Of a DNA stretch of 64,000 nucleotides, positions 1-64,000 are shown piece after piece. Positions within the stretch are counted from its first letter, which is position 1, and the number at the start of each line of letters is the position of its first letter. The notes below the pieces were generated by a model, which searched no databases, had not been told where the DNA came from, and worked only from the letters and a program-made list of their open reading frames with translations. This stretch comes from Acidimicrobiia bacterium. GTDB taxonomy: Bacteria; Actinomycetota; Acidimicrobiia; Spongiisociales; Spongiisociaceae. Both the position numbers and the translations under genes were made by a program. Location: positions 64,001 to 128,000 of the forward strand of contig JBFGLM010000002.1 in assembly GCA_041576165.1 (NCBI GenBank). The letters run 5' to 3'.

Positions 1-50
1 GCGAGGACCCCCGGCCGATCCTCGACCAGCACCGACAGCGTGTGCAGCAT
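1..50 (-). CDS. ilvN: Acetolactate synthase small (regulatory) subunit, N-terminal fragment truncated by window edge
   Basis: ATG at 50-48 overlaps the ilvB TGA (TGATG). Translation [16 protein letters not shown] matches the ACT-domain start of IlvN/IlvH. Confidence 0.88.
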   Translation of the reverse strand, partial: MLHTLSVLVEDRPGVL

Positions 51-1750
51 CAGAGCTCCTCCGGTCCGGTGATTATCACGTCGTTGGATCCCCCGGCCGG
101 CACCATGGGAAACACCATCTCGTCCCGGTCCACGACGAACTCAACAATTACCGGCCGATCGTTGATCTCGAGCGAGCGCTGGATCACCCCAGGGACTTCG
201 GCGGGCGTGGTGGCTCGCAATCCGGCACAGCCCATGGACTCGGCCAGCATGACATAGTCGGGCACCCCTTCCCCGAGGTTCGAGGAGGAGAACCGCTCGT
301 TGTAGAACAGCCGCTGCCACTGGCGGACCATGCCGTGCGCAGAGTTGTTGAACACTGCGACCTTGATCGGGATGTTCTCAACAGCGGCGGTGATCAGCTC
401 CTGGACGGTCATCTGGAAGCAGCCGTCGCCGTCGATGGCGTATACGAGGCGGTCCGGGACGCCTGCCTTGGCCCCGATTGCCCCCGGTATCGCAAAGCCC
501 ATCGTTCCCAGGCCGCCCGAGTTGATCCACGTCCGGGGCTGTTCGAACTTCCAAAACAGTGAGCCCCACATCTGGTGCTGGCCGACCCCCGCGACCACCA
601 CCGCGTCGCCTCCGGTCAGGCGATTGAGCTCTTCGATGACGTACTGCGGTTTGATCGGTCCGGTGTCATCCTGCTCGTAACGCAGCGGATACTGCTCCTG
701 CCAGTCGCGGATGGTTTCCCACCATTTGGTCCGCTCCGGGGTGGCCCGGCCGCCCCAGGCTTCGACCATGGCTTTGAGGACATGTCCGGCGTCGCCCACA
801 ATCGGGACGTCGGCGCGCCGGACCTTGCCGATCTCGGCGGGGTCGATGTCGGCATGGATCACTTTGGCAAAGGGGGCGAAACTGTCGGGATCGCCGGTCA
901 CCCGATCATCAAATCGAACGCCGATTGCGATCAAGAGATCCGACTTCTGCATGGCAGTGGTGGCGGCGTACACGCCGTGCATGCCGGACATACCGAGCAC
1001 GTTTGCGTGGGAATCGGGGATGCCACCGCGCCCCATCAACGTCGTGACCACGGGCACGTTGCTGTGATCGGTGAAGCGGGTCAGTGCCTCGGTTGCACTG
1101 GCCTTGATGATGTCGCCCCCGACATACAACACGGGCCGGTCGGCGTGCTCGATCATGTCCACTGCCTCCGCAATACGACGGGGGTGCGGGTCGAGCGTCG
1201 GCTTGTACCCCGGTAGCGAGATGGGATCGGGATCACGCCACACGGTCTGGGCGGTCTGGATGTTCTTCGGAATATCGATCAACACCGGTCCCGGCCGGCC
1301 GGTCGCGGCGATATGAAACGCCTCGTGCACGACCTGGGGGATATCGTCTGCGTCGGTGACGAAGTAGTTGTGTTTGGTGGCCGGCATCGTGATGCCGGTG
1401 GTGTAGGCCTCCTGGAAGGCGTCGTTGCCCACCGCGAACGTGGGCACCTGACCGGTGATCGCGACTACCGGCACAGAATCCATGAGGGCATCGGCCAAGG
1501 GCGTCACCAGGTTGGTCGCACCGGGGCCGGACGTAGCAATACACACGCCCACCCGGCCGGTTGCCCATGCGTAGCCCTGTGCCATATGACCTGCCCCCTG
1601 CTCGTGGCGAGCCAGAACGTGGCGGAAACGGGCGTCGAGCAGCGGGTCATAGGTGGGGAGGATGGCGCCACCGGGCACACCGAACACGACATCGACGCCC
1701 TCGTATTCGAGTGCCTTGATGATCGACTGGGCCCCGGTTATGGCGGTCAT
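50..1750 (-). CDS. ilvB: Biosynthetic acetolactate synthase large subunit
   Basis: [30 protein letters not shown]-binding GDGCFQM...NN motif; followed by ilvN. Confidence 0.97.
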
Positions 1751-1814
1751 TGCGGTCCTCTCGCGTCGTTGTGATTGCTCGTGGCTGGGTGGCCGGGTGG
1801 CGTCCGCGGGTACG

Positions 1815-1836
1815 AAAAAACCCTCCTTCCGGAGGG
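1815..1836 (-). terminator. Intrinsic terminator of the ilvB attenuator
   Basis: Minus strand CCCTCC-GGAA-GGAGGG followed by TTTTTT, lying between the leader peptide and ilvB. Confidence 0.85.
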
Positions 1837-1871
1837 CAGCTCAGCGCACACGTCGGGATGTGACGTATGCG

Positions 1872-1910
1872 CTATTCAATAAGGAGTACGGGCCGGTTGG
1901 AGGTCGCCAC
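1872..1910 (-). CDS. ilvB attenuator leader peptide (MATSNRPVLLIE)
   Basis: 12-codon ORF, GTG...TAG, with a Val-Leu-Leu-Ile run; followed by an 11-bp hairpin (1844-1872) and a U-tailed terminator. Confidence 0.8.
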   Translation of the reverse strand: MATSNRPVLLIE

Positions 1911-1917
1911 GAAGAGA

Positions 1918-1945
1918 ATATTACGGTCTTCCCATCGAGTGTCAA
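1918..1945 (-). promoter_or_regulatory. Housekeeping sigma promoter for the ilvB leader
   Basis: TTGACA (1945-1940), 16 nt, TAATAT (1923-1918), 7 nt, then the leader GTG. Confidence 0.75.
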
Positions 1946-2033
1946 TCCGGCCCGCTGCTTGATCTCAACCGGACCGGTATTCCCCCCTTGATGACCGACG
2001 CGGGCAGCCCGGAAAATCTGCGACGATGACTGC

Positions 2034-3248
2034 ATGCGGTACCCACCCGAGCTTTTTTCCCCACTCATCCAACATGCCCGGGACCGGCTCCGGCAGTTGG
2101 AGGATGACGAGGTGCCCGCGGCGCTACGCCGGGTTGCCGGTTACAGCGGTCCGAAGCTCCCGCCGCCGCTGGCACAGAGGTTGCTGGGCGAGATCGACAG
2201 CAACGACTGGGTACGGGAATTCATGGCCGAAGGCTGGGATCCGGCGGGCGCCGATGCCGAGGCGTCCACGTTGTTCCTCCTACGCCCCGATGGGTGGGAG
2301 GTATCTCTGGAGGCAAGGGCCGCGGCCATCGAACAAACTCGGACGGCTGACCGGGTGGCGGCGCTAGAGCGGGAGCTGGCCGAGATGCGGGAGGAGAACG
2401 AGCGCAACCGACGACGCGCCCGGCAGGTGCAGCGCGAGGCCGAGCTGGCAATTGCAGAAGCTGACCGCCGGGTCACTGCGGCCAGGTCGGCCTCGGTCGG
2501 TCAGCGGCACGAGGAGCAAGAGGAGATCACTGCCCTTGCCCGCGAGGTGGCGGCACTGCGCCGAGCGCTCGACGAAGCAGCTCACGATGTAGAGGCCAGT
2601 CGCGAACGAGTGCGGGCCCTTCGCTCCGAGCTCCTGCGGGCCAAACGGGCCGCCCGGCCCGCCCCCACTCCCACCGGGCCCAGGGTGTGGGCCGCCGCCG
2701 ATCCGCTGGCCCGGGCGCGCATCCTGGACGAGGTACGCGCTGCCTACGCCCCGGCGTCGGAGTTCGCAGAGGTCCAACTGCCGCTGGACTCTGGACCACT
2801 TCAGCTACCAGCCGGAATCAGTCCCGACCGGGCTGGGGCGGTTGGGTGGCTGCTCGAGAGCCGCCGGGCCCTGGTTTGGATCGTCGACGGTTACAACGTG
2901 ACCCACCAGTTGTCGCCCGAGCTGGCCACCGACGCCCGCACCCGCGAGCGACTGAATCGCGACCTGGGCCGGCTCCGGGGCCTGGCGATCGCCACCCCTC
3001 GCGTGGTTGTCGTCTACGACAGTTCGCTGGCGGGCACCACCACCGCGGCGGCCGGACCCGGCGGTATCGAGGTGCGGTTCACAGCGCATGGTCACAGCGC
3101 CGACGATGAGATTCTCGAGATGGCAGCCGAGCTGGACGGAGCGGCCGTCGTGATCAGCAGCGATCGCCAGGTCCGGGAAAGTGCCCAGCGGTTGGGGGCA
3201 CTCGGCATCTGGACCGAGGCGCTGGTGGACTGGATCCGCACCAGCTGA
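2034..3248 (+). CDS. NYN (YacP-like PIN) domain protein with central coiled coil
   Basis: C-terminal IVDGYNV, VVVVYD, SADDEI, VISSDRQV motifs; E/R/A-rich coiled coil. Confidence 0.88.
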   Translation: MRYPPELFSPLIQHARDRLRQLEDDEVPAALRRVAGYSGPKLPPPLAQRLLGEIDSNDWVREFMAEGWDPAGADAEASTLFLLRPDGWEVSLEARAAAIEQTRTADRVAALERELAEMREENERNRRRARQVQREAELAIAEADRRVTAARSASVGQRHEEQEEITALAREVAALRRALDEAAHDVEASRERVRALRSELLRAKRAARPAPTPTGPRVWAAADPLARARILDEVRAAYAPASEFAEVQLPLDSGPLQLPAGISPDRAGAVGWLLESRRALVWIVDGYNVTHQLSPELATDARTRERLNRDLGRLRGLAIATPRVVVVYDSSLAGTTTAAAGPGGIEVRFTAHGHSADDEILEMAAELDGAAVVISSDRQVRESAQRLGALGIWTEALVDWIRTS

Positions 3249-3303
3249 GTCCCTCTCCGTCCGCCCGGTCACTGCTCCGGTCGCCGCGCCCCCATCGGGG
3301 AAA

Positions 3304-3325
3304 TGTCACACCCGGTTTCTACGGT
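3304..3325 (+). promoter_or_regulatory. PafBC-type (RecA-NDp) DNA-damage promoter motif
   Basis: TGTCAC-N10-TACGGT matches the TGTCRG-N10-TAnnnT geometry with one mismatch in the upstream hexamer. Confidence 0.55.
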
Positions 3326-3375
3326 GCACCAAGAACAAGAAAGGGCCGATCGAAGCGACCGGGAGGACATGGGCG

Positions 3376-3582
3376 ATGTTGATCGACTGCAACGAATGCG
3401 CGATGCAGGACACCAGCGCCTGCGATGACTGCGTGGTTGGTGTCCTCTTGCGCGATTCGGATGGGCCGGTCGTGCTGGACGAAGCAGAGGCGGAGGCTCT
3501 CGATCATCTGGCTCAGGCCGGGCTAGTTCCCCGCTTGCGCCTGGTTCCTCGCCACCCCGGCCCGTCGGCCGCGGCGTCCTGA
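3376..3582 (+). CDS. Small conserved actinobacterial Cys-rich protein (CxxC...CxxC)
   Basis: GGAGG at 3362, ATG 3376; MLIDCNECAMQDTSACDDCVVGVLL...LVPRLRLVP. Confidence 0.75.
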   Translation: MLIDCNECAMQDTSACDDCVVGVLLRDSDGPVVLDEAEAEALDHLAQAGLVPRLRLVPRHPGPSAAAS

Positions 3583-3593
3583 CCTAGAGAGAT

Positions 3594-4307
3594 TTAGGGC
3601 AGCTCGGGCACTGCCGGTCGAGCCGGCGGCAGCACCACGACCTGTTCGTAGCCCAGGCCCTGGAGCAGCTGGGTCAATAGTTGGGCGGCGCCCGCCTCAG
3701 CGTCCTCCAGGATGCCCTCATCTAGCGCCTTCCGCAGCAACGCGTCTTCGGCAGCTTGACGCGCTTGCGTTTCGAGTTGGGGATCACCCTGGGTGAAGAG
3801 ACCGGTCTTGCGGTCATACACACGAGTGGCCTCGTTGTCGAGAGACGCGTAATGGACTTCGGCGGGCGGCAACTGGAAAGTGACGATGCCGCGTTCGGTG
3901 TCGACAGTGAAGGACTGCTCGGTCAGCTCCGATAGGTCGACGCCTGCTCCGATCTCAGCCACGGCCAGCATCTCGATCGAGTCTCCCCGGGCCCAATCGA
4001 GCCACGACGCATCCGTTCCTTTGGATATCGTCGTGTACTCCACGTACTCGACCGTGGTCAGCTCGGCGAGAGCGTGGATCGACTGGACCACGGCCGGGCT
4101 GATCTCTTCGTAAGGCTGCTTCTCGACCACTGCCTCGACCACCTCGGCCGGGGAGGGGAGGTTCGGCAAGCCGGGCATCTCGGGCAGTCGCTCGGCGACT
4201 TCCGATCCGGCGCGGCTGAGGCCGATGGCCAGACCCACCGCCACGATTGCCGCCACCAGCACCGCCGAAATCAGGGTCGTCAGGCGCTTGGTCAACAGAT
4301 CCATCAT
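3594..4307 (-). CDS. DUF4230-like membrane-anchored protein
   Basis: N-terminal TM; ELTTVEY, GAGVDLS, LPPAEV, GILEDAE...LLQGLGYEQV pattern. Confidence 0.8.
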   Translation of the reverse strand: MMDLLTKRLTTLISAVLVAAIVAVGLAIGLSRAGSEVAERLPEMPGLPNLPSPAEVVEAVVEKQPYEEISPAVVQSIHALAELTTVEYVEYTTISKGTDASWLDWARGDSIEMLAVAEIGAGVDLSELTEQSFTVDTERGIVTFQLPPAEVHYASLDNEATRVYDRKTGLFTQGDPQLETQARQAAEDALLRKALDEGILEDAEAGAAQLLTQLLQGLGYEQVVVLPPARPAVPELP

Positions 4308-4555
4308 GTCGAGATTCCTTGGATGTTCTCGTGACTCTGACGCAAAAGGTGTATCCCAGTTCTTGGTAAATCGACCCTCCTACCGCCACTATGCCTCGGC
4401 TCGCCCGGCTCCCGCCAGCACAGTCGAGGCCCGACGCTGCGGTTCCCAGTACTGTAGTTGGCATCGAGATTTGGGGTGCACAAGGTGGCGTGGCGCCCCG
4501 ATCGCCGCCTTCGTCCCACCCACCGTTGCTCGGTCGAAAGCTGGTCGACGCGCGG

Positions 4556-5109
4556 TCACTGGCTCGCGGGCTCGTTGAGTAGGACGAGCTGCCACTCCTC
4601 GCCGTTTTCCCACCAGGTCACGATCAGCAGGGGCGGCGTGAGCGGATCGATATGACTGGGTGTGAGCGCGATATCCGCTTCCACTGCGCAGTCATCTCGC
4701 AACGCCTTGCGCCAGCCGTTCTCGAGCCGGGTGTAGGCGCTCCGGTTGAAGTTGGCGTTTTGGGGGAAGAGCTTGGGTCCTGAAGCAAACCCGCCAAGCG
4801 AGACAGGATATGGCCGCCCTCATAGTGGGCTGCTGCGGCCAACCGTCCCGCGGCGCGGCCGGCGGCTGGGTGCCGTTGCGCCCCGGGTTGGAGGCGCAAG
4901 CCACCTCGGACCCGGGCCGGCAGGCAATTCTCGTCGGTCAGGTACTCGAATCCGTGGCTGACATACGACGGGCGAGGCTTCAGATCTCGAGGGGCGACGG
5001 GGGCGTCGTTACGGAGAATGATGCGCGGCTGGATCCCGATGGGATTCGTCAGCTCGCCGTCGGATCCGATCTCGGGCCGGATGGGCTCGAGGTGGAGAGG
5101 ATCGATCAC
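4556..5109 (-). pseudogene. Frameshifted DNA/RNA non-specific endonuclease (Endonuclea_NS_2 / toxin-like)
   Basis: One frame reads LKPRPSYVSHGFEYLTDE...YEGGHILS. After a shift at ~4800 another frame reads LGGFASGPKLFPQNANFNRSAYTRLENGWRKAL...LLNEPASQ*. Confidence 0.72.
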
Positions 5110-5158
5110 CGGTTGCGCCCCCGTGCCGTCGGCGACAAGAGCCGGTACCTTACCTGGG

Positions 5159-6193
5159 ATGGAGATCTGGGAACGTCTCCGGGCTGCGGCAGAAGAGGCC
5201 GGGTTGGCGGGCCTGGGCGTGACCACCGCCGCGCCGTTCGACGACGCCCGGCAAACGATCATCGACCGCCGGACCGCAGGGCTCAACGGCCGGTTGCAGT
5301 TCACGTCCGCTGACCCGGCCACGGCCACTGATATCCGCGCGTCGTTTCCGTGGGCCCGGTCACTGGTCGTCGGCTCCTACCCATACCTCCCGGATGGTGG
5401 CCGGCCCGGCCACCATCCCGGTAGCGGCCGGATCGCCCGGTTCGCGGTCGACCAGCCCTACGACGCCCTGCGGCGGGCGCTGGGCGCGGTGGCCGCCGTT
5501 TTCGCCGCCGACGGTCACAGGGCCGAGGTGATCGCCGACGACAACCGCCTGGTCGATCGGGCCGCGGCAGTGCGGGCGGGGATCGGCTGGTGGGGCAAGA
5601 ACACCATGGTGCTCGATCCCAAACACGGGCCGTGGCTGCTACTCGGATGCGTGGTAGCTGATCTGGATCTCGAACCTACCCCTCCCATGGTGCGGGACTG
5701 CGGGACGTGTGCCGCCTGCCTGCCGGCGTGCCCCACCGGCGCACTCGTTGCACCCGGCGTGCTGGATTCTCGCAAATGCCTGGCGCACTGGGCGCAGGCG
5801 CCGGGGGACATCCCCGAGGAGCTGCGGGCTCCGATGGGCGATCGGCTTTACGGCTGTGATGACTGCCTGGAAGCCTGCCCTCCGGGCCACCGACTGCTGA
5901 ACGCGGCGGTCGAAACGAAGGGCCGGGTCGATCTCGCCGAGGTGCTCGCAACTCCCGACCGGGCGCTGCTCGTCCGGTTCGGTCACATGTACATTCCCAA
6001 GCGCAACCCGGACTATCTGCGCCGCAACGCGCTGGTGGTGCTCGGTAACACCGGCTCGGAGGAGGATCTGGCGCTGTTGGCCGGATTCCTGGCTCATCCA
6101 AACGCCATGTTGCGCCGCCACGCGCAATGGGCGATCTCTCGGATTGGGGGGGAAGCGGCAATGGCGATCCTCTCCGGCTCATCCGGTTCCTGA
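5159..6193 (+). CDS. queG: Epoxyqueuosine reductase
   Basis: [37 protein letters not shown] Fe-S motifs, [10 protein letters not shown]. Start refined to ATG 5159. Confidence 0.93.
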
Positions 6194-6239
6194 CGTCGTC
6201 TGCCCAGCTCCTCCGAATTCGGCCACCTATCATCTCCCG

Positions 6240-7919
6240 ATGGCCGAGCTCAACCGAACCAGTCGCCGCATAACCCAACCTCCGTCACAAGGCGCATCGC
6301 AGGCGATGCTCTATGGAACGGGATTGACGCCCGACGACATGTCTAAGGCCCAGGTAGGCATCGCCAGCATGTGGTTCGAGGGCAACCCCTGCAACATGCA
6401 CCTCCTCGACCTGGCTACCAAGGTCAAGGAGGGTGTTGAGGCCGCCGGGTTGATCGGCATGCGGTTCAACACCATCGGAGTCTCCGACGGCATCTCCATG
6501 GGGACACCCGGGATGAGCTATTCGCTCCAGTCGCGTGACTTGATCGCCGACTCGATCGAGACCGTCATGCGTGCGCAGTGGTACGACGCCAACGTGTCAC
6601 TTCCCGGCTGTGACAAAAACATGCCCGGCAGCGTTATGGCGATGGCCCGTCTCAACCTGCCGTCGATCATGGTGTACGGCGGCACGATTCGCCCCGGCGT
6701 CAGTCCAACTGGCGATGCGATCGACGTCGTGTCGGCGTTCCAGTCGTACGGAGAGTTCATCGCGGACCGCATCGACGACGATCGCCGGCAGGGCATCATC
6801 CGTAACGCCTGTCCCGGCGCTGGTGCATGTGGCGGTATGTACACGGCCAACACGATGGCCTCCGCGATCGAGGCGATGGGCATGACATTGCCGTACAGCT
6901 CCTCCAACCCGGCCACATCCCAGGAGAAAGCCGACGAATGTCTGGCGGTCGGAGCCGCCATCCGCCACTTGCTGGAGGAGGACATAAAGCCCCGCCACAT
7001 CATGACTCGCGCTGCATTCGACAATGCGATCGTGCTGACGATGGCCCTGGGGGGCTCCACCAACGCAGTCCTTCATCTCACTGCGATGGCGCGTGCGGCG
7101 AACGTTGAGCTGACGATCGACGATTTTCAAACGGTCAGCGATCGGATCCCGTACCTGGCCGACCTCAAGCCGAGCGGCAGATACGTGATGGAGGACGTAC
7201 ATGCCGTGGGCGGGATCCCCGCAGTGCTCAAGTTGCTGCTGGCGGAAGGAGTGCTGCATGGTGATGCGTTGACGGTGACTGGGCGGACCTTGGCGGAGAA
7301 CCTGGCAGGACTCCCCGAGCTGACGCCCGGCCAGACCGTGGTCCAGCCGTGGTCGGCCCCGATCAAAGAAAGCGGCCATCTGCAGATCTTGCGTGGCAAT
7401 GTGGCGCCCGACGGGGCCGTGGCCAAGATCACCGGCAAAGAGGGCCTCCGTTTCGCCGGCACGGCCAAGGTTTTCGACGGGGAGGAGGACATGCTGCACG
7501 CGCTCGAGCGGCACGAGATCGGCCCGGGTGATGTGGTCGTCATCCGCTACGTCGGACCCAAAGGCGGGCCGGGGATGCCGGAGATGTTGACACCGACCTC
7601 GGCGCTGATTGGCGCCGGATTGGGCGGCGAGGTGGCCCTGTTGACTGATGGGCGGTTTTCGGGCGGCTCGCACGGCTTCATCATCGGGCACGTCACGCCA
7701 GAAGCACAGGCGGGCGGCCCGATCGCGCTGCTGCAGAATGGCGACCGCATCGAAATCGACGCGGTGGCGCGCACCATCCAGGCCGGCGTGTCCGACGCCG
7801 AAATGGCGGCGAGGCGGGACGTGTGGCGTCCGCCGCCGCTCAAAGCCACCCGCGGCACGCTGCACAAGTACATCAAGACTGTGAGCCCTGCATCCGAAGG
7901 ATGTGTTACCGACGAGTAG
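6240..7919 (+). CDS. ilvD: Dihydroxy-acid dehydratase
   Basis: [45 protein letters not shown]. Confidence 0.97.
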
Positions 7920-7968
7920 GCGGTGCCCGGGCGGTAGAAACGTCGGAAGTGGACCGTTCCGGCGCCTG

Positions 7969-8634
7969 GTGAGGACCTTGTCAGACGTCACGACATGTCA
8001 CGCATGCGGAGCCAGCAATCCTGCTGGAGCGGACTGGTGCACTCTGTGCTTCGCCAGATTCGACGAGCCTGCGCCTGAGCCCGAGCCCGTGGTCCGTCCG
8101 GCCGCCGCGGAGCCCGCTGTAGACCAGTTCGAGCCCTCCGCGCCCGGAGAGCAACTGTCGTTGATCGCAGACGACCGCAAGACTTGGCGGTGCAGATACT
8201 GCGAGGCCAGGGTCGCCCTGGAAGAATCTGCTTGCCCGCGGTGCCAACAGTCGATCTACGACAGTTTCGGCCACAAGGACGACCCAGGGCCCGATGTCGC
8301 CGAGAGCGTTGCGCTGCGGTGGGCGCTCCTACCGGGAGCGGGACACCTGCGGCTCGGGCATGGCGTGCTGGGGGTGGCGGTTGGCTTTTCGGTGCTGCTC
8401 AGCGCGATATTCGGGGTGGTCATGCTCAAGGCCGGCCGGGCAACCCACGGCTCGCTTTTGATCCTCATCATGATCGGAACCTGGCTAGCGTCGATCCACG
8501 ATGCGCTCCGATTCGCGAAACATCAGCCGGACGAGACCTTGCTGCGACCGAGGGTCCTGTCCGTGGTCGCCGGCGTCGTTTTCATGATCATCGTTGGCGC
8601 GTCGGTATCGGCGCAGTCGGCAATCAATCAGTGA
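7969..8634 (+). CDS. Double zinc-ribbon membrane protein (start uncertain)
   Basis: CHAC/CTLC and CRYC/CPRC pairs followed by about three TM helices. Confidence 0.7.
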   Translation: MRTLSDVTTCHACGASNPAGADWCTLCFARFDEPAPEPEPVVRPAAAEPAVDQFEPSAPGEQLSLIADDRKTWRCRYCEARVALEESACPRCQQSIYDSFGHKDDPGPDVAESVALRWALLPGAGHLRLGHGVLGVAVGFSVLLSAIFGVVMLKAGRATHGSLLILIMIGTWLASIHDALRFAKHQPDETLLRPRVLSVVAGVVFMIIVGASVSAQSAINQ

Positions 8635-8858
8635 GGTGGGTGTTCGCAGCCGCCCTGGCTAGCGGGTTCTCTTTGCTCCTCGCATTGCTGCTGGTCGGGT
8701 TGAATAGCCGCATGCGCATCACCGCCTCGGGTCTCATCGGGTTCGGCATCGCGGGCCTGTCGGCCGCGTATGCAGGCTGGCCAGTAGCGGTGGCGGTCGT
8801 CGTCGCTATCGCCGCAGCGGGTTTCCTTGGGTGGTATGCGGCATCCGAGGAGCCTTGA
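8631..8858 (+). CDS. Small membrane protein
   Basis: GTGA overlap with the upstream stop; hydrophobic 75 aa; stop abuts the next start. Confidence 0.6.
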   Translation: MRWVFAAALASGFSLLLALLLVGLNSRMRITASGLIGFGIAGLSAAYAGWPVAVAVVVAIAAAGFLGWYAASEEP

Positions 8859-9617
8859 GTGCTGATCATCTCCGATGTACACGCCGCCTTCGACGAGCTG
8901 GCCGCCGTGGCAAGCTCGGGAAAGCCGCTCCTGATCCTTGGAGACTTGTTGAATTTCATCGACTACCGCACCGGTGAAGGCATGGCCCGGGAGGTCTACG
9001 GCGAGGAGTTCGTCCAGGCTGTGATCCAGAACCGGGTGGAGGGCGATTGGGCGGCCTCGCGCTCGCTGTGGGCCAAAGTGTCACAAGGTCGCGAGGAAGA
9101 GCTGCGCGCGCAGATCCGGGATGCGGCACTGCGCCAGTACGAGCAGACCACCAAGGCGCTGGTGGGCGCCGAGGCATATGTCACCTACGGCAACGTCGAC
9201 TGGCCGGAAGCGCTGCGCGAATGCCTTCCCCCAGGCTCCCGCTTCGTCGACGGCGAGGTGGTGGAGATCGAAGGCTACCGCGTTGGATTCGTCGGTGGCG
9301 GCAGCCCCACGCCGATCCACGCTCGGGGCGAGGTCAGTCACGAGGAGATGCGGGCCAAGCTGACTTCACTGGGACCGGTCGATGTACTGTGCTCCCACCT
9401 CCCCCCGGCGGTGGAGCCGCTCTACCGCGACGTTGTCACAGGACGGCTCGAGCGGTCCTCTCAGCCCATTCTGGACTACATCGAGGCCCACCAGCCCCGC
9501 TGGCACTACTTTGGTGACGTTCACCAACCCCAGGCCCAGCACTGGCGGATCGGGCAGACGGTCAGCATCAACGCCGGGTACTTTCGGGCGACCGGCCGGG
9601 CGATTGAGCACGTGTGA
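8859..9617 (+). CDS. Metallophosphoesterase
   Basis: SDVH, LGDL, GNVD, CSHLPP, GDVHQP calcineurin-like motifs. Confidence 0.88.
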   Translation: MLIISDVHAAFDELAAVASSGKPLLILGDLLNFIDYRTGEGMAREVYGEEFVQAVIQNRVEGDWAASRSLWAKVSQGREEELRAQIRDAALRQYEQTTKALVGAEAYVTYGNVDWPEALRECLPPGSRFVDGEVVEIEGYRVGFVGGGSPTPIHARGEVSHEEMRAKLTSLGPVDVLCSHLPPAVEPLYRDVVTGRLERSSQPILDYIEAHQPRWHYFGDVHQPQAQHWRIGQTVSINAGYFRATGRAIEHV

Positions 9618-9681
9618 GGCGGCCGGGCACCGAGCCCAAAACGCTACGCTGACCCTCGGCGAACACTCCAAAGGACTGGGA

Positions 9682-10119
9682 ATGGCTGAAGGCACGGTGC
9701 AGACGATCGAGATCCCGGCTTCTCCCGAGCAGATCTTCGAGGTCGCGGCCTCCGTTGCTGCGTACCCGGACTGGGCGGACGGTGTGAAAACCGTGGAGGT
9801 GCTCGAGGCGGACGAAGAAGGTCGCCCGCGGCGGGCTCAGTTCACGGTCGACGGGATGATCAAAGAGATCACTTACACGTTGGTGTACTCCTACGACGCC
9901 CCCCACCGCATCTCGTGGACAGCGGAGCCCGGCGCTGATATCCGGGAAATGGAAGGCTCCTACGAGTTCAACGAGGTGGATGACGGCACTCAGGTGGTCT
10001 ACGCGCTGCGGGCCGAGCCGGCATTCAAGATCCCTGGGTTCCTCAGGAAGCAGGTCGAGAAACAAATCGTCGGGACCGCGTTGCGGGGGCTGCGCAAGCG
10101 GGTTGAGGCGGTCGGCTAG
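9682..10119 (+). CDS. SRPBCC/START (polyketide cyclase-like) protein
   Basis: YPDWADGVKTVEVLE, MEGSYEF; usual neighbour of ArsA in actinobacteria. Confidence 0.85.
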   Translation: MAEGTVQTIEIPASPEQIFEVAASVAAYPDWADGVKTVEVLEADEEGRPRRAQFTVDGMIKEITYTLVYSYDAPHRISWTAEPGADIREMEGSYEFNEVDDGTQVVYALRAEPAFKIPGFLRKQVEKQIVGTALRGLRKRVEAVG

Positions 10120-10187
10120 CCCATGTCGTGGTCTCGTCCTGGCGCGCGTCGGCCGTGCGCTGTTTCCCGGCTGCTGGTGTGAGCTGA

Positions 10188-11357
10188 ATGCGCATCGTGC
10201 TGATGACCGGCAAGGGAGGGGTTGGGAAGACGACGGTGGCAGCCGCCACCGCATTGCACGCCGCAGATATCGGCCTGCGGGTCCTGGTCATGTCGACCGA
10301 TCCAGCCCACTCGTTGGCGGACGCCTACGACGTGCCGTTGGGTGACACGCCGCGCGAGATCGCGCCTCGGCTGCGCGCCCAGCAGGTGGATACCCAGACC
10401 CAGCTGGAGAGATTCTGGAGTGACATTCACCAGCAACTCATGGCCGTGTTCAATTGGGGTGGGGTAGACGGGATAGCCGCTGAAGAGTTCCTGATCTTCC
10501 CCGGAATGGACGAGCTGTTCTCGCTGCTCGAGGTGAAGGAGCACGCCAAGAGCGGTGACTATGACGTCGTGGTAGTTGATTGTGCTCCCACCGCAGAAAC
10601 GCTCCGGCTGCTGAGTCTGCCGGAGGTGTTGTCGTGGTACTTCGATCGGGTGCTCCCCACCGAGCGCAAGATCATGCGGGCTGCCCGACCCGTCCTGTCC
10701 CGTGTCACGAACCTGCCGATGCCGAGCGAATCAGTCTTCGACGCCGCCGAGACCGTTTTCGCTGGTGTCGAGGAGGTTCGCGAGTTGCTGTCCGATCCGG
10801 AAATCACGGCGGCCCGCCTCGTTGTCAACCCAGAGAAGATGGTGGTCAACGAGGCCCGTCGGACCTACACGTACCTCGGCTTCTTCGGCTACGGCGTCGA
10901 TGGCGTCATCGTCAACCGGGTCCTGCCCGAGTCGGTCCGGGATCCGTATTTCGAACGCTGGCGCTCAATTCAAGAGCAGCATCTGGAGACGATCGCGCAG
11001 GCGTTCCAGGAGGTGGACGTCCTTCCGCTCCGATTGTTCGACGAGGAGATGGTCGGCTTTGAACGCTTGCGAGTTCTCGCCAAGGAGCTGTACGCCGACC
11101 GCCACCCGATCGACGAGTTTCATGCCGCGCAGCCGTTCTCAGTGACCGAGTCTGAAGACCAGGTTGTGCTCGACCTGTCGGTGCCGTTTGCGGAACTGGA
11201 CGAGGTGGACGTTGTGCGGCATGGTGCCGAGCTGTACGTGACCGTTGGTGCGTACCGGCGGTCATTCGTCCTGCCCGATTCGCTTCGACGGCGCAAGGTC
11301 GGCGGTGCCCGCCTGGCGGACGGCAGGCTACGCGTCACCTTCGTGGACCCGGAATGA
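10188..11357 (+). CDS. ArsA/Get3-family ATPase with C-terminal HSP20-like domain
   Basis: GKGGVGKTT, STDPAHSL, DCAPTAETLRLL, C-terminal beta domain. Confidence 0.92.
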   Translation: MRIVLMTGKGGVGKTTVAAATALHAADIGLRVLVMSTDPAHSLADAYDVPLGDTPREIAPRLRAQQVDTQTQLERFWSDIHQQLMAVFNWGGVDGIAAEEFLIFPGMDELFSLLEVKEHAKSGDYDVVVVDCAPTAETLRLLSLPEVLSWYFDRVLPTERKIMRAARPVLSRVTNLPMPSESVFDAAETVFAGVEEVRELLSDPEITAARLVVNPEKMVVNEARRTYTYLGFFGYGVDGVIVNRVLPESVRDPYFERWRSIQEQHLETIAQAFQEVDVLPLRLFDEEMVGFERLRVLAKELYADRHPIDEFHAAQPFSVTESEDQVVLDLSVPFAELDEVDVVRHGAELYVTVGAYRRSFVLPDSLRRRKVGGARLADGRLRVTFVDPE

Positions 11358-11542
11358 TGGCAAGATGTGATCTCGCCGAGTGGACGCGGGCCCTCGGCCG
11401 GGCCGTGAGCGCCGCCACGCCTCATCTGCTGGTGGCGGCCCGGGAGTTGACCGTAGCGGGATTCGCTTTCATCGAAGCACTGACTGCCGACGGCGCCACC
11501 GCGCCGAGTCCGGGGCGGGAACGGATACGGGTCGTTGAGTGA
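11354..11542 (+). CDS. Small hypothetical protein downstream of ArsA
   Basis: ATGA overlap with arsA; HLLVAARELTVA...ERIRVVE resembles the short ORF usually found between ArsA and the ROK kinase. Confidence 0.6.
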   Translation: MMARCDLAEWTRALGRAVSAATPHLLVAARELTVAGFAFIEALTADGATAPSPGRERIRVVE

Positions 11543-11553
11543 CGTGCGAGCCC

Positions 11554-12891
11554 TCAAGGCCACCGGTCCGAGTCGGGGTAGACGCTGGCCCAGCTGAACC
11601 AGAAGGCGGGCACGGCCTCGACGCGGGGCAGCTCCCGTCCATCGTCCAGACGAAGGCTGGACTCGGTCATGGCCTGTATGCCGGCCTCGGTAGCCGAACC
11701 GAGGAACACCCGGGCACCCGCTGCTTCGGTTGGGATCACGGTGATGGCATCGCCTCCCACCGACGTGACCAGCGTACCGTGGTCGATGAGAGCGTCGAGT
11801 TCAATTGCCAGTGCACGGCCGTTGTGGGCTACGCCCACCACCGCGACCTTGGGCGGGCCGCCGGGCGTGCTCGGAGCCGGGAACCACAAATCCGGGCTGG
11901 CGTAGTACTCGGAGTCAGCGGCACCCTCTTCGTATGACACGTCGCCGAGCGCCAGCGCAGGACCCTGCGTGTCCGGCTTGGCCACCACGAGCGTGTCGGG
12001 ATGCGTCGTTTGCCAGTCCTGCCAGGTCGTTGTGGTAAGGAACAAGCGGTCGAGCTCTGTGCCGGCCAGCGGACCGGTAAGTGCGATGCCCGTCAGTTGC
12101 TGCCACACGGATCCAGTCTCTCGGTCGATCATCAGGTTGTTGGAGTTGAGCAAAAGACCCGACATCACGAACTCGAGCTCGCGCCCGTCCACTACGCGGC
12201 TGAACAGCCCGGCAGACCGGCAGAGGGTGCAATTGGTCAGCACCACCGGCTGTCCGCCCAGCACGTCATTCGACAGCTCGTGGACGTCCAGGATGCGCAC
12301 CGGGTAGGCGCGAGCTGCTCCTAGCAGCTTCGCGCCGAAAACCAGGTCTTCTGGCGACAAATAGTCAGCACTGGCCGGATTGATCAACGCCGGCGTGTTG
12401 ATGGCCGGGATGCCGTCGAATGGCACGGGCCCCCCCTGCACTTCGGCCGCCAGACGCGGCTCCAAGCCCGCAATGATCTCCTCGAACTCGGGCGACAGTT
12501 CCGCGTACAGCCGGCCCTTCCAGGCCGGGTAAGAGGGCGGCGGTACGATCTCGGGACGGTCGAGCAGCCATGACCCGAAGGTGACGTGGTCCTCCGTCGG
12601 TCGTCCGGTCGCCGCCAGGCCGGTCAGCGCTGCCAGCGCGTCGGTCACCGCCGTGCGGCGCTCCTCGTCGAGCTCCACCCGTAGGAGGTCAATCAGGTAG
12701 GGGACGATCGTCGCGTTGTCCTGATCCACAGCCGCGGCCGCAGCTGCGGTCACAGCATCGTCGGTTCGCCGGTCGGCGAGTGGTTCGAAAAGTGGGAGCA
12801 CTTCGGGCGAGGCCGGCAGATGGCTATCTGCTCCGGCTCTACAGGCGGCCAGGATCAGCCCCAAGGTCACGATGATCGCCGCCGCGCGCAT
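11554..12891 (-). CDS. DUF3179-family lipoprotein
   Basis: Lipobox LILAAC; DGIPAI, ARAYP, HELSND, CTLC, DRETGSVWQQLTG, FWFSW. Confidence 0.85.
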   Translation of the reverse strand: MRAAAIIVTLGLILAACRAGADSHLPASPEVLPLFEPLADRRTDDAVTAAAAAAVDQDNATIVPYLIDLLRVELDEERRTAVTDALAALTGLAATGRPTEDHVTFGSWLLDRPEIVPPPSYPAWKGRLYAELSPEFEEIIAGLEPRLAAEVQGGPVPFDGIPAINTPALINPASADYLSPEDLVFGAKLLGAARAYPVRILDVHELSNDVLGGQPVVLTNCTLCRSAGLFSRVVDGRELEFVMSGLLLNSNNLMIDRETGSVWQQLTGIALTGPLAGTELDRLFLTTTTWQDWQTTHPDTLVVAKPDTQGPALALGDVSYEEGAADSEYYASPDLWFPAPSTPGGPPKVAVVGVAHNGRALAIELDALIDHGTLVTSVGGDAITVIPTEAAGARVFLGSATEAGIQAMTESSLRLDDGRELPRVEAVPAFWFSWASVYPDSDRWP

Positions 12892-12937
12892 GCTGTGACT
12901 CTCCCACGTCGACCGGTCGGTGGGAAACCGGACGCAG

Positions 12938-12966
12938 CCGGGCCCCGACTGCTAGCCGGGGCCCGG
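12938..12966 (-). terminator. Putative terminator hairpin downstream of hsp20
   Basis: CCGGGCCCCG-N9-CGGGGCCCGG perfect 10-bp stem; no clear U tract. Confidence 0.45.
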
Positions 12967-13045
12967 TATTCCACGGTGGGAGGAGGGAGAGATTGGGCTG
13001 TTCAGTGGCGGCCGGTCGCAGAACGCTCCCGGCCGGCGCTGGGGG

Positions 13046-13477
13046 TCAGCCCGCCGTGGAAATCTCAATCTTGCGGGGGAGGACTTCCGGCCGCTTGGCC
13101 AGGGTCACCTCGAGAATCCCGTCCTTGTACGTGGCCTCCACCTCATTGGTGTCGTAGTGGTCGCCTACCCGGATCGACCGCCGGAAGGCTCCTCGCGCCA
13201 GCTCGCGGCGGTGATAGGTGGCGTCCTGCTCCTCGGACTCGAAGGCCCGTTCCCCGCTCAGGGCCAGCACGCCGTTTTCGAGCGTGACGGTGAGGTTCTC
13301 GGCGTCGAAACCGGGCACCTCAAACCGGGCCACGAGGGAATCGCCGGACTCCACTAGGTCGACTGCGGGCACCCACGCCCGAGGCTCGGCCCGGTCATCC
13401 CACGAATCGAACAGCCGGTCGAAGTCGGGACCGAAGATCCGGCCGAAAGCGATTGGCCGCTGACGTACGAGCTGCAT
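13046..13477 (-). CDS. Hsp20/alpha-crystallin small heat-shock protein
   Basis: WVPAVDL, EVPG, LSGER, ERxxG-like ELARGAFRRS, ATYKDGILEV. Confidence 0.93.
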   Translation of the reverse strand: MQLVRQRPIAFGRIFGPDFDRLFDSWDDRAEPRAWVPAVDLVESGDSLVARFEVPGFDAENLTVTLENGVLALSGERAFESEEQDATYHRRELARGAFRRSIRVGDHYDTNEVEATYKDGILEVTLAKRPEVLPRKIEISTAG

Positions 13478-13520
13478 GTGGCTGATCCTCCTGTATTGCT
13501 GAAATGTGGCTTTACTCTTG

Positions 13521-13555
13521 ATCTAATAATAACAGACTTAGATTTATTCCGGCAA
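13521..13555 (-). promoter_or_regulatory. hsp20 promoter overlapped by a HAIR-like inverted repeat
   Basis: AT-rich intergenic; TTGCCG-N18-TATTAT on the minus strand; ATCTAA-N11-TTAGAT palindrome at 13521-13543. Confidence 0.55.
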
Positions 13556-13656
13556 GACATAAAGATTTTCGTGTGTTTCAACCCGCGTTTTGGAATAGGT
13601 ATTCCAGGTCGGCGGTTGAACGGGAGGTTCCCGGCCCACATCAGGAGGCCCTGCAG

Positions 13657-16026
13657 ATGCCCGATCAGATCACCAACGACTCCGCTGGCGGGCCGGCGGA
13701 ATCCGACGTCCGAACGGCGGTCGGCTCGCAGCCGTCGTCGCTGCCCGTGCTGCCGTTGCGTGACACCGTGGTACTACCGCAGATGGTGATGCCAATCCTG
13801 GTTGGCCGTCCTCGGTCGCGGGAGCTCGTGCAGCATCTGATTGAAGACCAGCTGGAGCTCGTCGTACTCTCGGGGTTGAAACGCGACACCGACGATCCGG
13901 AGCCGGGCGACCTCTACCCGACCGGCACGGTGGCCCGTGTGGTCCAGCTGATGGCGTTGCCTGACGGCAATTTCCGGCTCGTCGTGGAAGGCGAGACACG
14001 GGTCCGCGTGCGGGGCTTCTCCCAAACCGATCCGTTCTTTGTGGCGGACGTTGATTGGCTGGAGGATCGACCGGGTGACCCGATACGCACAGAGGCGCTG
14101 CGCCGCCAGGTTCTGTCGCAGTTCGCCAGCCTGGCCCAGCGATCGCCCTATCTGGACGAGCAGGCACTGCGGCGGGCCCGGACCACGGAGTCCCCTGCGG
14201 CGCTGGCCGACTTCATTGCGGCGTCCCTCAACCTGGCGGCAGAGCCCCGCCAGGAGCTGCTCGAGGCGATGGACGTCGAGAAGCGCCTGGATGCATTGAC
14301 GCGCATCCTCGCCGGTGAGATCTCGGTGCTCGAGGTCGGCGCCCAAATCCAAGAGGAAGTCGAGGCTGATCTAGCTGGGACGCAGCGCGAGTTCATTCTC
14401 CGTAAGCAGCTCGAAGCCATCCGCCGCGAGCTGGGCGAACTCGACGGTGAGGCCGGTGATGCTACAGCGGACCTGCGAACCCGGCTGGAGGAGGCAGGCC
14501 TTCCCGAAGCGGTGCGCAAGGAGGCATTCCGGGAGCTGGAGCGGCTGGTCAAGGTGCAGGAAGCGAGCCCCGAGCACCAGGTGATCACCACCTATCTCGA
14601 CTGGATACTGCGCGTGCCCTGGTCGGTGGCCAGCGAGGACCGTCTCGATGTGGCTGAGGCCGAGGGCATCCTGGAGGAGGACCACCACGCACTGGCTGAC
14701 ATCAAGGAACGCATCCTCGAATACCTCGCGGTGCTGCAGCTGACCCACGACATGCGCGGACCGATCCTCGCCCTGGTCGGCCCGCCCGGCGTGGGCAAGA
14801 CGTCGCTGGGCCGTTCCATCGCCCGCGCCATGGGCCGCGAGTTCGTCCGGATCTCGCTAGGTGGTGTCCGGGATGAGGCCGAGCTGCGGGGACATCGCCG
14901 CACGTATATCGGCTCGATGCCCGGCCGGATCGTTCAGGGACTGGTTCGAGCCGGCACCCGCAACCCGGTGATCATGCTCGACGAGATTGACAAACTCGGG
15001 GCCGACTATCGGGGCGATCCGAGCGCAGCGCTGCTCGAGATCCTCGACCCGCGGCAAAACGACACGTTTACCGATCACTATCTCGACGTGCCGGTCGACC
15101 TGTCGCAGGTCATGTTCATTGCGACCGCCAACGTGCTGCACACCATCCCGCAACCGCTCATCGACCGGATGGAGATCATCCAGGTCTCCGGCTACACCCG
15201 GGATGAGAAGGCCGAGATCGCCCGCAAGTACCTGATCCCGCGCCAGCTTTCTGAGCATGGGCTCGATGAATCAGACCTCCAACTGGGTGAGGGAGTGATA
15301 GAAGGGATCGTGGCCTCCTACACCAGGGAGGCCGGCGTGCGGGAACTCGAGCGCAGGATTGCCCGGGTCGCCCGCAAAGCCGCCAAACGGCGGGTGGGCG
15401 GCGACTCCGGCGTCATCGACATCACGGCGGACAACCTGAGTGAGTTCCTCGGTTCACCGAAATACCGGGACAAGGTGGTCGACACCGATGATCAGGTGGG
15501 TGTGACTGCCGGCCTGGCGGTGACCGGCGTGGGCGGCGACGTGCTGTTCGTCGAAGCTTCCCTGATCCCGGGGACCGGCAAAGTGACCATCACCGGCCAG
15601 CTCGGCGATGTCATGCGCGAGTCGGCGCAGGCGGCCCTCACATACACCCGGGCGCAGACGGCCGATCTCGGGTCGTGGTTCGACGAGCGAGACATTCACA
15701 TCCACGTGCCGGAAGGTGCGGTGCCGAAAGATGGCCCCTCCGCCGGTGTCACGATGACCACTTCGCTGGTCAGCGCGGTCCGCGGAGCAGCGGTCGATCG
15801 ATCGGTGGCGATGACCGGCGAGGTCACGCTCCACGGTAAGGTTCTGCCGATCGGGGGCGTGAAGGACAAGGTTCTCGCGGCTCACCGGGCCGGCCTGAGG
15901 ACCGTGTTGCTGCCCGCAGACAACGAGAAGGATCTCGACGATGTACCGGCGTCGGTGCGAGACGAACTGGACATCCGCTTGGTGTCGAACATGGAAGAGG
16001 TGCTCGAGGTGGCCCTGGTCGGCTGA
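13657..16026 (+). CDS. lon: ATP-dependent Lon protease
   Basis: LPVLPLRD N-domain, GPPGVGKTS, GHRRTYIG, PKDGPSAG, GGVKDK; AGGAGG RBS before ATG 13657. Confidence 0.97.
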   Translation: MPDQITNDSAGGPAESDVRTAVGSQPSSLPVLPLRDTVVLPQMVMPILVGRPRSRELVQHLIEDQLELVVLSGLKRDTDDPEPGDLYPTGTVARVVQLMALPDGNFRLVVEGETRVRVRGFSQTDPFFVADVDWLEDRPGDPIRTEALRRQVLSQFASLAQRSPYLDEQALRRARTTESPAALADFIAASLNLAAEPRQELLEAMDVEKRLDALTRILAGEISVLEVGAQIQEEVEADLAGTQREFILRKQLEAIRRELGELDGEAGDATADLRTRLEEAGLPEAVRKEAFRELERLVKVQEASPEHQVITTYLDWILRVPWSVASEDRLDVAEAEGILEEDHHALADIKERILEYLAVLQLTHDMRGPILALVGPPGVGKTSLGRSIARAMGREFVRISLGGVRDEAELRGHRRTYIGSMPGRIVQGLVRAGTRNPVIMLDEIDKLGADYRGDPSAALLEILDPRQNDTFTDHYLDVPVDLSQVMFIATANVLHTIPQPLIDRMEIIQVSGYTRDEKAEIARKYLIPRQLSEHGLDESDLQLGEGVIEGIVASYTREAGVRELERRIARVARKAAKRRVGGDSGVIDITADNLSEFLGSPKYRDKVVDTDDQVGVTAGLAVTGVGGDVLFVEASLIPGTGKVTITGQLGDVMRESAQAALTYTRAQTADLGSWFDERDIHIHVPEGAVPKDGPSAGVTMTTSLVSAVRGAAVDRSVAMTGEVTLHGKVLPIGGVKDKVLAAHRAGLRTVLLPADNEKDLDDVPASVRDELDIRLVSNMEEVLEVALVG

Positions 16027-16041
16027 CGGCGCCGGCGACCC

Positions 16042-16992
16042 ATGGTGACCTCAACGCAGCCCAACGCGCTCGGCATCGATCTCGGTGGTACCAAGATGGC
16101 CGCTGCCATCATCGCGCCCGATGGATCCATCCTGCAGCGGCGCACCGTGCCCCGTCCGGCCACCGGCGCCGCCATGCTCAACGAGCCGGTGGGGCTGGCG
16201 TCCGAACTGATCGACGATTCGGTGGGACGGATCGGGGTCGGCGCGGCTGGTTTGGTCGACTGGACCGAAGGCACGCTGGTGTGGGGGCCGAACGTGGCAG
16301 GTGAGCACGTGCCGTTCAAAGAGATGTTCGAGCGGACGCTGCAGCGACCCACGGCAGTCGACAACGACGCCAACGTGGCCGGTCTCGCTGAAACCCGCAT
16401 CGGCGCGGCTCGCGGGTGCAGGCACGTTGTCATGATCACACTGGGGACGGGGATTGGCGGCGGCTGGATGGTGGACGGCCAGCCGTACCGGGGCCGCAAC
16501 TTTGCCGGCGAGATCGGCCATGTAGTCGTGGATGTCGGCGGACAATGGTGCACGTGCGGTCAGCGTGGCTGCTGGGAGACGTTCGCATCCGGTCGGCGAT
16601 TGGACCAGATGGCTCGCGACCTGGTGGCCACGCGGCCCGGTGGGCTGGTGGCGAAGCTGGCTGAAGGCACGACGCCTACCGGTCGCCACCTCACCGACGC
16701 CGCGCTCGAAGGCGATTGGGATGCGATAGCCCTGATCGAAGAGATGGGGATCTGGCTGGGCATCGGTATTGCCAATCTGATCGCTGCTTTCGACCCGGAG
16801 ATCGTGGTCGTGGGTGGCGGCGCATCCCGGGCAGGAGATGTCCTGTTGGAACCGACCCGGCAGTCGGTCTCGAACTCGCTCGAGGGTTCCGAACACCGCC
16901 CGCCCACTCCGATCGTCGGTGCCGAACTGGGAGAGGACGCCGGCGTGATCGGGGCGGGGTTGCTGGCGTTCGAGGCGATCGGACCTGCATGA
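16042..16992 (+). CDS. ROK-family sugar kinase (glucokinase-like)
   Basis: GIDLGGTK, DNDAN, TLGTGIGGG, GEIGH, CTCGQRGCWE. Confidence 0.92.
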   Translation: MVTSTQPNALGIDLGGTKMAAAIIAPDGSILQRRTVPRPATGAAMLNEPVGLASELIDDSVGRIGVGAAGLVDWTEGTLVWGPNVAGEHVPFKEMFERTLQRPTAVDNDANVAGLAETRIGAARGCRHVVMITLGTGIGGGWMVDGQPYRGRNFAGEIGHVVVDVGGQWCTCGQRGCWETFASGRRLDQMARDLVATRPGGLVAKLAEGTTPTGRHLTDAALEGDWDAIALIEEMGIWLGIGIANLIAAFDPEIVVVGGGASRAGDVLLEPTRQSVSNSLEGSEHRPPTPIVGAELGEDAGVIGAGLLAFEAIGPA

Positions 16993-17429
16993 ACGACGCT
17001 TACAAACCCGACGCCGTGTTCTCACCGGATGGCCGGCGCATAGAAGGTGCCCGGGAGTGGCTCAAGGAACTGGCGCTGGCGATCCCCAATGTCGCCAAGC
17101 TCCTGGGTCGGCTCGCCGCCGACCCCCGGGTTCCACAGGGGGCCAAACGACTGGCCGGGGTTGTCGCGGCGTACCTAGTGTCGCCAGTCGACCTCATCCC
17201 GGATTTCATCCCGATAATCGGCCGTACGGATGATGTGCTGCTGGCGGCCTACGCCGTCAACTATTTGATCAAATCGGCGGGCGAGCATGTTGTCCGGGAA
17301 CATTGGGACGGAGCCGACGAGGTACTCGACATCCTCGTCGACACCGTGGACGTGATATCTCACGCCATGCCGCGCTCGCTCCGGTTGGCGCTCGGACGGT
17401 TGGGCCGGCTGCAGATCTTCCGTCGCTAG
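16989..17429 (+). CDS. YkvA/DUF1232 family protein
   Basis: AYLVSPVDLIPDFIPIIGRTDD signature; ATGA overlap with the ROK gene. Confidence 0.87.
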   Translation: MNDAYKPDAVFSPDGRRIEGAREWLKELALAIPNVAKLLGRLAADPRVPQGAKRLAGVVAAYLVSPVDLIPDFIPIIGRTDDVLLAAYAVNYLIKSAGEHVVREHWDGADEVLDILVDTVDVISHAMPRSLRLALGRLGRLQIFRR

Positions 17430-17477
17430 CCACGTCCCTCTGCACGGTATTCTGCGGGGATCCGAGGAGAGCGGCCA

Positions 17478-18650
17478 ATGGACTTTCGGCGCATCGGCAA
17501 CCTGCCCCCATACGTGTTTGCCCAGGTCAACCAGCTGAAGCATGCAGCGCGCCGCGCAGGCGAGGACATCGTCGATCTCGGGTTCGGAAATCCCGACATC
17601 CCCTCCCCGCCGGTCGCGGTGAGCAAACTGGCCGAAGCGGCTCACAACGGGCGGAACCATCGGTATTCGGCATCACGCGGCATTCCCAACCTGCGCCGGG
17701 CCGTGGCAGACCGATATCAGCGCCGCTTCGGGGTTGCGCTTGACCCGGAGACCCAGGTCATAACCACGATCGGAGCCAAGGAGGGCCTGGCGCACCTGAT
17801 GTGGGTGCTCGTGCAATCCGGCGACGTAGCCCTCGTGCCCGAGCCGAGCTACCCGATCCACATCTACGCCCCGGCCCTGGCGGGCGCAGAGATTCGCAAG
17901 GTCCCGGTCGGGGCGCACGCCGATTACTTCGATCATCTCGCCGAGGCCTTCGAGGACTCATGGCCGCGGCCCAGGGTGATACTCACTTCGTTCCCCCACA
18001 ATCCCACGACGGCCTGCGTGGAGGTCGACTTCTTCGAACGCCTCGTGGCGTTTGCGCGGGAGCACCAAGTGTTCCTCGTCCACGACTTTGCCTACGCCGA
18101 CATCGCCTTCGATGGTTATTCGCCCCCGAGCCTGCTCCAGGTACCCGGCGCGCTAGACGTGGGGGTAGAGCTCTACACCCTCACCAAAGGTCACTCCATG
18201 GCCGGTTGGCGGGTGGGCTTCGTGGTGGGCAACGCTCGCATGGTCGAGGCCCTGGCCAAGATGAAGTCGTATCTCGACTACGGCACCTTTCAGCCCATCC
18301 AGATCGCCTCGATCGTGGCGCTGAACGAGGGGGACGACTACGTCACCGAGGTGAATTCGATCTACAAGCGCCGGCGCGACGTCCTGGTCGACGGATTGAA
18401 CCGGGCCGGTTGGAAGGTCGACAAACCCAGGGGAACGATGTTCGTCTGGGCGGAAATCCCGGGGCCGTACGACGAGATGTCATCCATGGATTTCACGATT
18501 CACCTGCTCCGGGAGGCCAAGGTGGCCGTCAGCCCGGGCAACGGATTCGGGAACACAGGGGAGGGCTTCGTCCGCTTCGCGCTGGTGGAAAACGAGCACC
18601 GGATCAGCCAGGCGGTGCGAGGGATACGGGGAGCACTCGACAGACTGTGA
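17478..18650 (+). CDS. PLP-dependent class I/II aminotransferase (AlaC-like)
   Basis: [46 protein letters not shown]. Confidence 0.88.
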
Positions 18651-18680
18651 GGCCGACGCCGGGCAGCCGGTGGTCGGTCT

Positions 18681-20807
18681 TCAGCGGCCGACCGGAACGT
18701 AGGCGTTGCGGGCGTAGTCCTGGATCATACGGTGGGTGGAGAACGCGCCGATGGTCGAAGCTGTGGCCTCTTTCATCATCGCCACCCATCGCCGGGGAAT
18801 CCCGCCGTCGTCCCGCTCGTAGTACAGCGGGACCACCGTCTCTTGCAGCAGTTTGTAGAGCTCGACGGCGTCTTCGTTGTCCTGGGCGCTGTAGTCAGGG
18901 TTCTCGAGGCTGGCGCCGAACGTCCACCCATTCTTCTCGGTGTACCCCTCGATCCACCATCCGTCGGACACCGAAACGTTCAGCGCGCCGTTCATGGCGG
19001 CCTTCATCCCCGAAGTTCCGCTCGCCTCTTGCGGCGGGCGCGGATTGTTGAGCCATACGTCTACTCCCTGGACTAGAAAGCGGGCCATTCGCAGGTCGTA
19101 GTCCTCGAGGACGTGGATGTGACCTGCCAGCTCCGGACGCTTCGACAATTCGACGATGTGGCGGATGAGGCCCTGGCCATGCCGGTCGGCCGGATGAGCC
19201 TTGCCGGCAAACACGACCTGCACCGAGCGCTCGGGATCGGTCAAGATCGACTGCAGCCAGGGGACGTTGTGGAACAGCAGCGTCGCGCGCTTGTAGGTGG
19301 CAAATCGCCGGCCGAACCCGATCGTCAGCCGCTCGGGTGGCAGCAATCGCTCGACCGAGCGCAACTCGTCGGGCGAGGCGCCGTGGCGAGCCAGCTGGGT
19401 GCGGACCCGACCGCGCACGAACCGGGCAAACATCTGTTTGCGCGCCTGGTGGAGCGCCCAGATCTCTGAATCGGGGATCTCGTTGATCAACGCTGCAGCG
19501 CTGGGGTCGTCGATCAGGCTGCGCTCCCAATCGGCTCCCAGGTTCTTCTCGAGCGTGCGCATCAGGTCGCGTCCGAGCCACGTGGTCGGATGGACCCCGT
19601 TGGTAACGGCCAGCGCCGGCCGATTGAGCAGATGCGCCCAGTCGCGGTTCACGACTTCGGCGTGTTTGCGGCTGACCCCGTTGACGACCGAGGCGTGCTT
19701 GATGGCAAGGGCGCCTAGGTCGAACTGGAGATCCCCCGGCCGTTCCGAGCTGCCCAGGCGGCTGAGATGGAACAGATCGGTCCCCACCTTCCCGGGCCAC
19801 CAGCTCAAATACTTCTCGACTAACGCGTTGTCGAACGTCTCGTTTCCCGCCGGCACCGGCGTGTGCAGGGTGAACACGGTCCGGCGGGTGACCAGCTGCG
19901 TCGCCTCCTCGAGGGTGGCCCCGGCGGCAACATGTCGGGAGAGTCGCTCCAGAATGCTCATCGCGGCGTGGCCCTCGTTCACGTGCCACACCGACGGTTC
20001 GATACCCAGAGCGCCCAGCGCTCGGACCGACCCGATGCCCAGGATCAGCTCCTGGCAGAACCGCATTTCCCGACCCCTGACATAGAGGGTGTGGGTGATG
20101 GGGCGGTCGGCGGGTTCGTTGCCGGGGATGTCCGTGTCGAGCAGCAGGATCGGCACCCGGCCCACCTCCATGCACCATACGGCCACACCGACGGTGCGGC
20201 CGGGGAATTCGATCTGGACCTTCAGCTGGCCGCCGCTGGCCGATGCCACGGGTCGCACCGGCAACCGGCTCATGTCCAAGACCGGGTAGTAGTGCTGCTG
20301 GGTCCCATCCACGTCGAGGTACTGGTGGAAGTATCCACGGCGGTACAGGAGGCCGGTCCCGACAAAGGGAAGTCCGAGATCCGAGGCGGATTTGGCGTGG
20401 TCGCCGGCCAGCACTCCGAGGCCCCCCGAGTACAGGGGCATGGACGAGTGCATCCCGTATTCGGCGCAGAGGTATGCGATCGGGTTGTTGACGACGTCGG
20501 GGTACGCGCAATCAAACCAGCCGGTGCTCGACTCCATGTATGCGTCGAACCGGCGGACCGCTTCCATATAGAGGTCGTGAAACAGTTCGCTCTCTGCGAG
20601 CGATTCCCAGGTGGCCGGCTCCATCGCCGACAGCATCTCGATCGGGTTCCGGTAGCGCTCCCAGAGAACGGGGTCGAGTTGACGCCACATCTGGACCGCG
20701 TGGGTGTCCCATGACCACGCGAGGTTGTAGGCGAGGTCGTACAAACGGCTGTACTCGGCCGGTATATGGAATTCGTCGCCGTGTAGCAGCGGGATTCGAA
20801 CGCGCAT
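18681..20807 (-). CDS. glgP: Alpha-glucan phosphorylase
   Basis: YSGGLGVLAGDH, HVNEGH, RRFATYKR, EASGTSGMK. Confidence 0.95.
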   Translation of the reverse strand: MRVRIPLLHGDEFHIPAEYSRLYDLAYNLAWSWDTHAVQMWRQLDPVLWERYRNPIEMLSAMEPATWESLAESELFHDLYMEAVRRFDAYMESSTGWFDCAYPDVVNNPIAYLCAEYGMHSSMPLYSGGLGVLAGDHAKSASDLGLPFVGTGLLYRRGYFHQYLDVDGTQQHYYPVLDMSRLPVRPVASASGGQLKVQIEFPGRTVGVAVWCMEVGRVPILLLDTDIPGNEPADRPITHTLYVRGREMRFCQELILGIGSVRALGALGIEPSVWHVNEGHAAMSILERLSRHVAAGATLEEATQLVTRRTVFTLHTPVPAGNETFDNALVEKYLSWWPGKVGTDLFHLSRLGSSERPGDLQFDLGALAIKHASVVNGVSRKHAEVVNRDWAHLLNRPALAVTNGVHPTTWLGRDLMRTLEKNLGADWERSLIDDPSAAALINEIPDSEIWALHQARKQMFARFVRGRVRTQLARHGASPDELRSVERLLPPERLTIGFGRRFATYKRATLLFHNVPWLQSILTDPERSVQVVFAGKAHPADRHGQGLIRHIVELSKRPELAGHIHVLEDYDLRMARFLVQGVDVWLNNPRPPQEASGTSGMKAAMNGALNVSVSDGWWIEGYTEKNGWTFGASLENPDYSAQDNEDAVELYKLLQETVVPLYYERDDGGIPRRWVAMMKEATASTIGAFSTHRMIQDYARNAYVPVGR

Positions 20808-20988
20808 CGATGGAGGCTCCTGGGTGCGGTAACCCGTGACACTACCGGCATTCGGGTGCTGGGCGAATCACCGCGGCGGCGGCCTCGCGCCGATCGCCTC
20901 GGCGGAGGCGTGTTCGAGTTCACCCGGCAGGATCGAAGCTCTAACCTGACGCCGCCAAGCAATCCCTGGACCCGCCCCGGAGGGCCGC

Positions 20989-22050
20989 ATGCCATTTCCC
21001 GACGGCACTGCAGATTTCAGATCGGATACCGTGACCCGGCCGACGCCGGCGATGATCGAGGCGATGGCTCGCGCCGATGTGGGCGACGACGTGTACGGGG
21101 AAGATCCCACCGTCAACCGGCTCCAGGAGGAGTCGGCGGAGGTGCTGGGGAAGGAAGCTGCACTCTTCACGCCGACCGGTTCGATGGGCAACCAGCTGGC
21201 GATCAGCCTCCAAACGTCGCCCGGCGACGAGGTGCTCTGTGTCGATCGAGCCCATGTCCGCAATTATGAGATGGGTGCAGGTGCCGCCATGTCGGGTGTG
21301 CAATTCCGCCCGGTGCCGACACCGGACGGCCGGATCACCCCGACCGACGTCGACGCGGCGCTCGAATCGGCGAGCTACCGGCTCCCGCGGATCAGCCTCA
21401 TGGCCTGGGAGAACACCCACATGGTCTCGGGCGGGACAGTCGTCCCGCTCGATTTGATGCGTGAGACGAGTGCGCGAGTACACGATGCCGGTGTGGCTGT
21501 ACACCTGGACGGGGCTCGCGTATTCAACGCCGCCGCAGCCAGCGGCACGGACCCTGTCGACTACGGCGCGCTGGTCGACACCGTGCAGTTCTGCTTCTCG
21601 AAGGGCCTCGGTGCGCCCATAGGATCCATCCTGTGTGGTCCTGCCGATTTGATCTCCGAGGCGAGGACCATGCGGAAGCGCTTCGGGGGCGGGATGCGGC
21701 AAGTTGGGGTGATCGCGGCGGCCGCCCGGGTGGCACTAGCCCGACGCGACGAGCTGGCGGACGACCACACGACGGCCCGGCACCTCGCGGAGGGGATCGA
21801 GTCCCGCTTTCCCGGCTCCATCAAACTCGACGAGGTCCAGACCAACATCGTCATCGCCGACTCTTCACACCTGCCGGTGACCGGGACCCAGTTGATGACA
21901 GCGCTGGCCGACCAGGGCGTGCTGGTCGGTGCGGTCGGTTCAGCCACGCTTCGCTTCGTGACACACCACCAGGTGGACGCCGACGACGTGGATCGTGTAC
22001 TGCGGGTCCTGGACGAGCTGTCGGCGGATGCTCGATCCGTGTCCGCCTGA
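20989..22050 (+). CDS. ltaE: Low-specificity L-threonine aldolase
   Basis: [45 protein letters not shown]. Confidence 0.9.
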
Positions 22051-22088
22051 CGGTAACGGTCGGTGGTGACGCGAGGTCTCACGTAGCG

Positions 22089-23027
22089 ATGCCGTTTGCG
22101 ATTCTGTTCCCGGGGCAAGGCACTCAAGAGGTCGGGATGGGCGCCGAGCTGTTCGACGCCCGCCCCGATGTCCTGATCGAAACCGCTGATGAGGTGTTGG
22201 GCTGGTCTCTGCGAAGCACCTGCCTGGAGGGACCGCTGGGACTCCTCACCGCCACAGACCGGGCCCAGCCGGCCATCTACGCGCTCTCCTACGTTCTGTG
22301 GGAAGAGCTGGCGAGCCGCCTGGCAGCAGCGCCAACCGCGGCAGCGGGTCATAGCTTGGGCGAGTACACGGCGTTGGCCGCAGCCGGAAGTTTTGGGTTT
22401 GAGGATGGGTTGCGGCTGGTCAGCGCGCGGGGTCGGGCGATGGCCGCCGCGGCCGCCCAGGAGCGTTCCGGTATGGCCGCTTTGATCGGCGTGGACGTCG
22501 ATGGTGCCGAGACAGTCTGCCGGGCCCGGCGGGACGACGGAGGCAAGTTGTGGGTGGCCAACATCAATGCTCCCGGACAGGTGGTCGTGGCCGGGGGTGC
22601 CGAGGATCTGGAATGGCTGGCCGACCATGCCCGGGAGTTCGGCGTGCGGCGGGCCATTCCGTTGAATGTGGCAGGAGCGTTCCATTCACCGTTCATGCAA
22701 CCGGCCGTAGCCGCATTGGATTCGGTGTTGCGTGACCTGGAATTCGGCGCTCCGGCCTTCGACGTGTGGGCGAACGCGACCGCTGCTCCCTTGACGGGCG
22801 GGGAGATTGCCGCCCGGCTGACCGAGCAGGTGGTGTCGCCCGTTCGGTTCGCGGACGGGCTGGTGGGTATGGCTGCGACGGGTATTGACTGTTTCGTGCA
22901 CGTCGGACCCGGGGACGTCACCGCCGGCATGGCGAAGCGAACGGTGGGAGGGGCCACGGTCCTCACCGCCAACTCACTGGGGGCTCTGGACGAGGTCGCA
23001 GGCCTCGCCGTGGCCTCCGTACAATGA
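22089..23027 (+). CDS. fabD: Malonyl-CoA:ACP transacylase
   Basis: FPGQG, AQPAI, GHSLGEY, GAFHS. Confidence 0.93.
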   Translation: MPFAILFPGQGTQEVGMGAELFDARPDVLIETADEVLGWSLRSTCLEGPLGLLTATDRAQPAIYALSYVLWEELASRLAAAPTAAAGHSLGEYTALAAAGSFGFEDGLRLVSARGRAMAAAAAQERSGMAALIGVDVDGAETVCRARRDDGGKLWVANINAPGQVVVAGGAEDLEWLADHAREFGVRRAIPLNVAGAFHSPFMQPAVAALDSVLRDLEFGAPAFDVWANATAAPLTGGEIAARLTEQVVSPVRFADGLVGMAATGIDCFVHVGPGDVTAGMAKRTVGGATVLTANSLGALDEVAGLAVASVQ

Positions 23028-23055
23028 CCCGTCTCACCAGCAGCAGGAGGTTGTG

Positions 23056-24156
23056 ATGCGGCAGGCGGAGATCGTCGGTTGGGGCAAAGCCCTCCCGCCG
23101 AGCGTATTGACGAATCACGATCTCGAGAAGATCGTCGAAACCAGTGACGAGTGGATCACCACCCGGACCGGTATCAAGGAGCGCCGCATCTCCCATGTCG
23201 AGGCGAGCGATCTGGCAACGGTGGCGGCTCGGCGAGCCCTGGCCGCAGCCGATATGGACGCCGCCGACATCGGGCTCGTCATCAACGCCACGTGCACTCC
23301 TCGCTCCCTGGTGCCGGCGAGCGCTGCGTACGTCCAGCGCGATATCGGGGCCGTCAACGCCGGGGCCATGGACATGAATGCGGCGTGCAGCGGATGGATC
23401 TACGCATTCGTCGCCGCCTCCAGCATGGTCCAGTCCGGAGCCATCGACTCGGCCTTGGTGATCGGGGTCGAGAAGCTCAGCTACATCATGGATTTCACCG
23501 ACCGTACGACCTGTGTGCTGTTCGGCGACGGAGCCGGGGCAGTCGTGCTGCGGGCGTCGGACGACCCGGTGGGTTTGCTGGCCTCCGAGTTGGGAAACGA
23601 CGGTGAGGCAATCCAGCTCCTCGAGGTGCCGGTCGACGGAGCGGAAGGCTCGCCGGGACCACGCGACCCGCGAACCAGCTCGATCTCGATGCAGGGGCCC
23701 GAAGTGTTCCGACGGGCCGTCACGATGATGGGGGAGGCGTCGGAAGCGGTCGTGGAGCGCGCCGGATGGGGCGTCGGCGACGTCGATTTGTTGGTCCCGC
23801 ATCAAGCGAACCAGCGGATAATCGACGCCACCGCCCGCCGGCTCAAACTCGACGCTTCCAAGGTGTTCCTCAACATCCACGCCTACGGCAACACCTCGTC
23901 TGCCACGATCCCCATCGCGTTGACCGAAGCGCTCGAGCAGGGTCAGGTGCCACCGGCGGCGAACCTCGTGTTCGCCGCCTTCGGGGGAGGTCTCAGCTGG
24001 GCGGCTGCGGCCGTCAAGTGGGGCTCCCGCATCGAGCCGCTGCGAGAGAGCGACGCCACAGTGTCCCCTACCGACACGACGGTGATGGAACTGCTGCAAC
24101 CTTCTTTCGATTTCTTCGGGCCTGCCTCGCTGGCATCGGAGGGCCAGGGTTCGTGA
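23056..24156 (+). CDS. fabH: Beta-ketoacyl-ACP synthase III
   Basis: TRTGIKER, AACSG, LFGDGAGA, PHQAN, GNTSSA. Confidence 0.95.
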   Translation: MRQAEIVGWGKALPPSVLTNHDLEKIVETSDEWITTRTGIKERRISHVEASDLATVAARRALAAADMDAADIGLVINATCTPRSLVPASAAYVQRDIGAVNAGAMDMNAACSGWIYAFVAASSMVQSGAIDSALVIGVEKLSYIMDFTDRTTCVLFGDGAGAVVLRASDDPVGLLASELGNDGEAIQLLEVPVDGAEGSPGPRDPRTSSISMQGPEVFRRAVTMMGEASEAVVERAGWGVGDVDLLVPHQANQRIIDATARRLKLDASKVFLNIHAYGNTSSATIPIALTEALEQGQVPPAANLVFAAFGGGLSWAAAAVKWGSRIEPLRESDATVSPTDTTVMELLQPSFDFFGPASLASEGQGS

Positions 24157-24887
24157 GCCATGTCGCCCTCGTCACCGGCGGATCTCGCGGCATCGGGCGG
24201 GCGATCGCCCTCGAACTGGCCTCACAGGGGGCGTCGATTGCGGTCAACTATGCGCAACGGTCGGATGCAGCTGAGGAAGTGGTGAAGACCATCAACTCGA
24301 ATGGGGGAACGGCGGTCGCCGTCGGCGGCGACATGAGCCAGCCGGACACGGCCTCGGCAATGGTCAGCGAGGTCGCTGACGAGTTGGGCCCGGTCGACAT
24401 TCTGGTCAACAACGCAGGGATCACCCGCGACGACCTGCTGCTGCGGTTGGACATCGACCAGTGGGATGAGGTCATCAACGTGAATCTGCGGTCGGCCTTC
24501 CTGGCGTCCAAGGCCGCGCTGCGGGGGATGCTCAGGGCAAAATGGGGCCGGATCATTTCGATCAGCTCGGTGGCGGGCCTGGCCGGCAACCCGGGTCAGA
24601 CCAACTACGCCGCTTCCAAGGCTGGCTTGATCGGGTTTTCGAAGTCGCTGGCCAAGGAAGTTGGATCGCGGGGCATCACCGTCAATGTCGTGGCGCCGGG
24701 CTTCATAGAAACAGAAATGACTGAGGCGCTTGGCGAAGCTGCGGCCGGAGCGGCAGCGGCTGCGACGAGTCTCGGGCGCCTGGGCACGCCGGCTGAGGTC
24801 GCCTCGGCCGTCGGCTATCTTGCCTCCGAACAAGCGTCCTACATCACCGGCCAGGTGCTCGTAGTAGACGGAGGACTGGCCCTGTGA
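24153..24887 (+). CDS. fabG: 3-oxoacyl-ACP reductase
   Basis: TGGSRGIG, NNAGITRD, YAASK; inside the fab operon. Confidence 0.94.
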   Translation: MSHVALVTGGSRGIGRAIALELASQGASIAVNYAQRSDAAEEVVKTINSNGGTAVAVGGDMSQPDTASAMVSEVADELGPVDILVNNAGITRDDLLLRLDIDQWDEVINVNLRSAFLASKAALRGMLRAKWGRIISISSVAGLAGNPGQTNYAASKAGLIGFSKSLAKEVGSRGITVNVVAPGFIETEMTEALGEAAAGAAAAATSLGRLGTPAEVASAVGYLASEQASYITGQVLVVDGGLAL

Positions 24888-24918
24888 GAGGGTCGGATCG
24901 AGAAGGGATGGGCAAACC

Positions 24919-25164
24919 ATGGATCGTGCGGAAATCGAATCGAAGCTGAAGGATCTGCTGGTGAGCGAGCTCGGCCTCGAAGCCGACAAGATCACCGGCG
25001 ACGCCAGCTTCGAAGAGGACCTCGAAGTCGATTCGCTCGGCGTGGTCGAGCTGCTCATGGCCATGGAAGACGAATTCGGTGTGAAGATCCCGGACGAAGA
25101 AGCTGAGGAGATCGGCACCGTGGGCCAGGCCGTCGACCTGGTGCAAGCCAAGCTGGCCGGCTGA
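24919..25164 (+). CDS. acpP: Acyl carrier protein
   Basis: DLEVDSLGVVELLMAMEDEFG, acidic 81 aa. Confidence 0.95.
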   Translation: MDRAEIESKLKDLLVSELGLEADKITGDASFEEDLEVDSLGVVELLMAMEDEFGVKIPDEEAEEIGTVGQAVDLVQAKLAG

Positions 25165-25181
25165 ACAAGAGGAGCTCTGAC

Positions 25182-26432
25182 ATGAGCGGCAGCCGACGAC
25201 GGGTCGTGGTCACCGGCATGGGTGCGGTGACACCCATCGGCCATTCGGTCGACTCGTTTTGGAAGTCGGCGACAGCCGGAGTTTCGGGCGTTGGTCCGAT
25301 CACGCTGTTCGACCCGGCCCGGATCGAGACCAAGATCGCAGCCGAAGTGAAGGGTTTCGACCCAGAGGTCTACATGCCACGGCGCGAGTCGCGGCGGCTC
25401 GACCGGTTTGCCCAACTGTTCATCGCCGCCGCGCAGCAGGCCATGGACGATTCCGGACTGGATTTCACCGATGATGACGAAGCGGGCGCCCGCGCCGGCA
25501 TTGTGCTGGGTGCAGGCATCGGCGGGATGTTGTCCTTCGTCGACCAGCACAACGTACTCAGAGAACGCGGACCCGACAGAGTCAGCCCCTTGGCCATCAC
25601 CATGATCATCCCCAACGAGGGGGCTGGGGTGGCTTCGATCAGATTCAACATGTTGGGCCCGGTGTCGTGTGTCGTGACTGCGTGTGCGGCCTCCGCCAAC
25701 GCTATTGGGGACGCCGCGGAAATGATCAGGCGGGGCACAGCGGATGTCATGCTGGCAGGCGGAGCGGAGGCGACGATCTGCGAATTCGGGGTCGGTTCGT
25801 TCAATCAGAGCAAGGCACTCAGCACCCGCAACGACGACCCCACGGGCGCCTCCCGCCCCTTCGACCGGGACCGCGATGGGTTTGTCATGGGCGAGGGCGC
25901 AGCGGCGCTGGTGCTGGAAGAACGTGAGCAGGCCATGCAACGAAACGCCACGATCCACGCCGAACTGCTGGGCTACGGCATGAGTTCGGACGCCTACCAC
26001 GTCACGCTGCCTCGCCCCGGCGGGGAAGGCGCAGCGCGAGCCATGACCAATGCGCTGGACGATGCTCAACTCAATCCCGCCGACGTTGACTACATAAACG
26101 CGCACGGCACCTCGACGCCGGCCAACGATTCGACCGAGACCGCCGCCATCAAACAGGCCATGGGCGATACCTCCCACACGACCCCGGTGTCGTCGACCAA
26201 ATCGATGACCGGGCACCTGCTCGGCGGCGCCGGAGCGGCGGAGTCGATCATGTGTATCCAGGCCATCAAGGAGGGGGTGCTGCCCCCGACGATCAATCTC
26301 GAGACGCCCGATCCCGAATGCGACCTCGACTACGTGCCGAACGAGGCTCGTGAGGCCCGGGTTGTGAATGCCATGACGAATTCGTTCGGCTTCGGGGGCC
26401 ACAACGTTGCGCTGATCTACGGAGCCGCCTAG
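25182..26432 (+). CDS. fabF: Beta-ketoacyl-ACP synthase II
   Basis: RRVVVTG, TACAAS, NAHGTST, GHLLG, NSFGFGGHN. Confidence 0.96.
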   Translation: MSGSRRRVVVTGMGAVTPIGHSVDSFWKSATAGVSGVGPITLFDPARIETKIAAEVKGFDPEVYMPRRESRRLDRFAQLFIAAAQQAMDDSGLDFTDDDEAGARAGIVLGAGIGGMLSFVDQHNVLRERGPDRVSPLAITMIIPNEGAGVASIRFNMLGPVSCVVTACAASANAIGDAAEMIRRGTADVMLAGGAEATICEFGVGSFNQSKALSTRNDDPTGASRPFDRDRDGFVMGEGAAALVLEEREQAMQRNATIHAELLGYGMSSDAYHVTLPRPGGEGAARAMTNALDDAQLNPADVDYINAHGTSTPANDSTETAAIKQAMGDTSHTTPVSSTKSMTGHLLGGAGAAESIMCIQAIKEGVLPPTINLETPDPECDLDYVPNEAREARVVNAMTNSFGFGGHNVALIYGAA

Positions 26433-26488
26433 GGGCGTCACGTCCGCGTACGGGGTTCGGCGGCGGGGTGCGAAACGCCCACCAGCCT

Positions 26489-26761
26489 CTACGCATCATC
26501 ACCTGATGGCTCATCCGATGCCGGTGGGGGCGGGCCGGCCCCGCTGGTTTCTCGCCATTCGGCGAAGGAGCGTACGGCCAGGATGACGACGACAGCCACT
26601 CCGCCGCCGCACACCAGCGCGCCGACGATCGTTACCGCGATCGCGGTGCCGTAACATGTGTCGGGCTGACAGCTGATGGATGTCACGATCCACCCGATCA
26701 GCCCGCCCACCACCAAAGCCGCCAGCACCGGCCACAGAACCCACGGGTTTATGCGGCTCAC
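26489..26761 (-). CDS. Small two-TM hypothetical protein
   Basis: Two hydrophobic helices flanking a CQPDTC loop; 3 nt downstream of the co-oriented gene. Confidence 0.6.
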   Translation of the reverse strand: MSRINPWVLWPVLAALVVGGLIGWIVTSISCQPDTCYGTAIAVTIVGALVCGGGVAVVVILAVRSFAEWRETSGAGPPPPASDEPSGDDA

Positions 26762-26764
26762 GCC

Positions 26765-27553
26765 TCAGTCCTTCTTCTTGGGCCGGCCTTTCGGGTCAAA
26801 CCCGGCCGCCCCGAGTACGTCGGGCGGAACCATCTCCGGCAGGATTGGCACGGGTGAAACCCGCTGGGGCGCGAGCGGGTTGGCGGCGGCCAGTGCTGGT
26901 TTGCTCCATGCCAGCACTGTCACGACTGCGGCGAATACGCCTAGGCCGGCGGCGGCCCACAATTCCAGCCCGATGACGGCCCAAGCTGCCAGCACCGGCC
27001 AGCCCAGCCGTATCGCCCACAGCGCGCGGACGAGCGCCCGCATGTACGCCCAGCCCAGAATCACCCCGGCCGCGGCCAGCACCCACCCTCCGGTGGTCAC
27101 GCCCGCATAGCCGAGAGCGCCCACCACCGCCGGGGAACCGGCCAGCGTTAGTGCCAGCGTGGTGGCAGATGCCGGCACCCGGTCGGGGCGGCTGACAGCC
27201 GCCATGGCCTCCAGCGCCCGACGGCGCCACAGCATCGCAGTGGCGAGCGTCGCGGCGGCTACAGCGATCCACCATCCAGGGGTGATATCCAGCGCGACGG
27301 CGACGCTCAATTCGAACGCGAGCAGGACCGTCACACTGATCGCTACCCATCGGCCCGGCGACAGCAGCGCGGCCACCGCAAGCACGGCGTTGAGTAGAAC
27401 AACGCCGGACGCGAGCAGCGCCGCCGCCGCTTCCGGCCACGGCGTCGGAGCGAAGGTGAGTCGAGCCACCCAGGCAATCGCCGCGATCACCAACACGGCG
27501 GCAGCCCGCACCAGGGCGGTGCTGGCGTGACGTTCGGGGGTCGGGGCGGTCAT
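26765..27553 (-). CDS. Multi-pass membrane hypothetical protein
   Basis: About eight hydrophobic segments; TAGTCT -10 box 8 nt before the ATG. Confidence 0.7.
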   Translation of the reverse strand: MTAPTPERHASTALVRAAAVLVIAAIAWVARLTFAPTPWPEAAAALLASGVVLLNAVLAVAALLSPGRWVAISVTVLLAFELSVAVALDITPGWWIAVAAATLATAMLWRRRALEAMAAVSRPDRVPASATTLALTLAGSPAVVGALGYAGVTTGGWVLAAAGVILGWAYMRALVRALWAIRLGWPVLAAWAVIGLELWAAAGLGVFAAVVTVLAWSKPALAAANPLAPQRVSPVPILPEMVPPDVLGAAGFDPKGRPKKKD

Positions 27554-27623
27554 GTCACAACAGACTAGAACGGGAACAGGGCGCCTCCATCCGGGACGTC
27601 ACTCCCGGCGATAGCATCCCCAC

Positions 27624-28154
27624 ATGTCGACCACACGCGGCTCTTGGCCCGGCGACCCGATCTATTGCTCTCAATGCGGGACTCGGTTGGAAGATCAACC
27701 CATGCACAACGGAGACCTGCGCCCGACATGTCCCCGCTGCGGATACATCGCGTTTCGGAGCCCGTCCGTGGGTGTTGCGGTGCTGGTGCGTGATGCATCG
27801 GGTCGGGTGTTGATGGTGAAGCGGGCCGAGGGTGCCACCCGGCCCGGCCTGTGGTCGATCCCGGCGGGTTACATGGACTACGGCGAAGAGGTCAGAGAGG
27901 CCGCCGCCCGAGAGCTGGAGGAAGAAACCGGGCTCGAGGCCGACGTCGGGGAGGTCGTGTTCGTAGCGTCGAATTTCCACGATCCGGCAAAGCTCACCGT
28001 GGGCATTTGGTTCGAGGGGAACGTGGTTGGAGGCAATCTGGAGGCCGGAGACGATGCGGCAGAGGTGGGATGGTTTTCCCTCGACGAGCTGCCGCCGCTC
28101 GCGTTCGAAACGGATGAGGCGCTGTTCGAACAACTGCGCTCCGGGGTCTGGTGA
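27624..28154 (+). CDS. NUDIX hydrolase with N-terminal zinc ribbon
   Basis: CSQCG/CPRCG and Nudix box GYMDYGEEVREAAARELEEETGL. Confidence 0.92.
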   Translation: MSTTRGSWPGDPIYCSQCGTRLEDQPMHNGDLRPTCPRCGYIAFRSPSVGVAVLVRDASGRVLMVKRAEGATRPGLWSIPAGYMDYGEEVREAAARELEEETGLEADVGEVVFVASNFHDPAKLTVGIWFEGNVVGGNLEAGDDAAEVGWFSLDELPPLAFETDEALFEQLRSGVW

Positions 28155-28241
28155 GGTCAAGCCCGTTAGGTCGCGATCGTCCGCCGAGACGGCGTTGGTT
28201 CACATAGACTCGACTCGGCTTCATCACCGGAGGAGAGGGCC

Positions 28242-28331
28242 GTGAGACCAGGGCACGCCAGCAGATGCACGTCCCGGCGCACCGCCTGGAGCCGGCTGGA
28301 CTCCGGCCATATACCGGACGTGGTGCGATGA
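28242..28331 (+). CDS. Putative 29-aa upstream peptide coupled to the CHAT gene
   Basis: GGAGGAG RBS (28229-28235), GTG 28242, TGA overlapping ATG 28328 (ATGA). Confidence 0.4.
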   Translation: MRPGHASRCTSRRTAWSRLDSGHIPDVVR

Positions 28332-30850
28332 CGGTGCGACCGGCTGAGATCCGGCCACTCGGCGTCCACGAACTCGAGCCGCTCCTCGACCTGGTTGCGG
28401 GCTCCGACCCCGCCGTGCGCCGGAGAGCGCTTGACGTCCTCACCGTCTTTCCTCTGACCGACGCCGCGTGGCGGCACGTGGCGCGAATCGTCCTGGTTGC
28501 GATCGAGCTGGATCCCCATGCAGAAACGCTGGTCGCGGCGGCCCAGGTTCCAGTCCGCGAGGTGCGGGAGCAGTTGCACGCTCAGCTCGGGCTGGCACCA
28601 CCCGAGCAACGCACCGCGCTCGCCCAAGCACTGGTGGCGGCCGGCGACGCCGCGGCCGCGCCGGTGCTGGTGCGCCGGCTCGCAGTGGCGGAGCCCGGCC
28701 GGGCAATGGCCGCCGCCGAGGCGCTTGGGCAGATAGCGCCCGCCGTGCCGACCGGATTGGCGCGGGAGATCTTCGAACAGTCGAAGTCGGACGACGTCCG
28801 CTTGTGGTTGGCAGTCCATCTGGCCAGGGGAGGCGACATCCGACCGCTCCAACAGTTGATCGACGAAGCGGCCGCGGGCAGCTTCCGTCCGGCGCACTAC
28901 CACGGCGATTCGACAGCATGGGCCGCCCGGATAGAGCCGAACCCGCCGATGCCCCGAGTTGTCATCGACCTCACGACCGGCCACGGCGCTGGGGGCAACA
29001 TCGTGGTCGACCTGCTGACGGCGCTGGAGAGTCGGGCGGCACCGGGTGCGGCGAGTGAGCAAGGACACCTGGCCGGGGTCGCGCGCACGGCACTAGACCA
29101 CGCAGCCAATGATCCCACGCAGGCACTTGAGAGCCTCGAGGCGGCGGTCGCGGAGCACGGGATCAAACCTCCCGCCCGGCCCCATTTGGAGAACTCGACC
29201 GTCGACTTGATAGCGCTCGAAGAGGAGGTGTTGGTCGAGACAGCCCCGCTGGATGATCTGGGCCTCGAGAGCCTGGGACCGGTTCGGTCGGCCATGGAGG
29301 CTTCGCCGCCGGATGCCGCGGCGGCATCCGGAACCGACCACGTATATGCCCTCCTCAAATGTCCGGGCACGGTTGCGGCTGAACAGGAATTCGAGCTTGC
29401 GGTCGGCCTGAGTCCCGCTCAGTCCGAAGGTGTCGTCGGCGGGCCGCTGGAGGGTCTCGAGGGCCGAGCCAAACCGTACGTCATCTCCGTCCAGGTGGTA
29501 GCCGACGGGTTTGAGCTGCGGGAAGGCGAGCGCTGGCGCCACGACCTAGCGGTGACCGACGCTCAGCCCTTCCCAACCACGCTATTGCATCTGCGGGCCG
29601 TCCCCACCGACGCGGCGGTGCGGGCGGCCGCCATCTCTGCGACATTCACCGTCGACGGTCAAATGGTTGGCATGGCTGTGCGGCCGGTGGCCATAACGGC
29701 TCCCGGGGTGACCGCCCCGGAGGAGAGCGGACCTCAGGAGGTCGTCGGGGCCGATCTGGCCATCCCTACCGGGCCGGTACCGGCGGATCTCACGGTGGCT
29801 TTCCACCAGGCCCGCGAGCTCCATCTGCTCAGGATGACGATCGAGTCGCCACACGACACGGTGAGAATCCCCGAAATCGACGTCGAGGTGAGCATCGGTG
29901 CCGACCCGGACGAGTACGCCCGTGAACTGGTGCGCGACATGGATGGGCTAGAGGGGAGTGCCGGCTTGCGGCGCGAGCTGGAGGGACGGGGCCGGATGCT
30001 GAGTCAATCGCTGCCCGAGGAGTTCTGGGCAGCACTGCGGGAGGCTGCAGAGGCCGCCGGCGGGCGGCCGTCTGTGCTGCTGGTGTCGGCCGAGGGACGT
30101 ATCCCCTGGGAGTTGGCACTGGTCGATCCGCCACTCGATCCCGACCAGCCGCCGTTTTTGTCGACCCAGGCCGTCATCGGGCGGTGGGTCCTGGCCGGCG
30201 GCGTGCCGCTTCCGCCGCCCCACGAGCGTCCATTCGGTTCGATGGCCGTGATCACCGGCGACTACACCGATCTTCCTCGCTGGGATTCGCTGGCGGCGGC
30301 CGACAATGAACGGGATGAGCTACACGGCCGCTACCAGGCGGAGCCGGTCGACGCCAAGTATGAGCCGGTGATCGAGCTCCTGGAGCGAAAGCCCGCCCCG
30401 ACTGTGTTGCATCTGGCCGTGCACGGCAAGTACACCCAGGGTTCCGGGCGAGAGGGAATTGTTCTCACCGACGGGGAGTGGCTCACGCCCAACGTCGTGA
30501 TGGCCCAGGAAATCGAGGGCGAGCCGCTGGTATTCCTCAACGCTTGCCAGGTCGGTTCGTCGGACGCCGTGCTCAACCAGTACGCCGGGCTGGCTCCGGC
30601 ATTCCTGCGAGCGCGCGCGTGTGGGGTCATTGCGCCGATGTGGAGCGTCAAGGACGAGATTGCTCGCAACATGGCGCTCGGCTTCTACACGGCGACGCTT
30701 GAAGAAGGAGTTTCGGTGGGCGAAGCCATCCGGCGCGCACGATCGGCATTTGCTGCGGGCGGCGAGCCGACTTCTGCGACATTCATGGCGTATCAGTACT
30801 TCGGCCATCCGGAACTCCGGCTGGCCCCGTCGGACCCAGGAGGTGGATGA
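28328..30850 (+). CDS. CHAT-domain (caspase-like) cysteine protease with HEAT-like N-terminus
   Basis: IPWELA, LHLAVHG (His), VFLNACQVG (Cys), GVIAPMWSVKD, AYQYFGHP; N-terminal alpha-helical repeats (DPAVRRRALDVL, AAAEALGQI). Alternative start 28265. Confidence 0.88.
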   Translation: MTVRPAEIRPLGVHELEPLLDLVAGSDPAVRRRALDVLTVFPLTDAAWRHVARIVLVAIELDPHAETLVAAAQVPVREVREQLHAQLGLAPPEQRTALAQALVAAGDAAAAPVLVRRLAVAEPGRAMAAAEALGQIAPAVPTGLAREIFEQSKSDDVRLWLAVHLARGGDIRPLQQLIDEAAAGSFRPAHYHGDSTAWAARIEPNPPMPRVVIDLTTGHGAGGNIVVDLLTALESRAAPGAASEQGHLAGVARTALDHAANDPTQALESLEAAVAEHGIKPPARPHLENSTVDLIALEEEVLVETAPLDDLGLESLGPVRSAMEASPPDAAAASGTDHVYALLKCPGTVAAEQEFELAVGLSPAQSEGVVGGPLEGLEGRAKPYVISVQVVADGFELREGERWRHDLAVTDAQPFPTTLLHLRAVPTDAAVRAAAISATFTVDGQMVGMAVRPVAITAPGVTAPEESGPQEVVGADLAIPTGPVPADLTVAFHQARELHLLRMTIESPHDTVRIPEIDVEVSIGADPDEYARELVRDMDGLEGSAGLRRELEGRGRMLSQSLPEEFWAALREAAEAAGGRPSVLLVSAEGRIPWELALVDPPLDPDQPPFLSTQAVIGRWVLAGGVPLPPPHERPFGSMAVITGDYTDLPRWDSLAAADNERDELHGRYQAEPVDAKYEPVIELLERKPAPTVLHLAVHGKYTQGSGREGIVLTDGEWLTPNVVMAQEIEGEPLVFLNACQVGSSDAVLNQYAGLAPAFLRARACGVIAPMWSVKDEIARNMALGFYTATLEEGVSVGEAIRRARSAFAAGGEPTSATFMAYQYFGHPELRLAPSDPGGG

Positions 30851-32337
30851 TGGACTACGACCTCGATCCCTACGGCGATCCGGTCGCCGTCGATGACGTC
30901 GTGCTGCGTACCCCCGGCCTGGCCGGACGCGTACGGACGATCACCGCCTCCGGGCAGGCCATGCGTTCGGAGGCCCAATGGACGTCGGCTCTGTCCGAGG
31001 CGCTGGCCAACGAGAACGTCGAGCCCCAGGTCGTCGTTGAGATATCCGACACAGAGGAGACCGACGTTCCGGCGGGCGTAGGCACCCGTTCGACCGCAAT
31101 CGGGGAGCCGGGAATCGAACTCGAGGTGCCCGGGCCCGGCACCGGGTGGGGTCAGCTGATCCTGTACACCGACGAATCGGGAGTTGCCACCTGGGAGTTC
31201 GCAGAGAACGGAGACAGCCAGGAGGCGGCTACGCGCGGTGCAAATACTCAGACGTACGTGCTCCGGCGTTCCGTGCCGCCGCCGGCAGCCCCTGAAGCCG
31301 GCGCTAGTCGCGGGGTGCTCTCGTCCATCGGTAGGAAGGTCTTGGGCGTCTTGGCTTTCAAGCTGATTGATCCAGTAATAGGCGCGATCGGAGAGGCCTT
31401 TGCCGAGCGGTGGGAGGCGAAGAAGCGGCCATATCGCATCCGGTCGTTTGCTCCCGATTCGTACCGAGAGTCCGACGGCCCGCTGATCGATTCGACCGGA
31501 TGGAACCGTCTTGGTGAGGGCAAGTCACTGCTGTTCGTGCACGGCACGTTCTCCCGTGCCCATACGGGCTTCAGCGGGCTTTCACCCCACGTGATGAAGG
31601 ACCTGCACCGCATCTACGAGGGTCGGATCTTCGCGTTCGACCACTTCACCCTTTCCCACACTCCCCAGCAGAACATCGAATGGTTGCTCGGCCAGCTACC
31701 CGATGGCGTCAGCCTCGACCTGGACATCGTCTGCCATTCCCGGGGCGGTTTGGTGAGCCGGACACTGGCCGAGAAACAGGGTGAACTGTCGACCGGAGGC
31801 CGCACCGTCAACGTCGACAAACTGGTATTCGTCGCCACTCCCAACTCCGGGACGGCGCTGGTCGACACCGAGCACATGTCTCAGTTCATCGATACGTATA
31901 CAAACTTGTTCAACTTCGTGCCCGACAACGGGGTCACCGAAGTCCTGGAGGGCGTCATCACCGTGGCGAAACACATCGCCGTAGGCGCAGTCAAAGGTCT
32001 GACCGGTCTCCAATCCATGCATCCGGGGGGTGACTTCCTTCGGTGGCTCAACGTGCCGACCGGCATCGGAAGCCGCTACTACGCCCTCGCCGGCAATTTC
32101 GAGCCGGCGGACCGGGGGTGGGCGAACTGGGCCAAGAACCACCTCATGGACGCAATATTCCAAGGTAACAATGATCTTGTCGTACCGACCAAGGGTGTCT
32201 TTGCCGCCAACGGATCCACCCAGTTCCCGGTGGACCAGCGACTGGAGTTCGGTGCCGACGCCGGTATCAACCACAGCACCTTCTTCGCAGACCAGATCGT
32301 CCAGGACAGACTGCTGTCGTGGCTCGGGTCGGGCTAG
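30847..32337 (+). CDS. Alpha/beta-hydrolase (lipase-like) with N-terminal pro-region
   Basis: LFVHGTFS, IVCHSRGGLV (nucleophile elbow), VATPNSGT, NDLVVP, INHSTFF; ATGA-coupled to the CHAT gene. Confidence 0.85.
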   Translation: MMDYDLDPYGDPVAVDDVVLRTPGLAGRVRTITASGQAMRSEAQWTSALSEALANENVEPQVVVEISDTEETDVPAGVGTRSTAIGEPGIELEVPGPGTGWGQLILYTDESGVATWEFAENGDSQEAATRGANTQTYVLRRSVPPPAAPEAGASRGVLSSIGRKVLGVLAFKLIDPVIGAIGEAFAERWEAKKRPYRIRSFAPDSYRESDGPLIDSTGWNRLGEGKSLLFVHGTFSRAHTGFSGLSPHVMKDLHRIYEGRIFAFDHFTLSHTPQQNIEWLLGQLPDGVSLDLDIVCHSRGGLVSRTLAEKQGELSTGGRTVNVDKLVFVATPNSGTALVDTEHMSQFIDTYTNLFNFVPDNGVTEVLEGVITVAKHIAVGAVKGLTGLQSMHPGGDFLRWLNVPTGIGSRYYALAGNFEPADRGWANWAKNHLMDAIFQGNNDLVVPTKGVFAANGSTQFPVDQRLEFGADAGINHSTFFADQIVQDRLLSWLGSG

Positions 32338-32432
32338 CGCGGCCTGGTTTTCAACCGTCCGGCATCGGACGGTCGAGATGCGTAGGGTCGGGACGGGACT
32401 GGGGGTAGAAGTCGCACGTGGGACAAGGTCGG

Positions 32433-35400
32433 ATGGTGGCGAGCGGCGATCCACAAACATATGAACGCCCGGTCGCAAGGCCGGTGGCCGGCCGTCGTAC
32501 GTTCGCCCTGTGGCTCATCGTCGCGGCTGCCCTTCTCGTCATAGCGGCAACGCTGGCGGCACTGCCGATAGCTCATGGACTGGAGGAACACTGCACCGGC
32601 GATATCGTCGTCATGATCGATGCGCCGCTGCGGGCCGGTCCGCTCGATTGGTCGTTCAGCACCGAGGTTGTCGACCTCTCGGGTGACCCGATCCCCCCCG
32701 GCACCTACGACGTCAGCCTGGTGACTTCCGACCCAGGGCACGCGCAGCCGGGGGACGTGAGCCAGCCGGCCGAAATCTGGTACGTCGAGCTGCTCGATGC
32801 CGATACGAGTCCGATCTACACCTCCGAGTGGACGACCGACCTGGCCGATACCGCTACCGAGCGGATTGATGCCGTCCAGCCCCAGGCGGTTCTCGAGTCC
32901 GCCGCCATCACGCTGGTCGCGCGCCACGCCATCGAGGAGATCGAGCGCGACGGGAACGGCAACATCGTGGCCAGCGGCATCAACTCGCTCACCGCGGTGT
33001 GCGCCATCTTCAACTCGGTCTCCATGCCTGTTCTGCCCCTGGAGGTTGGCATCGCAGCCGAGGTGGATCCCGGATCAGTGACGGTCGGCGCCGCCTCCCC
33101 CGCGACCTTCCAGCTTTCGATCAGCAATATCGGCCAGGCTCCAGCCGGCGAGCTGGTGATCGATCAGCCCTTGTGCGGAGACGTCACGGGTCAAACGCTC
33201 GCTCCTGGCGGCGTGGTGACGGTGTCATGCCAGGTCGACGTGTCTCACGGCGGGGTGCTCGATTTGAGAGTCACGGGCGTGAGCGACGGCCGGGCGGTCG
33301 CCGGCGAGACGATGCTGGCGGTGCTCGTCTCAGAGCTCATGATCGAGCCCGAGGCACCGCTGGTTCAGGGGACCCAGGGCGGGTCAGCCACCATTGAGGG
33401 GGTCATCCGCGACAGTGGAACAGTGGCGCTGGCCGAGGTCACGCCCGCGGTCACCGGGCTGCCCGCCGGGGTCACTGCCTCCTGCGGCGCGGCCCCCGAC
33501 CTGGCCCCAGATCAAGAATCCAGCTTCACCTGTTCGCTCGCCGGTGTCGCCGCTGGTGGATCGGCGTTCGACGTTGCCGTCGGTGTGACCGCGGTGAGCG
33601 CCAACCCGGCCCGGGTGGCGGCGGCCGATACCGCCACTGTGACCGTCGTGCCGTGGGAGTCGCAGCCGGCGCTCACGATCGAGATCACACCGGAGACGAT
33701 CACGGTGACCGAGGGGGATACGGTGCAGTACACCGTCGTCGTGGGAGCCGCCGGTATCAATGTGCCTATCGACGTGATGGTTGATACTCCGGCCGACCAA
33801 TGCAGCCGCCAGATTCCGGCCGGCGCCGCCTTCCCCGATGTCCTGACGTGTGAGGTCGTGGCGACCAACACAACCACGATCGATGCGACGGCAACGGCCG
33901 ACACCGGAGGCGCCCAGCCACTCACGGCCACCGATGTATCGACCTTGATCGTCGAGGGCCTGGTCGACATCGAGCTGGACGTCTCGCTAGACGAGCAAAG
34001 GATCGACGTGGGAGACACGGTCGAAATGAGGGTGCTGGTGCGGAACCTCGGCCCGGCTAAGTCCGGGAAGGTGACGGTTGAGATTGATCTGCCCTCAACG
34101 ATCGGCACCGTGAGGTGCTCGGGCCCGCCCGCCGACACATTTGTTTGCTCACGCTGGGTTATCGAAGATGGTCTCGAGAAGGATGACCAGGCGGTTGCCT
34201 CCTACATCCTGCGCGGCGCGGCAGCCGGCTCCGACCCGATAGTTGCCGAAGTCGTTGAAATCGAGGGTGCCCGCGATACCGACTCGGAGCCAGACGACCA
34301 GACCGGCGACGACCACGACTCTGAGGCCCTGATCGTCGAGCGGCCGCCGAATCGCATCATCCCTCGGGGCACCATCAGCGGCTGTGTCTTTCTCGACGAC
34401 GACGAAGACGGCGAACTCGACACCGGCGAAGAGCTGCTCGACGGTGTCCGGGTGTTTTCGGGCTCCAGCAGCGACTTGACCGCCGGCTCGGGGTATTCGT
34501 TCCGGATAGAGGCCGGCACCTACCGGGTGGCGGTCGATGTGGACACCCTGCCGGGTCTCTTCGACTTCTCGACTCCCGCGACCCGCCTTGTCACGGTCCG
34601 GGCCAACCGAACAACGTCCGACATCTGCTTCGGCGTCGTGCCGACCGGCGTCTACACCTTCACCCTTACCGCCGATCCGGCAGAGATCCAGATCGATTCC
34701 ACGGCGGCCGTGAGCGTGCTCGTCGACGGCCCGGACCGGCCCGACGTCCCGGTCATCTTCGATCCGCTGCCCGGCGGCTTGGAGCTGGTCGGTCCCCGCC
34801 GGGTCGACGTGACTGTGGGCGAGCCCTTCGACGTCGAGATCAAAGGGGAACAAAACGGTCGATATTTGATATCAGCGCGAGCCCAAACCGACGGCGTCAC
34901 GGGACCAGTGGCAACGACTGCGCTGATTGTCATGCTTCCCCCCTCCAAGATAGGGGGCACGGTATTCGTGGATTCCGACGGGGACGGCGTGCTGGACCCC
35001 GACGAGGAGCCGCCGGCAGACGCATCGACCCTGCGGGTCCTGGCGATCAAACGCGACAAGATCCAGCCGGCCGCCGCTCAATCTGCGGGCTCGGGGCTCG
35101 GGTACTACGGCTCGGGGGTCCTTCAGTCCCGGATATCCCTGTTCCAGGGCGCGTCGCTGCTCGGCTTCGTCTTCTTCGTGGATGAAAACGGCCGCTACGT
35201 TACAGAGACGCTCACGCCGGGCAAGTACCAGCTGGAGCTGATCGATTCGGCCGACCGGCGCATCGAGTCGCTGCCCGAGGGCCGCCAGATCGCCCTGCCC
35301 CGCGACGCCGGCAATCACGACCTGGACTTTGCAGTGACCGCCCAGCTCGACGCCGACCGGATCAGCGGCCGGGTGTGGATCGACGAGAACGGTAACGGCG

Positions 35401-37769
35401 AGATAGATGACGGCGAACGGGGATGGGGCGGTGCCATGGTCACGATCTCCGACCTCGATGGGAACACCGAACCACAGATCGTGACGACCGAGCTGGTCGC
35501 GGGCGATGAGGCCCGATATGACGCGGTCGTCGAGCCGGGCCGCTATCGGGTCAGCATCGCCGATCAGGGGGGCGCCGAGCTGGGCTTCTCGACCGCGCAT
35601 CCGATCGACGTCGAGGTGCCCGGTGGCATCCCGTTCGACCAGGTGGACTTCGGCGTCACCGATGGGCCATTCGGCGTCATCAGTGGCGGCGTCTGGTGCG
35701 ATGTCAATGACAACGGAACGCTTGATCAAAACGAGACCAGCTTCCCCGGCGTTGTGACCTTGGGCGGGCCGGTCGGGCAGCGCACGGCCACTGTCCAGGC
35801 GGACGGGCACTACGAGTTCTCCGGGTTGAGCAAGGGCGATTACACGGTGGCCTACACCCAGCAGCGTTCCGAAGCCGACCCGATCGAAAAAAACGAGACG
35901 GTCACGCTCGGGCTGGCAGAGGTGAGAAACGACGTTGATCTCAAGCCCTGTCCCAAAGGTTCCATCGGCGGAATCATCTACGTCGACGAAAACAACAGCG
36001 GCTCCTTTGAAGAAGGAGCCGACCGCCCGGCGCGTGGGATCAGCGTCCAGTTGTGGCATTCAGGTGCTCCGATCTCGGAGCGAGCGGCCGTTGAGGTCGA
36101 GGATGTCCGAGAGGGGGAAGCCGCCCGATACCTGTTCCAGCATCTCGCCCCGGGCCTCTACAGGGTCGTCGTCATCGGTGCTGTTGATGACGCGACACTC
36201 GCCATCGGCCGGCGCACGCCCGTGACGATCGAGCCCGGTAGCACCGAGCGCGTCGATCTCGACGTGCGTTTCACCACACAGTCGGGCATCCCGCTCTGGG
36301 TGTGGGTCCTCCTCGGCGGCGCGGCGGCCTTGGCGATCCTGTACTACCTGACGCGGCACGTGCCGGTGCCCATGCCTGTCCCCATCCCAGGGTCGCCGCC
36401 TACCGACCGGGGGCCACCGACCCCGACCCCGTATCCGGGTGTCCGGCCCTTCGGACCGGCCGAGGCGCCGGTATTCGCCGGACGAGAACGCGAGATCAGG
36501 GCGCTCGAAGCTCTGACGTATCCCAACAGGATCCTGCTGCTGTACGGCCCGGCCGGTGCCGGCAAGACCTCGCTGCTGCAAGCTGGGTACATCCCTGCGC
36601 TCGACCCAACGGAATTCGAGGTCCTGCCCACTGCCCGCTTCCAGCTTGGACCGCCGCGCCCGCCCACGGATGGCGCCAACGTCTTCTCATATGCGGTGCT
36701 CTCTTACCTGTCTCAGTCCGCCGTGCCGGCTGCCGCCACCCTGGCGGATTACCTAGATCAGCGCCCGCCGATTGTTGGGGAATTCGACGTCGAGGTGGCG
36801 CGGGTGATCGTGATCGACGAGTTCCAGGAGATGTTCCGGCTCTATCCGGAGTACTGGCACCAGCGTCAATCCTTCTTCGATCAGATCGGCGAGGCGCTGG
36901 AATCCGATCCGCTGGTCCGGTTCGTGCTGTGCATCGACGAGCATGAGATGGGGGAGCTGGAGCCATTCATCGAGCAGTTCGGGCCACACGTCGTCTCGGA
37001 ATACCGAATCGAGCCGCTCCGGCCGGAGCAAGCGCTGGCGGCGATCTCCCATCCTGCGGAGCTGGACGGACGGCGTATGTCCGAGGCGGCGGCCGCGGCG
37101 TTGGTGGACGAGGCTCGCACCGTGCGTGCCGAGCATGACGGGCACCGGATCGAGGTTGTGTACGAGCATGCCGACCCGATGGCACTCCAGCTCAGCGCCG
37201 AAGCTACCTGGCGCCACGCTGACGGTGACGAGATTGGGCCCGACGACATCGTCGGGTGGGAGGATGGCGATGCTGCGATCGAGGCGTTCTACGAATCGAT
37301 CGTGGCCGCGGTGGCTCCCCAGGCCGGTGAAGCCGCGTTGAGAGAGTGGTGTGAGCGGGTTCTGATCGACCCGACCGGCAACCGGGCGGTGCTGGTCCCG
37401 GGTCGCGGCGGCGCCCGCCAGATGCCGGCCGACGTCATCGAATCGTTGACCATGCACACCTTGCTGGTCGGGTCGGTACGCGGAGACGTCCGCTGGCTGG
37501 AGCTGGCGCATGATCGTCTCGTGCCTGCCATCGAGCTCAGCAACCGGAAATGGAGGGAACAAACGCTGATCGAGGCATCGGCCGGCCTGCTCTCGGCCGC
37601 GGCCCGGATCTGGGAACGGCATGGCCGGGATGAAGACGGCCTCCTCGTGGACGGTGCGTTGACCGACGCCCGTCTGTGGGCGGCGGCGTATCCCACGCGG
37701 GTGGGTCCGCTCGAGCGTGAATACCTGGAGGCCAGCATCGCCGCCAGCGAGCGACCCGTCGGCAGCTGA
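32433..37769 (+). CDS. Giant adhesin (Ig-like/DUF11/SdrD-B repeats) - TM - nSTAND1-type NTPase fusion
   Basis: N-terminal signal/TM; five IxGxhhhDxxxxG SdrD-B starts (34374, 34950, 35361, 35678, 35963); TM ~36288-36355; PYPGVRPF...FAGRERE, GPAGAGKTS, VIDEFQEMF, ELAHDRLV. Start uncertain (32418-32433). Confidence 0.85.
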   Translation: MVASGDPQTYERPVARPVAGRRTFALWLIVAAALLVIAATLAALPIAHGLEEHCTGDIVVMIDAPLRAGPLDWSFSTEVVDLSGDPIPPGTYDVSLVTSDPGHAQPGDVSQPAEIWYVELLDADTSPIYTSEWTTDLADTATERIDAVQPQAVLESAAITLVARHAIEEIERDGNGNIVASGINSLTAVCAIFNSVSMPVLPLEVGIAAEVDPGSVTVGAASPATFQLSISNIGQAPAGELVIDQPLCGDVTGQTLAPGGVVTVSCQVDVSHGGVLDLRVTGVSDGRAVAGETMLAVLVSELMIEPEAPLVQGTQGGSATIEGVIRDSGTVALAEVTPAVTGLPAGVTASCGAAPDLAPDQESSFTCSLAGVAAGGSAFDVAVGVTAVSANPARVAAADTATVTVVPWESQPALTIEITPETITVTEGDTVQYTVVVGAAGINVPIDVMVDTPADQCSRQIPAGAAFPDVLTCEVVATNTTTIDATATADTGGAQPLTATDVSTLIVEGLVDIELDVSLDEQRIDVGDTVEMRVLVRNLGPAKSGKVTVEIDLPSTIGTVRCSGPPADTFVCSRWVIEDGLEKDDQAVASYILRGAAAGSDPIVAEVVEIEGARDTDSEPDDQTGDDHDSEALIVERPPNRIIPRGTISGCVFLDDDEDGELDTGEELLDGVRVFSGSSSDLTAGSGYSFRIEAGTYRVAVDVDTLPGLFDFSTPATRLVTVRANRTTSDICFGVVPTGVYTFTLTADPAEIQIDSTAAVSVLVDGPDRPDVPVIFDPLPGGLELVGPRRVDVTVGEPFDVEIKGEQNGRYLISARAQTDGVTGPVATTALIVMLPPSKIGGTVFVDSDGDGVLDPDEEPPADASTLRVLAIKRDKIQPAAAQSAGSGLGYYGSGVLQSRISLFQGASLLGFVFFVDENGRYVTETLTPGKYQLELIDSADRRIESLPEGRQIALPRDAGNHDLDFAVTAQLDADRISGRVWIDENGNGEIDDGERGWGGAMVTISDLDGNTEPQIVTTELVAGDEARYDAVVEPGRYRVSIADQGGAELGFSTAHPIDVEVPGGIPFDQVDFGVTDGPFGVISGGVWCDVNDNGTLDQNETSFPGVVTLGGPVGQRTATVQADGHYEFSGLSKGDYTVAYTQQRSEADPIEKNETVTLGLAEVRNDVDLKPCPKGSIGGIIYVDENNSGSFEEGADRPARGISVQLWHSGAPISERAAVEVEDVREGEAARYLFQHLAPGLYRVVVIGAVDDATLAIGRRTPVTIEPGSTERVDLDVRFTTQSGIPLWVWVLLGGAAALAILYYLTRHVPVPMPVPIPGSPPTDRGPPTPTPYPGVRPFGPAEAPVFAGREREIRALEALTYPNRILLLYGPAGAGKTSLLQAGYIPALDPTEFEVLPTARFQLGPPRPPTDGANVFSYAVLSYLSQSAVPAAATLADYLDQRPPIVGEFDVEVARVIVIDEFQEMFRLYPEYWHQRQSFFDQIGEALESDPLVRFVLCIDEHEMGELEPFIEQFGPHVVSEYRIEPLRPEQALAAISHPAELDGRRMSEAAAAALVDEARTVRAEHDGHRIEVVYEHADPMALQLSAEATWRHADGDEIGPDDIVGWEDGDAAIEAFYESIVAAVAPQAGEAALREWCERVLIDPTGNRAVLVPGRGGARQMPADVIESLTMHTLLVGSVRGDVRWLELAHDRLVPAIELSNRKWREQTLIEASAGLLSAAARIWERHGRDEDGLLVDGALTDARLWAAAYPTRVGPLEREYLEASIAASERPVGS

Positions 37770-37785
37770 GCTCGATCGCTGCTGG

Positions 37786-39210
37786 CTAACTGATGGCGGC
37801 GGTCTCTCCCCACCGCCGGCGCAGCTCGTCGGTGAACTCCTCGGGCTTGCCGGGATACAGCGATAGGTTCCACTGCTGGTTGAAGTAGCCCTTGACGTAG
37901 TCGATCATGCCCGGGTCGGCGTCCGGGCTGACCTGCACCGCCACATTGAGGAGCTGGTTGCTGACTCCGTGCCGGAAGCGGGGCAGGATGGCGTGAAGGA
38001 GCGCCCGGAATCCCAGGTCGTCCCAGTCGAAACCCAGGAACAGCAAGGCCCCTTTGCCAATCGCGTGCAGGATCGCCTGGGGCAACGTCGTCTGATCGCT
38101 GGTGACCCCTACTGCGAACGACAGGTAGTCGTCCTCGGACAGGATCATCGACTCGGCGTGGTGGTCGCCGCTGGTTCCGTATAGGTGATAGACGACCGGT
38201 TCGGTGGCTTTCAACTCGAACGAGGGGTCGTGGAGCCTGGAGGATTGTTCCGGCATGATCGCCTCGGACGGCCTATAGCGGTCGGACATCGGTATCCGCG
38301 GGTTGGGCTGCTCCTGCAGCGCCGCTTCGAGATACGCGTCCTGGTTGGTTGTCAGGTATACGGCAAGCGGCAGATCCGCCAGAATCCGGTACGGCGCAGT
38401 CTTGTCCGCCGCGTCGGAGATCTTCAGCTTCTCCAGCCGCTCGGACAAGGCATAGTTGGCCATCAGCTGGTCCTGAGAGTTCTTCACCTTCACGAACTGA
38501 ACCACCCGGGCAAACTCGCGCGCCCACCGGCGGGCCAACCTCTCCTGCGCGTCGGGCTCCTCGCTCGCCGCCAACTCGATCAGGTCGGCCGGTCGGTGAT
38601 AGCCGAACTTGTCCGCCCAGTCGGCGGCCAGGTCTGCCTTGATTCTGGTTGCGTCGGGTGACAAGCCGCCACCGAGGAAGGGCACCAACTTGCCGCGCTT
38701 GATATTGGCGATCAGCGCATCCCAGTCCTGGTCGGAGAAGCCGGTATCGGTGCTGCGCCACTCGATTGACCGGCTCTTGAACGTCTCCTCGATCTCTTCG
38801 ATCAGGGGCTCGAGGCTGGCCGCCTTCTCCTCGGTCAATTGGAAGGCTGGTTTCATCGCCACCTCGAGCAGCGCTTCCGGAAGCTCGTCCTGCGTGGGGC
38901 GCTCGACATCTGGCGCCATCAGCAACAGGATCCGGGCCGGGCCTCGTAGTGCCTGATGTAGCAGGTCGGCGATCGGATCGCCGTCTGTGTGCAGGGCTAC
39001 CGACCCGGTCTCGTCTTCGGCCAGCCATTGATCCCCGACGAGAACGACCAGCACCTCGGTATCGCTGAGCCGGTCGGCGCTGTCGGTATCCGGCGACGGC
39101 TGATCCAGAGCCACGTTGTGATCGCCGAAGTGCCGCGCCAGTAGCTCCCGGGTCGTTGAAGCAAGACCGGCCGTATCGGACCTGCGGTAACTGATCAGGA
39201 TCGTGGCCAC
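37786..39210 (-). CDS. TIR-like domain fused to a SIR2-like (SIR2_2) domain
   Basis: GGAGG then GTG 39210; ILISYRRSD TIR start; LVPFLGGG, YLTTNQD, VYHLYG, LSEDDY, LLFLGF. Confidence 0.85.
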   Translation of the reverse strand: MATILISYRRSDTAGLASTTRELLARHFGDHNVALDQPSPDTDSADRLSDTEVLVVLVGDQWLAEDETGSVALHTDGDPIADLLHQALRGPARILLLMAPDVERPTQDELPEALLEVAMKPAFQLTEEKAASLEPLIEEIEETFKSRSIEWRSTDTGFSDQDWDALIANIKRGKLVPFLGGGLSPDATRIKADLAADWADKFGYHRPADLIELAASEEPDAQERLARRWAREFARVVQFVKVKNSQDQLMANYALSERLEKLKISDAADKTAPYRILADLPLAVYLTTNQDAYLEAALQEQPNPRIPMSDRYRPSEAIMPEQSSRLHDPSFELKATEPVVYHLYGTSGDHHAESMILSEDDYLSFAVGVTSDQTTLPQAILHAIGKGALLFLGFDWDDLGFRALLHAILPRFRHGVSNQLLNVAVQVSPDADPGMIDYVKGYFNQQWNLSLYPGKPEEFTDELRRRWGETAAIS

Positions 39211-39288
39211 ATCGTCCTCCCGTTCGGTTTCCACCCTACGCATTCACCCGTGTCCGTGGCCGGCACCGCTTGGGTAGGGTGCTAGTCC

Positions 39289-40944
39289 ATGGATCTCGCG
39301 CAACTGCTGACCGAACTCGGTCAAGCGCTCGGCGCCCATGACGAGACGGCGGTGGCAGACATCGTTGACCTGGTCGTTGCGCACATCCTCGGGTCGGATG
39401 AGCCGTTCTCGCCCGAGCTGGCCACCGAGATGCTGGGCACGCTTTTCCACAAGCGCAGTTTCCAGTCGGTAGCACGGCTGGGCGATGCCCTGTTGCAGGT
39501 CGGCGTAGACGAGCCGAAGGTGCGGGGTTACTACGCAGGCGCTTTGGCTGAGGAAGGCTTCTTGACGCCGGCCGAATCGATGGCTGAGAGTCTCAAGTCC
39601 AATTCGGTGGAAGATCCAGCCGAGCGGGCGTGGGCGCAGGAGTTCCTGGGCGGGGTCCGATCCCGGCTGTACGTTCAGGCGACGGGCATGCGGGGGGCGC
39701 GCCGTGAGCGCTTCCTCGACGGAGCGCTATCGGAGTATTGGGGCGCGTACGACGTCGCCCCGGGCGACCACCCCTCTCACGGCATCCAGGTCGTCGGGTT
39801 GCTCAGGCGGGCGGAGGCCGACGGTGTTGACCCGGGCCATTACGGAGACACGACCGAGATCGCCCGCAGGGTGGCAGAGACCGTGCGTGATTCACTCCGA
39901 CCGTCGGACCTGGTCACAGCCGTCAAGGCGGCCGTCACGCTGGGCGACGGCCACGCCGCGCTGGAAGCCGCCACCCGGCTGATCAGCCATGAGCAGGCCG
40001 AGGCGTACGAGCTGAGTGCGCTGCTGTGGGATCTCACGAACATCTGGGGCGTCGACGAAGCACGCGACGACAACAAGCAGCTGATCGGGTTGATCAAGAC
40101 CGGGCTGATGCAGCGGCCCGACTTCAGTCGAGTCGAGCTGACGCCGTCGGAGGCGAGAGCCGCCGCCGAGGGCCTCGACCGGGTCGGAGCCGGCGCGGTA
40201 CCGAGCGGAGCGGCGGATATTCAGCAGGACATCCCGGGCCTGGAACGGATCCTCGGCAAGGAAGGCGTGCGGACCCGGCGGTGGATCCTCAACATGCTCG
40301 ATCGGAGCCGGGCCGTCGCTCGAATAGAGGACCACAGCGAGAAAGCGATGGGCACCGGCTTCCTAGTGCCCGGTCAGGCTCTGCACGATTCGCTCGGTGA
40401 GCAGATGGTGCTCGTCACCAACAACCACGTCATTGCGTCCCGGCCCGAACGCAACCAACTGAAGCCTCTCGAAGCCGTCGCCCGCTTCCAGGCGCTTGAG
40501 GAAGAGGGCGAACGGGCCGGCGTCGACGTAGGCGACCCGATCTTCGAGTCGCCCGTGGAGAAGCTAGACGTGTCCGTTCTCGAGTGCGGGGCCCCCGAGG
40601 GAATGACGCCTTACCGGATCGCCGAGGATCTGCCGGATCACGACGCCATCGATGAAACGGCCAAGGTCTACGTCATCGGGCACCCGGGGGGCCGTACGCA
40701 GTCATTCTCGCTCGACGACAATCTACTGATCGACTACGACGACGAGGTGCTTCACTACCGGTCGCCGACCGAACCGGGGAGTTCAGGGAGTCCGCTGTTC
40801 GATCAGCAGTGGAACCTGATCGGCCTGCATAGTCGCGGCAACGAGAACTTGCCCAAGCTCAGAGGCCAGCCGGGCCGGCGTGAAGCCAACATGGGTTTTC
40901 GCATCACTGCAGTGAGAGCGGCGATGGAAATCTCGCTGCGGTAG
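39289..40944 (+). CDS. Trypsin-like serine protease with N-terminal helical (TPR-like) domain
   Basis: GTGFLV, TNNHVI (His), KLDVSVL (Asp), VIGHPGG, TEPGSSGSP (Ser), LIGLH; no signal peptide. Confidence 0.88.
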   Translation: MDLAQLLTELGQALGAHDETAVADIVDLVVAHILGSDEPFSPELATEMLGTLFHKRSFQSVARLGDALLQVGVDEPKVRGYYAGALAEEGFLTPAESMAESLKSNSVEDPAERAWAQEFLGGVRSRLYVQATGMRGARRERFLDGALSEYWGAYDVAPGDHPSHGIQVVGLLRRAEADGVDPGHYGDTTEIARRVAETVRDSLRPSDLVTAVKAAVTLGDGHAALEAATRLISHEQAEAYELSALLWDLTNIWGVDEARDDNKQLIGLIKTGLMQRPDFSRVELTPSEARAAAEGLDRVGAGAVPSGAADIQQDIPGLERILGKEGVRTRRWILNMLDRSRAVARIEDHSEKAMGTGFLVPGQALHDSLGEQMVLVTNNHVIASRPERNQLKPLEAVARFQALEEEGERAGVDVGDPIFESPVEKLDVSVLECGAPEGMTPYRIAEDLPDHDAIDETAKVYVIGHPGGRTQSFSLDDNLLIDYDDEVLHYRSPTEPGSSGSPLFDQQWNLIGLHSRGNENLPKLRGQPGRREANMGFRITAVRAAMEISLR

Positions 40945-40992
40945 CGCTCGCTGTGCCCGCCCGAACCGAGTTCAGGGCGGGGCCGTCGCGGC

Positions 40993-41616
40993 TCAGCGCT
41001 CGGTGGGCGGGAACGCCGTCTGCTTCGGCGGAGCCCACCTGACCCGCTCTTGCCACGGATCGGCGGGCACGAGCTCAAATACCTCGGCGTGGAGCGGCTT
41101 GTCGCCGTTGAGGGTGTGCAGCGAACGGCCGGTGAGGCCGAGGCGGGCGGCCTGAATGGGATCCTGATGAGAGACGACGGCGACTGGACCGTCGATCTGC
41201 GCAGACCAGCGGCCGATCGCGGACGCCATGCGGTGCGCCAGAGCGGCCAGCGACTCGGCGGACCACGGCAGGTCCCACGGGTGCCGCAGATAGGCGTCGA
41301 GCTCGCCGGGATAATGGTCGTCGAGCTCCTCCCATACCAGGCCTTTCCAGCGCTGGGCCATACCCCACTCGGTGAGCTCATCATCGATCCTGACTTCGAG
41401 GCCGTGCGGTCGAGCGATTGCTGCGGCGGTTTCACGCGCCCGCCGCAGGGGAGACGCCACCACGGCCGCGAGCCGGCGGGGAGCCAGGTACTCGCCGGCC
41501 TCGTCGGCCTGGCGACGGCCGAGATCACTCAGCCCGAATCCCGGAAGGTCGGCATATACGATGTGGTCGGGGTTGTGCACCTCGCCGTGGCGCACGAGAA
41601 ATACGGGGTGTGACAC
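40993..41616 (-). CDS. Histidine phosphatase family protein
   Basis: LVRHGE, SPLRRARETA, VSHQDPI; GTG 41616 is 7 nt after TACACT. Confidence 0.9.
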   Translation of the reverse strand: MSHPVFLVRHGEVHNPDHIVYADLPGFGLSDLGRRQADEAGEYLAPRRLAAVVASPLRRARETAAAIARPHGLEVRIDDELTEWGMAQRWKGLVWEELDDHYPGELDAYLRHPWDLPWSAESLAALAHRMASAIGRWSAQIDGPVAVVSHQDPIQAARLGLTGRSLHTLNGDKPLHAEVFELVPADPWQERVRWAPPKQTAFPPTER

Positions 41617-41644
41617 GAGTTCGAGTGTAAGGGTCCCGGGAGCA

Positions 41645-42853
41645 GTGACAGAAACCGAGCGGCGGTTCGACGAGCCGATTCTCCACGTCGACATGGATGC
41701 CTTCTATGTAGAGGTGGAACGGCTGCGCGATCCGTCCCTGGTGGGGGCCGCGGTCGTGGTCGGCGGTGCCGGGCCCCGAGGCGTCGTGGCGTCCGCCTCC
41801 TATGAGGCGAGGGCATTCGGGATCCGATCAGCAATGGCCATGGGCGAGGCTCGGCGGCGGTGCCCGGAACTGGTGGTCGTGGCGCCCGATCACGGGCGTT
41901 ACGGCGAGGTTTCCGAGGCGGTGTTCGAGATCTTTCGCAGCTACACCCCCGTGGTCGAAGGGTTGAGCGTCGATGAGGCGTTCCTCGACATCCGGGGCCT
42001 GCGCCTGCATTACGGGTCGCCGCTGGAGGTGGCGGCGGCGATCAGAACCCAGATCCGTCATGAACTTGGCTTGCCCGCCTCGGTCGGCATCGCGGCCACC
42101 AAATTCGTAGCCAAGCTGGCGTCGGCCCACGCCAAGCCGGACGGAATCAGACACGTTGCGGCCGGAGCGGAGGCCGCATTCCTCCACCCGCTGGCGGTGC
42201 AGGAGCTATGGGGGGTGGGCGCGGCTACCCACGCGGCGCTCGAACAGCTCGGGGTGGAAACGATCGGAGATCTGGCTGCAATCCCTGCGCCGACGCTCCA
42301 TCGAAGGCTGGGAACGGCGGTGGGGGGCCAGCTGGCCGCGCTGAGTCATGGGATCGATCCCCGCACGGTGGAACCCGATCTCGCAGCCAAGTCCCTGTCC
42401 GTCGAACACACCTATCCCGTCGATATCAGCGGCTACGAAGTCTTGGAGTCCGAAACGCTCCGGCATGCTGAGCGCCTGGGTAGCCGGCTCAGGAGGGCCG
42501 GGCTGAGCGGCCGTACCGTCGGACTCAAGCTGAGATACGCCGACTTCACGACAGTGACCCGCAGCGAGACGCTGGCGTCGCCGACCGACGTCAGTCGCGA
42601 CATCTATCAGGCGGCCAAGCGCCTGTTGGCCGGGCTTGACGTTGGAGACCGGCCGGTGCGCCTTCTAGGTGTGGGGATGAGCGGGCTGAGCGAAGCGGGC
42701 GGTATCCGTCAGCTGGCCGTCGACCGTCCTGCCAAATGGGACGACGTTGCTGATGCGGTGGAGAGCGTTCGACGGCGCTACGGTAACGATGCAGTGGCTC
42801 CGGCGCGGCTGCGGGACACCCCCGACGAAGGGGCCTCCGAGCGACCGGATTGA
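41645..42853 (+). CDS. dinB: DNA polymerase IV
   Basis: HVDMDAFY, SASYEAR, SVDEAFLD, AKLAS...KPDG, VRLLGV. Confidence 0.95.
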   Translation: MTETERRFDEPILHVDMDAFYVEVERLRDPSLVGAAVVVGGAGPRGVVASASYEARAFGIRSAMAMGEARRRCPELVVVAPDHGRYGEVSEAVFEIFRSYTPVVEGLSVDEAFLDIRGLRLHYGSPLEVAAAIRTQIRHELGLPASVGIAATKFVAKLASAHAKPDGIRHVAAGAEAAFLHPLAVQELWGVGAATHAALEQLGVETIGDLAAIPAPTLHRRLGTAVGGQLAALSHGIDPRTVEPDLAAKSLSVEHTYPVDISGYEVLESETLRHAERLGSRLRRAGLSGRTVGLKLRYADFTTVTRSETLASPTDVSRDIYQAAKRLLAGLDVGDRPVRLLGVGMSGLSEAGGIRQLAVDRPAKWDDVADAVESVRRRYGNDAVAPARLRDTPDEGASERPD

Positions 42854-42943
42854 GCGGTCTCAACCGGAGATTGAGCCTTCAGCCTTGTCTCGGTCGCTGC
42901 GTATAATGGCTCAGCGAGTTGGCCGACGGGCCCAGGAGACCGG

Positions 42944-43285
42944 ATGCCATTGGACGAACGAGAACAGCGGATCCTCGACGAAATCGAGCGGCAATTCCGG
43001 GAGGAAGATCCCGAGCTGGTAGAAGCGGTCAACACGATGCCGCTGGCGCGGTTCGCCAAGGGCGGCATCAAGCTCTCGATTCTCGGTGTCATAGTCGGCC
43101 TGGTGCTGATGCTGGCCACCTTCTCGATCAACCCTTTTCCGGCCCTTGTCGGTTTCGTGATCATGGTCTATTCGGTCACACGGCTCGTTTCGGCTCTCGG
43201 TGATGGCTCCCGGAGTCGTTCCAGCGGCGGCGGCGCCGGAAAAGTTCGAAATCGATTCAGAAGTCTCTGGCCTTTCGGGCGCTGA
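42944..43285 (+). CDS. DUF3040 family membrane protein
   Basis: MPLDEREQRILDEIERQFREEDP plus two TM helices; TATAAT at 42902. Confidence 0.85.
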   Translation: MPLDEREQRILDEIERQFREEDPELVEAVNTMPLARFAKGGIKLSILGVIVGLVLMLATFSINPFPALVGFVIMVYSVTRLVSALGDGSRSRSSGGGAGKVRNRFRSLWPFGR

Positions 43286-43304
43286 CCCGGTTCTGCGGGC
43301 TAGA

Positions 43305-43324
43305 GTGGCCGGACTTCCGGCCAC
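43305..43324 (+). terminator. Putative terminator hairpin
   Basis: GTGGCCGG-ACTT-CCGGCCAC 8-bp stem just after the DUF3040 stop; no U tract. Confidence 0.35.
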
Positions 43325-43430
43325 AGCTGAGCGATCACTGATCGAGTCACTTCCCCAATTGGCTCGCTGAGGCCTGGCGGAGCAAGCGGAGGATTGGCGA
43401 CACTTCGGGTGTCGTGCGGGTCGTGGGAGA

Positions 43431-43928
43431 GTGATGGCTGAGGGGTTCACTGCGCAGCAGGCGTCCCGATTGACGAACTGCACGCAGCACCAGTTGCGCT
43501 ATTGGGACAACGTAGGTTTGGTTCAGCCCTCCGTGCAGGGGACCGGTGGGCGTCCCGGGGTCCGGCGCATGTACTCGTTCCGGGATCTCGTCGCCCTTCG
43601 GGTGGTGCGGGCGTTGCTCGACAATGGCATGTCGGTCCAGCGGGTCAGGCGAGCATGGTCGTACCTGCGGCGTAATGGAGATTTCGACAAGCACCTGTCG
43701 GAGGTCCGTCTCGTGTCCGACGGCCGCACGATTTTCCACGTGAACGCCGACGAGGACGAGATCCTCGACGCACTACGGGCGGGGCAGCTTGCCTTCTTCG
43801 GGACGATCGATCACGTTACGAGGTCGGTCGAGGAGGATATCACCCGGTTTGAGCTCGACCGGGAGCAGTTCCTCGAGGTTCTGCGGCGAGTGGAGGACGA
43901 CGTGCTGGCCGAGGTCGTCGAGGGCTGA
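43431..43928 (+). CDS. MerR-family transcriptional regulator (Rv1830-like)
   Basis: QLRYWD...LVQPS...RRMYSFRDLV...LLDNGMSVQRVR, LVSDG, GQLAF. Confidence 0.85.
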   Translation: MMAEGFTAQQASRLTNCTQHQLRYWDNVGLVQPSVQGTGGRPGVRRMYSFRDLVALRVVRALLDNGMSVQRVRRAWSYLRRNGDFDKHLSEVRLVSDGRTIFHVNADEDEILDALRAGQLAFFGTIDHVTRSVEEDITRFELDREQFLEVLRRVEDDVLAEVVEG

Positions 43929-43966
43929 ACGGACCCCGGTGCGGACTAGGTGCTCGAGGGGCTGGC

Positions 43967-46327
43967 TCAGTCGCCGTGCGACCGGAGCGAGCGCAGATTG
44001 AACCAGCGCAGAAGGCGGCGGGTCTTCGAGTATCGCTCTCGCAGCCCGGTCTCGGTTCGGAGGTACGACGCTTCGGCCCACTGGAGACGGGGTGCCGAGA
44101 CCTCGGCTTCCGGGCCGTACATCACCTTCGTATATGTGAGCGCCAGGGGCTCCATCGCCGGGTCGGTCGACGCAGCAACCTCGGTCGGGGTAGCCGACCG
44201 AGGGACGGGATCGCCGAGATCAGCCAGCTGGTCGGTGATCTCGTACCAGGCCGCGCTGATGTCGCCCCGATTGAGCCGCCGGAGGCGTCGCCGCCGGCGC
44301 CACCACTTATAGGCGGGGATGGCACTGAGCAGGGCGGCCGCGATGGGCAATACGAGCAGTTGCCATGGGAACGGCCGGCGTACGGCGTCCGGGTCGAATC
44401 CCGGTAGGACAATGTCGGGCGACGAGGGGGCCTCGGCGATCTGGTTCAACAGCTCCAGCGCCGGGCCGTCGATCGCGTTGTTGACTGCGGTCTCGGTGGC
44501 GTCGCTGCCATCGTCCTGGAGCGGCACGTAGTTGCGCGGGTCAAAGCCGAGGGAGTTGACGAGGCCCGGATTGTCGGCCTGCCGCCGGGGAGTCGGATCG
44601 AACTGCACCCATCCCTGCTCCGGGAACCAGACTTCGACCCATGAATGTGCATCGTTTTGGCGCACGGTCACGGTTCCGTTCGCGTCGATGTCACCGGGGG
44701 CGAAGCCGAGGATGACCCGGCTGGGAATGCCGAGAGTTCGCGCCATCACGGCCATGGCGGTGGCGAACTGTTCGCAGTAGCCGATTCGGTAGTTGATGCT
44801 CTCGGGATCGGTCAGCCACGATTCGAGGTCCTGCGCGGAGTGGCCCGGGTCGATCGTGACGTCGTAGGTGAAGTTGTCCGACCTCAGGAAGGCTTCCATG
44901 AACAGTGCCCGCTCGAAGTCGGTGGCGGCCGCCGCCGTGAGCTCCCGGGCAAACCCTCCCACGGTGCTTTGTGCGATCGACGGCGGGAGCTCCAGGAAGA
45001 CGTCCAGATTCTCCGGTTCGGGACGGGGCGCCACGCCTGCCGCCTGGCCCTCGAACACGCCTTGCTGGCGGGCCTCCTCGAAGATCCCCGAAAGTGAGCC
45101 TTCCCGTGAGGCCAGAACGTCGAAGTTGGGGGCCGGTATCTGCGACGTCACCTGGTAGTTGAGGCCTTCAAACGTGAGCGCGTCAAAGCGCACGGCCCCG
45201 TCCTCGCGGATTCGGAAGCTTTCGGTCAAGATCTCAGACTGGGACGCAAGTGCGACCGGGGTGTACGCGGCGGGGAGGTAGTTCTGGCGCAGGGAAGCGA
45301 TCGTGATGTCCTGGCGAACGGTGGTGGTAGGCCCGATGAAGACCTGATCCGGGTTCTCCCACGGAGTTCCCGGCTCGGGCCTGCGAATCTGGGAACGGCG
45401 CGGGAACCAGTTCGTCCCATCGAAGCTTTCCAGCGCGATCAGCTTCCAGTAGACGTCGCCCGGGTCGATGTCGCCCTCAATTCGGGCTGTGAAGACCGGA
45501 GTGTCCGACTGCGAGACCAGGCTCTGCTGCACCCCCACAAAGAGGTTGTAGCTGACTCCACCGAAGATCCCATTGCCGAAGCCGGTGCGGGCACGCCAGT
45601 TGAGCACGCCCGATTCGGGAACTCGGTCGGCCAGTATCCCCGAGACCAGCACCGTGATGATCAGGAGGCCGACGACGTAGGCGCCGGGTCGACCGGCGGA
45701 CAGCGCAGAGACGTATCGGTTTTCACGATCTCGCAGCCGACCGGTCCCGGCCGTCCGCTCGTCATAGGCAACGGCCAGCAAGCTCGCGAGGAGAAGCCCC
45801 AGGAAAGCGAACGTCCAGCCGAGCCCGGGTGGGACTCGATCCATCGTGGCGAGCTGGAGGTAGAGGAGGAGGCCGGGCACGATCGCGATGATCGGCCGGC
45901 CGGTGGTGAGGGCCCACACCACGACAGCTCCGATGACCCAGAAGAGCCAGGTGAGGAGCAGGATTATCCCGGCCACCGGCACCACAGGAGCTGTCCCGAA
46001 CCGGATCAGCTCGAAGCCAAAGGCCAGCTCCCGTACCGTCTCGCCGACGGTGGCCGGGGTCGGGATCAGGCCGAACAGCGCCGTGTCGGGGGCGGCGATC
46101 CGGATCGTAGCGAGCACGAGGCCGATCCCGTTGGCGATGAGTAAACCGGACAGGCTGGCGCGATAGGACAGGGCCACCCAGGTGATGACTCCACCGAGCA
46201 AGAGAGCGGCGATCAGAACCAGCTGCCAGGGCGGGCCCTGAGAGGCCGTCCGCAGCAACCGCTCCATTCGTAGCAGCGCCAGGATCAGCCCCGCCGCGGT
46301 GGCGAACCAGGTCAGACGGTTGACCAT
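43967..46327 (-). CDS. Transglutaminase-like membrane protein (TgpA/DUF3488)
   Basis: N-terminal TMs; GYCEQFA, DAHSWVE, FDPTP catalytic triad. Confidence 0.9.
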   Translation of the reverse strand: MVNRLTWFATAAGLILALLRMERLLRTASQGPPWQLVLIAALLLGGVITWVALSYRASLSGLLIANGIGLVLATIRIAAPDTALFGLIPTPATVGETVRELAFGFELIRFGTAPVVPVAGIILLLTWLFWVIGAVVVWALTTGRPIIAIVPGLLLYLQLATMDRVPPGLGWTFAFLGLLLASLLAVAYDERTAGTGRLRDRENRYVSALSAGRPGAYVVGLLIITVLVSGILADRVPESGVLNWRARTGFGNGIFGGVSYNLFVGVQQSLVSQSDTPVFTARIEGDIDPGDVYWKLIALESFDGTNWFPRRSQIRRPEPGTPWENPDQVFIGPTTTVRQDITIASLRQNYLPAAYTPVALASQSEILTESFRIREDGAVRFDALTFEGLNYQVTSQIPAPNFDVLASREGSLSGIFEEARQQGVFEGQAAGVAPRPEPENLDVFLELPPSIAQSTVGGFARELTAAAATDFERALFMEAFLRSDNFTYDVTIDPGHSAQDLESWLTDPESINYRIGYCEQFATAMAVMARTLGIPSRVILGFAPGDIDANGTVTVRQNDAHSWVEVWFPEQGWVQFDPTPRRQADNPGLVNSLGFDPRNYVPLQDDGSDATETAVNNAIDGPALELLNQIAEAPSSPDIVLPGFDPDAVRRPFPWQLLVLPIAAALLSAIPAYKWWRRRRRLRRLNRGDISAAWYEITDQLADLGDPVPRSATPTEVAASTDPAMEPLALTYTKVMYGPEAEVSAPRLQWAEASYLRTETGLRERYSKTRRLLRWFNLRSLRSHGD

Positions 46328-47487
46328 GTGGACTGCACCCCTTTCAACCACGCCGGCGCCCACGGGTCGTGTGGCCCGACGGTGATCGTGGTCGCGCCGC
46401 CGCGCTGGAATTGCACCAGCGACTCGGGTGGCTCATCGGTGACCGACAGCAGAACCGTCCGCCCGAAGTCGCGTGAGAGCAGCCGCTGAGCCTCCAGCAG
46501 CTCGTTGTCGCCCACCCCCGTGATCAGAACCAGTGCCCCGCCACGGGCGCCCCGCCGCAGATGCATTGCCGCAGCCCGGATGTCGAGATCTTCCTCGAGC
46601 TGGACCCTCGCCAGCGCCTCCATGGCCGAAGCGTAGGGCGACCCGGCGTTGGAGCTGACCGGTGCTCCACCGGTCCAAAGGTCGGCCGCGAAGCCCTCCC
46701 GGTACAAGTGGCGGATCACCGAGGCGGCGCCGCGAACGGCCCGTTCGAAAGCGGCCGGAGACTCGTAGGCGGATTCTCGCGGGTCGAGCAAGACCAGCGC
46801 TCTCGCCTGCCACGGCGTCTCGAGCTGGCGGATCATCAGCCGGTCTCGCTTCGCCGAGCTCGGCCAGTGAACCCGGCGCAGGTCATCGCCGATCTGGTAC
46901 TCCCTGAGTGTAAAGAAATCCTCGCCGCCCCGGTGGCTGAATTCCGGTTTGGCCGCATGGACCGACGGATCGAGGCCGCGTACTATCGGGAACCCTTCGA
47001 GGTCCTCCACCGAGGGATACACAATGAGCTGGTCCCCCTCGCCGACCGAGACCGAAACCGACGCCAGTCCGAGCGGATCTGAGGTGGTGATAGTTGCTGG
47101 CCCCACCTCGTAGATGCCCCGCGGTCGGCATAAGATCTGATACGAGGCGGAAGCCGAGGTGCCGCGGGCCAGCAGACCGAGGGCGAAGCGAGCGGTGCCC
47201 AGGCCCGACACGGTGTCCTCCACCGTCACGTTGCGCATTGCGAACCGTCCCCGGTTGGCAACGGCGGTAGACACCGACGCCTGATCTCCTTCGTGCACCA
47301 GGTTGGGGGTGAGGCGTCTCGTGACCGCAGCGACCGGTATCGTCACCTTGACGAGGATGAGCGCCAGTCCCACGCCGGCGATCAACAGCACACCGGAACC
47401 GAGCAGTTCGATTTCCCCCAACGCCACGAACAGAATCAGGAGTGCGATACCCGCCCCGAGCGCGGCCCAGCCGCGGTCGGTCAGCAT
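46312..47487 (-). CDS. DUF58 (vWA-like) protein
   Basis: LREYQIGDDLRRVHWPSSAK signature; downstream of MoxR. Confidence 0.9.
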   Translation of the reverse strand: MLTDRGWAALGAGIALLILFVALGEIELLGSGVLLIAGVGLALILVKVTIPVAAVTRRLTPNLVHEGDQASVSTAVANRGRFAMRNVTVEDTVSGLGTARFALGLLARGTSASASYQILCRPRGIYEVGPATITTSDPLGLASVSVSVGEGDQLIVYPSVEDLEGFPIVRGLDPSVHAAKPEFSHRGGEDFFTLREYQIGDDLRRVHWPSSAKRDRLMIRQLETPWQARALVLLDPRESAYESPAAFERAVRGAASVIRHLYREGFAADLWTGGAPVSSNAGSPYASAMEALARVQLEEDLDIRAAAMHLRRGARGGALVLITGVGDNELLEAQRLLSRDFGRTVLLSVTDEPPESLVQFQRGGATTITVGPHDPWAPAWLKGVQSTWSTV

Positions 47488-48465
47488 CTACGTCCCGGCG
47501 TGGGCACCCGGCACCGTCAGGGAGCCGATGACCGAGCTGACGATGTCGCTCATGTCGGTTCCGCGCATCTGAGCCTCTGGTCGCAAGGCAAGGCGATGCT
47601 CCAACACTGGCGCGGCGAGGGCCTTGATGTCGTCGGGAGTGACGTACTCCCGACCCTCCGCGGCCGCGCGCACGCGGGCCACCCGCTGCAGGTATAGCGC
47701 CGAACGGGGCGACGCCCCCAGCAACAGCTCACCGTGCTGGCGGGTCGCTTCGACCACGTCGACGATGTAACCCTTCATGGAGGTGGCGACGTGGATCTGA
47801 CGGGCCGTGTCGATCATGCGCTCGACCTCATCGGCGCTGACCACCGACTTGAGGTCGTTGAAGGGCGAGATCCCGCCGTGTGTGTCGAGGATCTCGCGTT
47901 CCTTTTCCCGGGTGGGATAGCCGATGACCACACGCATCATGAACCGGTCGAGTTGGGCTTCGGGCAGGGGATAGGTCCCTTCGTGCTCGATCGGATTCTG
48001 GGTGGCGATCACCATGAACGGGGGCTGGAGCGGGTGGGTGGTCGTATCGACCGTCACCTGCCGCTCCTCCATGGCTTCGAGCAACGCGGCCTGAGTCTTC
48101 GGGCTGGCCCGGTTGATCTCATCGCCCACGACGATGTTGGCGAAGATGGGTCCGGGATTGAAGACGAAGCTCGACGCCTGACGATCCCAGACGGACACGC
48201 CTGTGATGTCGGAGGGCAGTAGGTCAGGGGTGAACTGAATTCGGTGGAAGGAGCAGTCGATGGTGCGGGCCAGTGACTTGGCCAGGAGCGTCTTGCCCAC
48301 GCCCGGTACATCCTCCACGAGCACATGGCCTTCGGCCACGAGGCTCATACCCAGCAGCTCGATGACGTGGCGCTTTCCCTGGATGACGCGCTCGATATTG
48401 CTCACCATGGCGTCAAAACGGTCCGCGAACCAGGACACCTGCTCGGGGGGAAGCGACTCGTTCAC
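47488..48465 (-). CDS. MoxR-family AAA+ ATPase
   Basis: EDVPGVGKT, RIQFTPDLLPSD, DEINRA, ATQNPIE, PEAQLDRF. Start approximate. Confidence 0.94.
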   Translation of the reverse strand: MNESLPPEQVSWFADRFDAMVSNIERVIQGKRHVIELLGMSLVAEGHVLVEDVPGVGKTLLAKSLARTIDCSFHRIQFTPDLLPSDITGVSVWDRQASSFVFNPGPIFANIVVGDEINRASPKTQAALLEAMEERQVTVDTTTHPLQPPFMVIATQNPIEHEGTYPLPEAQLDRFMMRVVIGYPTREKEREILDTHGGISPFNDLKSVVSADEVERMIDTARQIHVATSMKGYIVDVVEATRQHGELLLGASPRSALYLQRVARVRAAAEGREYVTPDDIKALAAPVLEHRLALRPEAQMRGTDMSDIVSSVIGSLTVPGAHAGT

Positions 48466-48614
48466 CTGTTGCACCTCACGTCGAACCTCGCAGACATTAC
48501 TAGGGGGCCAGGATTGTGGCACCGTGAGCTTTGGGGCAGGCGCCGGGGCGAGCCCGAATGCCCGAGCACCAGGTACCAGCGCCCGGATCTCTTTCAGGTA
48601 CCCTCTCGCGAGTC

Positions 48615-48887
48615 ATGGATACCTCGCGCGGGCATCGAGCGAGTGGTGCCGGGCTGGTGCGAGCACTCGCCCGTCGCCCGACACTCGCCGTTGAGGCGCT
48701 TCGCACGGTGCTGGCAGTGGCGCCCCGGGCGTGGTGGCGGGCCGTCCCCTTCCTTCCGATACCCGACGCCGACTACTGGGCTTGGCGGGCAGAAACCGCC
48801 TACGGCGACCGAGGTACCGCCCCGGATATCGACGACATCCTGGATTACCTGGCGTGGCGCCGGCGGCAGCGGTCGATCCGGAGATGA
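48615..48887 (+). CDS. Hypothetical protein
   Basis: APRAWWRAVPFLPIPDADYWAWRAETAYGD looks protein-like; start uncertain. Confidence 0.6.
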   Translation: MDTSRGHRASGAGLVRALARRPTLAVEALRTVLAVAPRAWWRAVPFLPIPDADYWAWRAETAYGDRGTAPDIDDILDYLAWRRRQRSIRR

Positions 48888-49005
48888 TGCGGCATACGGT
48901 GGCGCGAGCGGGCTGGGCCGCGCGACCGTTGACACAGGGCGCTATTTCCCGTTTAGTCGGATCGGCGCTGGTAATCTGGCGCCGCTGGTACTCAAGGACG
49001 CGGCT

Positions 49006-49512
49006 GTGGCTCAGCGAGCCCTGATCCTCAACGCCTCTTTCGAGCCGCTGTCGATCGTGAAAGCACGAAGGGCAGTGGTTCTCGTTATACGCGGCCGTGC
49101 CGACATCGTGGAGCCGGGGGACGATGTCTGGCGTTCCGAACGGATGATCTTCGATGTACCGTCGGTTGTCCGCCTCCGCAGTTATGTGAAGGTTCCGTAC
49201 GGCCGCCGCGTCCCGCTGACCCGCAGCGCGGTGTTTGCCCGGGACGGGCAACGTTGTCAGTACTGTCGCGGTCCGGCGGAGAGCCTGGACCACGTCGTAC
49301 CGCGTTCACGCGGCGGAACTCACACCTGGGACAATGTGGTGGCCTGCTGCCGCCGGTGCAATATCCGCAAGGGCAACAAGATGCTTCAGGAATGCGGATT
49401 CTCCCTCACCAAGCGGCCGGCGGCTCCCTCCTACCACGGCTGGTTGTACACCACGATCGGATCGGCCCCCGATCCGCGCTGGCAACCCTATCTCCTCGCC
49501 GACTCGGCCTGA
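49006..49512 (+). CDS. HNH endonuclease
   Basis: LILNASFEPL, RDGQRCQYC, DHVVPRSRGG...WDNVVACCRRCN. Confidence 0.92.
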   Translation: MAQRALILNASFEPLSIVKARRAVVLVIRGRADIVEPGDDVWRSERMIFDVPSVVRLRSYVKVPYGRRVPLTRSAVFARDGQRCQYCRGPAESLDHVVPRSRGGTHTWDNVVACCRRCNIRKGNKMLQECGFSLTKRPAAPSYHGWLYTTIGSAPDPRWQPYLLADSA

Positions 49513-49529
49513 CCCGCCGCGTCCTGCGA

Positions 49530-50690
49530 CTACTGACTGGCGATGGTCGTGGTAGTCGTCACCACAGGGGCCGGTTGGACAACTTCCCCGTCCTGGTCGA
49601 CATCGAAGGCGTGGCCACCCAATACGTCGCCGCAATCGAGGAACACGAAATCGCTCCCCGGCTTGGCGCCCAAGTCGACCCATACGGGTACCTCGGCCGG
49701 GGGCGCCAGAATCACCGCCGCCGGCAACCCGGCCTCGTTCACGAACCGGCCGTCCCGCGGCACAATGAACGTCATCACTCGTTCAAATGTCGTACGCGGC
49801 GGAATCATGACACGCTCGATGCTCTCGCTGCGAAGCGGGTCGGTCGGCACGTCCTCGGTCTGAATGAAGAACTGGGTGGAGTAGCGAGCGCTCGAGCCAT
49901 CGGTCCAAACCGCCACGCCTGCCGGCTGCGGGTACAGGACATCCGGGAACGGTGCATCGTCGACACCGTTGTTCGTGACCCGCACGACCAGTCCGTATCC
50001 GACGGTGACCTGCTGGGTCTCGGGGTCGCCGCATACCTGCACGGTGTGGTCGACGGGCGTGACCTCCAGGTCGTCGCTCCACGGGATCGGTTCATTGAAT
50101 TCGGTTATGGCCAGACCCGGAAGAGGCTCCCAGCCCCCGAGCGCAGAGCGACTGCTGCGCAAGTCCCAGCTGGCGAATGTCACGCCGTTCTCAGACGCCT
50201 CGACCGACAGCTCGCTGGTGAAAGCCGTCGGAACCTCGAAGCCCACGGTCCAACGGGCCGGCACTCCCGGGGGAATCACCGACAACGTCGAACCCGGAAC
50301 CAGATTTGTGATCGGGTCGGTTTCCGGGATCACGCGAAGTTCACCTGCGCCGTCCCGCAAGGCCAGGACCGGATAACCGGCTTCACCTGCGAGACCGTTG
50401 AGCAGGTAGGGGAGTACCACCGCAGTAGGACGGAACGCCACCCCGACCTTCACTTCTGACCAGCCGGTGCGGACGGGGGAGGGGACCACGAACGCGTCCT
50501 GAACCTCCAGGTCCCACCCGGGCCCGGCGAAGCGCTGACCGAGCTCGAGCACAGCGACGGGCGGTGGGGGCGAGGATTCTGGCTCGTCCTGGGCGAGCGC
50601 GGGTCCCACCGCCATCGCGCCAGCGAACGAGGCCGCTAGCCCTACCACGGTGATGAGCGCCGCAACGATGACAACTTTGTGGGCTCGCAT
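49530..50690 (-). CDS. Secreted hypothetical protein (beta-rich, Thr-rich tail)
   Basis: GGGAG RBS, signal peptide ending ALA-QD, C-terminal TTTTT. Confidence 0.72.
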   Translation of the reverse strand: MRAHKVVIVAALITVVGLAASFAGAMAVGPALAQDEPESSPPPPVAVLELGQRFAGPGWDLEVQDAFVVPSPVRTGWSEVKVGVAFRPTAVVLPYLLNGLAGEAGYPVLALRDGAGELRVIPETDPITNLVPGSTLSVIPPGVPARWTVGFEVPTAFTSELSVEASENGVTFASWDLRSSRSALGGWEPLPGLAITEFNEPIPWSDDLEVTPVDHTVQVCGDPETQQVTVGYGLVVRVTNNGVDDAPFPDVLYPQPAGVAVWTDGSSARYSTQFFIQTEDVPTDPLRSESIERVMIPPRTTFERVMTFIVPRDGRFVNEAGLPAAVILAPPAEVPVWVDLGAKPGSDFVFLDCGDVLGGHAFDVDQDGEVVQPAPVVTTTTTIASQ

Positions 50691-50900
50691 CTCGACTCCC
50701 AAATCACGTACGCAAAATTTCGGGTGCTTCCGAACTCCGGTTGAGCGTTTTGCGTGTTCGTTACAGGCCGACTGTTCACACTGAGTGGCGATACGGCGGT
50801 TTCTCCGGGCTGGTTTGCATTCCGAATCTGCCACGGTTTGCGCACCGTGTGGGACCGTTCTTCACGCCGACTGAGGCGGCGCCGACCATCGGGCGGACCG

Positions 50901-51080
50901 TCAGACGGGCAGGTCGGTCAGATTGCCGCGACGACGCGCCAAGCGGACCGCCCCCCACCCACCCAAAGCAGCGGCAGGCAGCTCGAGGGCGACGATGATC
51001 TTGGCTCCCGACAACAGCGAGACGAGTGTGAGGACGAACAGGACCAAGGTGCCTACTGCCAGAAAGAGTGCCACCTTCAC
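50901..51080 (-). CDS. Possible small two-TM protein
   Basis: VKVALFLAVGTLVLFVLTLVSLL...LARRRG; no recognised family. Confidence 0.35.
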   Translation of the reverse strand: MKVALFLAVGTLVLFVLTLVSLLSGAKIIVALELPAAALGGWGAVRLARRRGNLTDLPV

Positions 51081-51239
51081 CGGGCACAGCCGGGTCGCCG
51101 TGTACTCGCCCGGGGCCGCCAAACCGATCGATCCGTCCATGATGGGACTTATCGGACGTGAATCCTCATATCTCAAGCGCCGATCGCGGTTCTTTCAGCG
51201 CCGGACAGCTGGGTAGTGGCAGCTATCATGGCCGCTCTC

Positions 51240-51848
51240 ATGACGTCCGAACCTCGCGCTGACGCGGCCGATGCAGGCCACATCGCACGCCGACTGCATC
51301 ACGAATTCGGCCGGGTCCTAGATGCCTCAACGATCGAGCACACCATCTCGGATACCCGACAGCTGCTGGCGGGGCGAGATCGAGGGGATCAACCACAAGC
51401 GGTGGAGTCGTTGGCCCGCGACCGGTTGCGAGCACAGCTCAGCCGGACCAAGCCGGCCGTCCTGTTCCTGTGTGTGCACAACGCAGGCAGGTCGCAAATG
51501 GCTGCAGGCTGGCTACGCCACCTCGCCGGTGACACAGTCGAGGTGTTTTCGGGCGGCTCGGCGCCGGCGAGCGAGATCAACCAACAGGCCGTGGCGGTGA
51601 TGTCGGAGGCCGGCGTTGACATCCGCGGCTACCACCCGCAGCCCTGGACCGACGAGATTGCTCGAGTTGCCGACGTGATCATCACGATGGGCTGCGGTGA
51701 CGCCTGTCCGGTGGTGCCGGGTGCGCGCTACGAGGATTGGGTGGTTCGCGACCCGGCGGAACAGCCGATCGAAGTGGTCCGCGACATATGCAACGACATC
51801 CGAGCTCGGGTCGAGCGGCTGATACGTGAGATGGGTTTGTCGGAGTGA
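51240..51848 (+). CDS. arsC: Arsenate reductase (LMW-PTP fold) with N-terminal helical extension
   Basis: VLFLCVHNAGRSQMA, MGCGDACP, DP motif; ~70-aa helical N-extension. Start 51216-51240. Confidence 0.85.
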   Translation: MTSEPRADAADAGHIARRLHHEFGRVLDASTIEHTISDTRQLLAGRDRGDQPQAVESLARDRLRAQLSRTKPAVLFLCVHNAGRSQMAAGWLRHLAGDTVEVFSGGSAPASEINQQAVAVMSEAGVDIRGYHPQPWTDEIARVADVIITMGCGDACPVVPGARYEDWVVRDPAEQPIEVVRDICNDIRARVERLIREMGLSE

Positions 51849-52594
51849 AATATCCCGACGAGCGAGCCGTTGCGCCGGCCGCCGCCCATCCGATCGCGCT
51901 GCCGACGCTGGCGCGTCGGCTCACGGCCGAGTTCATCGGCACGGCGTTTCTCCTGGCCGCGGTGGTGGGCTCGGGCATCATGGCGGAACGGCTCACCGAC
52001 GACGTCGGACTGCAGCTGTTCCAAAACGCCTTCGCCACCGCCGGTGTGCTGGCGGCGCTGATCCTGGCCCTCGGCCCGGCGTCGGGTGCCCATTTCAATC
52101 CGGCCGTGACATTGGCGGATCGGGTGTTCGGCGGCCTCAGTACGAGGACGGCGATGGGGTACATCGGTGCTCAGGTCACCGGTGGGATCGTCGGCGTGCT
52201 GGCGGCGAATGTGATGTTCGGATTGGACCTGATCGAGTGGTCGGCCAAGGATCGTTCCGGGGGCCACCTGGTCTTTGCCGAGGGGGTCGCAACGGTAGGC
52301 CTACTCCTCGTGATCTTCGGCGTGGTCCGGTCCGGACGGCCCTCGGTTGCCGCTTTCTCGGTCGGTGGCTACATCGCGGGGGCGTACTACTTCACATCCT
52401 CCACCAGCTTTGCCAACCCGGCCGTGACGGTAGGCCGCATATTCTCCGACACCTTTGCCGGCATCGCTCCCGGCTCGGCGCCGGCCTTCGTGGCCGCGCA
52501 GCTGGTGGCAACATTCGCCGCCGTCGGGATCATCTACTTGATCTACCCCGACACCGTTGACATGGCCGATCGGGTGATCGTTCCTCACGATTGA
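51845..52594 (+). CDS. MIP/aquaporin family channel (arsenic-associated type)
   Basis: AEFIGT, VVGSGIMA, SGAHFNPAV, STSFANPAV; GTGA-coupled to arsC. Confidence 0.88.
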   Translation: MKYPDERAVAPAAAHPIALPTLARRLTAEFIGTAFLLAAVVGSGIMAERLTDDVGLQLFQNAFATAGVLAALILALGPASGAHFNPAVTLADRVFGGLSTRTAMGYIGAQVTGGIVGVLAANVMFGLDLIEWSAKDRSGGHLVFAEGVATVGLLLVIFGVVRSGRPSVAAFSVGGYIAGAYYFTSSTSFANPAVTVGRIFSDTFAGIAPGSAPAFVAAQLVATFAAVGIIYLIYPDTVDMADRVIVPHD

Positions 52595-52631
52595 CGTCCA
52601 CCGGGCACTCGCCGCGCCCCGAGTCGCTCGT

Positions 52632-53048
52632 CTACCGCGCCGGCCGTACTGTGATGTCGAGCGGCTCGCCGTCGGCCCAGGTTCCGGCAGCGCTGAACAT
52701 ACCTTCCACGATCTGGCCGTCCAGCTGTGCCACCAATGTACCGTCAGCGGCCACCGAGAGCTGGACAGTGGCGCCTGCGGCCCCCTCGACCGTCACCGCC
52801 GAGTGCGGTGCCAAGCCGACGAGACTGACGTCTATGGCGCGACCCTTGTGGGTGAAGCACGCTGACCCGCCAGCGGTGTCGCGGGTCACACAGCCGTCAC
52901 CCCTCTCGGCGAGTTCGATGACATCGAGTGACTTTGTCACAGAGGATTCCGATGAACAGGCCGAGAGGGTCAGCATCGCGGCCAGTGCTGGTGCCACCCA
53001 GAGCCTCTGCTTCGCGCTACCCGACGGGCGTCTCTCATTCCTGCGCAT
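52632..53048 (-). CDS. Lipoprotein, paralog 1
   Basis: Lipobox LTLSAC; about two-thirds identical by eye to the mature part of 53417-53800. Confidence 0.75.
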   Translation of the reverse strand: MRRNERRPSGSAKQRLWVAPALAAMLTLSACSSESSVTKSLDVIELAERGDGCVTRDTAGGSACFTHKGRAIDVSLVGLAPHSAVTVEGAAGATVQLSVAADGTLVAQLDGQIVEGMFSAAGTWADGEPLDITVRPAR

Positions 53049-53147
53049 GAGGCGACGGCGCACGAGAAGGCTGTGCGGAAGACGGCGAGAGCCCCGGAGG
53101 CGGTGACGACCCCATTGGCCGATCCTACATCTTCGTTCCAGTCTCTA

Positions 53148-53176
53148 GCAATGGTCATTGCGGCAACCGTTATTGC
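53148..53176. promoter_or_regulatory. Twin palindrome (GCAAT-N4-ATTGC)x2, copy 1
   Basis: GCAATGGTCATTGC-G-GCAACCGTTATTGC, 100 nt upstream of lipoprotein 1. Confidence 0.6.
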
Positions 53177-53416
53177 TGAGCCTGAGAGCTGCGGACGTGC
53201 CGGCTGGTTCCACGGCCCTCCGGCCGACACCAATCTGCAGCTTCCATACACCTGGTGCCACAGGACTTTGTGAAGCCTCATCAGGCCGTTCAGCCCGGCC
53301 GCCACGGCCGGGATGACGTTCGGTCTACGTTCGAGCGGGCGCCCGTAGCAGCCGTCCGCCGGTTCGAGTCCGAGGTAGTCGGATCGGAGCGCACCGACCC
53401 CGTCCGGCGCCACCGC

Positions 53417-53800
53417 CTACCGTGCCGGCCGCACCGTGATGTGGAGGGGTTCGCCGCCGGCCCAGGTGCCCCTAGTCGTGAACGTCCCGTCGACGATCTG
53501 ACCGTTCAGCTGGGCAACAAGCGTGCCATCGCCATGCGCAAAGAGCTGAATCGTGTTGCTCCCGACACCCTCGACGGTAACGGTCGATCCCCCCACGAGT
53601 CCCGCGAGGTCGACGTCTATTGCGTTGCCCACATGCGTGAAGCACGCCGATCCACCCGCAGCGGCCTCGTGAGTGACACAGGCATCCCCAGTGCCAGTCA
53701 ACTCGACGACTTCTAGTGGCTCCGCTCCGGACGTCTTCGAGGAGCAAGCTGCGGCCAAGAGCATCGTGGCGATCAGCGCCGTGGACAGTTTTCCTTTCAA
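53417..53800 (-). CDS. Lipoprotein, paralog 2
   Basis: GGAGG RBS then TTG 53800; lipobox LAAAC; shares GGSACFTH, DGTLVAQL, ITVRPAR* with paralog 1. Confidence 0.78.
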   Translation of the reverse strand: MKGKLSTALIATMLLAAACSSKTSGAEPLEVVELTGTGDACVTHEAAAGGSACFTHVGNAIDVDLAGLVGGSTVTVEGVGSNTIQLFAHGDGTLVAQLNGQIVDGTFTTRGTWAGGEPLHITVRPAR

Positions 53801-53924
53801 CGATTCCTCCCCTCTGGGTGCAGCCGGACCGAGTGGTTTGCCACCGGGCATGCCGGGCTCGACCGAAGTCTCTCGCCCAGCGGATCATGTCGGCGGCGGA
53901 CTGTATCAGGCTCCACGCCGTTCA

Positions 53925-53953
53925 GCAATAACTATTGCGGCAATGATTATTGA
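53925..53953. promoter_or_regulatory. Twin palindrome (GCAAT-N4-ATTGC)x2, copy 2
   Basis: GCAATAACTATTGC-G-GCAATGATTATTGA, 125 nt upstream of lipoprotein 2. Confidence 0.6.
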
Positions 53954-54034
53954 CAGCGACCGGCTCTGACGCCCGGTGGTCGGTGGTCGGGGTGTCGCCA
54001 CCCCCAGGGGTCGGACGACCCATTTCGGGGGAGT

Positions 54035-54101
54035 GTGGGGTTGAAGGGGCAAATGGTGTTGACTTGTGGCGCGAAATGGGGCAGAGTGGTTGTCAGTGGG
54101 G
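54035..54101 (+). promoter_or_regulatory. dcw promoter with MraZ-binding direct repeats
   Basis: GTGG/ATGG at 54066, 54076, 54086, 54096 (10-bp period) overlapping TTGACT-N17-CAGAGT. Confidence 0.8.
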
Positions 54102-54222
54102 AATCCGGAGAGGTTTGGGCCACCGTTGGGCGCTTCTGAGCGCTCCCGGGGTGTCAACCGCCCGGAGTCCACCTGGGCAAGGCCTCGGGAGGGCCAGCGG
54201 TGAGTAAAAGGGCGTACAACGG

Positions 54223-54651
54223 GTGTTCCTCGGCGAGTACCAGCACACGATCGACACGAAGGGGCGAGTCGTGCTGCCCGCCCGTTTCCGCGACCGCCTC
54301 GCTGAGGGCTGCGTCGTCACCAAGGGGCAGGAGCGATGCCTCTATGTCTTCCCGCTCGATCGGTGGGAGGACGAAGTGACAAAGGTTTCACGTCTGCCCC
54401 GCACCGACGCGCGGGCACGGCGCTATGCCCGGTCGTTCTTCGCCGGAGCCAGCCAGCAAGAGCTGGACAGGCAGGGACGTGTGTCGGTGCCGCAGAACCT
54501 TCGGGAGTACGCCGGTCTCGAAAAGGACGTGGCGGTGCTGGGCGTGTCGGATCACATCGAGATTTGGTCAAACGAAGAGTGGGCCCGGCTGAGCAGCGAG
54601 GCCGACGAGTACTACGCCAACATCGAGGAGGCACTCACGGACGACATCTGA
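54223..54651 (+). CDS. mraZ: Division/cell wall cluster repressor MraZ
   Basis: FLGEYQHTIDTKGRVVLP, LDRQGR, IEIW. Confidence 0.96.
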   Translation: MFLGEYQHTIDTKGRVVLPARFRDRLAEGCVVTKGQERCLYVFPLDRWEDEVTKVSRLPRTDARARRYARSFFAGASQQELDRQGRVSVPQNLREYAGLEKDVAVLGVSDHIEIWSNEEWARLSSEADEYYANIEEALTDDI

Positions 54652-54670
54652 GGTGGCGCTCTGACTCATC

Positions 54671-54746
54671 GCCAGCCCCCCGGTTACCAATGGATAGCCC
54701 CTTACTCCGCCCGCTTCCAGTTGGTGCCAGCGCCCGGGGGGCTGGC
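54671..54746 (+). ncRNA. mraW-motif-like cis-regulatory hairpin upstream of rsmH
   Basis: Perfect 13-bp outer stem GCCAGCCCCCCGG/CCGGGGGGCTGGC, inner ACCAA/TTGGT and TGGA/TCCA stems, C-rich loop. Confidence 0.55.
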
Positions 54747-54747
54747 C

Positions 54748-55683
54748 ATGAGCCAGAGAACGGAGGGCCGCTACCACGACCCCGTCATGGTCCATGAGGT
54801 GGTCGAGCTGTTCTCGCCGCTGGCGCACGGTGTTGTCGTCGACGCAACGTTCGGCGGCGGAGGGCACTCGGCGGCGATCCTCCGGAACCTGGCTGATGAC
54901 GTCGAGATCGTGGCCATCGACCGCGATCCCGACGCAGTAGCGCATGCCGCCGACAAGGCCAGTGCGTTCGGCGATCGCCTCCGGGTGATCGAAGGCAACT
55001 TTGGGGATTTGGACGTGATACTCGACTCGATCGGGATAGACCGCATAGCGGGGGTGCTCTTCGACCTCGGCGTGTCCAGCCGGCAGCTCGACACGCCGGA
55101 TCGAGGTTTTTCGTTCCGGGCACCGGGTCCGCTCGACATGCGCATGGGTCCCGACGCCGCGATCACGGCGGACCGGCTCGTCAACGAGATGCCGGCGGAA
55201 GAGCTCGGGCGTCTGATTCGTCGTTTTGGGGAAGAGCGGCACGCGTCACGTATTGCCCGGGCCATCGCCGAAGCGCGACCGATCACCGACACCGCCCACC
55301 TCGCGAGCGTCGTGCGAGCGGCCGTTCCAGCTGCCGCCCGACGGGCTGCAGATCCCGCCCGGCGGACCTTCCAAGCGCTGCGCATTGCGGTCAACGATGA
55401 GCTCACGGCCGTGGACCGAGGTGTCGGGGCCGGGTTCGACCGTCTGGCACCCGGCGGGCGCGGCATCGTGATCTCCTATCACTCGCTGGAAGACCGGATA
55501 GTCGCCGGACATGTGCGCACTCGTACGACCGTAGACGTACCGCCCGGGTTGCCGGTCGAACCAGAGCCGGCACCGTTCATCGACCTGACGCCTAAAGCCC
55601 GGCGCCCGACGGCCGCCGAAGTATCAGCCAATCCGCGAGCGCGTAGCGCCCGTCTCCGCGCCATCGAACGGAGGGCCGCGTGA
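54748..55683 (+). CDS. rsmH: 16S rRNA C1402 N4-methyltransferase
   Basis: HDPVM, DATFGGGGHS, DLGVSS, RGFSF...PLDMRM, FQALRIAVN, SYHSLEDR, NPRARSA. Confidence 0.96.
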   Translation: MSQRTEGRYHDPVMVHEVVELFSPLAHGVVVDATFGGGGHSAAILRNLADDVEIVAIDRDPDAVAHAADKASAFGDRLRVIEGNFGDLDVILDSIGIDRIAGVLFDLGVSSRQLDTPDRGFSFRAPGPLDMRMGPDAAITADRLVNEMPAEELGRLIRRFGEERHASRIARAIAEARPITDTAHLASVVRAAVPAAARRAADPARRTFQALRIAVNDELTAVDRGVGAGFDRLAPGGRGIVISYHSLEDRIVAGHVRTRTTVDVPPGLPVEPEPAPFIDLTPKARRPTAAEVSANPRARSARLRAIERRAA

Positions 55684-56090
55684 CCGTTCGCCCAGTTGCC
55701 GTCCCCCGCCAGGTTGCCGCACCGCTGCGCCTGTTGCACAACCACAAAGTGCGCATACCCCATCTTGGCATGTGGGTCGTCTACACCTTTCTGGCCATCA
55801 TTGCGTTCTTCGGACTCATCTACTCCCGAACTGCCCTCGACGCCAGCGCCTTCGAGCTGCAACAACTCGAAACCGGCATTGCGGAAGAGCAGGAGCGCTT
55901 TCAGCAGCTCAGGTTGGAGGTGGCCCGGCTTTCTTCCCCCGAGCGGATCATCCCAGCCGCCGAGGAAATGGGCCTGATATTCCCCGGCGACGTCACCCCG
56001 CTGACCGCGTCCGGAGTGGTGGCGGGCGATGCCAGCGACTTGGAGGATCGGTGGACCGAGGTCAAATCCGTGCTGAGCGCCGCGCCATGA
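55680..56090 (+). CDS. ftsL: Cell division protein FtsL-like
   Basis: TM plus leucine zipper, LSSPERI...AEEMGL; position after rsmH. Confidence 0.8.
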   Translation: MTVRPVAVPRQVAAPLRLLHNHKVRIPHLGMWVVYTFLAIIAFFGLIYSRTALDASAFELQQLETGIAEEQERFQQLRLEVARLSSPERIIPAAEEMGLIFPGDVTPLTASGVVAGDASDLEDRWTEVKSVLSAAP

Positions 56091-56299
56091 GCGTCGTGTG
56101 GCTGAGTGCCATACGAGCCGGGTTGACCAGCCAGATGCGGCTCATGCTGCGAGTGGCACTGTTGACTGCTGCACGCGCCGCCTACGGCGCCATTCAATCC
56201 GGACCGACGATGACCGAGCTGAGCGCTGGCAGCCAGTCCCCGGGGGACGGCGGTGCGACACCCGCCGGGATTGCCCTCGCCGCTCGGCCCAGAGACTAA
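56087..56299 (+). CDS. Orphan 70-aa ORF between ftsL and ftsI
   Basis: ATGA overlap with the ftsL stop and TAATG overlap with the ftsI start. Confidence 0.45.
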   Translation: MSVVWLSAIRAGLTSQMRLMLRVALLTAARAAYGAIQSGPTMTELSAGSQSPGDGGATPAGIALAARPRD

Positions 56300-58029
56300 T
56301 GGTGGCCCGCAGGACGGGCTCTCGTCTCGGAAGCCTTGACTTCCGACTCATCCTCCTCGGCTTTCTGTTCCTGGCAGCGTGGGCGATGATCGGGTTCAGG
56401 CTGTTCCAGGTGCAAGTTGTGCGGGCCGAGGACTACGCAGGCCAAGCGCGAGCCCAGCGTGTGACGACCCGGGAGCTGGCACCCGATCGTGGCACGATCT
56501 TCGACCGCGAGGGCCGCGAGCTAGCAGTCACGATCGACTCGACATCGGTGTACGCAAACCCGCAACAGGTGATCGATCCGGAGGTGACTGCCACCCTGGT
56601 GGGCGGGCTGCTCGGGCTCGACATAGACGAACTCGAGGCCGAGCTCGATGGAGACGGGTCCTTCGTGTTTGTGGCCCGCCAGCTCGAATGGGAAATCGCC
56701 CAGCAGGTTCGGGAGCTCGAACTACCGGGCATCCACTTCGTGTCGGAACCGAAACGGGTGTATCCGGCAGGATCGCTGGCCGCCCATGTCGTTGGGTTCG
56801 TCGACATCGACTCGATCGGCATCGAGGGTCTCGAGGCCGAATACAACGAGCTGCTGGCCGGGAAGGGCGGGCGGCTGCTGGTCGAGCGCGATGTGGCGGG
56901 CCGGGTGATCCCACAGGGGGAGTATGACCTCGAACCGGCCGAGCCCGGTACCGACCTCATCACGTCGATTGATCGCGAGATCCAGTTCATCGCCGAGTCG
57001 GCGTGCGCCGCGGCGCTGGAGACGACAGGGTCGCGTCAGTGCACGATCGTCGTGCTCGACCCCCACACGTTTGAGATCCGGGCCCTGGTGGTGGCGCCCA
57101 CGTTCGATCCCGCCAACCGACAAAGCGCGGATCCCAGCGTCTACAGCAACGCGGCCGTCCGTACCCAATACGAGCCGGGCTCGACCCAAAAGATCGTAAC
57201 GGTGGCAGCCGCGCTCGAGGACCAGGTGGTGGGCGCCTACACCGAGTTTCTCGTTCCCGATCACATCGAGATGGTCCCCCGGGCGTGCGAGTCCGACACG
57301 GATGACATCACCGGCTGTTTCCGGGACGTCAACAAACATCCGGACACCATCATGACCGTGCGCCAATGTGTCACCGTCTCGTCCAACGTGTGCTCCATCA
57401 AGATCCAGCAGAAGCTCGGCGAAGAACGGCTCAACGACTACCTGGTCAACTTCGGGTACGGACAGCCCACCGGGGTGGATTTCCCGGGCGAGCTGCCCGG
57501 GCGGGTCAAGCTGGACGTGGGTTGCACAACCTGTCCGGCATCGGCGGCGATCGGCTATTCGGTGTCGGTTACCCCGCTCCAGATGGCGGCGGTATACGCC
57601 ACAATCGCCAATGATGGAGTATGGATGAGCCCCCGCCTCGTGACCGCAGTGGTCGATGGCCGCGGCCGCCGCCAGGAGATCGAACCGGCCGAGCGCCGGG
57701 TTGTGTCCGAAGGGACCGCCCGGACCGTTCGCGTGATGTTGCGCAGTGTGGTTGAAGAAGGCACAGGCACCCGGGCCGCGGTCGACGGCTATTCCGTTGG
57801 CGGCAAGACCGGCACCACCCGGCGTTTCGTCGAGGGCGAGGGCTACACCGACCAGGTTCTTGCGTCTTTCATCGGCATGGCACCCATCGAGGATCCGGAA
57901 CTCGTCGTCGGCGTGCTCCTGGATGCTCCCGCACCGGAGTTCGGCTCGGGGGGCCTGGCGGCGGCTCCGGTGTTTGCCGAGGTCATCGAAGGGGCGCTCC
58001 AGCAGATGGGGGTGGGACCCGATGCCTGA
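56299..58029 (+). CDS. ftsI: Class B penicillin-binding protein (FtsI/PBP3)
   Basis: RGTIFDR, RVYP, GIEGLE, EPGSTQK (SxxK), SSN, KTGT. Confidence 0.93.
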   Translation: MVARRTGSRLGSLDFRLILLGFLFLAAWAMIGFRLFQVQVVRAEDYAGQARAQRVTTRELAPDRGTIFDREGRELAVTIDSTSVYANPQQVIDPEVTATLVGGLLGLDIDELEAELDGDGSFVFVARQLEWEIAQQVRELELPGIHFVSEPKRVYPAGSLAAHVVGFVDIDSIGIEGLEAEYNELLAGKGGRLLVERDVAGRVIPQGEYDLEPAEPGTDLITSIDREIQFIAESACAAALETTGSRQCTIVVLDPHTFEIRALVVAPTFDPANRQSADPSVYSNAAVRTQYEPGSTQKIVTVAAALEDQVVGAYTEFLVPDHIEMVPRACESDTDDITGCFRDVNKHPDTIMTVRQCVTVSSNVCSIKIQQKLGEERLNDYLVNFGYGQPTGVDFPGELPGRVKLDVGCTTCPASAAIGYSVSVTPLQMAAVYATIANDGVWMSPRLVTAVVDGRGRRQEIEPAERRVVSEGTARTVRVMLRSVVEEGTGTRAAVDGYSVGGKTGTTRRFVEGEGYTDQVLASFIGMAPIEDPELVVGVLLDAPAPEFGSGGLAAAPVFAEVIEGALQQMGVGPDA

Positions 58030-59476
58030 ACCGGTGACGCTCGCGACGCTGGCCCAGCAGGTGGGCGCGGAGTTGCGGGGCGACGGCAGCGTCTGGATAG
58101 AGGACGTGACCCATGACAGCCGGGCCGCCGGACCCCGCTCGCTGTTCGTTGCGGTTCGCGGGTTCACCGTTGACGGCCACCGGTACGTCGCCGGTCTCGC
58201 CGGGCGGGCGGGGGCGGCGGCAGTCGAGGAGTGGGTGGAGGCCGACATTCCGCAGCTCCTCGTGGCCGATTCACGGCTTGCGCTCGGGCTGCTGGCCGAC
58301 GTCGTTCATGGTCATCCGAGCCGGGCGATGGACGTCGTCGGGGTGACGGGCACGAACGGAAAAACCACGGTGACCTACATGATCGAGTCGATCGTGCGGG
58401 CGGCCGGCGGCAGGCCGGCGCGCGTCGGCACGACCGGCGCTTCGCTGAATGGGCGGTCGGTGCCGGTGCCCCGTACCACGCCCGAAGCCAGCGACCTCCA
58501 CCGGCTGCTGGCAACCATGGCGCAGGCCGGGATCTCAGTCGCCTCGATCGAGGTCTCCTCCCATGCGCTCCAGCTCGGCAGAGTGGAAGGCGTCGATTTC
58601 GCGGTTGCCGGATTCACGAACCTCAGTCAGGACCACCTCGACTTTCATGGCGACATGGAGAGCTATTTTCGGACCAAGGCCAGGCTGTTCGATGGTCGGG
58701 CGCGAGCCGAGGTCATTTGGACCGATGACCCCTATGGCCGGCGATTGTTCGAGCTGCGTTCGCGAGTCGCCATGTCGGTTGGATTCGACGACGCCGACGT
58801 TCGAGCATCGCAGGTGAGGACCACCTTGGGTCGCTCTTCATTCCTGCTCGAAACTCCTGGCGGCAAAGTCCCCGTGGAGTTGCCACTGGGCGGAGAGTTC
58901 AACGTCGCCAACGCGGCGATCGCGGCCGCCTGCGTGCTGCCCATTGATTTCGATCTCGAGGCGATCGCGGAGGGTCTCCAGGCTGTACCGCCCATCCCCG
59001 GACGCATGGAACGAATCAAGCGGGGTCAACCCTTTGCGGTGCTGGTCGATTACGCCCACACTCCAGGAGGGATCGAGATCATTGTGGACTCGGCCCGTCG
59101 GGTCGCGTCGGGCCGAGTGATAGTGGTGGTCGGAGCGGGTGGCGACCGGGATCGTGACAAACGATCTCAGATGGGCGCCGCCGGCGCGCGGGCGGACGTG
59201 TTGATCGTCACTTCGGACAACCCCAGGTCCGAGGATCCAGAGGTCATCATCGACGAAGTTCTGGTCGGTGTGGCCGGCGCGGCCGCGACGATCATGCGGG
59301 AGGCCGATCGCCGGGCGGCAATAGAGTTGGCCATCGAGCTCGCCGCCCCCGATGACGTGGTGCTGGTGCTCGGCAAGGGGCACGAACCCGGACAGGAGGT
59401 CCGGGGCGTGGTGCTGCCGTTCGACGACCGCCGGGTGGTGGCCGAAGCACTGGAAGCCGCCGGTTACGCATCATGA
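58022..59476 (+). CDS. murE: UDP-MurNAc-dipeptide:diaminopimelate ligase
   Basis: GTNGKTT, TTPE, EVSSH, NLSQDHLDFH, DYAHTP, DNPR (DAP-type), GKGHE. Confidence 0.96.
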   Translation: MPEPVTLATLAQQVGAELRGDGSVWIEDVTHDSRAAGPRSLFVAVRGFTVDGHRYVAGLAGRAGAAAVEEWVEADIPQLLVADSRLALGLLADVVHGHPSRAMDVVGVTGTNGKTTVTYMIESIVRAAGGRPARVGTTGASLNGRSVPVPRTTPEASDLHRLLATMAQAGISVASIEVSSHALQLGRVEGVDFAVAGFTNLSQDHLDFHGDMESYFRTKARLFDGRARAEVIWTDDPYGRRLFELRSRVAMSVGFDDADVRASQVRTTLGRSSFLLETPGGKVPVELPLGGEFNVANAAIAAACVLPIDFDLEAIAEGLQAVPPIPGRMERIKRGQPFAVLVDYAHTPGGIEIIVDSARRVASGRVIVVVGAGGDRDRDKRSQMGAAGARADVLIVTSDNPRSEDPEVIIDEVLVGVAGAAATIMREADRRAAIELAIELAAPDDVVLVLGKGHEPGQEVRGVVLPFDDRRVVAEALEAAGYAS

Positions 59477-60522
59477 TTGCGCTGCTCGTCTCCGCCACAG
59501 CCGCACTGCTGATTTCGATCATCGGCACACCCGCTGCGATCGCAGTGCTGCGACGGCGCCAGGTCGGCCAGTTCATTCAGGAGGAGGTCGAAGGCCACTA
59601 TCACAAACAGGGCACGCCCACCATGGGGGGTGTCGTGATGGTGGCAGCGGCCGTGGTGGCCTACCTAGCCGCCCACATATCGCTGTGGACGCCCGGCGAC
59701 GGCCTGCGGTTGTCGGCTGAGCCGCTACGCACCGGAGGCCTGCTGGCGCTGCTGGCGCTGGTCGGGATGGCCATCATCGGATTCCTGGACGACTTCATCA
59801 AGACCCATCGCCGGCGATCGCTGGGCCTCAGCATCCGCAGCAAATTCGCCGGCCAACTCCTGATAGCCATCCTCTTCGCAGTCGGTGCCGACCAGGCGGG
59901 AGTGTCGACTGAGCTCTCATTTGTCCGCCCCCTGGGGCTGGACCTAGGTGTCTTCTTTGTCGTGCTCGTGCTGTTGATGCTGACCGGGGCGGCCAACGGT
60001 GCCAACCTGGCGGACGGGATGGACGGCCTGGCCGCGGGCTCTGCCGCCCTCATGTTCGGCGCCTTTACGATCATCGCCTTCTGGCAGTCGCGGAACCTCG
60101 ATCTCTATGCGGCGAAGGACCCGCGCGAGTTGGCAATCCTGTCGGCAGCGATGCTGGGAGCGATCCTCGGGTTCCTGTGGTGGAACGCCCCTCCGGCCCG
60201 CATCTTCATGGGCGATGTCGGGTCGAACGCCATTGGGGGACTACTGGCAGCACTCGCTCTGCTGACCAGCACCCAGCTGCTACTGGCGGTGCTGGCCGGT
60301 TTGTACGTGGCCGAAACGCTGTCGGTGATCATCCAGGTGTTCAGCTTCCGCACTTTCGGCAAACGGGTCTTCCGGATGGCCCCCATCCACCACCACTTTG
60401 AGATAGGGGGGTGGCCCGAGACAACCATCGTGATCCGGTTTTGGATATTGGCCGGGATCGGCGTGGCGCTGGCGCTCGGCTTCTTCTACGCCGACTTCCT
60501 ACGAGCTGAGGGGCTGCTCTGA
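59473..60522 (+). CDS. mraY: Phospho-MurNAc-pentapeptide transferase
   Basis: KQGTPTMGG, GFLDD, NLADGMDGL, FMGDVGS, MAPIHHHFE. Confidence 0.96.
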   Translation: MIALLVSATAALLISIIGTPAAIAVLRRRQVGQFIQEEVEGHYHKQGTPTMGGVVMVAAAVVAYLAAHISLWTPGDGLRLSAEPLRTGGLLALLALVGMAIIGFLDDFIKTHRRRSLGLSIRSKFAGQLLIAILFAVGADQAGVSTELSFVRPLGLDLGVFFVVLVLLMLTGAANGANLADGMDGLAAGSAALMFGAFTIIAFWQSRNLDLYAAKDPRELAILSAAMLGAILGFLWWNAPPARIFMGDVGSNAIGGLLAALALLTSTQLLLAVLAGLYVAETLSVIIQVFSFRTFGKRVFRMAPIHHHFEIGGWPETTIVIRFWILAGIGVALALGFFYADFLRAEGLL

Positions 60523-61811
60523 TGCGGGCGCTGGTGTTGGGTGGCAGCGTCACCGGCCGGGCGGCCGTGCAGCTGCTCGGCCGTTTGGGCTACGCGGTGA
60601 CCGTATACGACGAAATGCCCTTAGACCCCCGCGACGTCGCTCCGGCTGCCATGGTCACCGGCGCCTGGTCGGATGAGCTGCTGGACGCCGTCGACCTCGT
60701 CGTGACGAGCCCCGGCTTCAAGCCGTCGTCGCCACCGATCATGGCTGCGAGGGCGCGCAGGGTCCCGTTGTGGGGTGATATCGAGCTGGCGATGCGCCAC
60801 CTGCATGTCCCGTTCGTTGCTGTCACCGGCACCAACGGCAAGACCACGGTGGTGGAAATGATCGCGGCCATCCTGTCTGCAGAAGGGATGAGGGCACCGG
60901 CCGCCGGCAACATCGGGGAGCCGCCGGCCGATCTGGTCGGCGAAGACATCGACGCCCTGGTGCTCGAAGTATCGAGTTTTCAGCTGTTCTACAGCGAGAC
61001 GTTTCATCCTCCGGTTGCGGTCTTGCTCAACGTTGCGCCGGACCACCTCGATTGGCATGGTTCGATGGAGGACTACGTCGCCGCCAAGGCCCGGATCTTC
61101 CGACGCCAGCAACCGGATGACACGCTGGTGTACTCCGTCGACGACGCCGGCGCCCGCAGCCTGGTCGGAGAGGCGCGGGGTCGCTTGGTCGGCGTGTCTG
61201 GTCACGAGGCCCCCGCCGGCGGGGCGGGTCCGGCAGGGGACGGATTTGTGCTTCCCACCGGACGGATACCGCTGAGAGAGCTCGCAGCAGACGATCCGAT
61301 CTTCCTGGTGGACTTTGCTGCTGCCGCAGTCGCCGCTCACTGTCTCGGCGCCGGCCACGAGGCGATCCGCCGTACCGGGCGCTCCTTTCAGCCCGGGCAC
61401 CATCGCCGGACGTTGGTTGGGACATGGGACGGGGTGAAATGGGTCAATGATTCAAAGGCGAGCAACCCGCACGCGGCGGTGGCCGCAATCGCCGCGTATC
61501 CCTCGGTCGTGCTGATTGCCGGCGGCCGCAACAAGGGCCTCGATCTCTCGCCGCTGGCCGCCGTGTCTACCGTGCGCTACATCGTTGCGATCGGCGAGGC
61601 CGCCGACGAACTGCTGGCGGCCGCAGGCGCCGTGCCCCACGCCCGGGCTTCGACCATGCGCGAGGCGGTCCATATCGCCGACACCGTGGCCCGTCCCGGC
61701 GACACCGTGCTCCTTTCGCCGGGGTGCGCCAGCTTCGACATGTTCTCCTCCTACGGAGAGCGAGGCGACGTGTTCACAGCCGAGGTCAAAGCTCGTAAGG
61801 AGGCAGCATGA
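60522..61811 (+). CDS. murD: UDP-MurNAc-L-Ala:D-Glu ligase
   Basis: SPG, GTNGKTT, EVSSFQL, DHLDWH, NDSKASN, SPGCASFD. Confidence 0.95.
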   Translation: MRALVLGGSVTGRAAVQLLGRLGYAVTVYDEMPLDPRDVAPAAMVTGAWSDELLDAVDLVVTSPGFKPSSPPIMAARARRVPLWGDIELAMRHLHVPFVAVTGTNGKTTVVEMIAAILSAEGMRAPAAGNIGEPPADLVGEDIDALVLEVSSFQLFYSETFHPPVAVLLNVAPDHLDWHGSMEDYVAAKARIFRRQQPDDTLVYSVDDAGARSLVGEARGRLVGVSGHEAPAGGAGPAGDGFVLPTGRIPLRELAADDPIFLVDFAAAAVAAHCLGAGHEAIRRTGRSFQPGHHRRTLVGTWDGVKWVNDSKASNPHAAVAAIAAYPSVVLIAGGRNKGLDLSPLAAVSTVRYIVAIGEAADELLAAAGAVPHARASTMREAVHIADTVARPGDTVLLSPGCASFDMFSSYGERGDVFTAEVKARKEAA

Positions 61812-62977
61812 GTGCCCGGGTGACATCGATCACGAGTATTCGGACGGCTGCCCGGCGGCGGGAGGTCGCCCGGACCACCAACTCTCGACTCGTGTCGTTG
61901 ATGCTGGTCATCGTCGGGATTCTCACCGTCATCGGCCTGGGTGCCACGCTGTCCGCCTCCTCGGTCCCAGGACTGCTGTCCGATGCCAAAGACAGCCTGG
62001 TGTTCTTCAAGCGCCAGGTCGCCTGGGTGCTGCTGGGTGTCGTTGTGATGTTCGTGGCAAGCCGGGTCCCGTACGACTGGTACCGGCGACTGGCCCTCCC
62101 TATCTTCCTCATCAGCGTGACCGGGTTGGCTGCGGTGCTCATGTTCGGGATCGAGGAAGGGGGAGCGAAACGCTGGCTGGATCTCGGCCCCGTCGCGCTC
62201 CAGCCGTCCGAGTTCGCCAAATTCGGCACGATCGTGTTCCTCGCAACCATCTTCAGCCGCAAGGGCCTGCTGGTGACCGACTTCAATCACTTTCTGGTTC
62301 CGGTGGCTGCGGCGGCCGGGCTGACCGGACTGCTGGTGATCCTCGAGAAGGATCTCGGCACCACCATCATCATCGGAGCTGCGGTCGGCGCAGTGCTGAT
62401 CGCGTCTGAAGCACCGCTGCTGTTCACATTCACCACCAGCCTCGTCGGGGGGCTGATGGCGGCGGCGCTGGCGCTGGCCGAGCCCTACCGGCGCGGGCGC
62501 GTGCTGTGCTTCCTGGATCCGTTCTCGGATCCGCTCGGCGACTGTTACCAGCTGGGACAGAGTCTGCTGGCCTTGGGGTCCGGTCACCTGTTCGGCGTTG
62601 GACTAGGTGCCAGCCGAGCGCGGTGGTCGTACCTCCCGAATGCGCACACCGACTTCATCTTCGCCATCATGGGCGAGGAAACGGGGTTCGCGGGGGCATT
62701 GATGGTGCTGCTGCTCTTCGCAGCCCTGTCGGTGATCGGAGTGGTGGTCGCCCATCGTGCGATCGACCCATTCGGACGCATGCTCGCTGCGGGGATCACC
62801 GCCTGGCTGTCGGCGCAGGCAATCGTGAATATCGGCGGGGTGGTCGGGATCATGCCCATCACCGGCCTCGCATTGCCGTTCGTCTCGGTGGGCGGCAGCG
62901 CATTGGTCATGGCGATGGGCGCGGCCGGCGTGCTCATGAATATCGCGCACACCGGGAAAGGAAAGGTCAAACGGTGA
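61808..62977 (+). CDS. ftsW: SEDS peptidoglycan polymerase FtsW
   Basis: GAKRW, QPSEFAK, DLGT, LPNAHTDFIF, PITGLALPFVS. Confidence 0.94.
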   Translation: MSARVTSITSIRTAARRREVARTTNSRLVSLMLVIVGILTVIGLGATLSASSVPGLLSDAKDSLVFFKRQVAWVLLGVVVMFVASRVPYDWYRRLALPIFLISVTGLAAVLMFGIEEGGAKRWLDLGPVALQPSEFAKFGTIVFLATIFSRKGLLVTDFNHFLVPVAAAAGLTGLLVILEKDLGTTIIIGAAVGAVLIASEAPLLFTFTTSLVGGLMAAALALAEPYRRGRVLCFLDPFSDPLGDCYQLGQSLLALGSGHLFGVGLGASRARWSYLPNAHTDFIFAIMGEETGFAGALMVLLLFAALSVIGVVVAHRAIDPFGRMLAAGITAWLSAQAIVNIGGVVGIMPITGLALPFVSVGGSALVMAMGAAGVLMNIAHTGKGKVKR

Positions 62978-64000
62978 AGTATGCGCTGGCCGCAGCCGGC
63001 ACCGGCGGACATGTCTACCCGGCGCTCGCAGTGGGTGAAGCCTTGACCGCGGCCGGGGTGGCTCCGAGCGACGTTGTGGTCATCGGAGGCGACCGGCTGG
63101 AGGCGACGGTCTTTCCCGCCGCCGGGTTTCCGTTCGAACGCCTGGAGGTGCGCGGATTCAATCGCGGCCGGATGGCCGCCAATCTCGGGATTCCCCGCAT
63201 GTTGGTGAGAGCGCGTTCCCGAGCGGCTGCGATACTGCAAGAGCACAAGGTCGGGGTTGTGCTCGGGTTCGGCAATTACATCACAGTGCCGGTCGCGATG
63301 GCCGCCCGCAAGCTCGACGTTCCACTGTTTGTGCACGAACAGAACGCTCATCCCGGCCTCGCCAACCGCTTGGCCAGTCGCTGGGCCGAACGCGCCTTCG
63401 TCTCGTTCCCGGACACCCCTCAGCTCCACCGGCCCGAGTTCACCGGCAACCCGCTTCGGTCACAATTCGACGGGTTCGACCGAGATTCCCTCCGTCCCCG
63501 AGCTCGGGAGCGCTACGGGCTCGATGCTGATCAACTCACGCTTGGGGTGTTCGGCGGCAGTCTCGGAGCTCGAGCCATCAACGATGCAGTAGCGACGATG
63601 CTGGCTGAGTGGTCTGGTCCGCCGATGCAAGTCATCCATCTGGTCGGTGACAAAGGAAGTCCGGATCCGGCCGAGCGGCGGTCGCCGGCCGCGGTTCGAT
63701 GGACGGTCAGACAGTTCGAGGATCGCATGGATCTGTTCTATGCGGCGCTCGACTTGGTCATCGCCCGGGCAGGGGGCGGCATCGCTGAGGTGCTGGCTAC
63801 GGCCACGCCGGCCATCCTGATTCCGGGTGGATTCGGCTCGGGAGGCCATCAGCTGGCCAACGCCGGATACGCGGCCGAAGCCGGAGCCGCCGCGATAGTT
63901 CCTGAGGCGGAGCTGAGCCGGCTCACCTCCGTGGTCACGGACCTCGCGACCCACCCCGACGCGCGGCTTGGTATGTCTGCGGCAGCTCGCAGTATTGCGC
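62974..64000 (+). CDS. murG: MurG glycosyltransferase (truncated by window end)
   Basis: GTG 62974: VKYALAAAGTGGHVYPALA, HEQNAHPGLAN, GNPLR, FGGSLGA, HQLANA. Confidence 0.93.
   Translation, partial: MKYALAAAGTGGHVYPALAVGEALTAAGVAPSDVVVIGGDRLEATVFPAAGFPFERLEVRGFNRGRMAANLGIPRMLVRARSRAAAILQEHKVGVVLGFGNYITVPVAMAARKLDVPLFVHEQNAHPGLANRLASRWAERAFVSFPDTPQLHRPEFTGNPLRSQFDGFDRDSLRPRARERYGLDADQLTLGVFGGSLGARAINDAVATMLAEWSGPPMQVIHLVGDKGSPDPAERRSPAAVRWTVRQFEDRMDLFYAALDLVIARAGGGIAEVLATATPAILIPGGFGSGGHQLANAGYAAEAGAAAIVPEAELSRLTSVVTDLATHPDARLGMSAAARSIA

What the first reader, a model, noticed from the sequence alone, without database searches (positions are those of the whole stretch)
28242..40944. Candidate novel surface-sensing protease-cascade / conflict system (CHAT + lipase + adhesin-STAND + TIR-SIR2 + trypsin)
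Seen: five contiguous non-housekeeping genes sit between NUDIX and a histidine phosphatase. They are a CHAT protease (His/Cys intact), an ATGA-coupled Ser-Asp-His hydrolase, an adhesin-TM-STAND NTPase, a convergent TIR-SIR2 gene (stops 16 nt apart) and a divergent trypsin (triad intact). Known: caspase-like, trypsin, TIR, SIR2 and lipase domains are recurrent effectors of STAND/NLR-like antiphage and cell-death systems, usually fused to the STAND. Inference: this is a split system in which an extracellular stalk senses contact (phage, predator or kin), the STAND oligomerises, and effectors encoded in trans are activated for NAD+ depletion, membrane lipolysis or proteolysis. I do not recognise this combination as a named system.
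Basis: partly seen in the sequence, partly recalled or inferred. Interest (0 to 1): 0.9.

Follow-up and report, generated by a model that had tools for sequence, protein, structure and literature searches.

The report
Membrane-spanning STAND receptor with death-effector genes
A 12.8-kb inserted gene island encodes a cell-surface protein joined through the membrane to an NLR-like ATPase, plus four cytoplasmic enzymes of cell-suicide type, and looks like a rare rearranged form of a known class of bacterial conflict systems.

Summary
All five genes are real. Catalytic residues are conserved in the CHAT protease, the DUF7379 hydrolase, the trypsin and the STAND NTPase.

The block (window 28155-40992) is an insertion. 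In 5 of 11 inspected relatives the NUDIX and histidine-phosphatase genes lie 190 bp apart or less.

At least four of the five genes travel together. The only two other proteins found with this ectodomain-TM-nSTAND1 architecture sit on contigs that also carry the best hydrolase and TIR-SIR2 orthologs. One sister locus, read directly, shows CHAT, hydrolase, STAND in the same order.

Independent links:
- CHAT next to an alpha/beta-hydrolase is a published obligate pairing.
- 19 of the 32 non-self relatives of the TIR-SIR2 protein are CHAT-SIR2 fusions.
- Both genomic relatives of the STAND sit directly after such a fusion.
- TPR-S-trypsin modules are fused to nSTAND1 elsewhere.

The STAND's nearest clade is mostly membrane-spanning, with LysM, GH25, SH3 or WD40 domains beyond the helix.

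PADLOC gives no system-level hit. The logic, however, is already described computationally (Kaur et al. 2020, 2021; receptor-like ParA systems, 2026). I call it a new variant of a known kind.

Caveats:
- The canonical SIR2 catalytic His is Tyr.
- Trypsin co-occurrence in the sister loci could not be checked.
- Nothing functional was tested.

The parts
28155..28264 (.). Left island junction (NUDIX stop to CHAT start)
   Evidence: NUDIX and His_Phos are 0-190 bp apart in 5 of 11 relatives inspected. A Logan contig from X1 bridges 26500-31335.
28265..30850 (+). CHAT (caspase-like) protease, 861 aa. It has an N-terminal HEAT-like region, a conserved middle domain and a C-terminal CHAT domain.
   Evidence: Pfam CHAT at aa 696-832. 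H720/C761 are invariant in 5 of 5. The ortholog in L004 is 60% identical.
30847..32337 (+). DUF7379 alpha/beta-hydrolase, 496 aa, start overlapping the CHAT stop (ATGA)
   Evidence: PF24096 at 1e-56. S298/D443/H476 are invariant in 42 of 42. The AF2 model has pLDDT 86 and a generic esterase/lipase fold. Orthologs are 76-77% identical and lie on the sister contigs.
32354..32373 (+). 8-bp perfect hairpin in the hydrolase-STAND spacer
   Evidence: Read directly from the sequence. Its function was not tested.
32382..32388 (+). GTAGGGT, a -10-like element 29 nt before the STAND start
   Evidence: All 3 copies in the window lie just upstream of island genes. CGCGTAGGGT stands upstream of the STAND gene in L004. 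Genome-wide, 34 of 103 copies lie 45 nt or less upstream of an ORF of 150 aa or more.
32418..37769 (+). Receptor-like STAND protein, 1783 aa. A database entry starts 5 codons later.
   Evidence: Domains. The architecture is conserved in P0007 and P0008.
32508..32564 (+). N-terminal signal anchor or signal peptide (aa 31-49), preceded by an invariant RR
   Evidence: Hydropathy 2.69. R26/R27 are invariant.
32580..33062 (+). Conserved ectodomain head (aa 55-215) of unknown fold, with C59, C195, H108 and H170 invariant
   Evidence: Alignment A1. The region is 39-44% identical to the orthologs. The ESM Atlas gave no usable hit.
33063..36284 (+). Ectodomain stalk: DUF11/CARDB Ig-like modules, then five D-x-D-x-D-G-type SdrD_B repeats
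   Evidence: Pfam SdrD_B (3 stretches), DUF11 and CARDB. It is 31-49% identical to the orthologs, with many indels.
36285..36341 (+). Transmembrane helix (aa 1290-1308), followed by a Pro-rich linker
   Evidence: Hydropathy 2.05.
36429..37637 (+). Cytoplasmic nSTAND1 NTPase (aa 1338-1740), with a 43-aa tail and no repeat sensor
   Evidence: PF20703 at 100 bits. Walker A and B are invariant. It is 56-62% identical to the orthologs.
37786..39243 (-). TIR-SIR2 protein (485 aa ORF; the likely start is GTG 39210)
   Evidence: SIR2_2. The AF2 model has pLDDT 80.7; it matches KomC, ThsA and DSR2 for the SIR2 part and the SARM1 TIR for the N-terminus. Orthologs are P0246-P0248.
38764..39210 (-). TIR-like domain (aa 12-160)
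   Evidence: Foldseek match to the SARM1 TIR, E 3e-4. The TIR_2-annotated hits P0276 and P0277 align here. The catalytic Glu is unresolved.
37789..38730 (-). SIR2_2 domain (aa 172-485). N300 is kept, and the canonical His position is Y355.
   Evidence: Residue-level alignment to ThsA. Clade survey: 26 of 31 have F or Y at that column.
39233..39239 (-). GTAGGGT, a -10-like element 22 nt before the GTG 39210 start of TIR-SIR2
39274..39280 (+). GTAGGGT, a -10-like element 8 nt before the trypsin ATG (possibly a leaderless mRNA)
39289..40944 (+). TPR-S-like helical domain (aa 1-340) plus Trypsin_2 (aa 355-513), 551 aa
   Evidence: Trypsin_2. 21 of 22 aligned family members carry Pfam TPR-S; P0005 itself is below threshold. 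The triad is invariant. The best relative is P0278 at 52%.
40945..40992 (.). Right island junction, with a GC-rich inverted repeat between the convergent trypsin and His_Phos genes
   Evidence: Sequence. Logan contigs from X1 (37869-41120) and X6 (40856-41338) bridge it.

Best explanation
The five genes are one accessory, horizontally acquired conflict or programmed-death system built around a receptor-like STAND NTPase.

Topology (predicted from sequence): the N-terminus is in the cytoplasm. About 1,240 residues lie outside: a conserved head, then an Ig-like and Ca-binding SdrD_B stalk. One transmembrane helix follows, then a cytoplasmic nSTAND1 ATPase with no fused effector and no repeat sensor.

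The locus is a dispersed version of a simpler two-gene design found here in two other genomes: a CHAT-SIR2 fusion followed by nSTAND1-TM-ectodomain. In this version CHAT stands alone with its usual DUF7379 alpha/beta-hydrolase partner. The SIR2 is fused to a TIR-like domain, and a TPR-S-trypsin is added.

Proposed mechanism (inferred, not shown):
1. A change at the cell surface or wall is sensed by the ectodomain. Candidates are phage adsorption or wall breaching, or contact with another cell.
2. The signal passes through the helix and allows nucleotide exchange and oligomerisation of the STAND at the inner face of the membrane.
3. The oligomer brings the proteases (CHAT and/or TPR-S-trypsin) together and switches them on.
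4. The proteases activate the hydrolase and TIR-SIR2.
5. These attack lipids or proteins and NAD-type metabolites, causing death or dormancy of the cell.

Shown: domain content, conserved catalytic residues, predicted topology, the island insertion, and recurrence of at least four genes. Inferred: the trigger, the contacts between proteins, the order of activation and the substrates.
For: (1) One inserted block.
- His_Phos orthologs are present in 25 of 25 family genomes.
- In the 11 relatives' loci read, NUDIX lies 0-190 bp from His_Phos in 5 and about 0.8 kb away in 2.
- A STAND ortholog was found in 0 of 24 same-family genomes.

(2) Recurrence.
- Of the 119 non-self proteins listed for the STAND module, only P0007 and P0008 share the DUF11/SdrD_B + nSTAND1 architecture.
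- Their contigs are 12392 and 16776 bp. The two best hydrolase hits (76-77%) and two of the three TIR-SIR2 orthologs (53% and 41%) report the same two contig lengths.
- L004 shows CHAT, hydrolase, STAND directly. It is the P0008 locus, 788 of 789 residues identical.

(3) Published pairing. [quoted passage not shown] Here the pair is adjacent in 4 of 5 phylum genomes with DUF7379 (3 of 4 without the unpublished G041). It is fused in the fifth and in the genome's own contig C97.

(4) Fusion links.
- 19 of the 32 non-self hits to the TIR-SIR2 protein are CHAT+SIR2_2 fusions.
- nSTAND1-TPR-S-trypsin (P0316) and STAND-EAD1-TPR-S-trypsin fusions exist.

(5) Both genomic relatives of the STAND (G034 at 34%, G196 at 30%) lie immediately downstream of a CHAT-SIR2 fusion, 2 of 2.

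(6) Receptor-like clade.
- 111 of 117 other listed STAND relatives have a strong hydrophobic helix after the NTPase. The N-side is richer in K/R in 60 of the 71 scored.
- LysM, GH25, PPC, TSP3/FGE, SH3_3 and Bmp domains lie beyond the helix.

(7) A shared -10-like GTAGGGT stands before the STAND, TIR-SIR2 and trypsin genes. These are all 3 copies in 64 kb.
Against: - No adaptor (EAD-like) domain shared between the five proteins was found by BLASTP.
- The CHAT-hydrolase pair occurs without any STAND-clade, SIR2-clade or TPR-S-trypsin gene within 17-20 kb in 5 of 5 other phylum loci. It can therefore act on its own.
- Trypsin presence in the sister loci is not shown. There is only a 52% best hit of unknown location.
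- The three loci form a tight clade and may be one lineage, so their agreement is not three independent events.
- The canonical SIR2 catalytic His is Tyr, and the TIR catalytic Glu is unresolved.
- The genome's own nSTAND1 paralogs are fused to SARP DNA-binding and kinase domains. This shows the NTPase is also used for ordinary signalling.
- GTAGGGT is a general promoter-like word in this genome.
- No experiment of any kind has been done.
Confidence: 0.55

Rival explanations
1. The island is a mosaic of two or three independent modules parked side by side: the autonomous CHAT + DUF7379 pair, a STAND + TIR-SIR2 pair, and a stand-alone TPR-S-trypsin. They would be inherited together in one lineage without working as a single pathway.
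For: - The CHAT-hydrolase pair stands alone in 5 of 5 other phylum loci. In G404 it sits between IS integrases next to Hen1/Pnkp.
- TPR-S-trypsin is a large family of mostly stand-alone proteins of about 540 aa: 495 representatives below 1e-30.
- Separate promoter-like elements precede the STAND, TIR-SIR2 and trypsin genes.
- No shared adaptors were found.
Against: - Gene order CHAT, hydrolase, STAND is kept at 51-77% protein identity.
- The SIR2 clade is otherwise fused to CHAT, and those fusions sit next to the STAND clade. This ties CHAT, SIR2 and STAND together independently of this lineage.
- The STAND has no output domain of its own.
Confidence: 0.25
2. The system is a cell-envelope or developmental signalling receptor rather than an antiviral one. 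The ectodomain would report wall state, surface attachment or kin contact. The enzymes would carry out regulated proteolysis or programmed death during development of a multicellular or aggregating bacterium.
For: - The genome's own nSTAND1 paralogs are Trans_reg_C-BTAD-(kinase)-nSTAND1-TM-WD40/Bmp proteins, that is, signal-transduction receptors.
- SdrD_B, DUF11 and CARDB modules are adhesin-type stalks.
- Kaur et al. link such systems to a multicellular habit (PMC7159879, Table 1 passage).
Against: - The block is an insertion. The STAND was not found in the 24 same-family genomes searched.
- TPR-S-trypsin was not found in 400 phylum genomes.
- The effector set (CHAT, TIR, SIR2, trypsin) is that of conflict systems.
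- Patchy distribution fits defence better than core development.
Confidence: 0.13
3. The large protein is mainly a surface adhesin, and its cytoplasmic NTPase only regulates its own display. The neighbouring enzymes would be unrelated.
For: Weak MSCRAMM SdrD/SdrC-like NCBIfam hits and the large repetitive ectodomain.
Against: - The STAND module is the best-conserved part (56-62% against 31-49% for the stalk).
- The neighbours are conserved with it.
- Relatives carry quite different ectodomains with the same NTPase and the same CHAT-SIR2 neighbour.
Confidence: 0.05

Closest known systems
NTP-dependent conflict/apoptosis systems of multicellular bacteria (Kaur, Burroughs, Iyer, Aravind 2020, PMC7159879; Kaur et al. 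2021, PMC8195603)
   Same: - nSTAND1 NTPase core.
- Caspase-superfamily protease with an obligate neighbouring alpha/beta-hydrolase.
- Trypsin, TIR and SIR2 effectors, some encoded in trans.
- Patchy, island-like distribution (passages read).
   Different: - No EAD or Death-like adaptor pair was detected.
- There is no MoxR-vWA core and no EACC1.
- The sensor is an N-terminal extracellular stalk instead of C-terminal cytoplasmic repeats.
- I found no description of this five-gene set in the passages read. The papers' source-data tables could not be opened.
Unnamed two-gene loci found here: a CHAT-SIR2_2 fusion followed by nSTAND1-TM-WD40 (G034) or nSTAND1-TM-SH3_3 (G196)
   Same: Same STAND clade (30-34% identity), same SIR2 clade, a CHAT protease, and a membrane-spanning STAND with a non-cytoplasmic sensor.
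   Different: - There CHAT and SIR2 are one protein, and the STAND comes first with the ectodomain C-terminal.
- No DUF7379, TIR or trypsin lies in those loci.
- G196 keeps the canonical SIR2 His.
Receptor-like ParA systems (PCTM and the TIR-ParA receptor subtype; bioRxiv 10.64898/2026.10.19.760177)
   Same: A cytoplasmic NTPase switch, a single TM helix, a variable extracellular sensor (Ig-like, SH3, GH25, cadherin) and a neighbouring effector gene such as a caspase or TIR. The authors propose sensing of periplasmic or peptidoglycan perturbation (passages).
   Different: The NTPase is ParA (SIMIBI), not STAND. The topology is type II. The effector sets differ.
Single-chain antiviral STANDs (Avs5 SIR2-STAND, Avs2 with trypsin-like domain, bNACHT proteins)
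   Same: A STAND ATPase coupled to SIR2, TIR or protease effectors. A TM-containing C-terminal class of bacterial NACHT proteins is noted. The Avs5 and Avs2 papers were seen only as a search listing and abstract starts.
   Different: Those have the effector fused N-terminally and a cytoplasmic C-terminal sensor that binds phage proteins. Here no effector is fused and the sensor is outside the cell. There is no PADLOC Avs hit.
Thoeris ThsA and other defence SIR2 NADases (ThsA, DSR2, KomC/HAM-SIR2)
   Same: SIR2_2 fold: Foldseek E 3e-9 to 1e-5 and PADLOC ThsA 3e-9. Asn300 equals ThsA N112.
   Different: - No SLOG or Macro domain, and no separate ThsB.
- The domain is fused to a TIR.
- The residue at ThsA H152 is Tyr.

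Membership tests
Kaur/Aravind STAND-centred conflict systems | STAND NTPase with intact Walker A and B | tested here: met
   PF20703 at 100 bits. K1383 and D1467/E1468 are invariant in 3 of 3.
Kaur/Aravind STAND-centred conflict systems | Caspase-superfamily protease accompanied by a neighbouring alpha/beta-hydrolase | tested here: met
   ATGA-overlapping CHAT and DUF7379 genes. The pair recurs in L004, G404, G418, G173 and G041.
Kaur/Aravind STAND-centred conflict systems | Effector recruited through a matching adaptor (EAD or Death-like) on core and effector | tested here: not met
   All-against-all BLASTP of the five proteins gave nothing below E 0.03. There are no EAD Pfam hits. Profile-level or structural searches for adaptors were not done.
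Kaur/Aravind STAND-centred conflict systems | C-terminal superstructure-forming repeats as sensor | tested here: not met
   Only 43 residues follow the NTPase. An N-terminal ectodomain takes the sensor's place.
VMAP / MoxR-vWA ternary systems | MoxR AAA+ and vWA genes inside the system | tested here: not met
   None lies in 28155-40992. A MoxR-DUF58-TgpA triad sits outside the island at 43967-48522, beyond His_Phos and DinB.
Avs / bNACHT single-chain antiviral STAND | N-terminal effector, central STAND and C-terminal cytoplasmic sensor in one protein | tested here: not met
   Architecture. PADLOC gives only PDC-S68 at E 0.007 over 34 residues.
Thoeris | ThsA (SIR2 or TM effector with a SLOG/Macro sensor) plus a separate TIR ThsB | tested here: not met
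   No SLOG or Macro domain. TIR and SIR2 are in one chain. The ThsA H152 position is Tyr.
CHAT-SIR2 + TM-nSTAND1 two-gene loci (unnamed) | Same STAND clade next to the same SIR2 clade and a CHAT protease | tested here: met
   Clade HMMs hit G034 and G196. Here the three domains lie in three genes of one island.
CHAT-SIR2 + TM-nSTAND1 two-gene loci (unnamed) | CHAT and SIR2 fused; STAND N-terminal to the TM helix | tested here: not met
   Here CHAT and SIR2 are separate and the domain order is inverted.
Receptor-like NTPase systems (PCTM / TIR-ParA) | ParA-type NTPase | tested here: not met
   The NTPase is nSTAND1. Only the design principle is shared.
Active SIR2 NADase | Catalytic Asn and His (ThsA N112 and H152; the residue roles are recalled, the numbering was checked by counting) | tested here: inconclusive
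   N300 is present and the His position is Y355. A conserved His353 lies two residues earlier. 26 of 31 clade members have F or Y at the His column.
Active TIR NADase | Catalytic Glu after the conserved Trp (motif recalled) | tested here: inconclusive
   The fold match to the SARM1 TIR is at E 3e-4. In alignment A2 the Glu column of P0276/P0277 holds L or I in the four orthologs, but all four have D or E four residues after W72. No residue-level structural alignment was available.

The most novel reading that the evidence does not exclude
This locus, together with the CHAT-SIR2 + nSTAND1-TM-ectodomain pairs and the roughly 110 TM-bearing nSTAND1 relatives, reveals an undescribed class of transmembrane NLR-like receptors. 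In this class a STAND ATPase reads events outside the cell, such as phage adsorption, wall breaching or cell contact. It then assembles a membrane-bound 'apoptosome' that fires a caspase-like/trypsin cascade onto SIR2/TIR and hydrolase executioners. That would be a bacterial counterpart of receptor-coupled death signalling.
Probability: 0.3. Interest if true: 0.85.

Novelty: new variant of a known kind. Interest (0 to 1): 0.62.

Why it matters
Known bacterial STAND/NLR-like immune proteins sense phage proteins inside the cell. A STAND whose only candidate sensor is a 1,240-residue surface stalk, with all its outputs encoded as separate genes, would give a tractable case for two questions. Can bacteria trigger suicide-type responses from events at the cell surface? 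How does an NLR-like ATPase recruit effectors that are not fused to it?

The locus also links four effector families in one small, transferable block that can be cloned and dissected: CHAT, the uncharacterised but highly conserved DUF7379 hydrolase, a His-less SIR2 clade, and TPR-S-trypsin.

Tried and rejected
- **Contig retrieval.** The search for related loci in metagenome contigs with P0007 found no relative. With alignment A1 in genome contigs it gave only one weak Streptomyces hit covering 86 residues.
- **Complex prediction.** Complex prediction of the STAND cytoplasmic part (aa 1310-1783) with TIR-SIR2 gave no verdict (score 0.13, mark 0.32). It is evidence neither way.
- **Ectodomain head.** The ESM Atlas gave no usable hit for the head.
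- **TIR sequence search.** phmmer of the TIR part against PDB sequences gave only chance hits.
- **RNA genes and repeats.** Rfam and tRNA scans of the island were empty. No flanking direct repeats or att-like sites were found; the repeat list looks like chance.
- **Expression.** No RNA holder was listed among the sequencing runs, so expression is untested. The short-sided 'joints' look like noise.
- **Shared 11-mer.** I considered ATGCGTAGGGT as a system-specific operator. It has 2 copies in the window against 0.62 expected, and 11 of 100 shuffles reach 2. Genome-wide, GTAGGGT behaves as a general -10-like word, so I keep it only as a promoter hint.
- **VMAP membership.** I considered it because of the caspase-hydrolase pair, and rejected it because no MoxR or vWA gene lies in the island.
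- **Literature.** 'DUF7379' returned 0 papers. 'TPR-S' with 'trypsin' returned 1 irrelevant paper. No paper found or 85 describes this gene set. Supplementary tables of Kaur 2020 and 2021 and of Kibby 2022, which list many architectures, could not be seen and might contain it.

Full report
**What is there.** The window is high-GC (0.64-0.68 throughout).
- Pfam names them CHAT, DUF7379 (an alpha/beta-hydrolase), SdrD_B + DUF11/CARDB + nSTAND1, SIR2_2 and Trypsin_2.
- The flanks are NUDIX and a branch-1 histidine phosphatase. Fatty-acid synthesis genes lie upstream. DinB, a TgpA-DUF58-MoxR triad and the dcw cluster lie downstream.
- Catalytic residues are invariant in family alignments: CHAT H720/C761 (5 of 5), hydrolase S298/D443/H476 (42 of 42), trypsin H380/D427/S499 (22 of 22), STAND Walker A and B (3 of 3).
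- Each gene is single-copy in the genome, apart from a fused DUF7379-CHAT protein on contig C97.

**The large protein.**
- A hydrophobic N-terminal segment (aa 31-49) follows an invariant Arg-Arg. A second strong helix (aa 1290-1308) brackets about 1,240 residues.
- These residues comprise a conserved head of unknown fold (aa 55-215, with invariant Cys and His), Ig-like DUF11/CARDB modules and five D-x-D-x-D-G SdrD_B repeats.
- A proline-rich linker leads to a cytoplasmic nSTAND1 NTPase and a 43-residue tail.
- It has no fused effector and no cytoplasmic repeat sensor.
- The ectodomain is less conserved than the NTPase (31-49% against 56-62% identity) and is rich in indels.

**It is an insertion.**
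- The histidine phosphatase has an ortholog in 25 of 25 genomes of the family.
- In the 11 relatives' loci I read, NUDIX lies 0-190 bp from it in 5 and about 0.8 kb away in 2. It was not within the 1.5-kb flank in 4.
- The STAND module was found in none of the 24 same-family genomes, and in only one of 16 further same-order genomes, at 34%.
- Island GC equals the window's (0.659 against 0.658). No integrase, tRNA or flanking repeat marks the ends.
- Logan contigs bridge both junctions. X1 may be the source sample. X6, from another study, independently bridges the right junction.

**The genes travel together.**
- Among 148 proteins matching the STAND module (120 listed), only two share the ectodomain-TM-STAND build: P0007 and P0008, each seen on a single contig of 12392 and 16776 bp.
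- So do two of the three TIR-SIR2 orthologs (53% and 41%, then a drop to 32%).
- A 6.8-kb metagenome contig (L004) carries a hydrolase identical to P0127 and shows CHAT, hydrolase, then the start of the STAND in that order. Its STAND fragment is 788 of 789 identical to P0008.
- Thus CHAT, hydrolase, STAND and TIR-SIR2 are linked in at least one sister locus, and three of them in a second.
- For the trypsin I could only show a lone 52% relative (P0278; the next is 38%). This mirrors the ortholog gaps of the other genes. Its location could not be looked up.

**Independent links between the families.**
- Kaur et al. 2020 state that a caspase-superfamily domain in these systems always has a neighbouring alpha/beta-hydrolase gene (PMC7159879, passage).
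- I found DUF7379 in 5 of 400 other genomes of the phylum. A CHAT gene lies directly upstream in four (one of them the unpublished G041), and the two are fused in the fifth.
- The SIR2 domain belongs to a clade whose other members are mostly CHAT-SIR2 fusions of about 690 aa: 19 of 32 non-self hits.
- The trypsin protein aligns end to end with a large family that carries Pfam TPR-S plus Trypsin_2 (21 of 22 aligned members; P0005 itself is under threshold). This module is found fused to nSTAND1 and to other STANDs with EAD1.
- Most tellingly, the only two genomic relatives of this STAND found in 440 genomes (G034 and G196) each lie immediately downstream of a CHAT-SIR2 fusion.
- The island therefore looks like a dispersed derivative of a two-gene system.

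**A receptor-like STAND clade.**
- Of the 117 other listed relatives of the STAND module, 111 have a strong hydrophobic helix. It typically begins near residue 474, just after the NTPase.
- In the 71 where a P-loop pattern could be placed before the helix, the N-side is richer in Lys/Arg in 60, equal in 7 and poorer in 4.
- Domains beyond the helix include LysM, GH25, PPC and TSP3/FGE, SH3_3 and a Bmp/PnrA solute-binding domain. All are typical of the cell exterior.
- The genome's own nSTAND1 paralogs are Trans_reg_C-BTAD-(kinase/cyclase)-nSTAND1-TM-WD40/Bmp proteins. Seven of the nine examined have the helix.
- So 'NTPase inside, sensor outside' is the rule for this clade. The present protein keeps the topology but inverts the domain order.

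**Caveats on the effectors.**
- The AF2 model of TIR-SIR2 (pLDDT 80.7) matches defence SIR2s (KomC, ThsA, DSR2) and, for its first 150 residues, the SARM1 TIR.
- In the residue-level alignment to ThsA, Asn300 matches N112 but Tyr355 matches H152. Of 31 clade members, 26 have Phe or Tyr there. A His two residues earlier is conserved, and G196 keeps the canonical His.
- The TIR catalytic Glu could not be placed with confidence.
- The hydrolase model (pLDDT 86) resembles many esterases, lipases and thioesterases without preference. Its beta-rich N-domain has no clear match.

**Transcription hints.**
- All three copies of GTAGGGT in the 64-kb window lie on the coding strand 8-29 nt before the STAND, TIR-SIR2 (counted from GTG 39210) and trypsin starts.
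- L004 has CGCGTAGGGT before its STAND.
- Genome-wide the word occurs 103 times, and 34 copies lie within 45 nt of a long ORF start. It is probably a general TAnnnT-type -10 box.
- It suggests three separate promoters beside the CHAT-hydrolase operon, not a private operator.

**Comparison with what is known.**
- PADLOC models give only weak single-domain hits (ThsA-like, RT-protease-like) and no system. The related two-gene loci behave the same way.
- The components and the logic belong to the conflict systems catalogued by Kaur et al. 2020 and 2021.
- nSTAND1 with a trans-encoded trypsin is described for a DGR locus (PMC10907252, passage).
- TM-bearing NACHT proteins are a noted class.
- A 2026 preprint describes ParA-TM-extracellular-sensor receptors coupled to caspase or TIR effectors, and proposes that they sense wall breaching.
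- What is new here is the STAND version with an adhesin-like N-terminal stalk, the absence of detectable adaptors, and the particular four-enzyme set.

**Verdict.** The locus is a rare (three loci found), conserved, transferable variant of a known kind of system. Its mechanism is wholly inferred.

Noticed in passing
L034 (G034:C64) 7195-13224; L035 (G196:C1) 7259-11910: Two-gene operons: a CHAT-SIR2_2 fusion (689 and 709 aa) directly followed by nSTAND1-TM-WD40 or nSTAND1-TM-SH3_3. There is no PADLOC system hit. This may be a widespread unnamed system.
   Followed up: partly
G000 contigs C22:70402-75294, C37:20802-26438, C20:20013-25841, C14:54726-58661, C105:2831-8034: The genome's own paralogs have the build Trans_reg_C-BTAD(SARP)-Ser/Thr kinase(-cyclase)-nSTAND1-TM-WD40 or Bmp/PnrA. 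They look like membrane-spanning one-component regulators built on nSTAND1.
   Followed up: partly
Proteins P0009-P0125: 111 of 117 nSTAND1-WD40/TPR relatives carry a strong hydrophobic helix right after the NTPase. Some have LysM, GH25, PPC or FGE domains beyond it. I did not find this topology discussed in the passages read.
   Followed up: partly
window 32382-32388(+), 39233-39239(-), 39274-39280(+): GTAGGGT occurs only three times in the window, each time just upstream of an island gene. The copy 8 nt before the trypsin ATG suggests a leaderless transcript.
   Followed up: partly
G000:C97:4808-9394 (L016): A second DUF7379-CHAT module in the same genome, fused in one protein of more than 1,529 aa that runs to the contig end.
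   Followed up: partly
window 43967-48522: A TgpA transglutaminase, DUF58 and MoxR (AAA_3) triad lies 3 kb downstream of the island. It sits outside the insertion and is probably an unrelated conserved operon. The MoxR also scores on the bpMoxR model (46 bits).
   Followed up: no
window 32487-32498 (aa 24-27 of the STAND protein): An invariant Arg-Arg before the N-terminal hydrophobic segment (RRTFAL) resembles a twin-arginine export motif.
   Followed up: no
L012 (G404:C4) 7272-19574: There the CHAT-DUF7379 pair sits between two IS integrase genes, next to a Hen1-Pnkp RNA-repair pair and just after dnaG-rpoD.
   Followed up: no
window 41372-41694: The longest DinB ORF (GTG 41372) overlaps the histidine-phosphatase gene on the other strand by about 320 nt. 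The true DinB start is probably further downstream.
   Followed up: no
window 30000-39900: Near-identical DNA is held by metagenome runs of several coded studies. Four runs hold 0.90-0.97 of the words and two others 0.39-0.48. No RNA run was listed.
   Followed up: partly

Follow-up and report, generated by a model that had tools for sequence, protein, structure and literature searches.

The window analysed here, a 64,000-nt stretch of a contig from an Acidimicrobiia genome, encodes a protein that reads, in order, as a hydrophobic anchor, a beta-sandwich ectodomain, a transmembrane (TM) helix, a proline-rich linker and a full-length nSTAND1 domain at the very end of the chain (Table 1). The nSTAND1 family goes back to Kaur et al. 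(2021; PMC8195603), and membrane-spanning nSTAND1 receptors are known. Judging from sequence, what is new is the reversed order of the parts together with an adhesin-type ectodomain. We favour, at a probability of about 0.6, a reading in which the protein is an outside-in, clustering-activated STAND that licenses CHAT, DUF7379, SIR2 and TPR-S-trypsin effectors; the coupling, the ligand and the clustering are what we infer in it.

Table 1. Genes of the island and parts of the receptor (positions in the window).
Feature	Position	Strand	Evidence or remark
CHAT (caspase-like) protease, 861 aa	28265..30850	+	Pfam CHAT E 1.3e-14, aa 696-832
DUF7379 alpha/beta-hydrolase-like protein, 496 aa	30847..32337	+	Pfam E 1.2e-56; Palm_thioest/PGAP1 weak
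Receptor start region	32418..32576	+	Short basic N-terminus, predicted cytoplasmic (invariant RR), and first hydrophobic segment, aa ~31-53
Receptor ectodomain, ~1240 aa	32577..36290	+	Pfam, acidic loops, SdrD match, AF2 head model
TM helix, aa ~1292-1312, and Pro-rich linker (predicted cytoplasmic) up to PYPGVRPF	36291..36428	+	
nSTAND1 NTPase (NOD module), predicted cytoplasmic, and short helical tail	36429..37769	+	Pfam, AF2, VIA-align
SIR2_2-domain protein, 485 aa	37786..39243	-	Pfam SIR2_2 E 1.1e-13; convergent with receptor gene
TPR-S-like region and Trypsin_2 peptidase, 551 aa	39289..40944	+	Pfam Trypsin_2 E 1.6e-18

An nSTAND1 module behind an adhesin-type ectodomain

The receptor gene is a single open frame that begins at a GTG (32418; 1783 aa) or at the ATG at 32433 used in the database copy P0002 (1778 aa), and it holds no tandem DNA repeats of note. 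Membership of its C-terminal part in nSTAND1, as proposed in the initial annotation, is borne out by a match to the whole Pfam profile (PF20703; aa 1338-1740, profile 1-379 of 379, E 2.3e-28, 100.4 bits vs a cut-off of 27.1). This is the weakest of the 11 nSTAND1 matches in the same genome with a profile coverage of half or more, eight full-length paralogues scoring 370-400 bits. All motifs named initially can be read in the translation, namely PYPGVRPF (1338), Walker A GPAGAGKTS, Walker B VIVIDEFQE and ELAHDRL, along with GREREIRAL, and the Walker A G/K/S and Walker B D show no variation in alignments A1 and A2. EREYLEAS (1766-1773) lies ten residues ahead of the stop, with no repeats after the NTPase, and the homologues P0003, P0004 and P0243 share this terminus. 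The earlier statement that this motif precedes the sensor holds for only 43 of 226 conventional relatives, in which a strict pattern finds it before the TM.

The AF2 model of the NTPase (pLDDT 88.9, pTM 0.80) has a NOD fold, with P-loop, helical domain and winged helix as in Apaf-1 and MalT. In VIA-align it matched MalT (8bob_C; Z 13.8, 291 residues aligned, rmsd 6.7), Apaf-1 (3shf; Z 13.7, 282 aligned, rmsd 6.5), NLRC4 (Z 12.4) and Avs4 (Z 12.1) over model residues 14-384, covering NBD-HD-WHD, and ORC/Cdc6 and the archaeal ATPase 2qen scored as high (Z 14-15). By sequence, no relative of the NTPase was found in the PDB. Within the 2023 PADLOC library, the receptor reached only PDC-S68 (E 0.0074 over 34 residues, at the P-loop), and no model match was found for the receptor, CHAT or DUF7379.

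The ectodomain opens with a head of two beta-sandwiches, followed by CARDB/DUF7507-like Ig modules, a DUF11 module and an SdrD_B/CarboxypepD_reg-type array. Pfam placed DUF11 at aa 517-627 (E 1.6e-7), in agreement with the module read initially, matched CARDB weakly, and called SdrD_B (E 1.1e-28) in three stretches above threshold. The five SdrD-B repeats first proposed are matched in number by acidic D.D.DG-type loops, which a pattern script located at aa 660, 852, 989, 1095 and 1190, but not by these Pfam calls. The proposed cysteine pairing finds support in 14 ectodomain cysteines (vs two in the cytoplasmic part) that fall into seven near-neighbour pairs (59/195, 253/271, 356/372, 462/478, 567/577, 656/737, 1094/1178). 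The ectodomain also matched SdrD (10ps_A; E 7.5e-10); its Atlas matches scored below 0.9 and serve as leads only. The AF2 model of the head (pLDDT 78.3) resembled only generic beta-sandwiches (TM-scores 0.2-0.3), and this comparison gave no hint of a ligand. Matches to NCBIfam Sdr models were limited to the B-repeat part, far below the whole-protein cut-offs for SdrC/SdrD (NF012181, 35.5 bits vs 2500; NF000535, 23.7 vs 1700).

Topology was judged from hydropathy and charge. The two hydrophobic segments have Kyte-Doolittle values of 2.69 (the N-terminal one) and 2.05, and are flanked by basic residues, RR before the first and TRH after the second. The first is 23 residues long, which is long for a cleaved signal peptide, and may act as a signal anchor or as a signal peptide. 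A type I-like layout, as initially suggested, is supported because the NTPase needs cytoplasmic NTP, one TM lies between the two parts, and the charges fit the positive-inside rule; the adhesin-like part would thus face outward and the NTPase inward. The host is a monoderm actinobacterium with six WhiB genes, and no Omp85 was found in its genome (96.5% complete) while all seven diderm controls were positive.

Staphylococcal Sdr/MSCRAMM adhesins (SdrD, UafA) likewise use SdrD_B-type, Ca-binding beta-sandwich repeats as a stalk. Unlike them, the window receptor has no A-domain, SD repeats or LPXTG anchor; it is TM-anchored and continues into a cytoplasmic NTPase.

Reversed order among the relatives

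We drew relatives as two lists, one of 119 and one of the 149 best non-self hits from 1.84 billion representatives; hits totalled 21021 at E<=1e-3. In these lists the usual order was an N-terminal NTPase, a TM and a long C-terminus (101/119 and 113/149). The NTPase begins at residue ~10 in nearly all nearest relatives, without a fused enzyme, and an N-terminal extension of more than 60 aa in the conventional order occurred in only 3/119 and 2/149; of 226 relatives, 186 had PY.G..PF inside their first 80 aa. The window receptor departs from this clade architecture, its NTPase being C-terminal with no repeats behind it. The initial annotation had taken effector-NTPase-(TM)-repeats as the norm, and so the missing enzyme as a loss, and had treated a receptor-like STAND as peculiar. 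Neither idea survives these counts, since nearly all near relatives lack a fused enzyme and typically carry an outside repeat array behind a TM. Nor does the adhesin replace an effector, the candidate effectors being separate neighbouring genes. As to rarity, membrane receptor-like STANDs are common, whereas the reversed order appeared in only 2/119 and 3/149 of the best hits, plus one fragment.

Conventional transmembrane nSTAND1 proteins resemble the window NTPase in sequence (30-38% identity), in the PY.G..PF start, the Walker motifs and ELxHDRL and, in part of them, the terminal E..YL..S motif. They likewise place one TM between a cytoplasmic NOD and an outside sensor and carry no fused effector. 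By contrast, the order in the window receptor is sensor-TM-NTPase, which attaches the NOD to the membrane through its N-terminus; its sensor consists of an Ig-like/DUF11/SdrD_B array and not of solenoid or propeller repeats, and there is a second hydrophobic segment, at the N-terminus.

In a quick tree of 71 domains, one branch (SH-aLRT 100) separated the reversed-order proteins from all others, and they form one clade, probably of single origin. Overall identity of the receptor is 42-46%, and P0003, P0004 and P0243 keep its order, TM and linker. Between members, identity is 56-61% in the NTPase and 29-49% in the ectodomain, where whole modules have been inserted or deleted, as against 76-77% for DUF7379; P0243 bears cadherin-like/Big_9 modules. 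A further candidate, the gene at locus L012, was rejected as a fourth independent locus, being the same gene as P0004 (1057 of 1058 residues identical). With the window receptor as query, 40 kin genomes (G028 included) yielded no full-length orthologue, nor did the genome contig collection, whose best match was a Streptomyces record with 36% identity over 86 aa. The three full-length homologues could belong to rather closely related organisms, so that shared gene order may partly be inherited.

Genes flanking the receptor

The receptor belongs to an island of five genes and 12.7 kb. Immediately upstream (80-95 nt), on the same strand, lie the CHAT and DUF7379 genes, which overlap by 4 nt. In the CHAT protein, a helical N-terminal region specific to the clade is followed by a conserved beta-rich domain in the middle and by the C-terminal CHAT domain. 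Candidates for its catalytic dyad are the His in LHLAVHG and the Cys in FLNACQ, taken from the invariant H699/G700 and N738-A739-C740 of alignment A3 (the window protein, P0388, P0389 and two CHAT proteins from other DUF7379 loci). In the DUF7379 protein, two arginine-glycine pairs, R129-G130 and R154-G155 (P0122 numbering), are conserved, with R in 116/116 homologues and G in 96%.

Passages of two published studies offer a precedent for this pair. Kaur et al. (2020; PMC7159879) report a caspase domain as always accompanied by a neighbouring alpha/beta-hydrolase gene, and Evans et al. [quoted passage not shown] As in these modules, LcCaspase/LcHydrolase (PMC12642450) among them, the window has a protease gene directly before an alpha/beta-hydrolase-like gene, two conserved R-G sites in the N-terminal half of the hydrolase and an associated STAND sensor. 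By this analogy the DUF7379 protein is a putative protease-activated zymogen, with R129-G130 and R154-G155 as the presumed cleavage sites. Differences from the systems described in that source include the spacing of the sites (25 residues vs 44 in LcHydrolase) and size (496 aa vs LcHydrolase fragments summing to ~33 kDa); moreover, the sensor of the published caspase modules is fused to the protease, while the window STAND is a separate membrane protein.

Seven of 401 genomes carry DUF7379, a count that includes G041, whose locus L025 was left out of the analysis, as was locus L038 of G028. A CHAT homologue was adjacent or fused in 6/6 other DUF7379 loci examined, and homologues of the window's nSTAND1, SIR2 and trypsin proteins were absent nearby in the same 6/6 (tblastn, E 1e-5). 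The pair can therefore work alone, and the CHAT protein, with its 860 or so residues, may have a sensor of its own. The top two DUF7379 homologues (77% and 76% identical) lie on contigs of 16776 and 12392 bp, the sizes of the contigs of P0004 and P0003, an equality which suggests that DUF7379 stands beside both receptors. Among CHAT homologues of 473-1507 aa, none lay on a contig of either size. P0388, a CHAT homologue of 925 aa and 60% identity, lies on a contig of 6804 bp, a size that by arithmetic alone would about fit CHAT, DUF7379 and the first part of a P0004-type receptor.

Downstream, the SIR2 protein matched ThsA-type PADLOC models (E 2.9e-9). The TPR-S-trypsin gene is divergent from it across a 45-nt spacer; its TPR-S match, weak in the window gene (E 0.026), improves to E 8.8e-5 in the orthologue at L012, the P0004 locus. 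At that locus both genes recur in the same positions (SIR2, 42% identity; TPR-S-trypsin, 49%). Among the 40 kin genomes, the closest conventional relative (nSTAND1-TM-WD40, in G034) comes 36 nt after a CHAT-SIR2_2 fusion gene, the SIR2 half of which matches residues 162-477 of the window SIR2 protein (27%, E 2e-20); like the window receptor, it thus has a CHAT/SIR2 neighbour. Linkage of the receptor to neighbouring effector genes is partly conserved. BLASTP among the five island proteins detected no common adaptor domain, and a promoter/terminator scan between the genes gave nothing usable.

Proposed mechanism, alternatives and significance

In the reading that we favour, the receptor would be a rearranged offshoot of the nSTAND1 clade in which the NTPase comes first, then a TM and then an outside WD40/TPR/propeller array. 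Its Ca-binding-type beta-sandwich modules would project out through the cell wall over ~1240 aa, with one helix crossing the membrane. In the common form the C-terminal end of the NTPase is the one attached to the membrane, whereas in the window receptor it would be the N-terminal end. In neither form can the sensor touch the NTPase across the membrane, which makes ligand-driven clustering of the ectodomains the most likely route to activation. Clustering would raise the local NTPase concentration and let the NOD oligomerise, with no fixed conformational relay. The NOD oligomer would then license the separately encoded effectors of the island: the CHAT protease would cut the DUF7379 zymogen at its two R-G sites, and the SIR2 and TPR-S-trypsin proteins would possibly be licensed too. 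The outcome would be growth arrest or cell death, as abortive defence or another conflict response. Surface contact, the input first suggested, is one possible input among several.

The NOD fold predicted here is shared with the soluble antiviral STANDs (Avs1-5, bNACHT) and with Apaf-1, NLRC4 and MalT (Z 12-14), and ligand-induced oligomerisation would be expected as in those proteins. In them, sensor and NOD occupy one compartment, with autoinhibition by contact, and effectors are usually fused; in the window receptor the membrane lies between sensor and NOD, and no PADLOC Avs model matched. The bivalve receptors described in PMC8195603 share the type I layout, with a Cys-rich ectodomain, a TM, an intracellular DED/TRADD-N and then a STAND NTPase. 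These eukaryotic proteins differ in having unrelated ectodomains, an NTPase of another clade and adaptor domains that separate it from the TM; the likeness is by analogy only.

An artefact, in which misassembly or a frameshift fused an adhesin gene to a truncated STAND gene, could be suspected in a fragmented genome of 161 contigs with 7.5% contamination. We give it practically no weight: the frame is open throughout, three colinear proteins from other assemblies (P0003, P0004, P0243) keep the order, TM, linker and end, and contigs of runs X1 and X2 (study P1) and X5 (study P2) span the TM junction (36285-36354) without differences, which answers the initial concern about a chimera there. The protein might also be a surface adhesin or envelope protein with its NTPase working inside-out, in display, clustering or turnover for aggregation or biofilm and not in conflict. 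Its SdrD_B, DUF11 and CARDB modules are those of Gram-positive adhesins, other giant SdrD_B-type proteins occur in the same genome, and the modules of P0243 would fit this role as well. We nevertheless consider it very improbable. The contexts given for nSTAND1 in passages of PMC8195603 are only of the conflict type, the gene sits amid protease, SIR2 and hydrolase effectors, the score against the SdrD model speaks against an MSCRAMM, and TM anchoring makes a sortase signal unnecessary.

More weight belongs to coincidence within a defence island, which we regard as unlikely yet worth taking seriously. The receptor, CHAT-DUF7379, SIR2 and TPR-S-trypsin would then be separate systems, and the STAND would act via another partner or alone, for instance by perturbing the membrane or depleting NTP once clustered. 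The occurrence of CHAT-DUF7379 alone in the six other loci fits this, as do the divergent transcription units of the SIR2 and trypsin genes and the lack of a common adaptor; most conventional relatives, too, have no fused effector. Set against this, SIR2 and trypsin recur beside P0004 although the receptors themselves are only 42-46% identical overall, DUF7379 recurs beside P0003 and P0004 as judged from equal contig sizes, and the CHAT-SIR2 fusion upstream of the G034 relative is an independent arrangement. To our knowledge, a STAND hub lacking any effector is without precedent.

STAND/NLR proteins are usually regarded as sensors inside the cell. Those most closely related to the window receptor, already hundreds within the best hits out of 21021 at E<=1e-3, place the sensor outside the membrane. 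Beyond a mention, we found in the literature searched no study of such membrane-spanning nSTAND1 proteins; the supplementary architecture tables of PMC7159879, PMC8195603 and PMC12642450 may list the reversed order. The window receptor offers a natural experiment within this clade: the same NTPase is tethered by its opposite end and joined to a quite different ectodomain, which narrows the range of possible signalling mechanisms. In a further, rather doubtful extension of the favoured reading, an external multivalent agent (an adsorbing phage particle, the surface of a neighbour or a secreted attacker) would cluster the wall-spanning array, and the STAND hub would fire CHAT and the hydrolase zymogen, plus SIR2 and trypsin, before or without entry of foreign DNA. 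The permutation would then be direct evidence of proximity signalling, not of conformational relay, across the whole membrane-STAND clade. The compact five-gene island is open to testing and, if its CHAT-hydrolase coupling is true, would link an extracellular input to the protease-licensed death effectors recently shown biochemically.

Architecture and integrity of the receptor gene

The receptor frame encodes 1783 aa from a GTG codon; its database copy (P0002) begins at the ATG at 32433, which gives 1778 aa. Every motif listed in the initial annotation was found in this frame, and the protein does end just past the NTPase, with the stop ten residues beyond EREYLEAS. A hydropathy scan gave two hydrophobic segments, aa ~31-53 and ~1292-1312, with basic residues on the N-side of the first and the C-side of the second, upholding the proposed topology of extracellular adhesin, membrane helix (TM) and cytoplasmic NTPase. 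The ectodomain between these segments has a net charge of -125 and 14 cysteines paired with near neighbours, while only two cysteines lie C-terminal to the second helix; the proposed Cys-paired ectodomain and DUF11 module were borne out. The claim of five SdrD_B repeats stood in part: five acidic D.D.DG loops were found (aa 660, 852, 989, 1095, 1190), but Pfam reports three SdrD_B stretches. An invariant RR precedes the first segment (GRRTFAL; window 32490-32510, aa 25-31); it is loosely Tat-like and may be just positive-inside charge.

Features of the receptor, its island and the flanking genes
Feature	Position	Strand	Remarks
fab operon	21633-26432		flanks island
fabF	25182-26432	+	
ORF opposite fabF	24222-26441	-	probably spurious
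Two open frames	26765-28160	-	262 and 201 aa; between fab operon and CHAT gene; no Pfam match
Effector island	28265-40944		
CHAT protease		+	first island gene
DUF7379 hydrolase		+	second island gene; 4-nt overlap with CHAT
Receptor	32418-37769	+	third island gene; single open frame; 80-95 nt past DUF7379
SdrD_B	receptor ectodomain		Pfam, E 1.1e-28
DUF11	aa 517-627		Pfam, E 1.6e-7
nSTAND1 NTPase, complete	aa 1338-1740		Pfam, profile 1-379 of 379, E 2.3e-28
CARDB	receptor		Pfam, weak match
SIR2_2	37786-39243	-	fourth island gene
TPR-S-like-Trypsin_2		+	fifth island gene
MoxR-DUF58-TgpA transglutaminase operon	43967-48522	-	downstream; MoxR is AAA_3 with weak bpMoxR match

The receptor is a real feature. 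A chimeric join at the TM junction was ruled out and the artefact reading rejected, since three homologues share the domain order and contigs from two metagenomic studies bridge the junction. Over their full length, P0003 (1695 aa) and P0004 (1873 aa) are colinear with the receptor, including the N-terminal RR and anchor, head domain, TM, Pro-rich linker and C-terminal end. P0243 (1272 aa) carries cadherin-like/Big_9, DUF11, SdrD_B and CarboxypepD_reg modules, a TM, and nSTAND1 with a terminal EREYIDAS. Contigs of four metagenome runs were aligned: X1, X2, X5 and X6. Those from X1 and X2, of study P1, and from X5, of study P2, span 36285-36354 with zero differences; runs X1-X4 may represent the source sample of the window. 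Within the SdrD_B array, X1 and X6 contigs differ by 13 letters at a back-step joint (35344-35360); either strain variation or a bubble in the assembly graph could account for this.

Domain order across the NTPase family

Using receptor aa 1290-1783 as the family query, a word-index search gave 148 matches (120 listed, 119 of them classed), and 1.84 billion representatives searched exhaustively yielded 21021 at E<=1e-3, of which the best 150 were examined and 149 classed. An N-terminal NTPase followed by a TM and a long C-terminal part was the order in 101/119 of the word-index matches listed and in 113/149 among the best 150 of 21021. The permuted order (ectodomain-TM-NTPase) occurred in 2/119 and 3/149 (P0003, P0004 and P0243) over the same respective sets. 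Remaining relatives had no strong TM call, were short fragments, or had a longer N-terminus (3/119 of the matches listed; 2/149 among the best 150). Precomputed Pfam assignments for the word-index matches listed place WD40, TPR, propeller, FGE or PPC in the conventional C-terminal parts, and PY.G..PF lies inside the first 80 residues in 186/226 conventional relatives (median start, residue 10). From this census and motif position, an extracytoplasmic sensor is the rule and a fused N-terminal enzyme the exception, so the initial annotation was wrong about what is unusual here. The receptor is a permuted member, not the sole receptor-like STAND, and represents a rare variant of a membrane-STAND clade that is itself common but uncharacterised.

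A quick ML tree built from 71 NTPase domains placed all six permuted rows (window, P0003, P0004, L012, P0242, P0243) on one side of a single branch (SH-aLRT 100). They amount to five distinct sequences, one a fragment, because locus L012 holds the same gene as P0004; the fragment, P0242 (448 aa, 55% identity), comes from another permuted member. No orthologue was found in a pattern scan of one genome per GTDB species, or with this query in 40 kin genomes (including the unpublished G028).

The window's own genome (G000) carries ten further nSTAND1 matches (contigs C22, C15, C37, C20, C46, C14, C29, C105 and C11; loci L001-L010), eight of them scoring 370-400 bits and lying in open frames of 1313-2090 aa; the C15 copy contains a TAG in frame. 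With 105 bits, the window's copy diverges far more than any of these. SdrD_B-like arrays with 26-29% identity to the receptor stalk occur in a giant open frame (C17:81925-88782, 2827 aa on C17) and at C26:355-2295, possibly an ectodomain module source or a kindred surface protein.

For the NTPase domain, a model built from 24 sequences (pLDDT 88.9, pTM 0.80) matches MalT (Z 13.8), Apaf-1 (13.7), NLRC4 (12.4) and Avs4 (12.1) over residues 14-384. Its match to ORC/Cdc6 and to archaeal ATPase_2 proteins is as good (Z 14-15). The predicted fold is in the expected STAND/Orc-Cdc6 neighbourhood; a sequence search found no solved structure of a relative. The model of the first 265 ectodomain residues shows two beta-sandwiches (pLDDT 78.3, 3 sequences only), for which no specific structural match was found.

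The surrounding effector island

The receptor is embedded in an effector island, partly conserved, flanked on one side by the fab operon and on the other by His-phosphatase/DinB genes. The ORF opposite fabF is probably spurious because of that position. At L012, SIR2 (42%) and TPR-S-trypsin (49%) orthologues keep the window's positions and orientations. The contigs that carry the top two DUF7379 homologues (77% and 76% identity) measure 16776 and 12392 bp, the same sizes as the P0004 and P0003 contigs; among matches of 473-1507 aa, no CHAT homologue turned up on a contig of either size. DUF7379 occurs in 7/401 genomes of the phylum sample (including the unpublished G041). All six other DUF7379 loci read have an adjacent or fused CHAT homologue, and homologues of the window's NTPase, SIR2 and trypsin are absent from all six. 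This absence, the incidence of DUF7379 and the failure to find CHAT on contigs of those two sizes argue against fixed coupling. The closest conventional relative among kin genomes (G034; nSTAND1-TM-WD40, TM at aa 468) lies 36 nt after a CHAT-SIR2_2 fusion gene, whose SIR2 half matches the window's SIR2 protein (27%, E 2e-20). The N-terminus of the latter (aa 1-160, ILISYRRSD...) is kept in the L012 orthologue and has no Pfam match; it may resemble a TIR-like start.

CHAT has its His and Cys, and DUF7379 the HSRGG serine. N-terminal to the hydrolase core, two Arg-Gly dipeptides are conserved among homologues of ~490 aa (Arg 116/116, Gly 96%). Two R|G sites of an alpha/beta-hydrolase have been shown to be cut by a caspase-like protease, yielding fragments that kill E. 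coli (Evans et al., 2025, PMC12642450), and caspase/hydrolase pairing has been described as obligatory (Kaur et al., 2020, PMC7159879). In its paired R-G sites and protease partner, DUF7379 resembles the former hydrolase and is a putative zymogen with two candidate cut sites. Right behind the second site, aa 156-190 (about 31312-31416) form a hydrophobic or amphipathic stretch, GVLSSIGRKVLGVLAFKLIDPVIGAIG, which any cut there would leave as the new N-terminus of the product.

Other protease-hydrolase arrangements were also seen. The window's own genome has another such module (L035, C97 about 5447-9136), where a second DUF7379 match lies in a 1545-aa open frame and is followed some 2.4 kb downstream by a CHAT homologue. 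L033 (G160, 5423-11437) fuses DUF7379, an LCAT-like hydrolase, CHAT and TPR-S in one 2004-aa protein, and L030 (G035, 9293-14931) holds a DUF7362-DUF7379-DUF7363-CHAT fusion adjoining a CHAT-CBM9 protein.

Host envelope and proposed signalling

The host genome, 5.1 Mb in 161 contigs, is 96.5% complete with 7.5% contamination and contains six WhiB genes, the WhiB control being positive in Corynebacterium only. Omp85 was not found in this 96.5% complete genome, while seven of seven diderm controls were positive. We read the host as a monoderm actinobacterium; the receptor ectodomain would therefore cross the cell wall. The metagenome runs in which the stretch occurs carry marine, soil, mangrove and sediment labels.

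The name nSTAND1 appears in Kaur et al. (2021, PMC8195603), and 'Transmembrane STAND ATPases' are mentioned once by Evans et al. (2025, PMC12642450). The literature searched (main texts) yielded no study of an nSTAND1 or transmembrane/membrane STAND protein. Among permuted members, identity is 29-49% in the ectodomain, with module indels, and 56-61% in the NTPase; for DUF7379, the window's protein and its top two homologues share 76-77%. The faster ectodomain divergence would fit a sensor under changing selection, but would be expected equally under relaxed constraint. Activation by clustering is favoured because the membrane separates the sensor from the STAND NTPase module (NOD), and because opposite ends tether the NOD in the two forms. 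Ligand would induce clustering of the ectodomains, the NODs would then oligomerise, and the oligomer would license effectors encoded in trans, with CHAT acting on DUF7379 as the most likely output route of the receptor.
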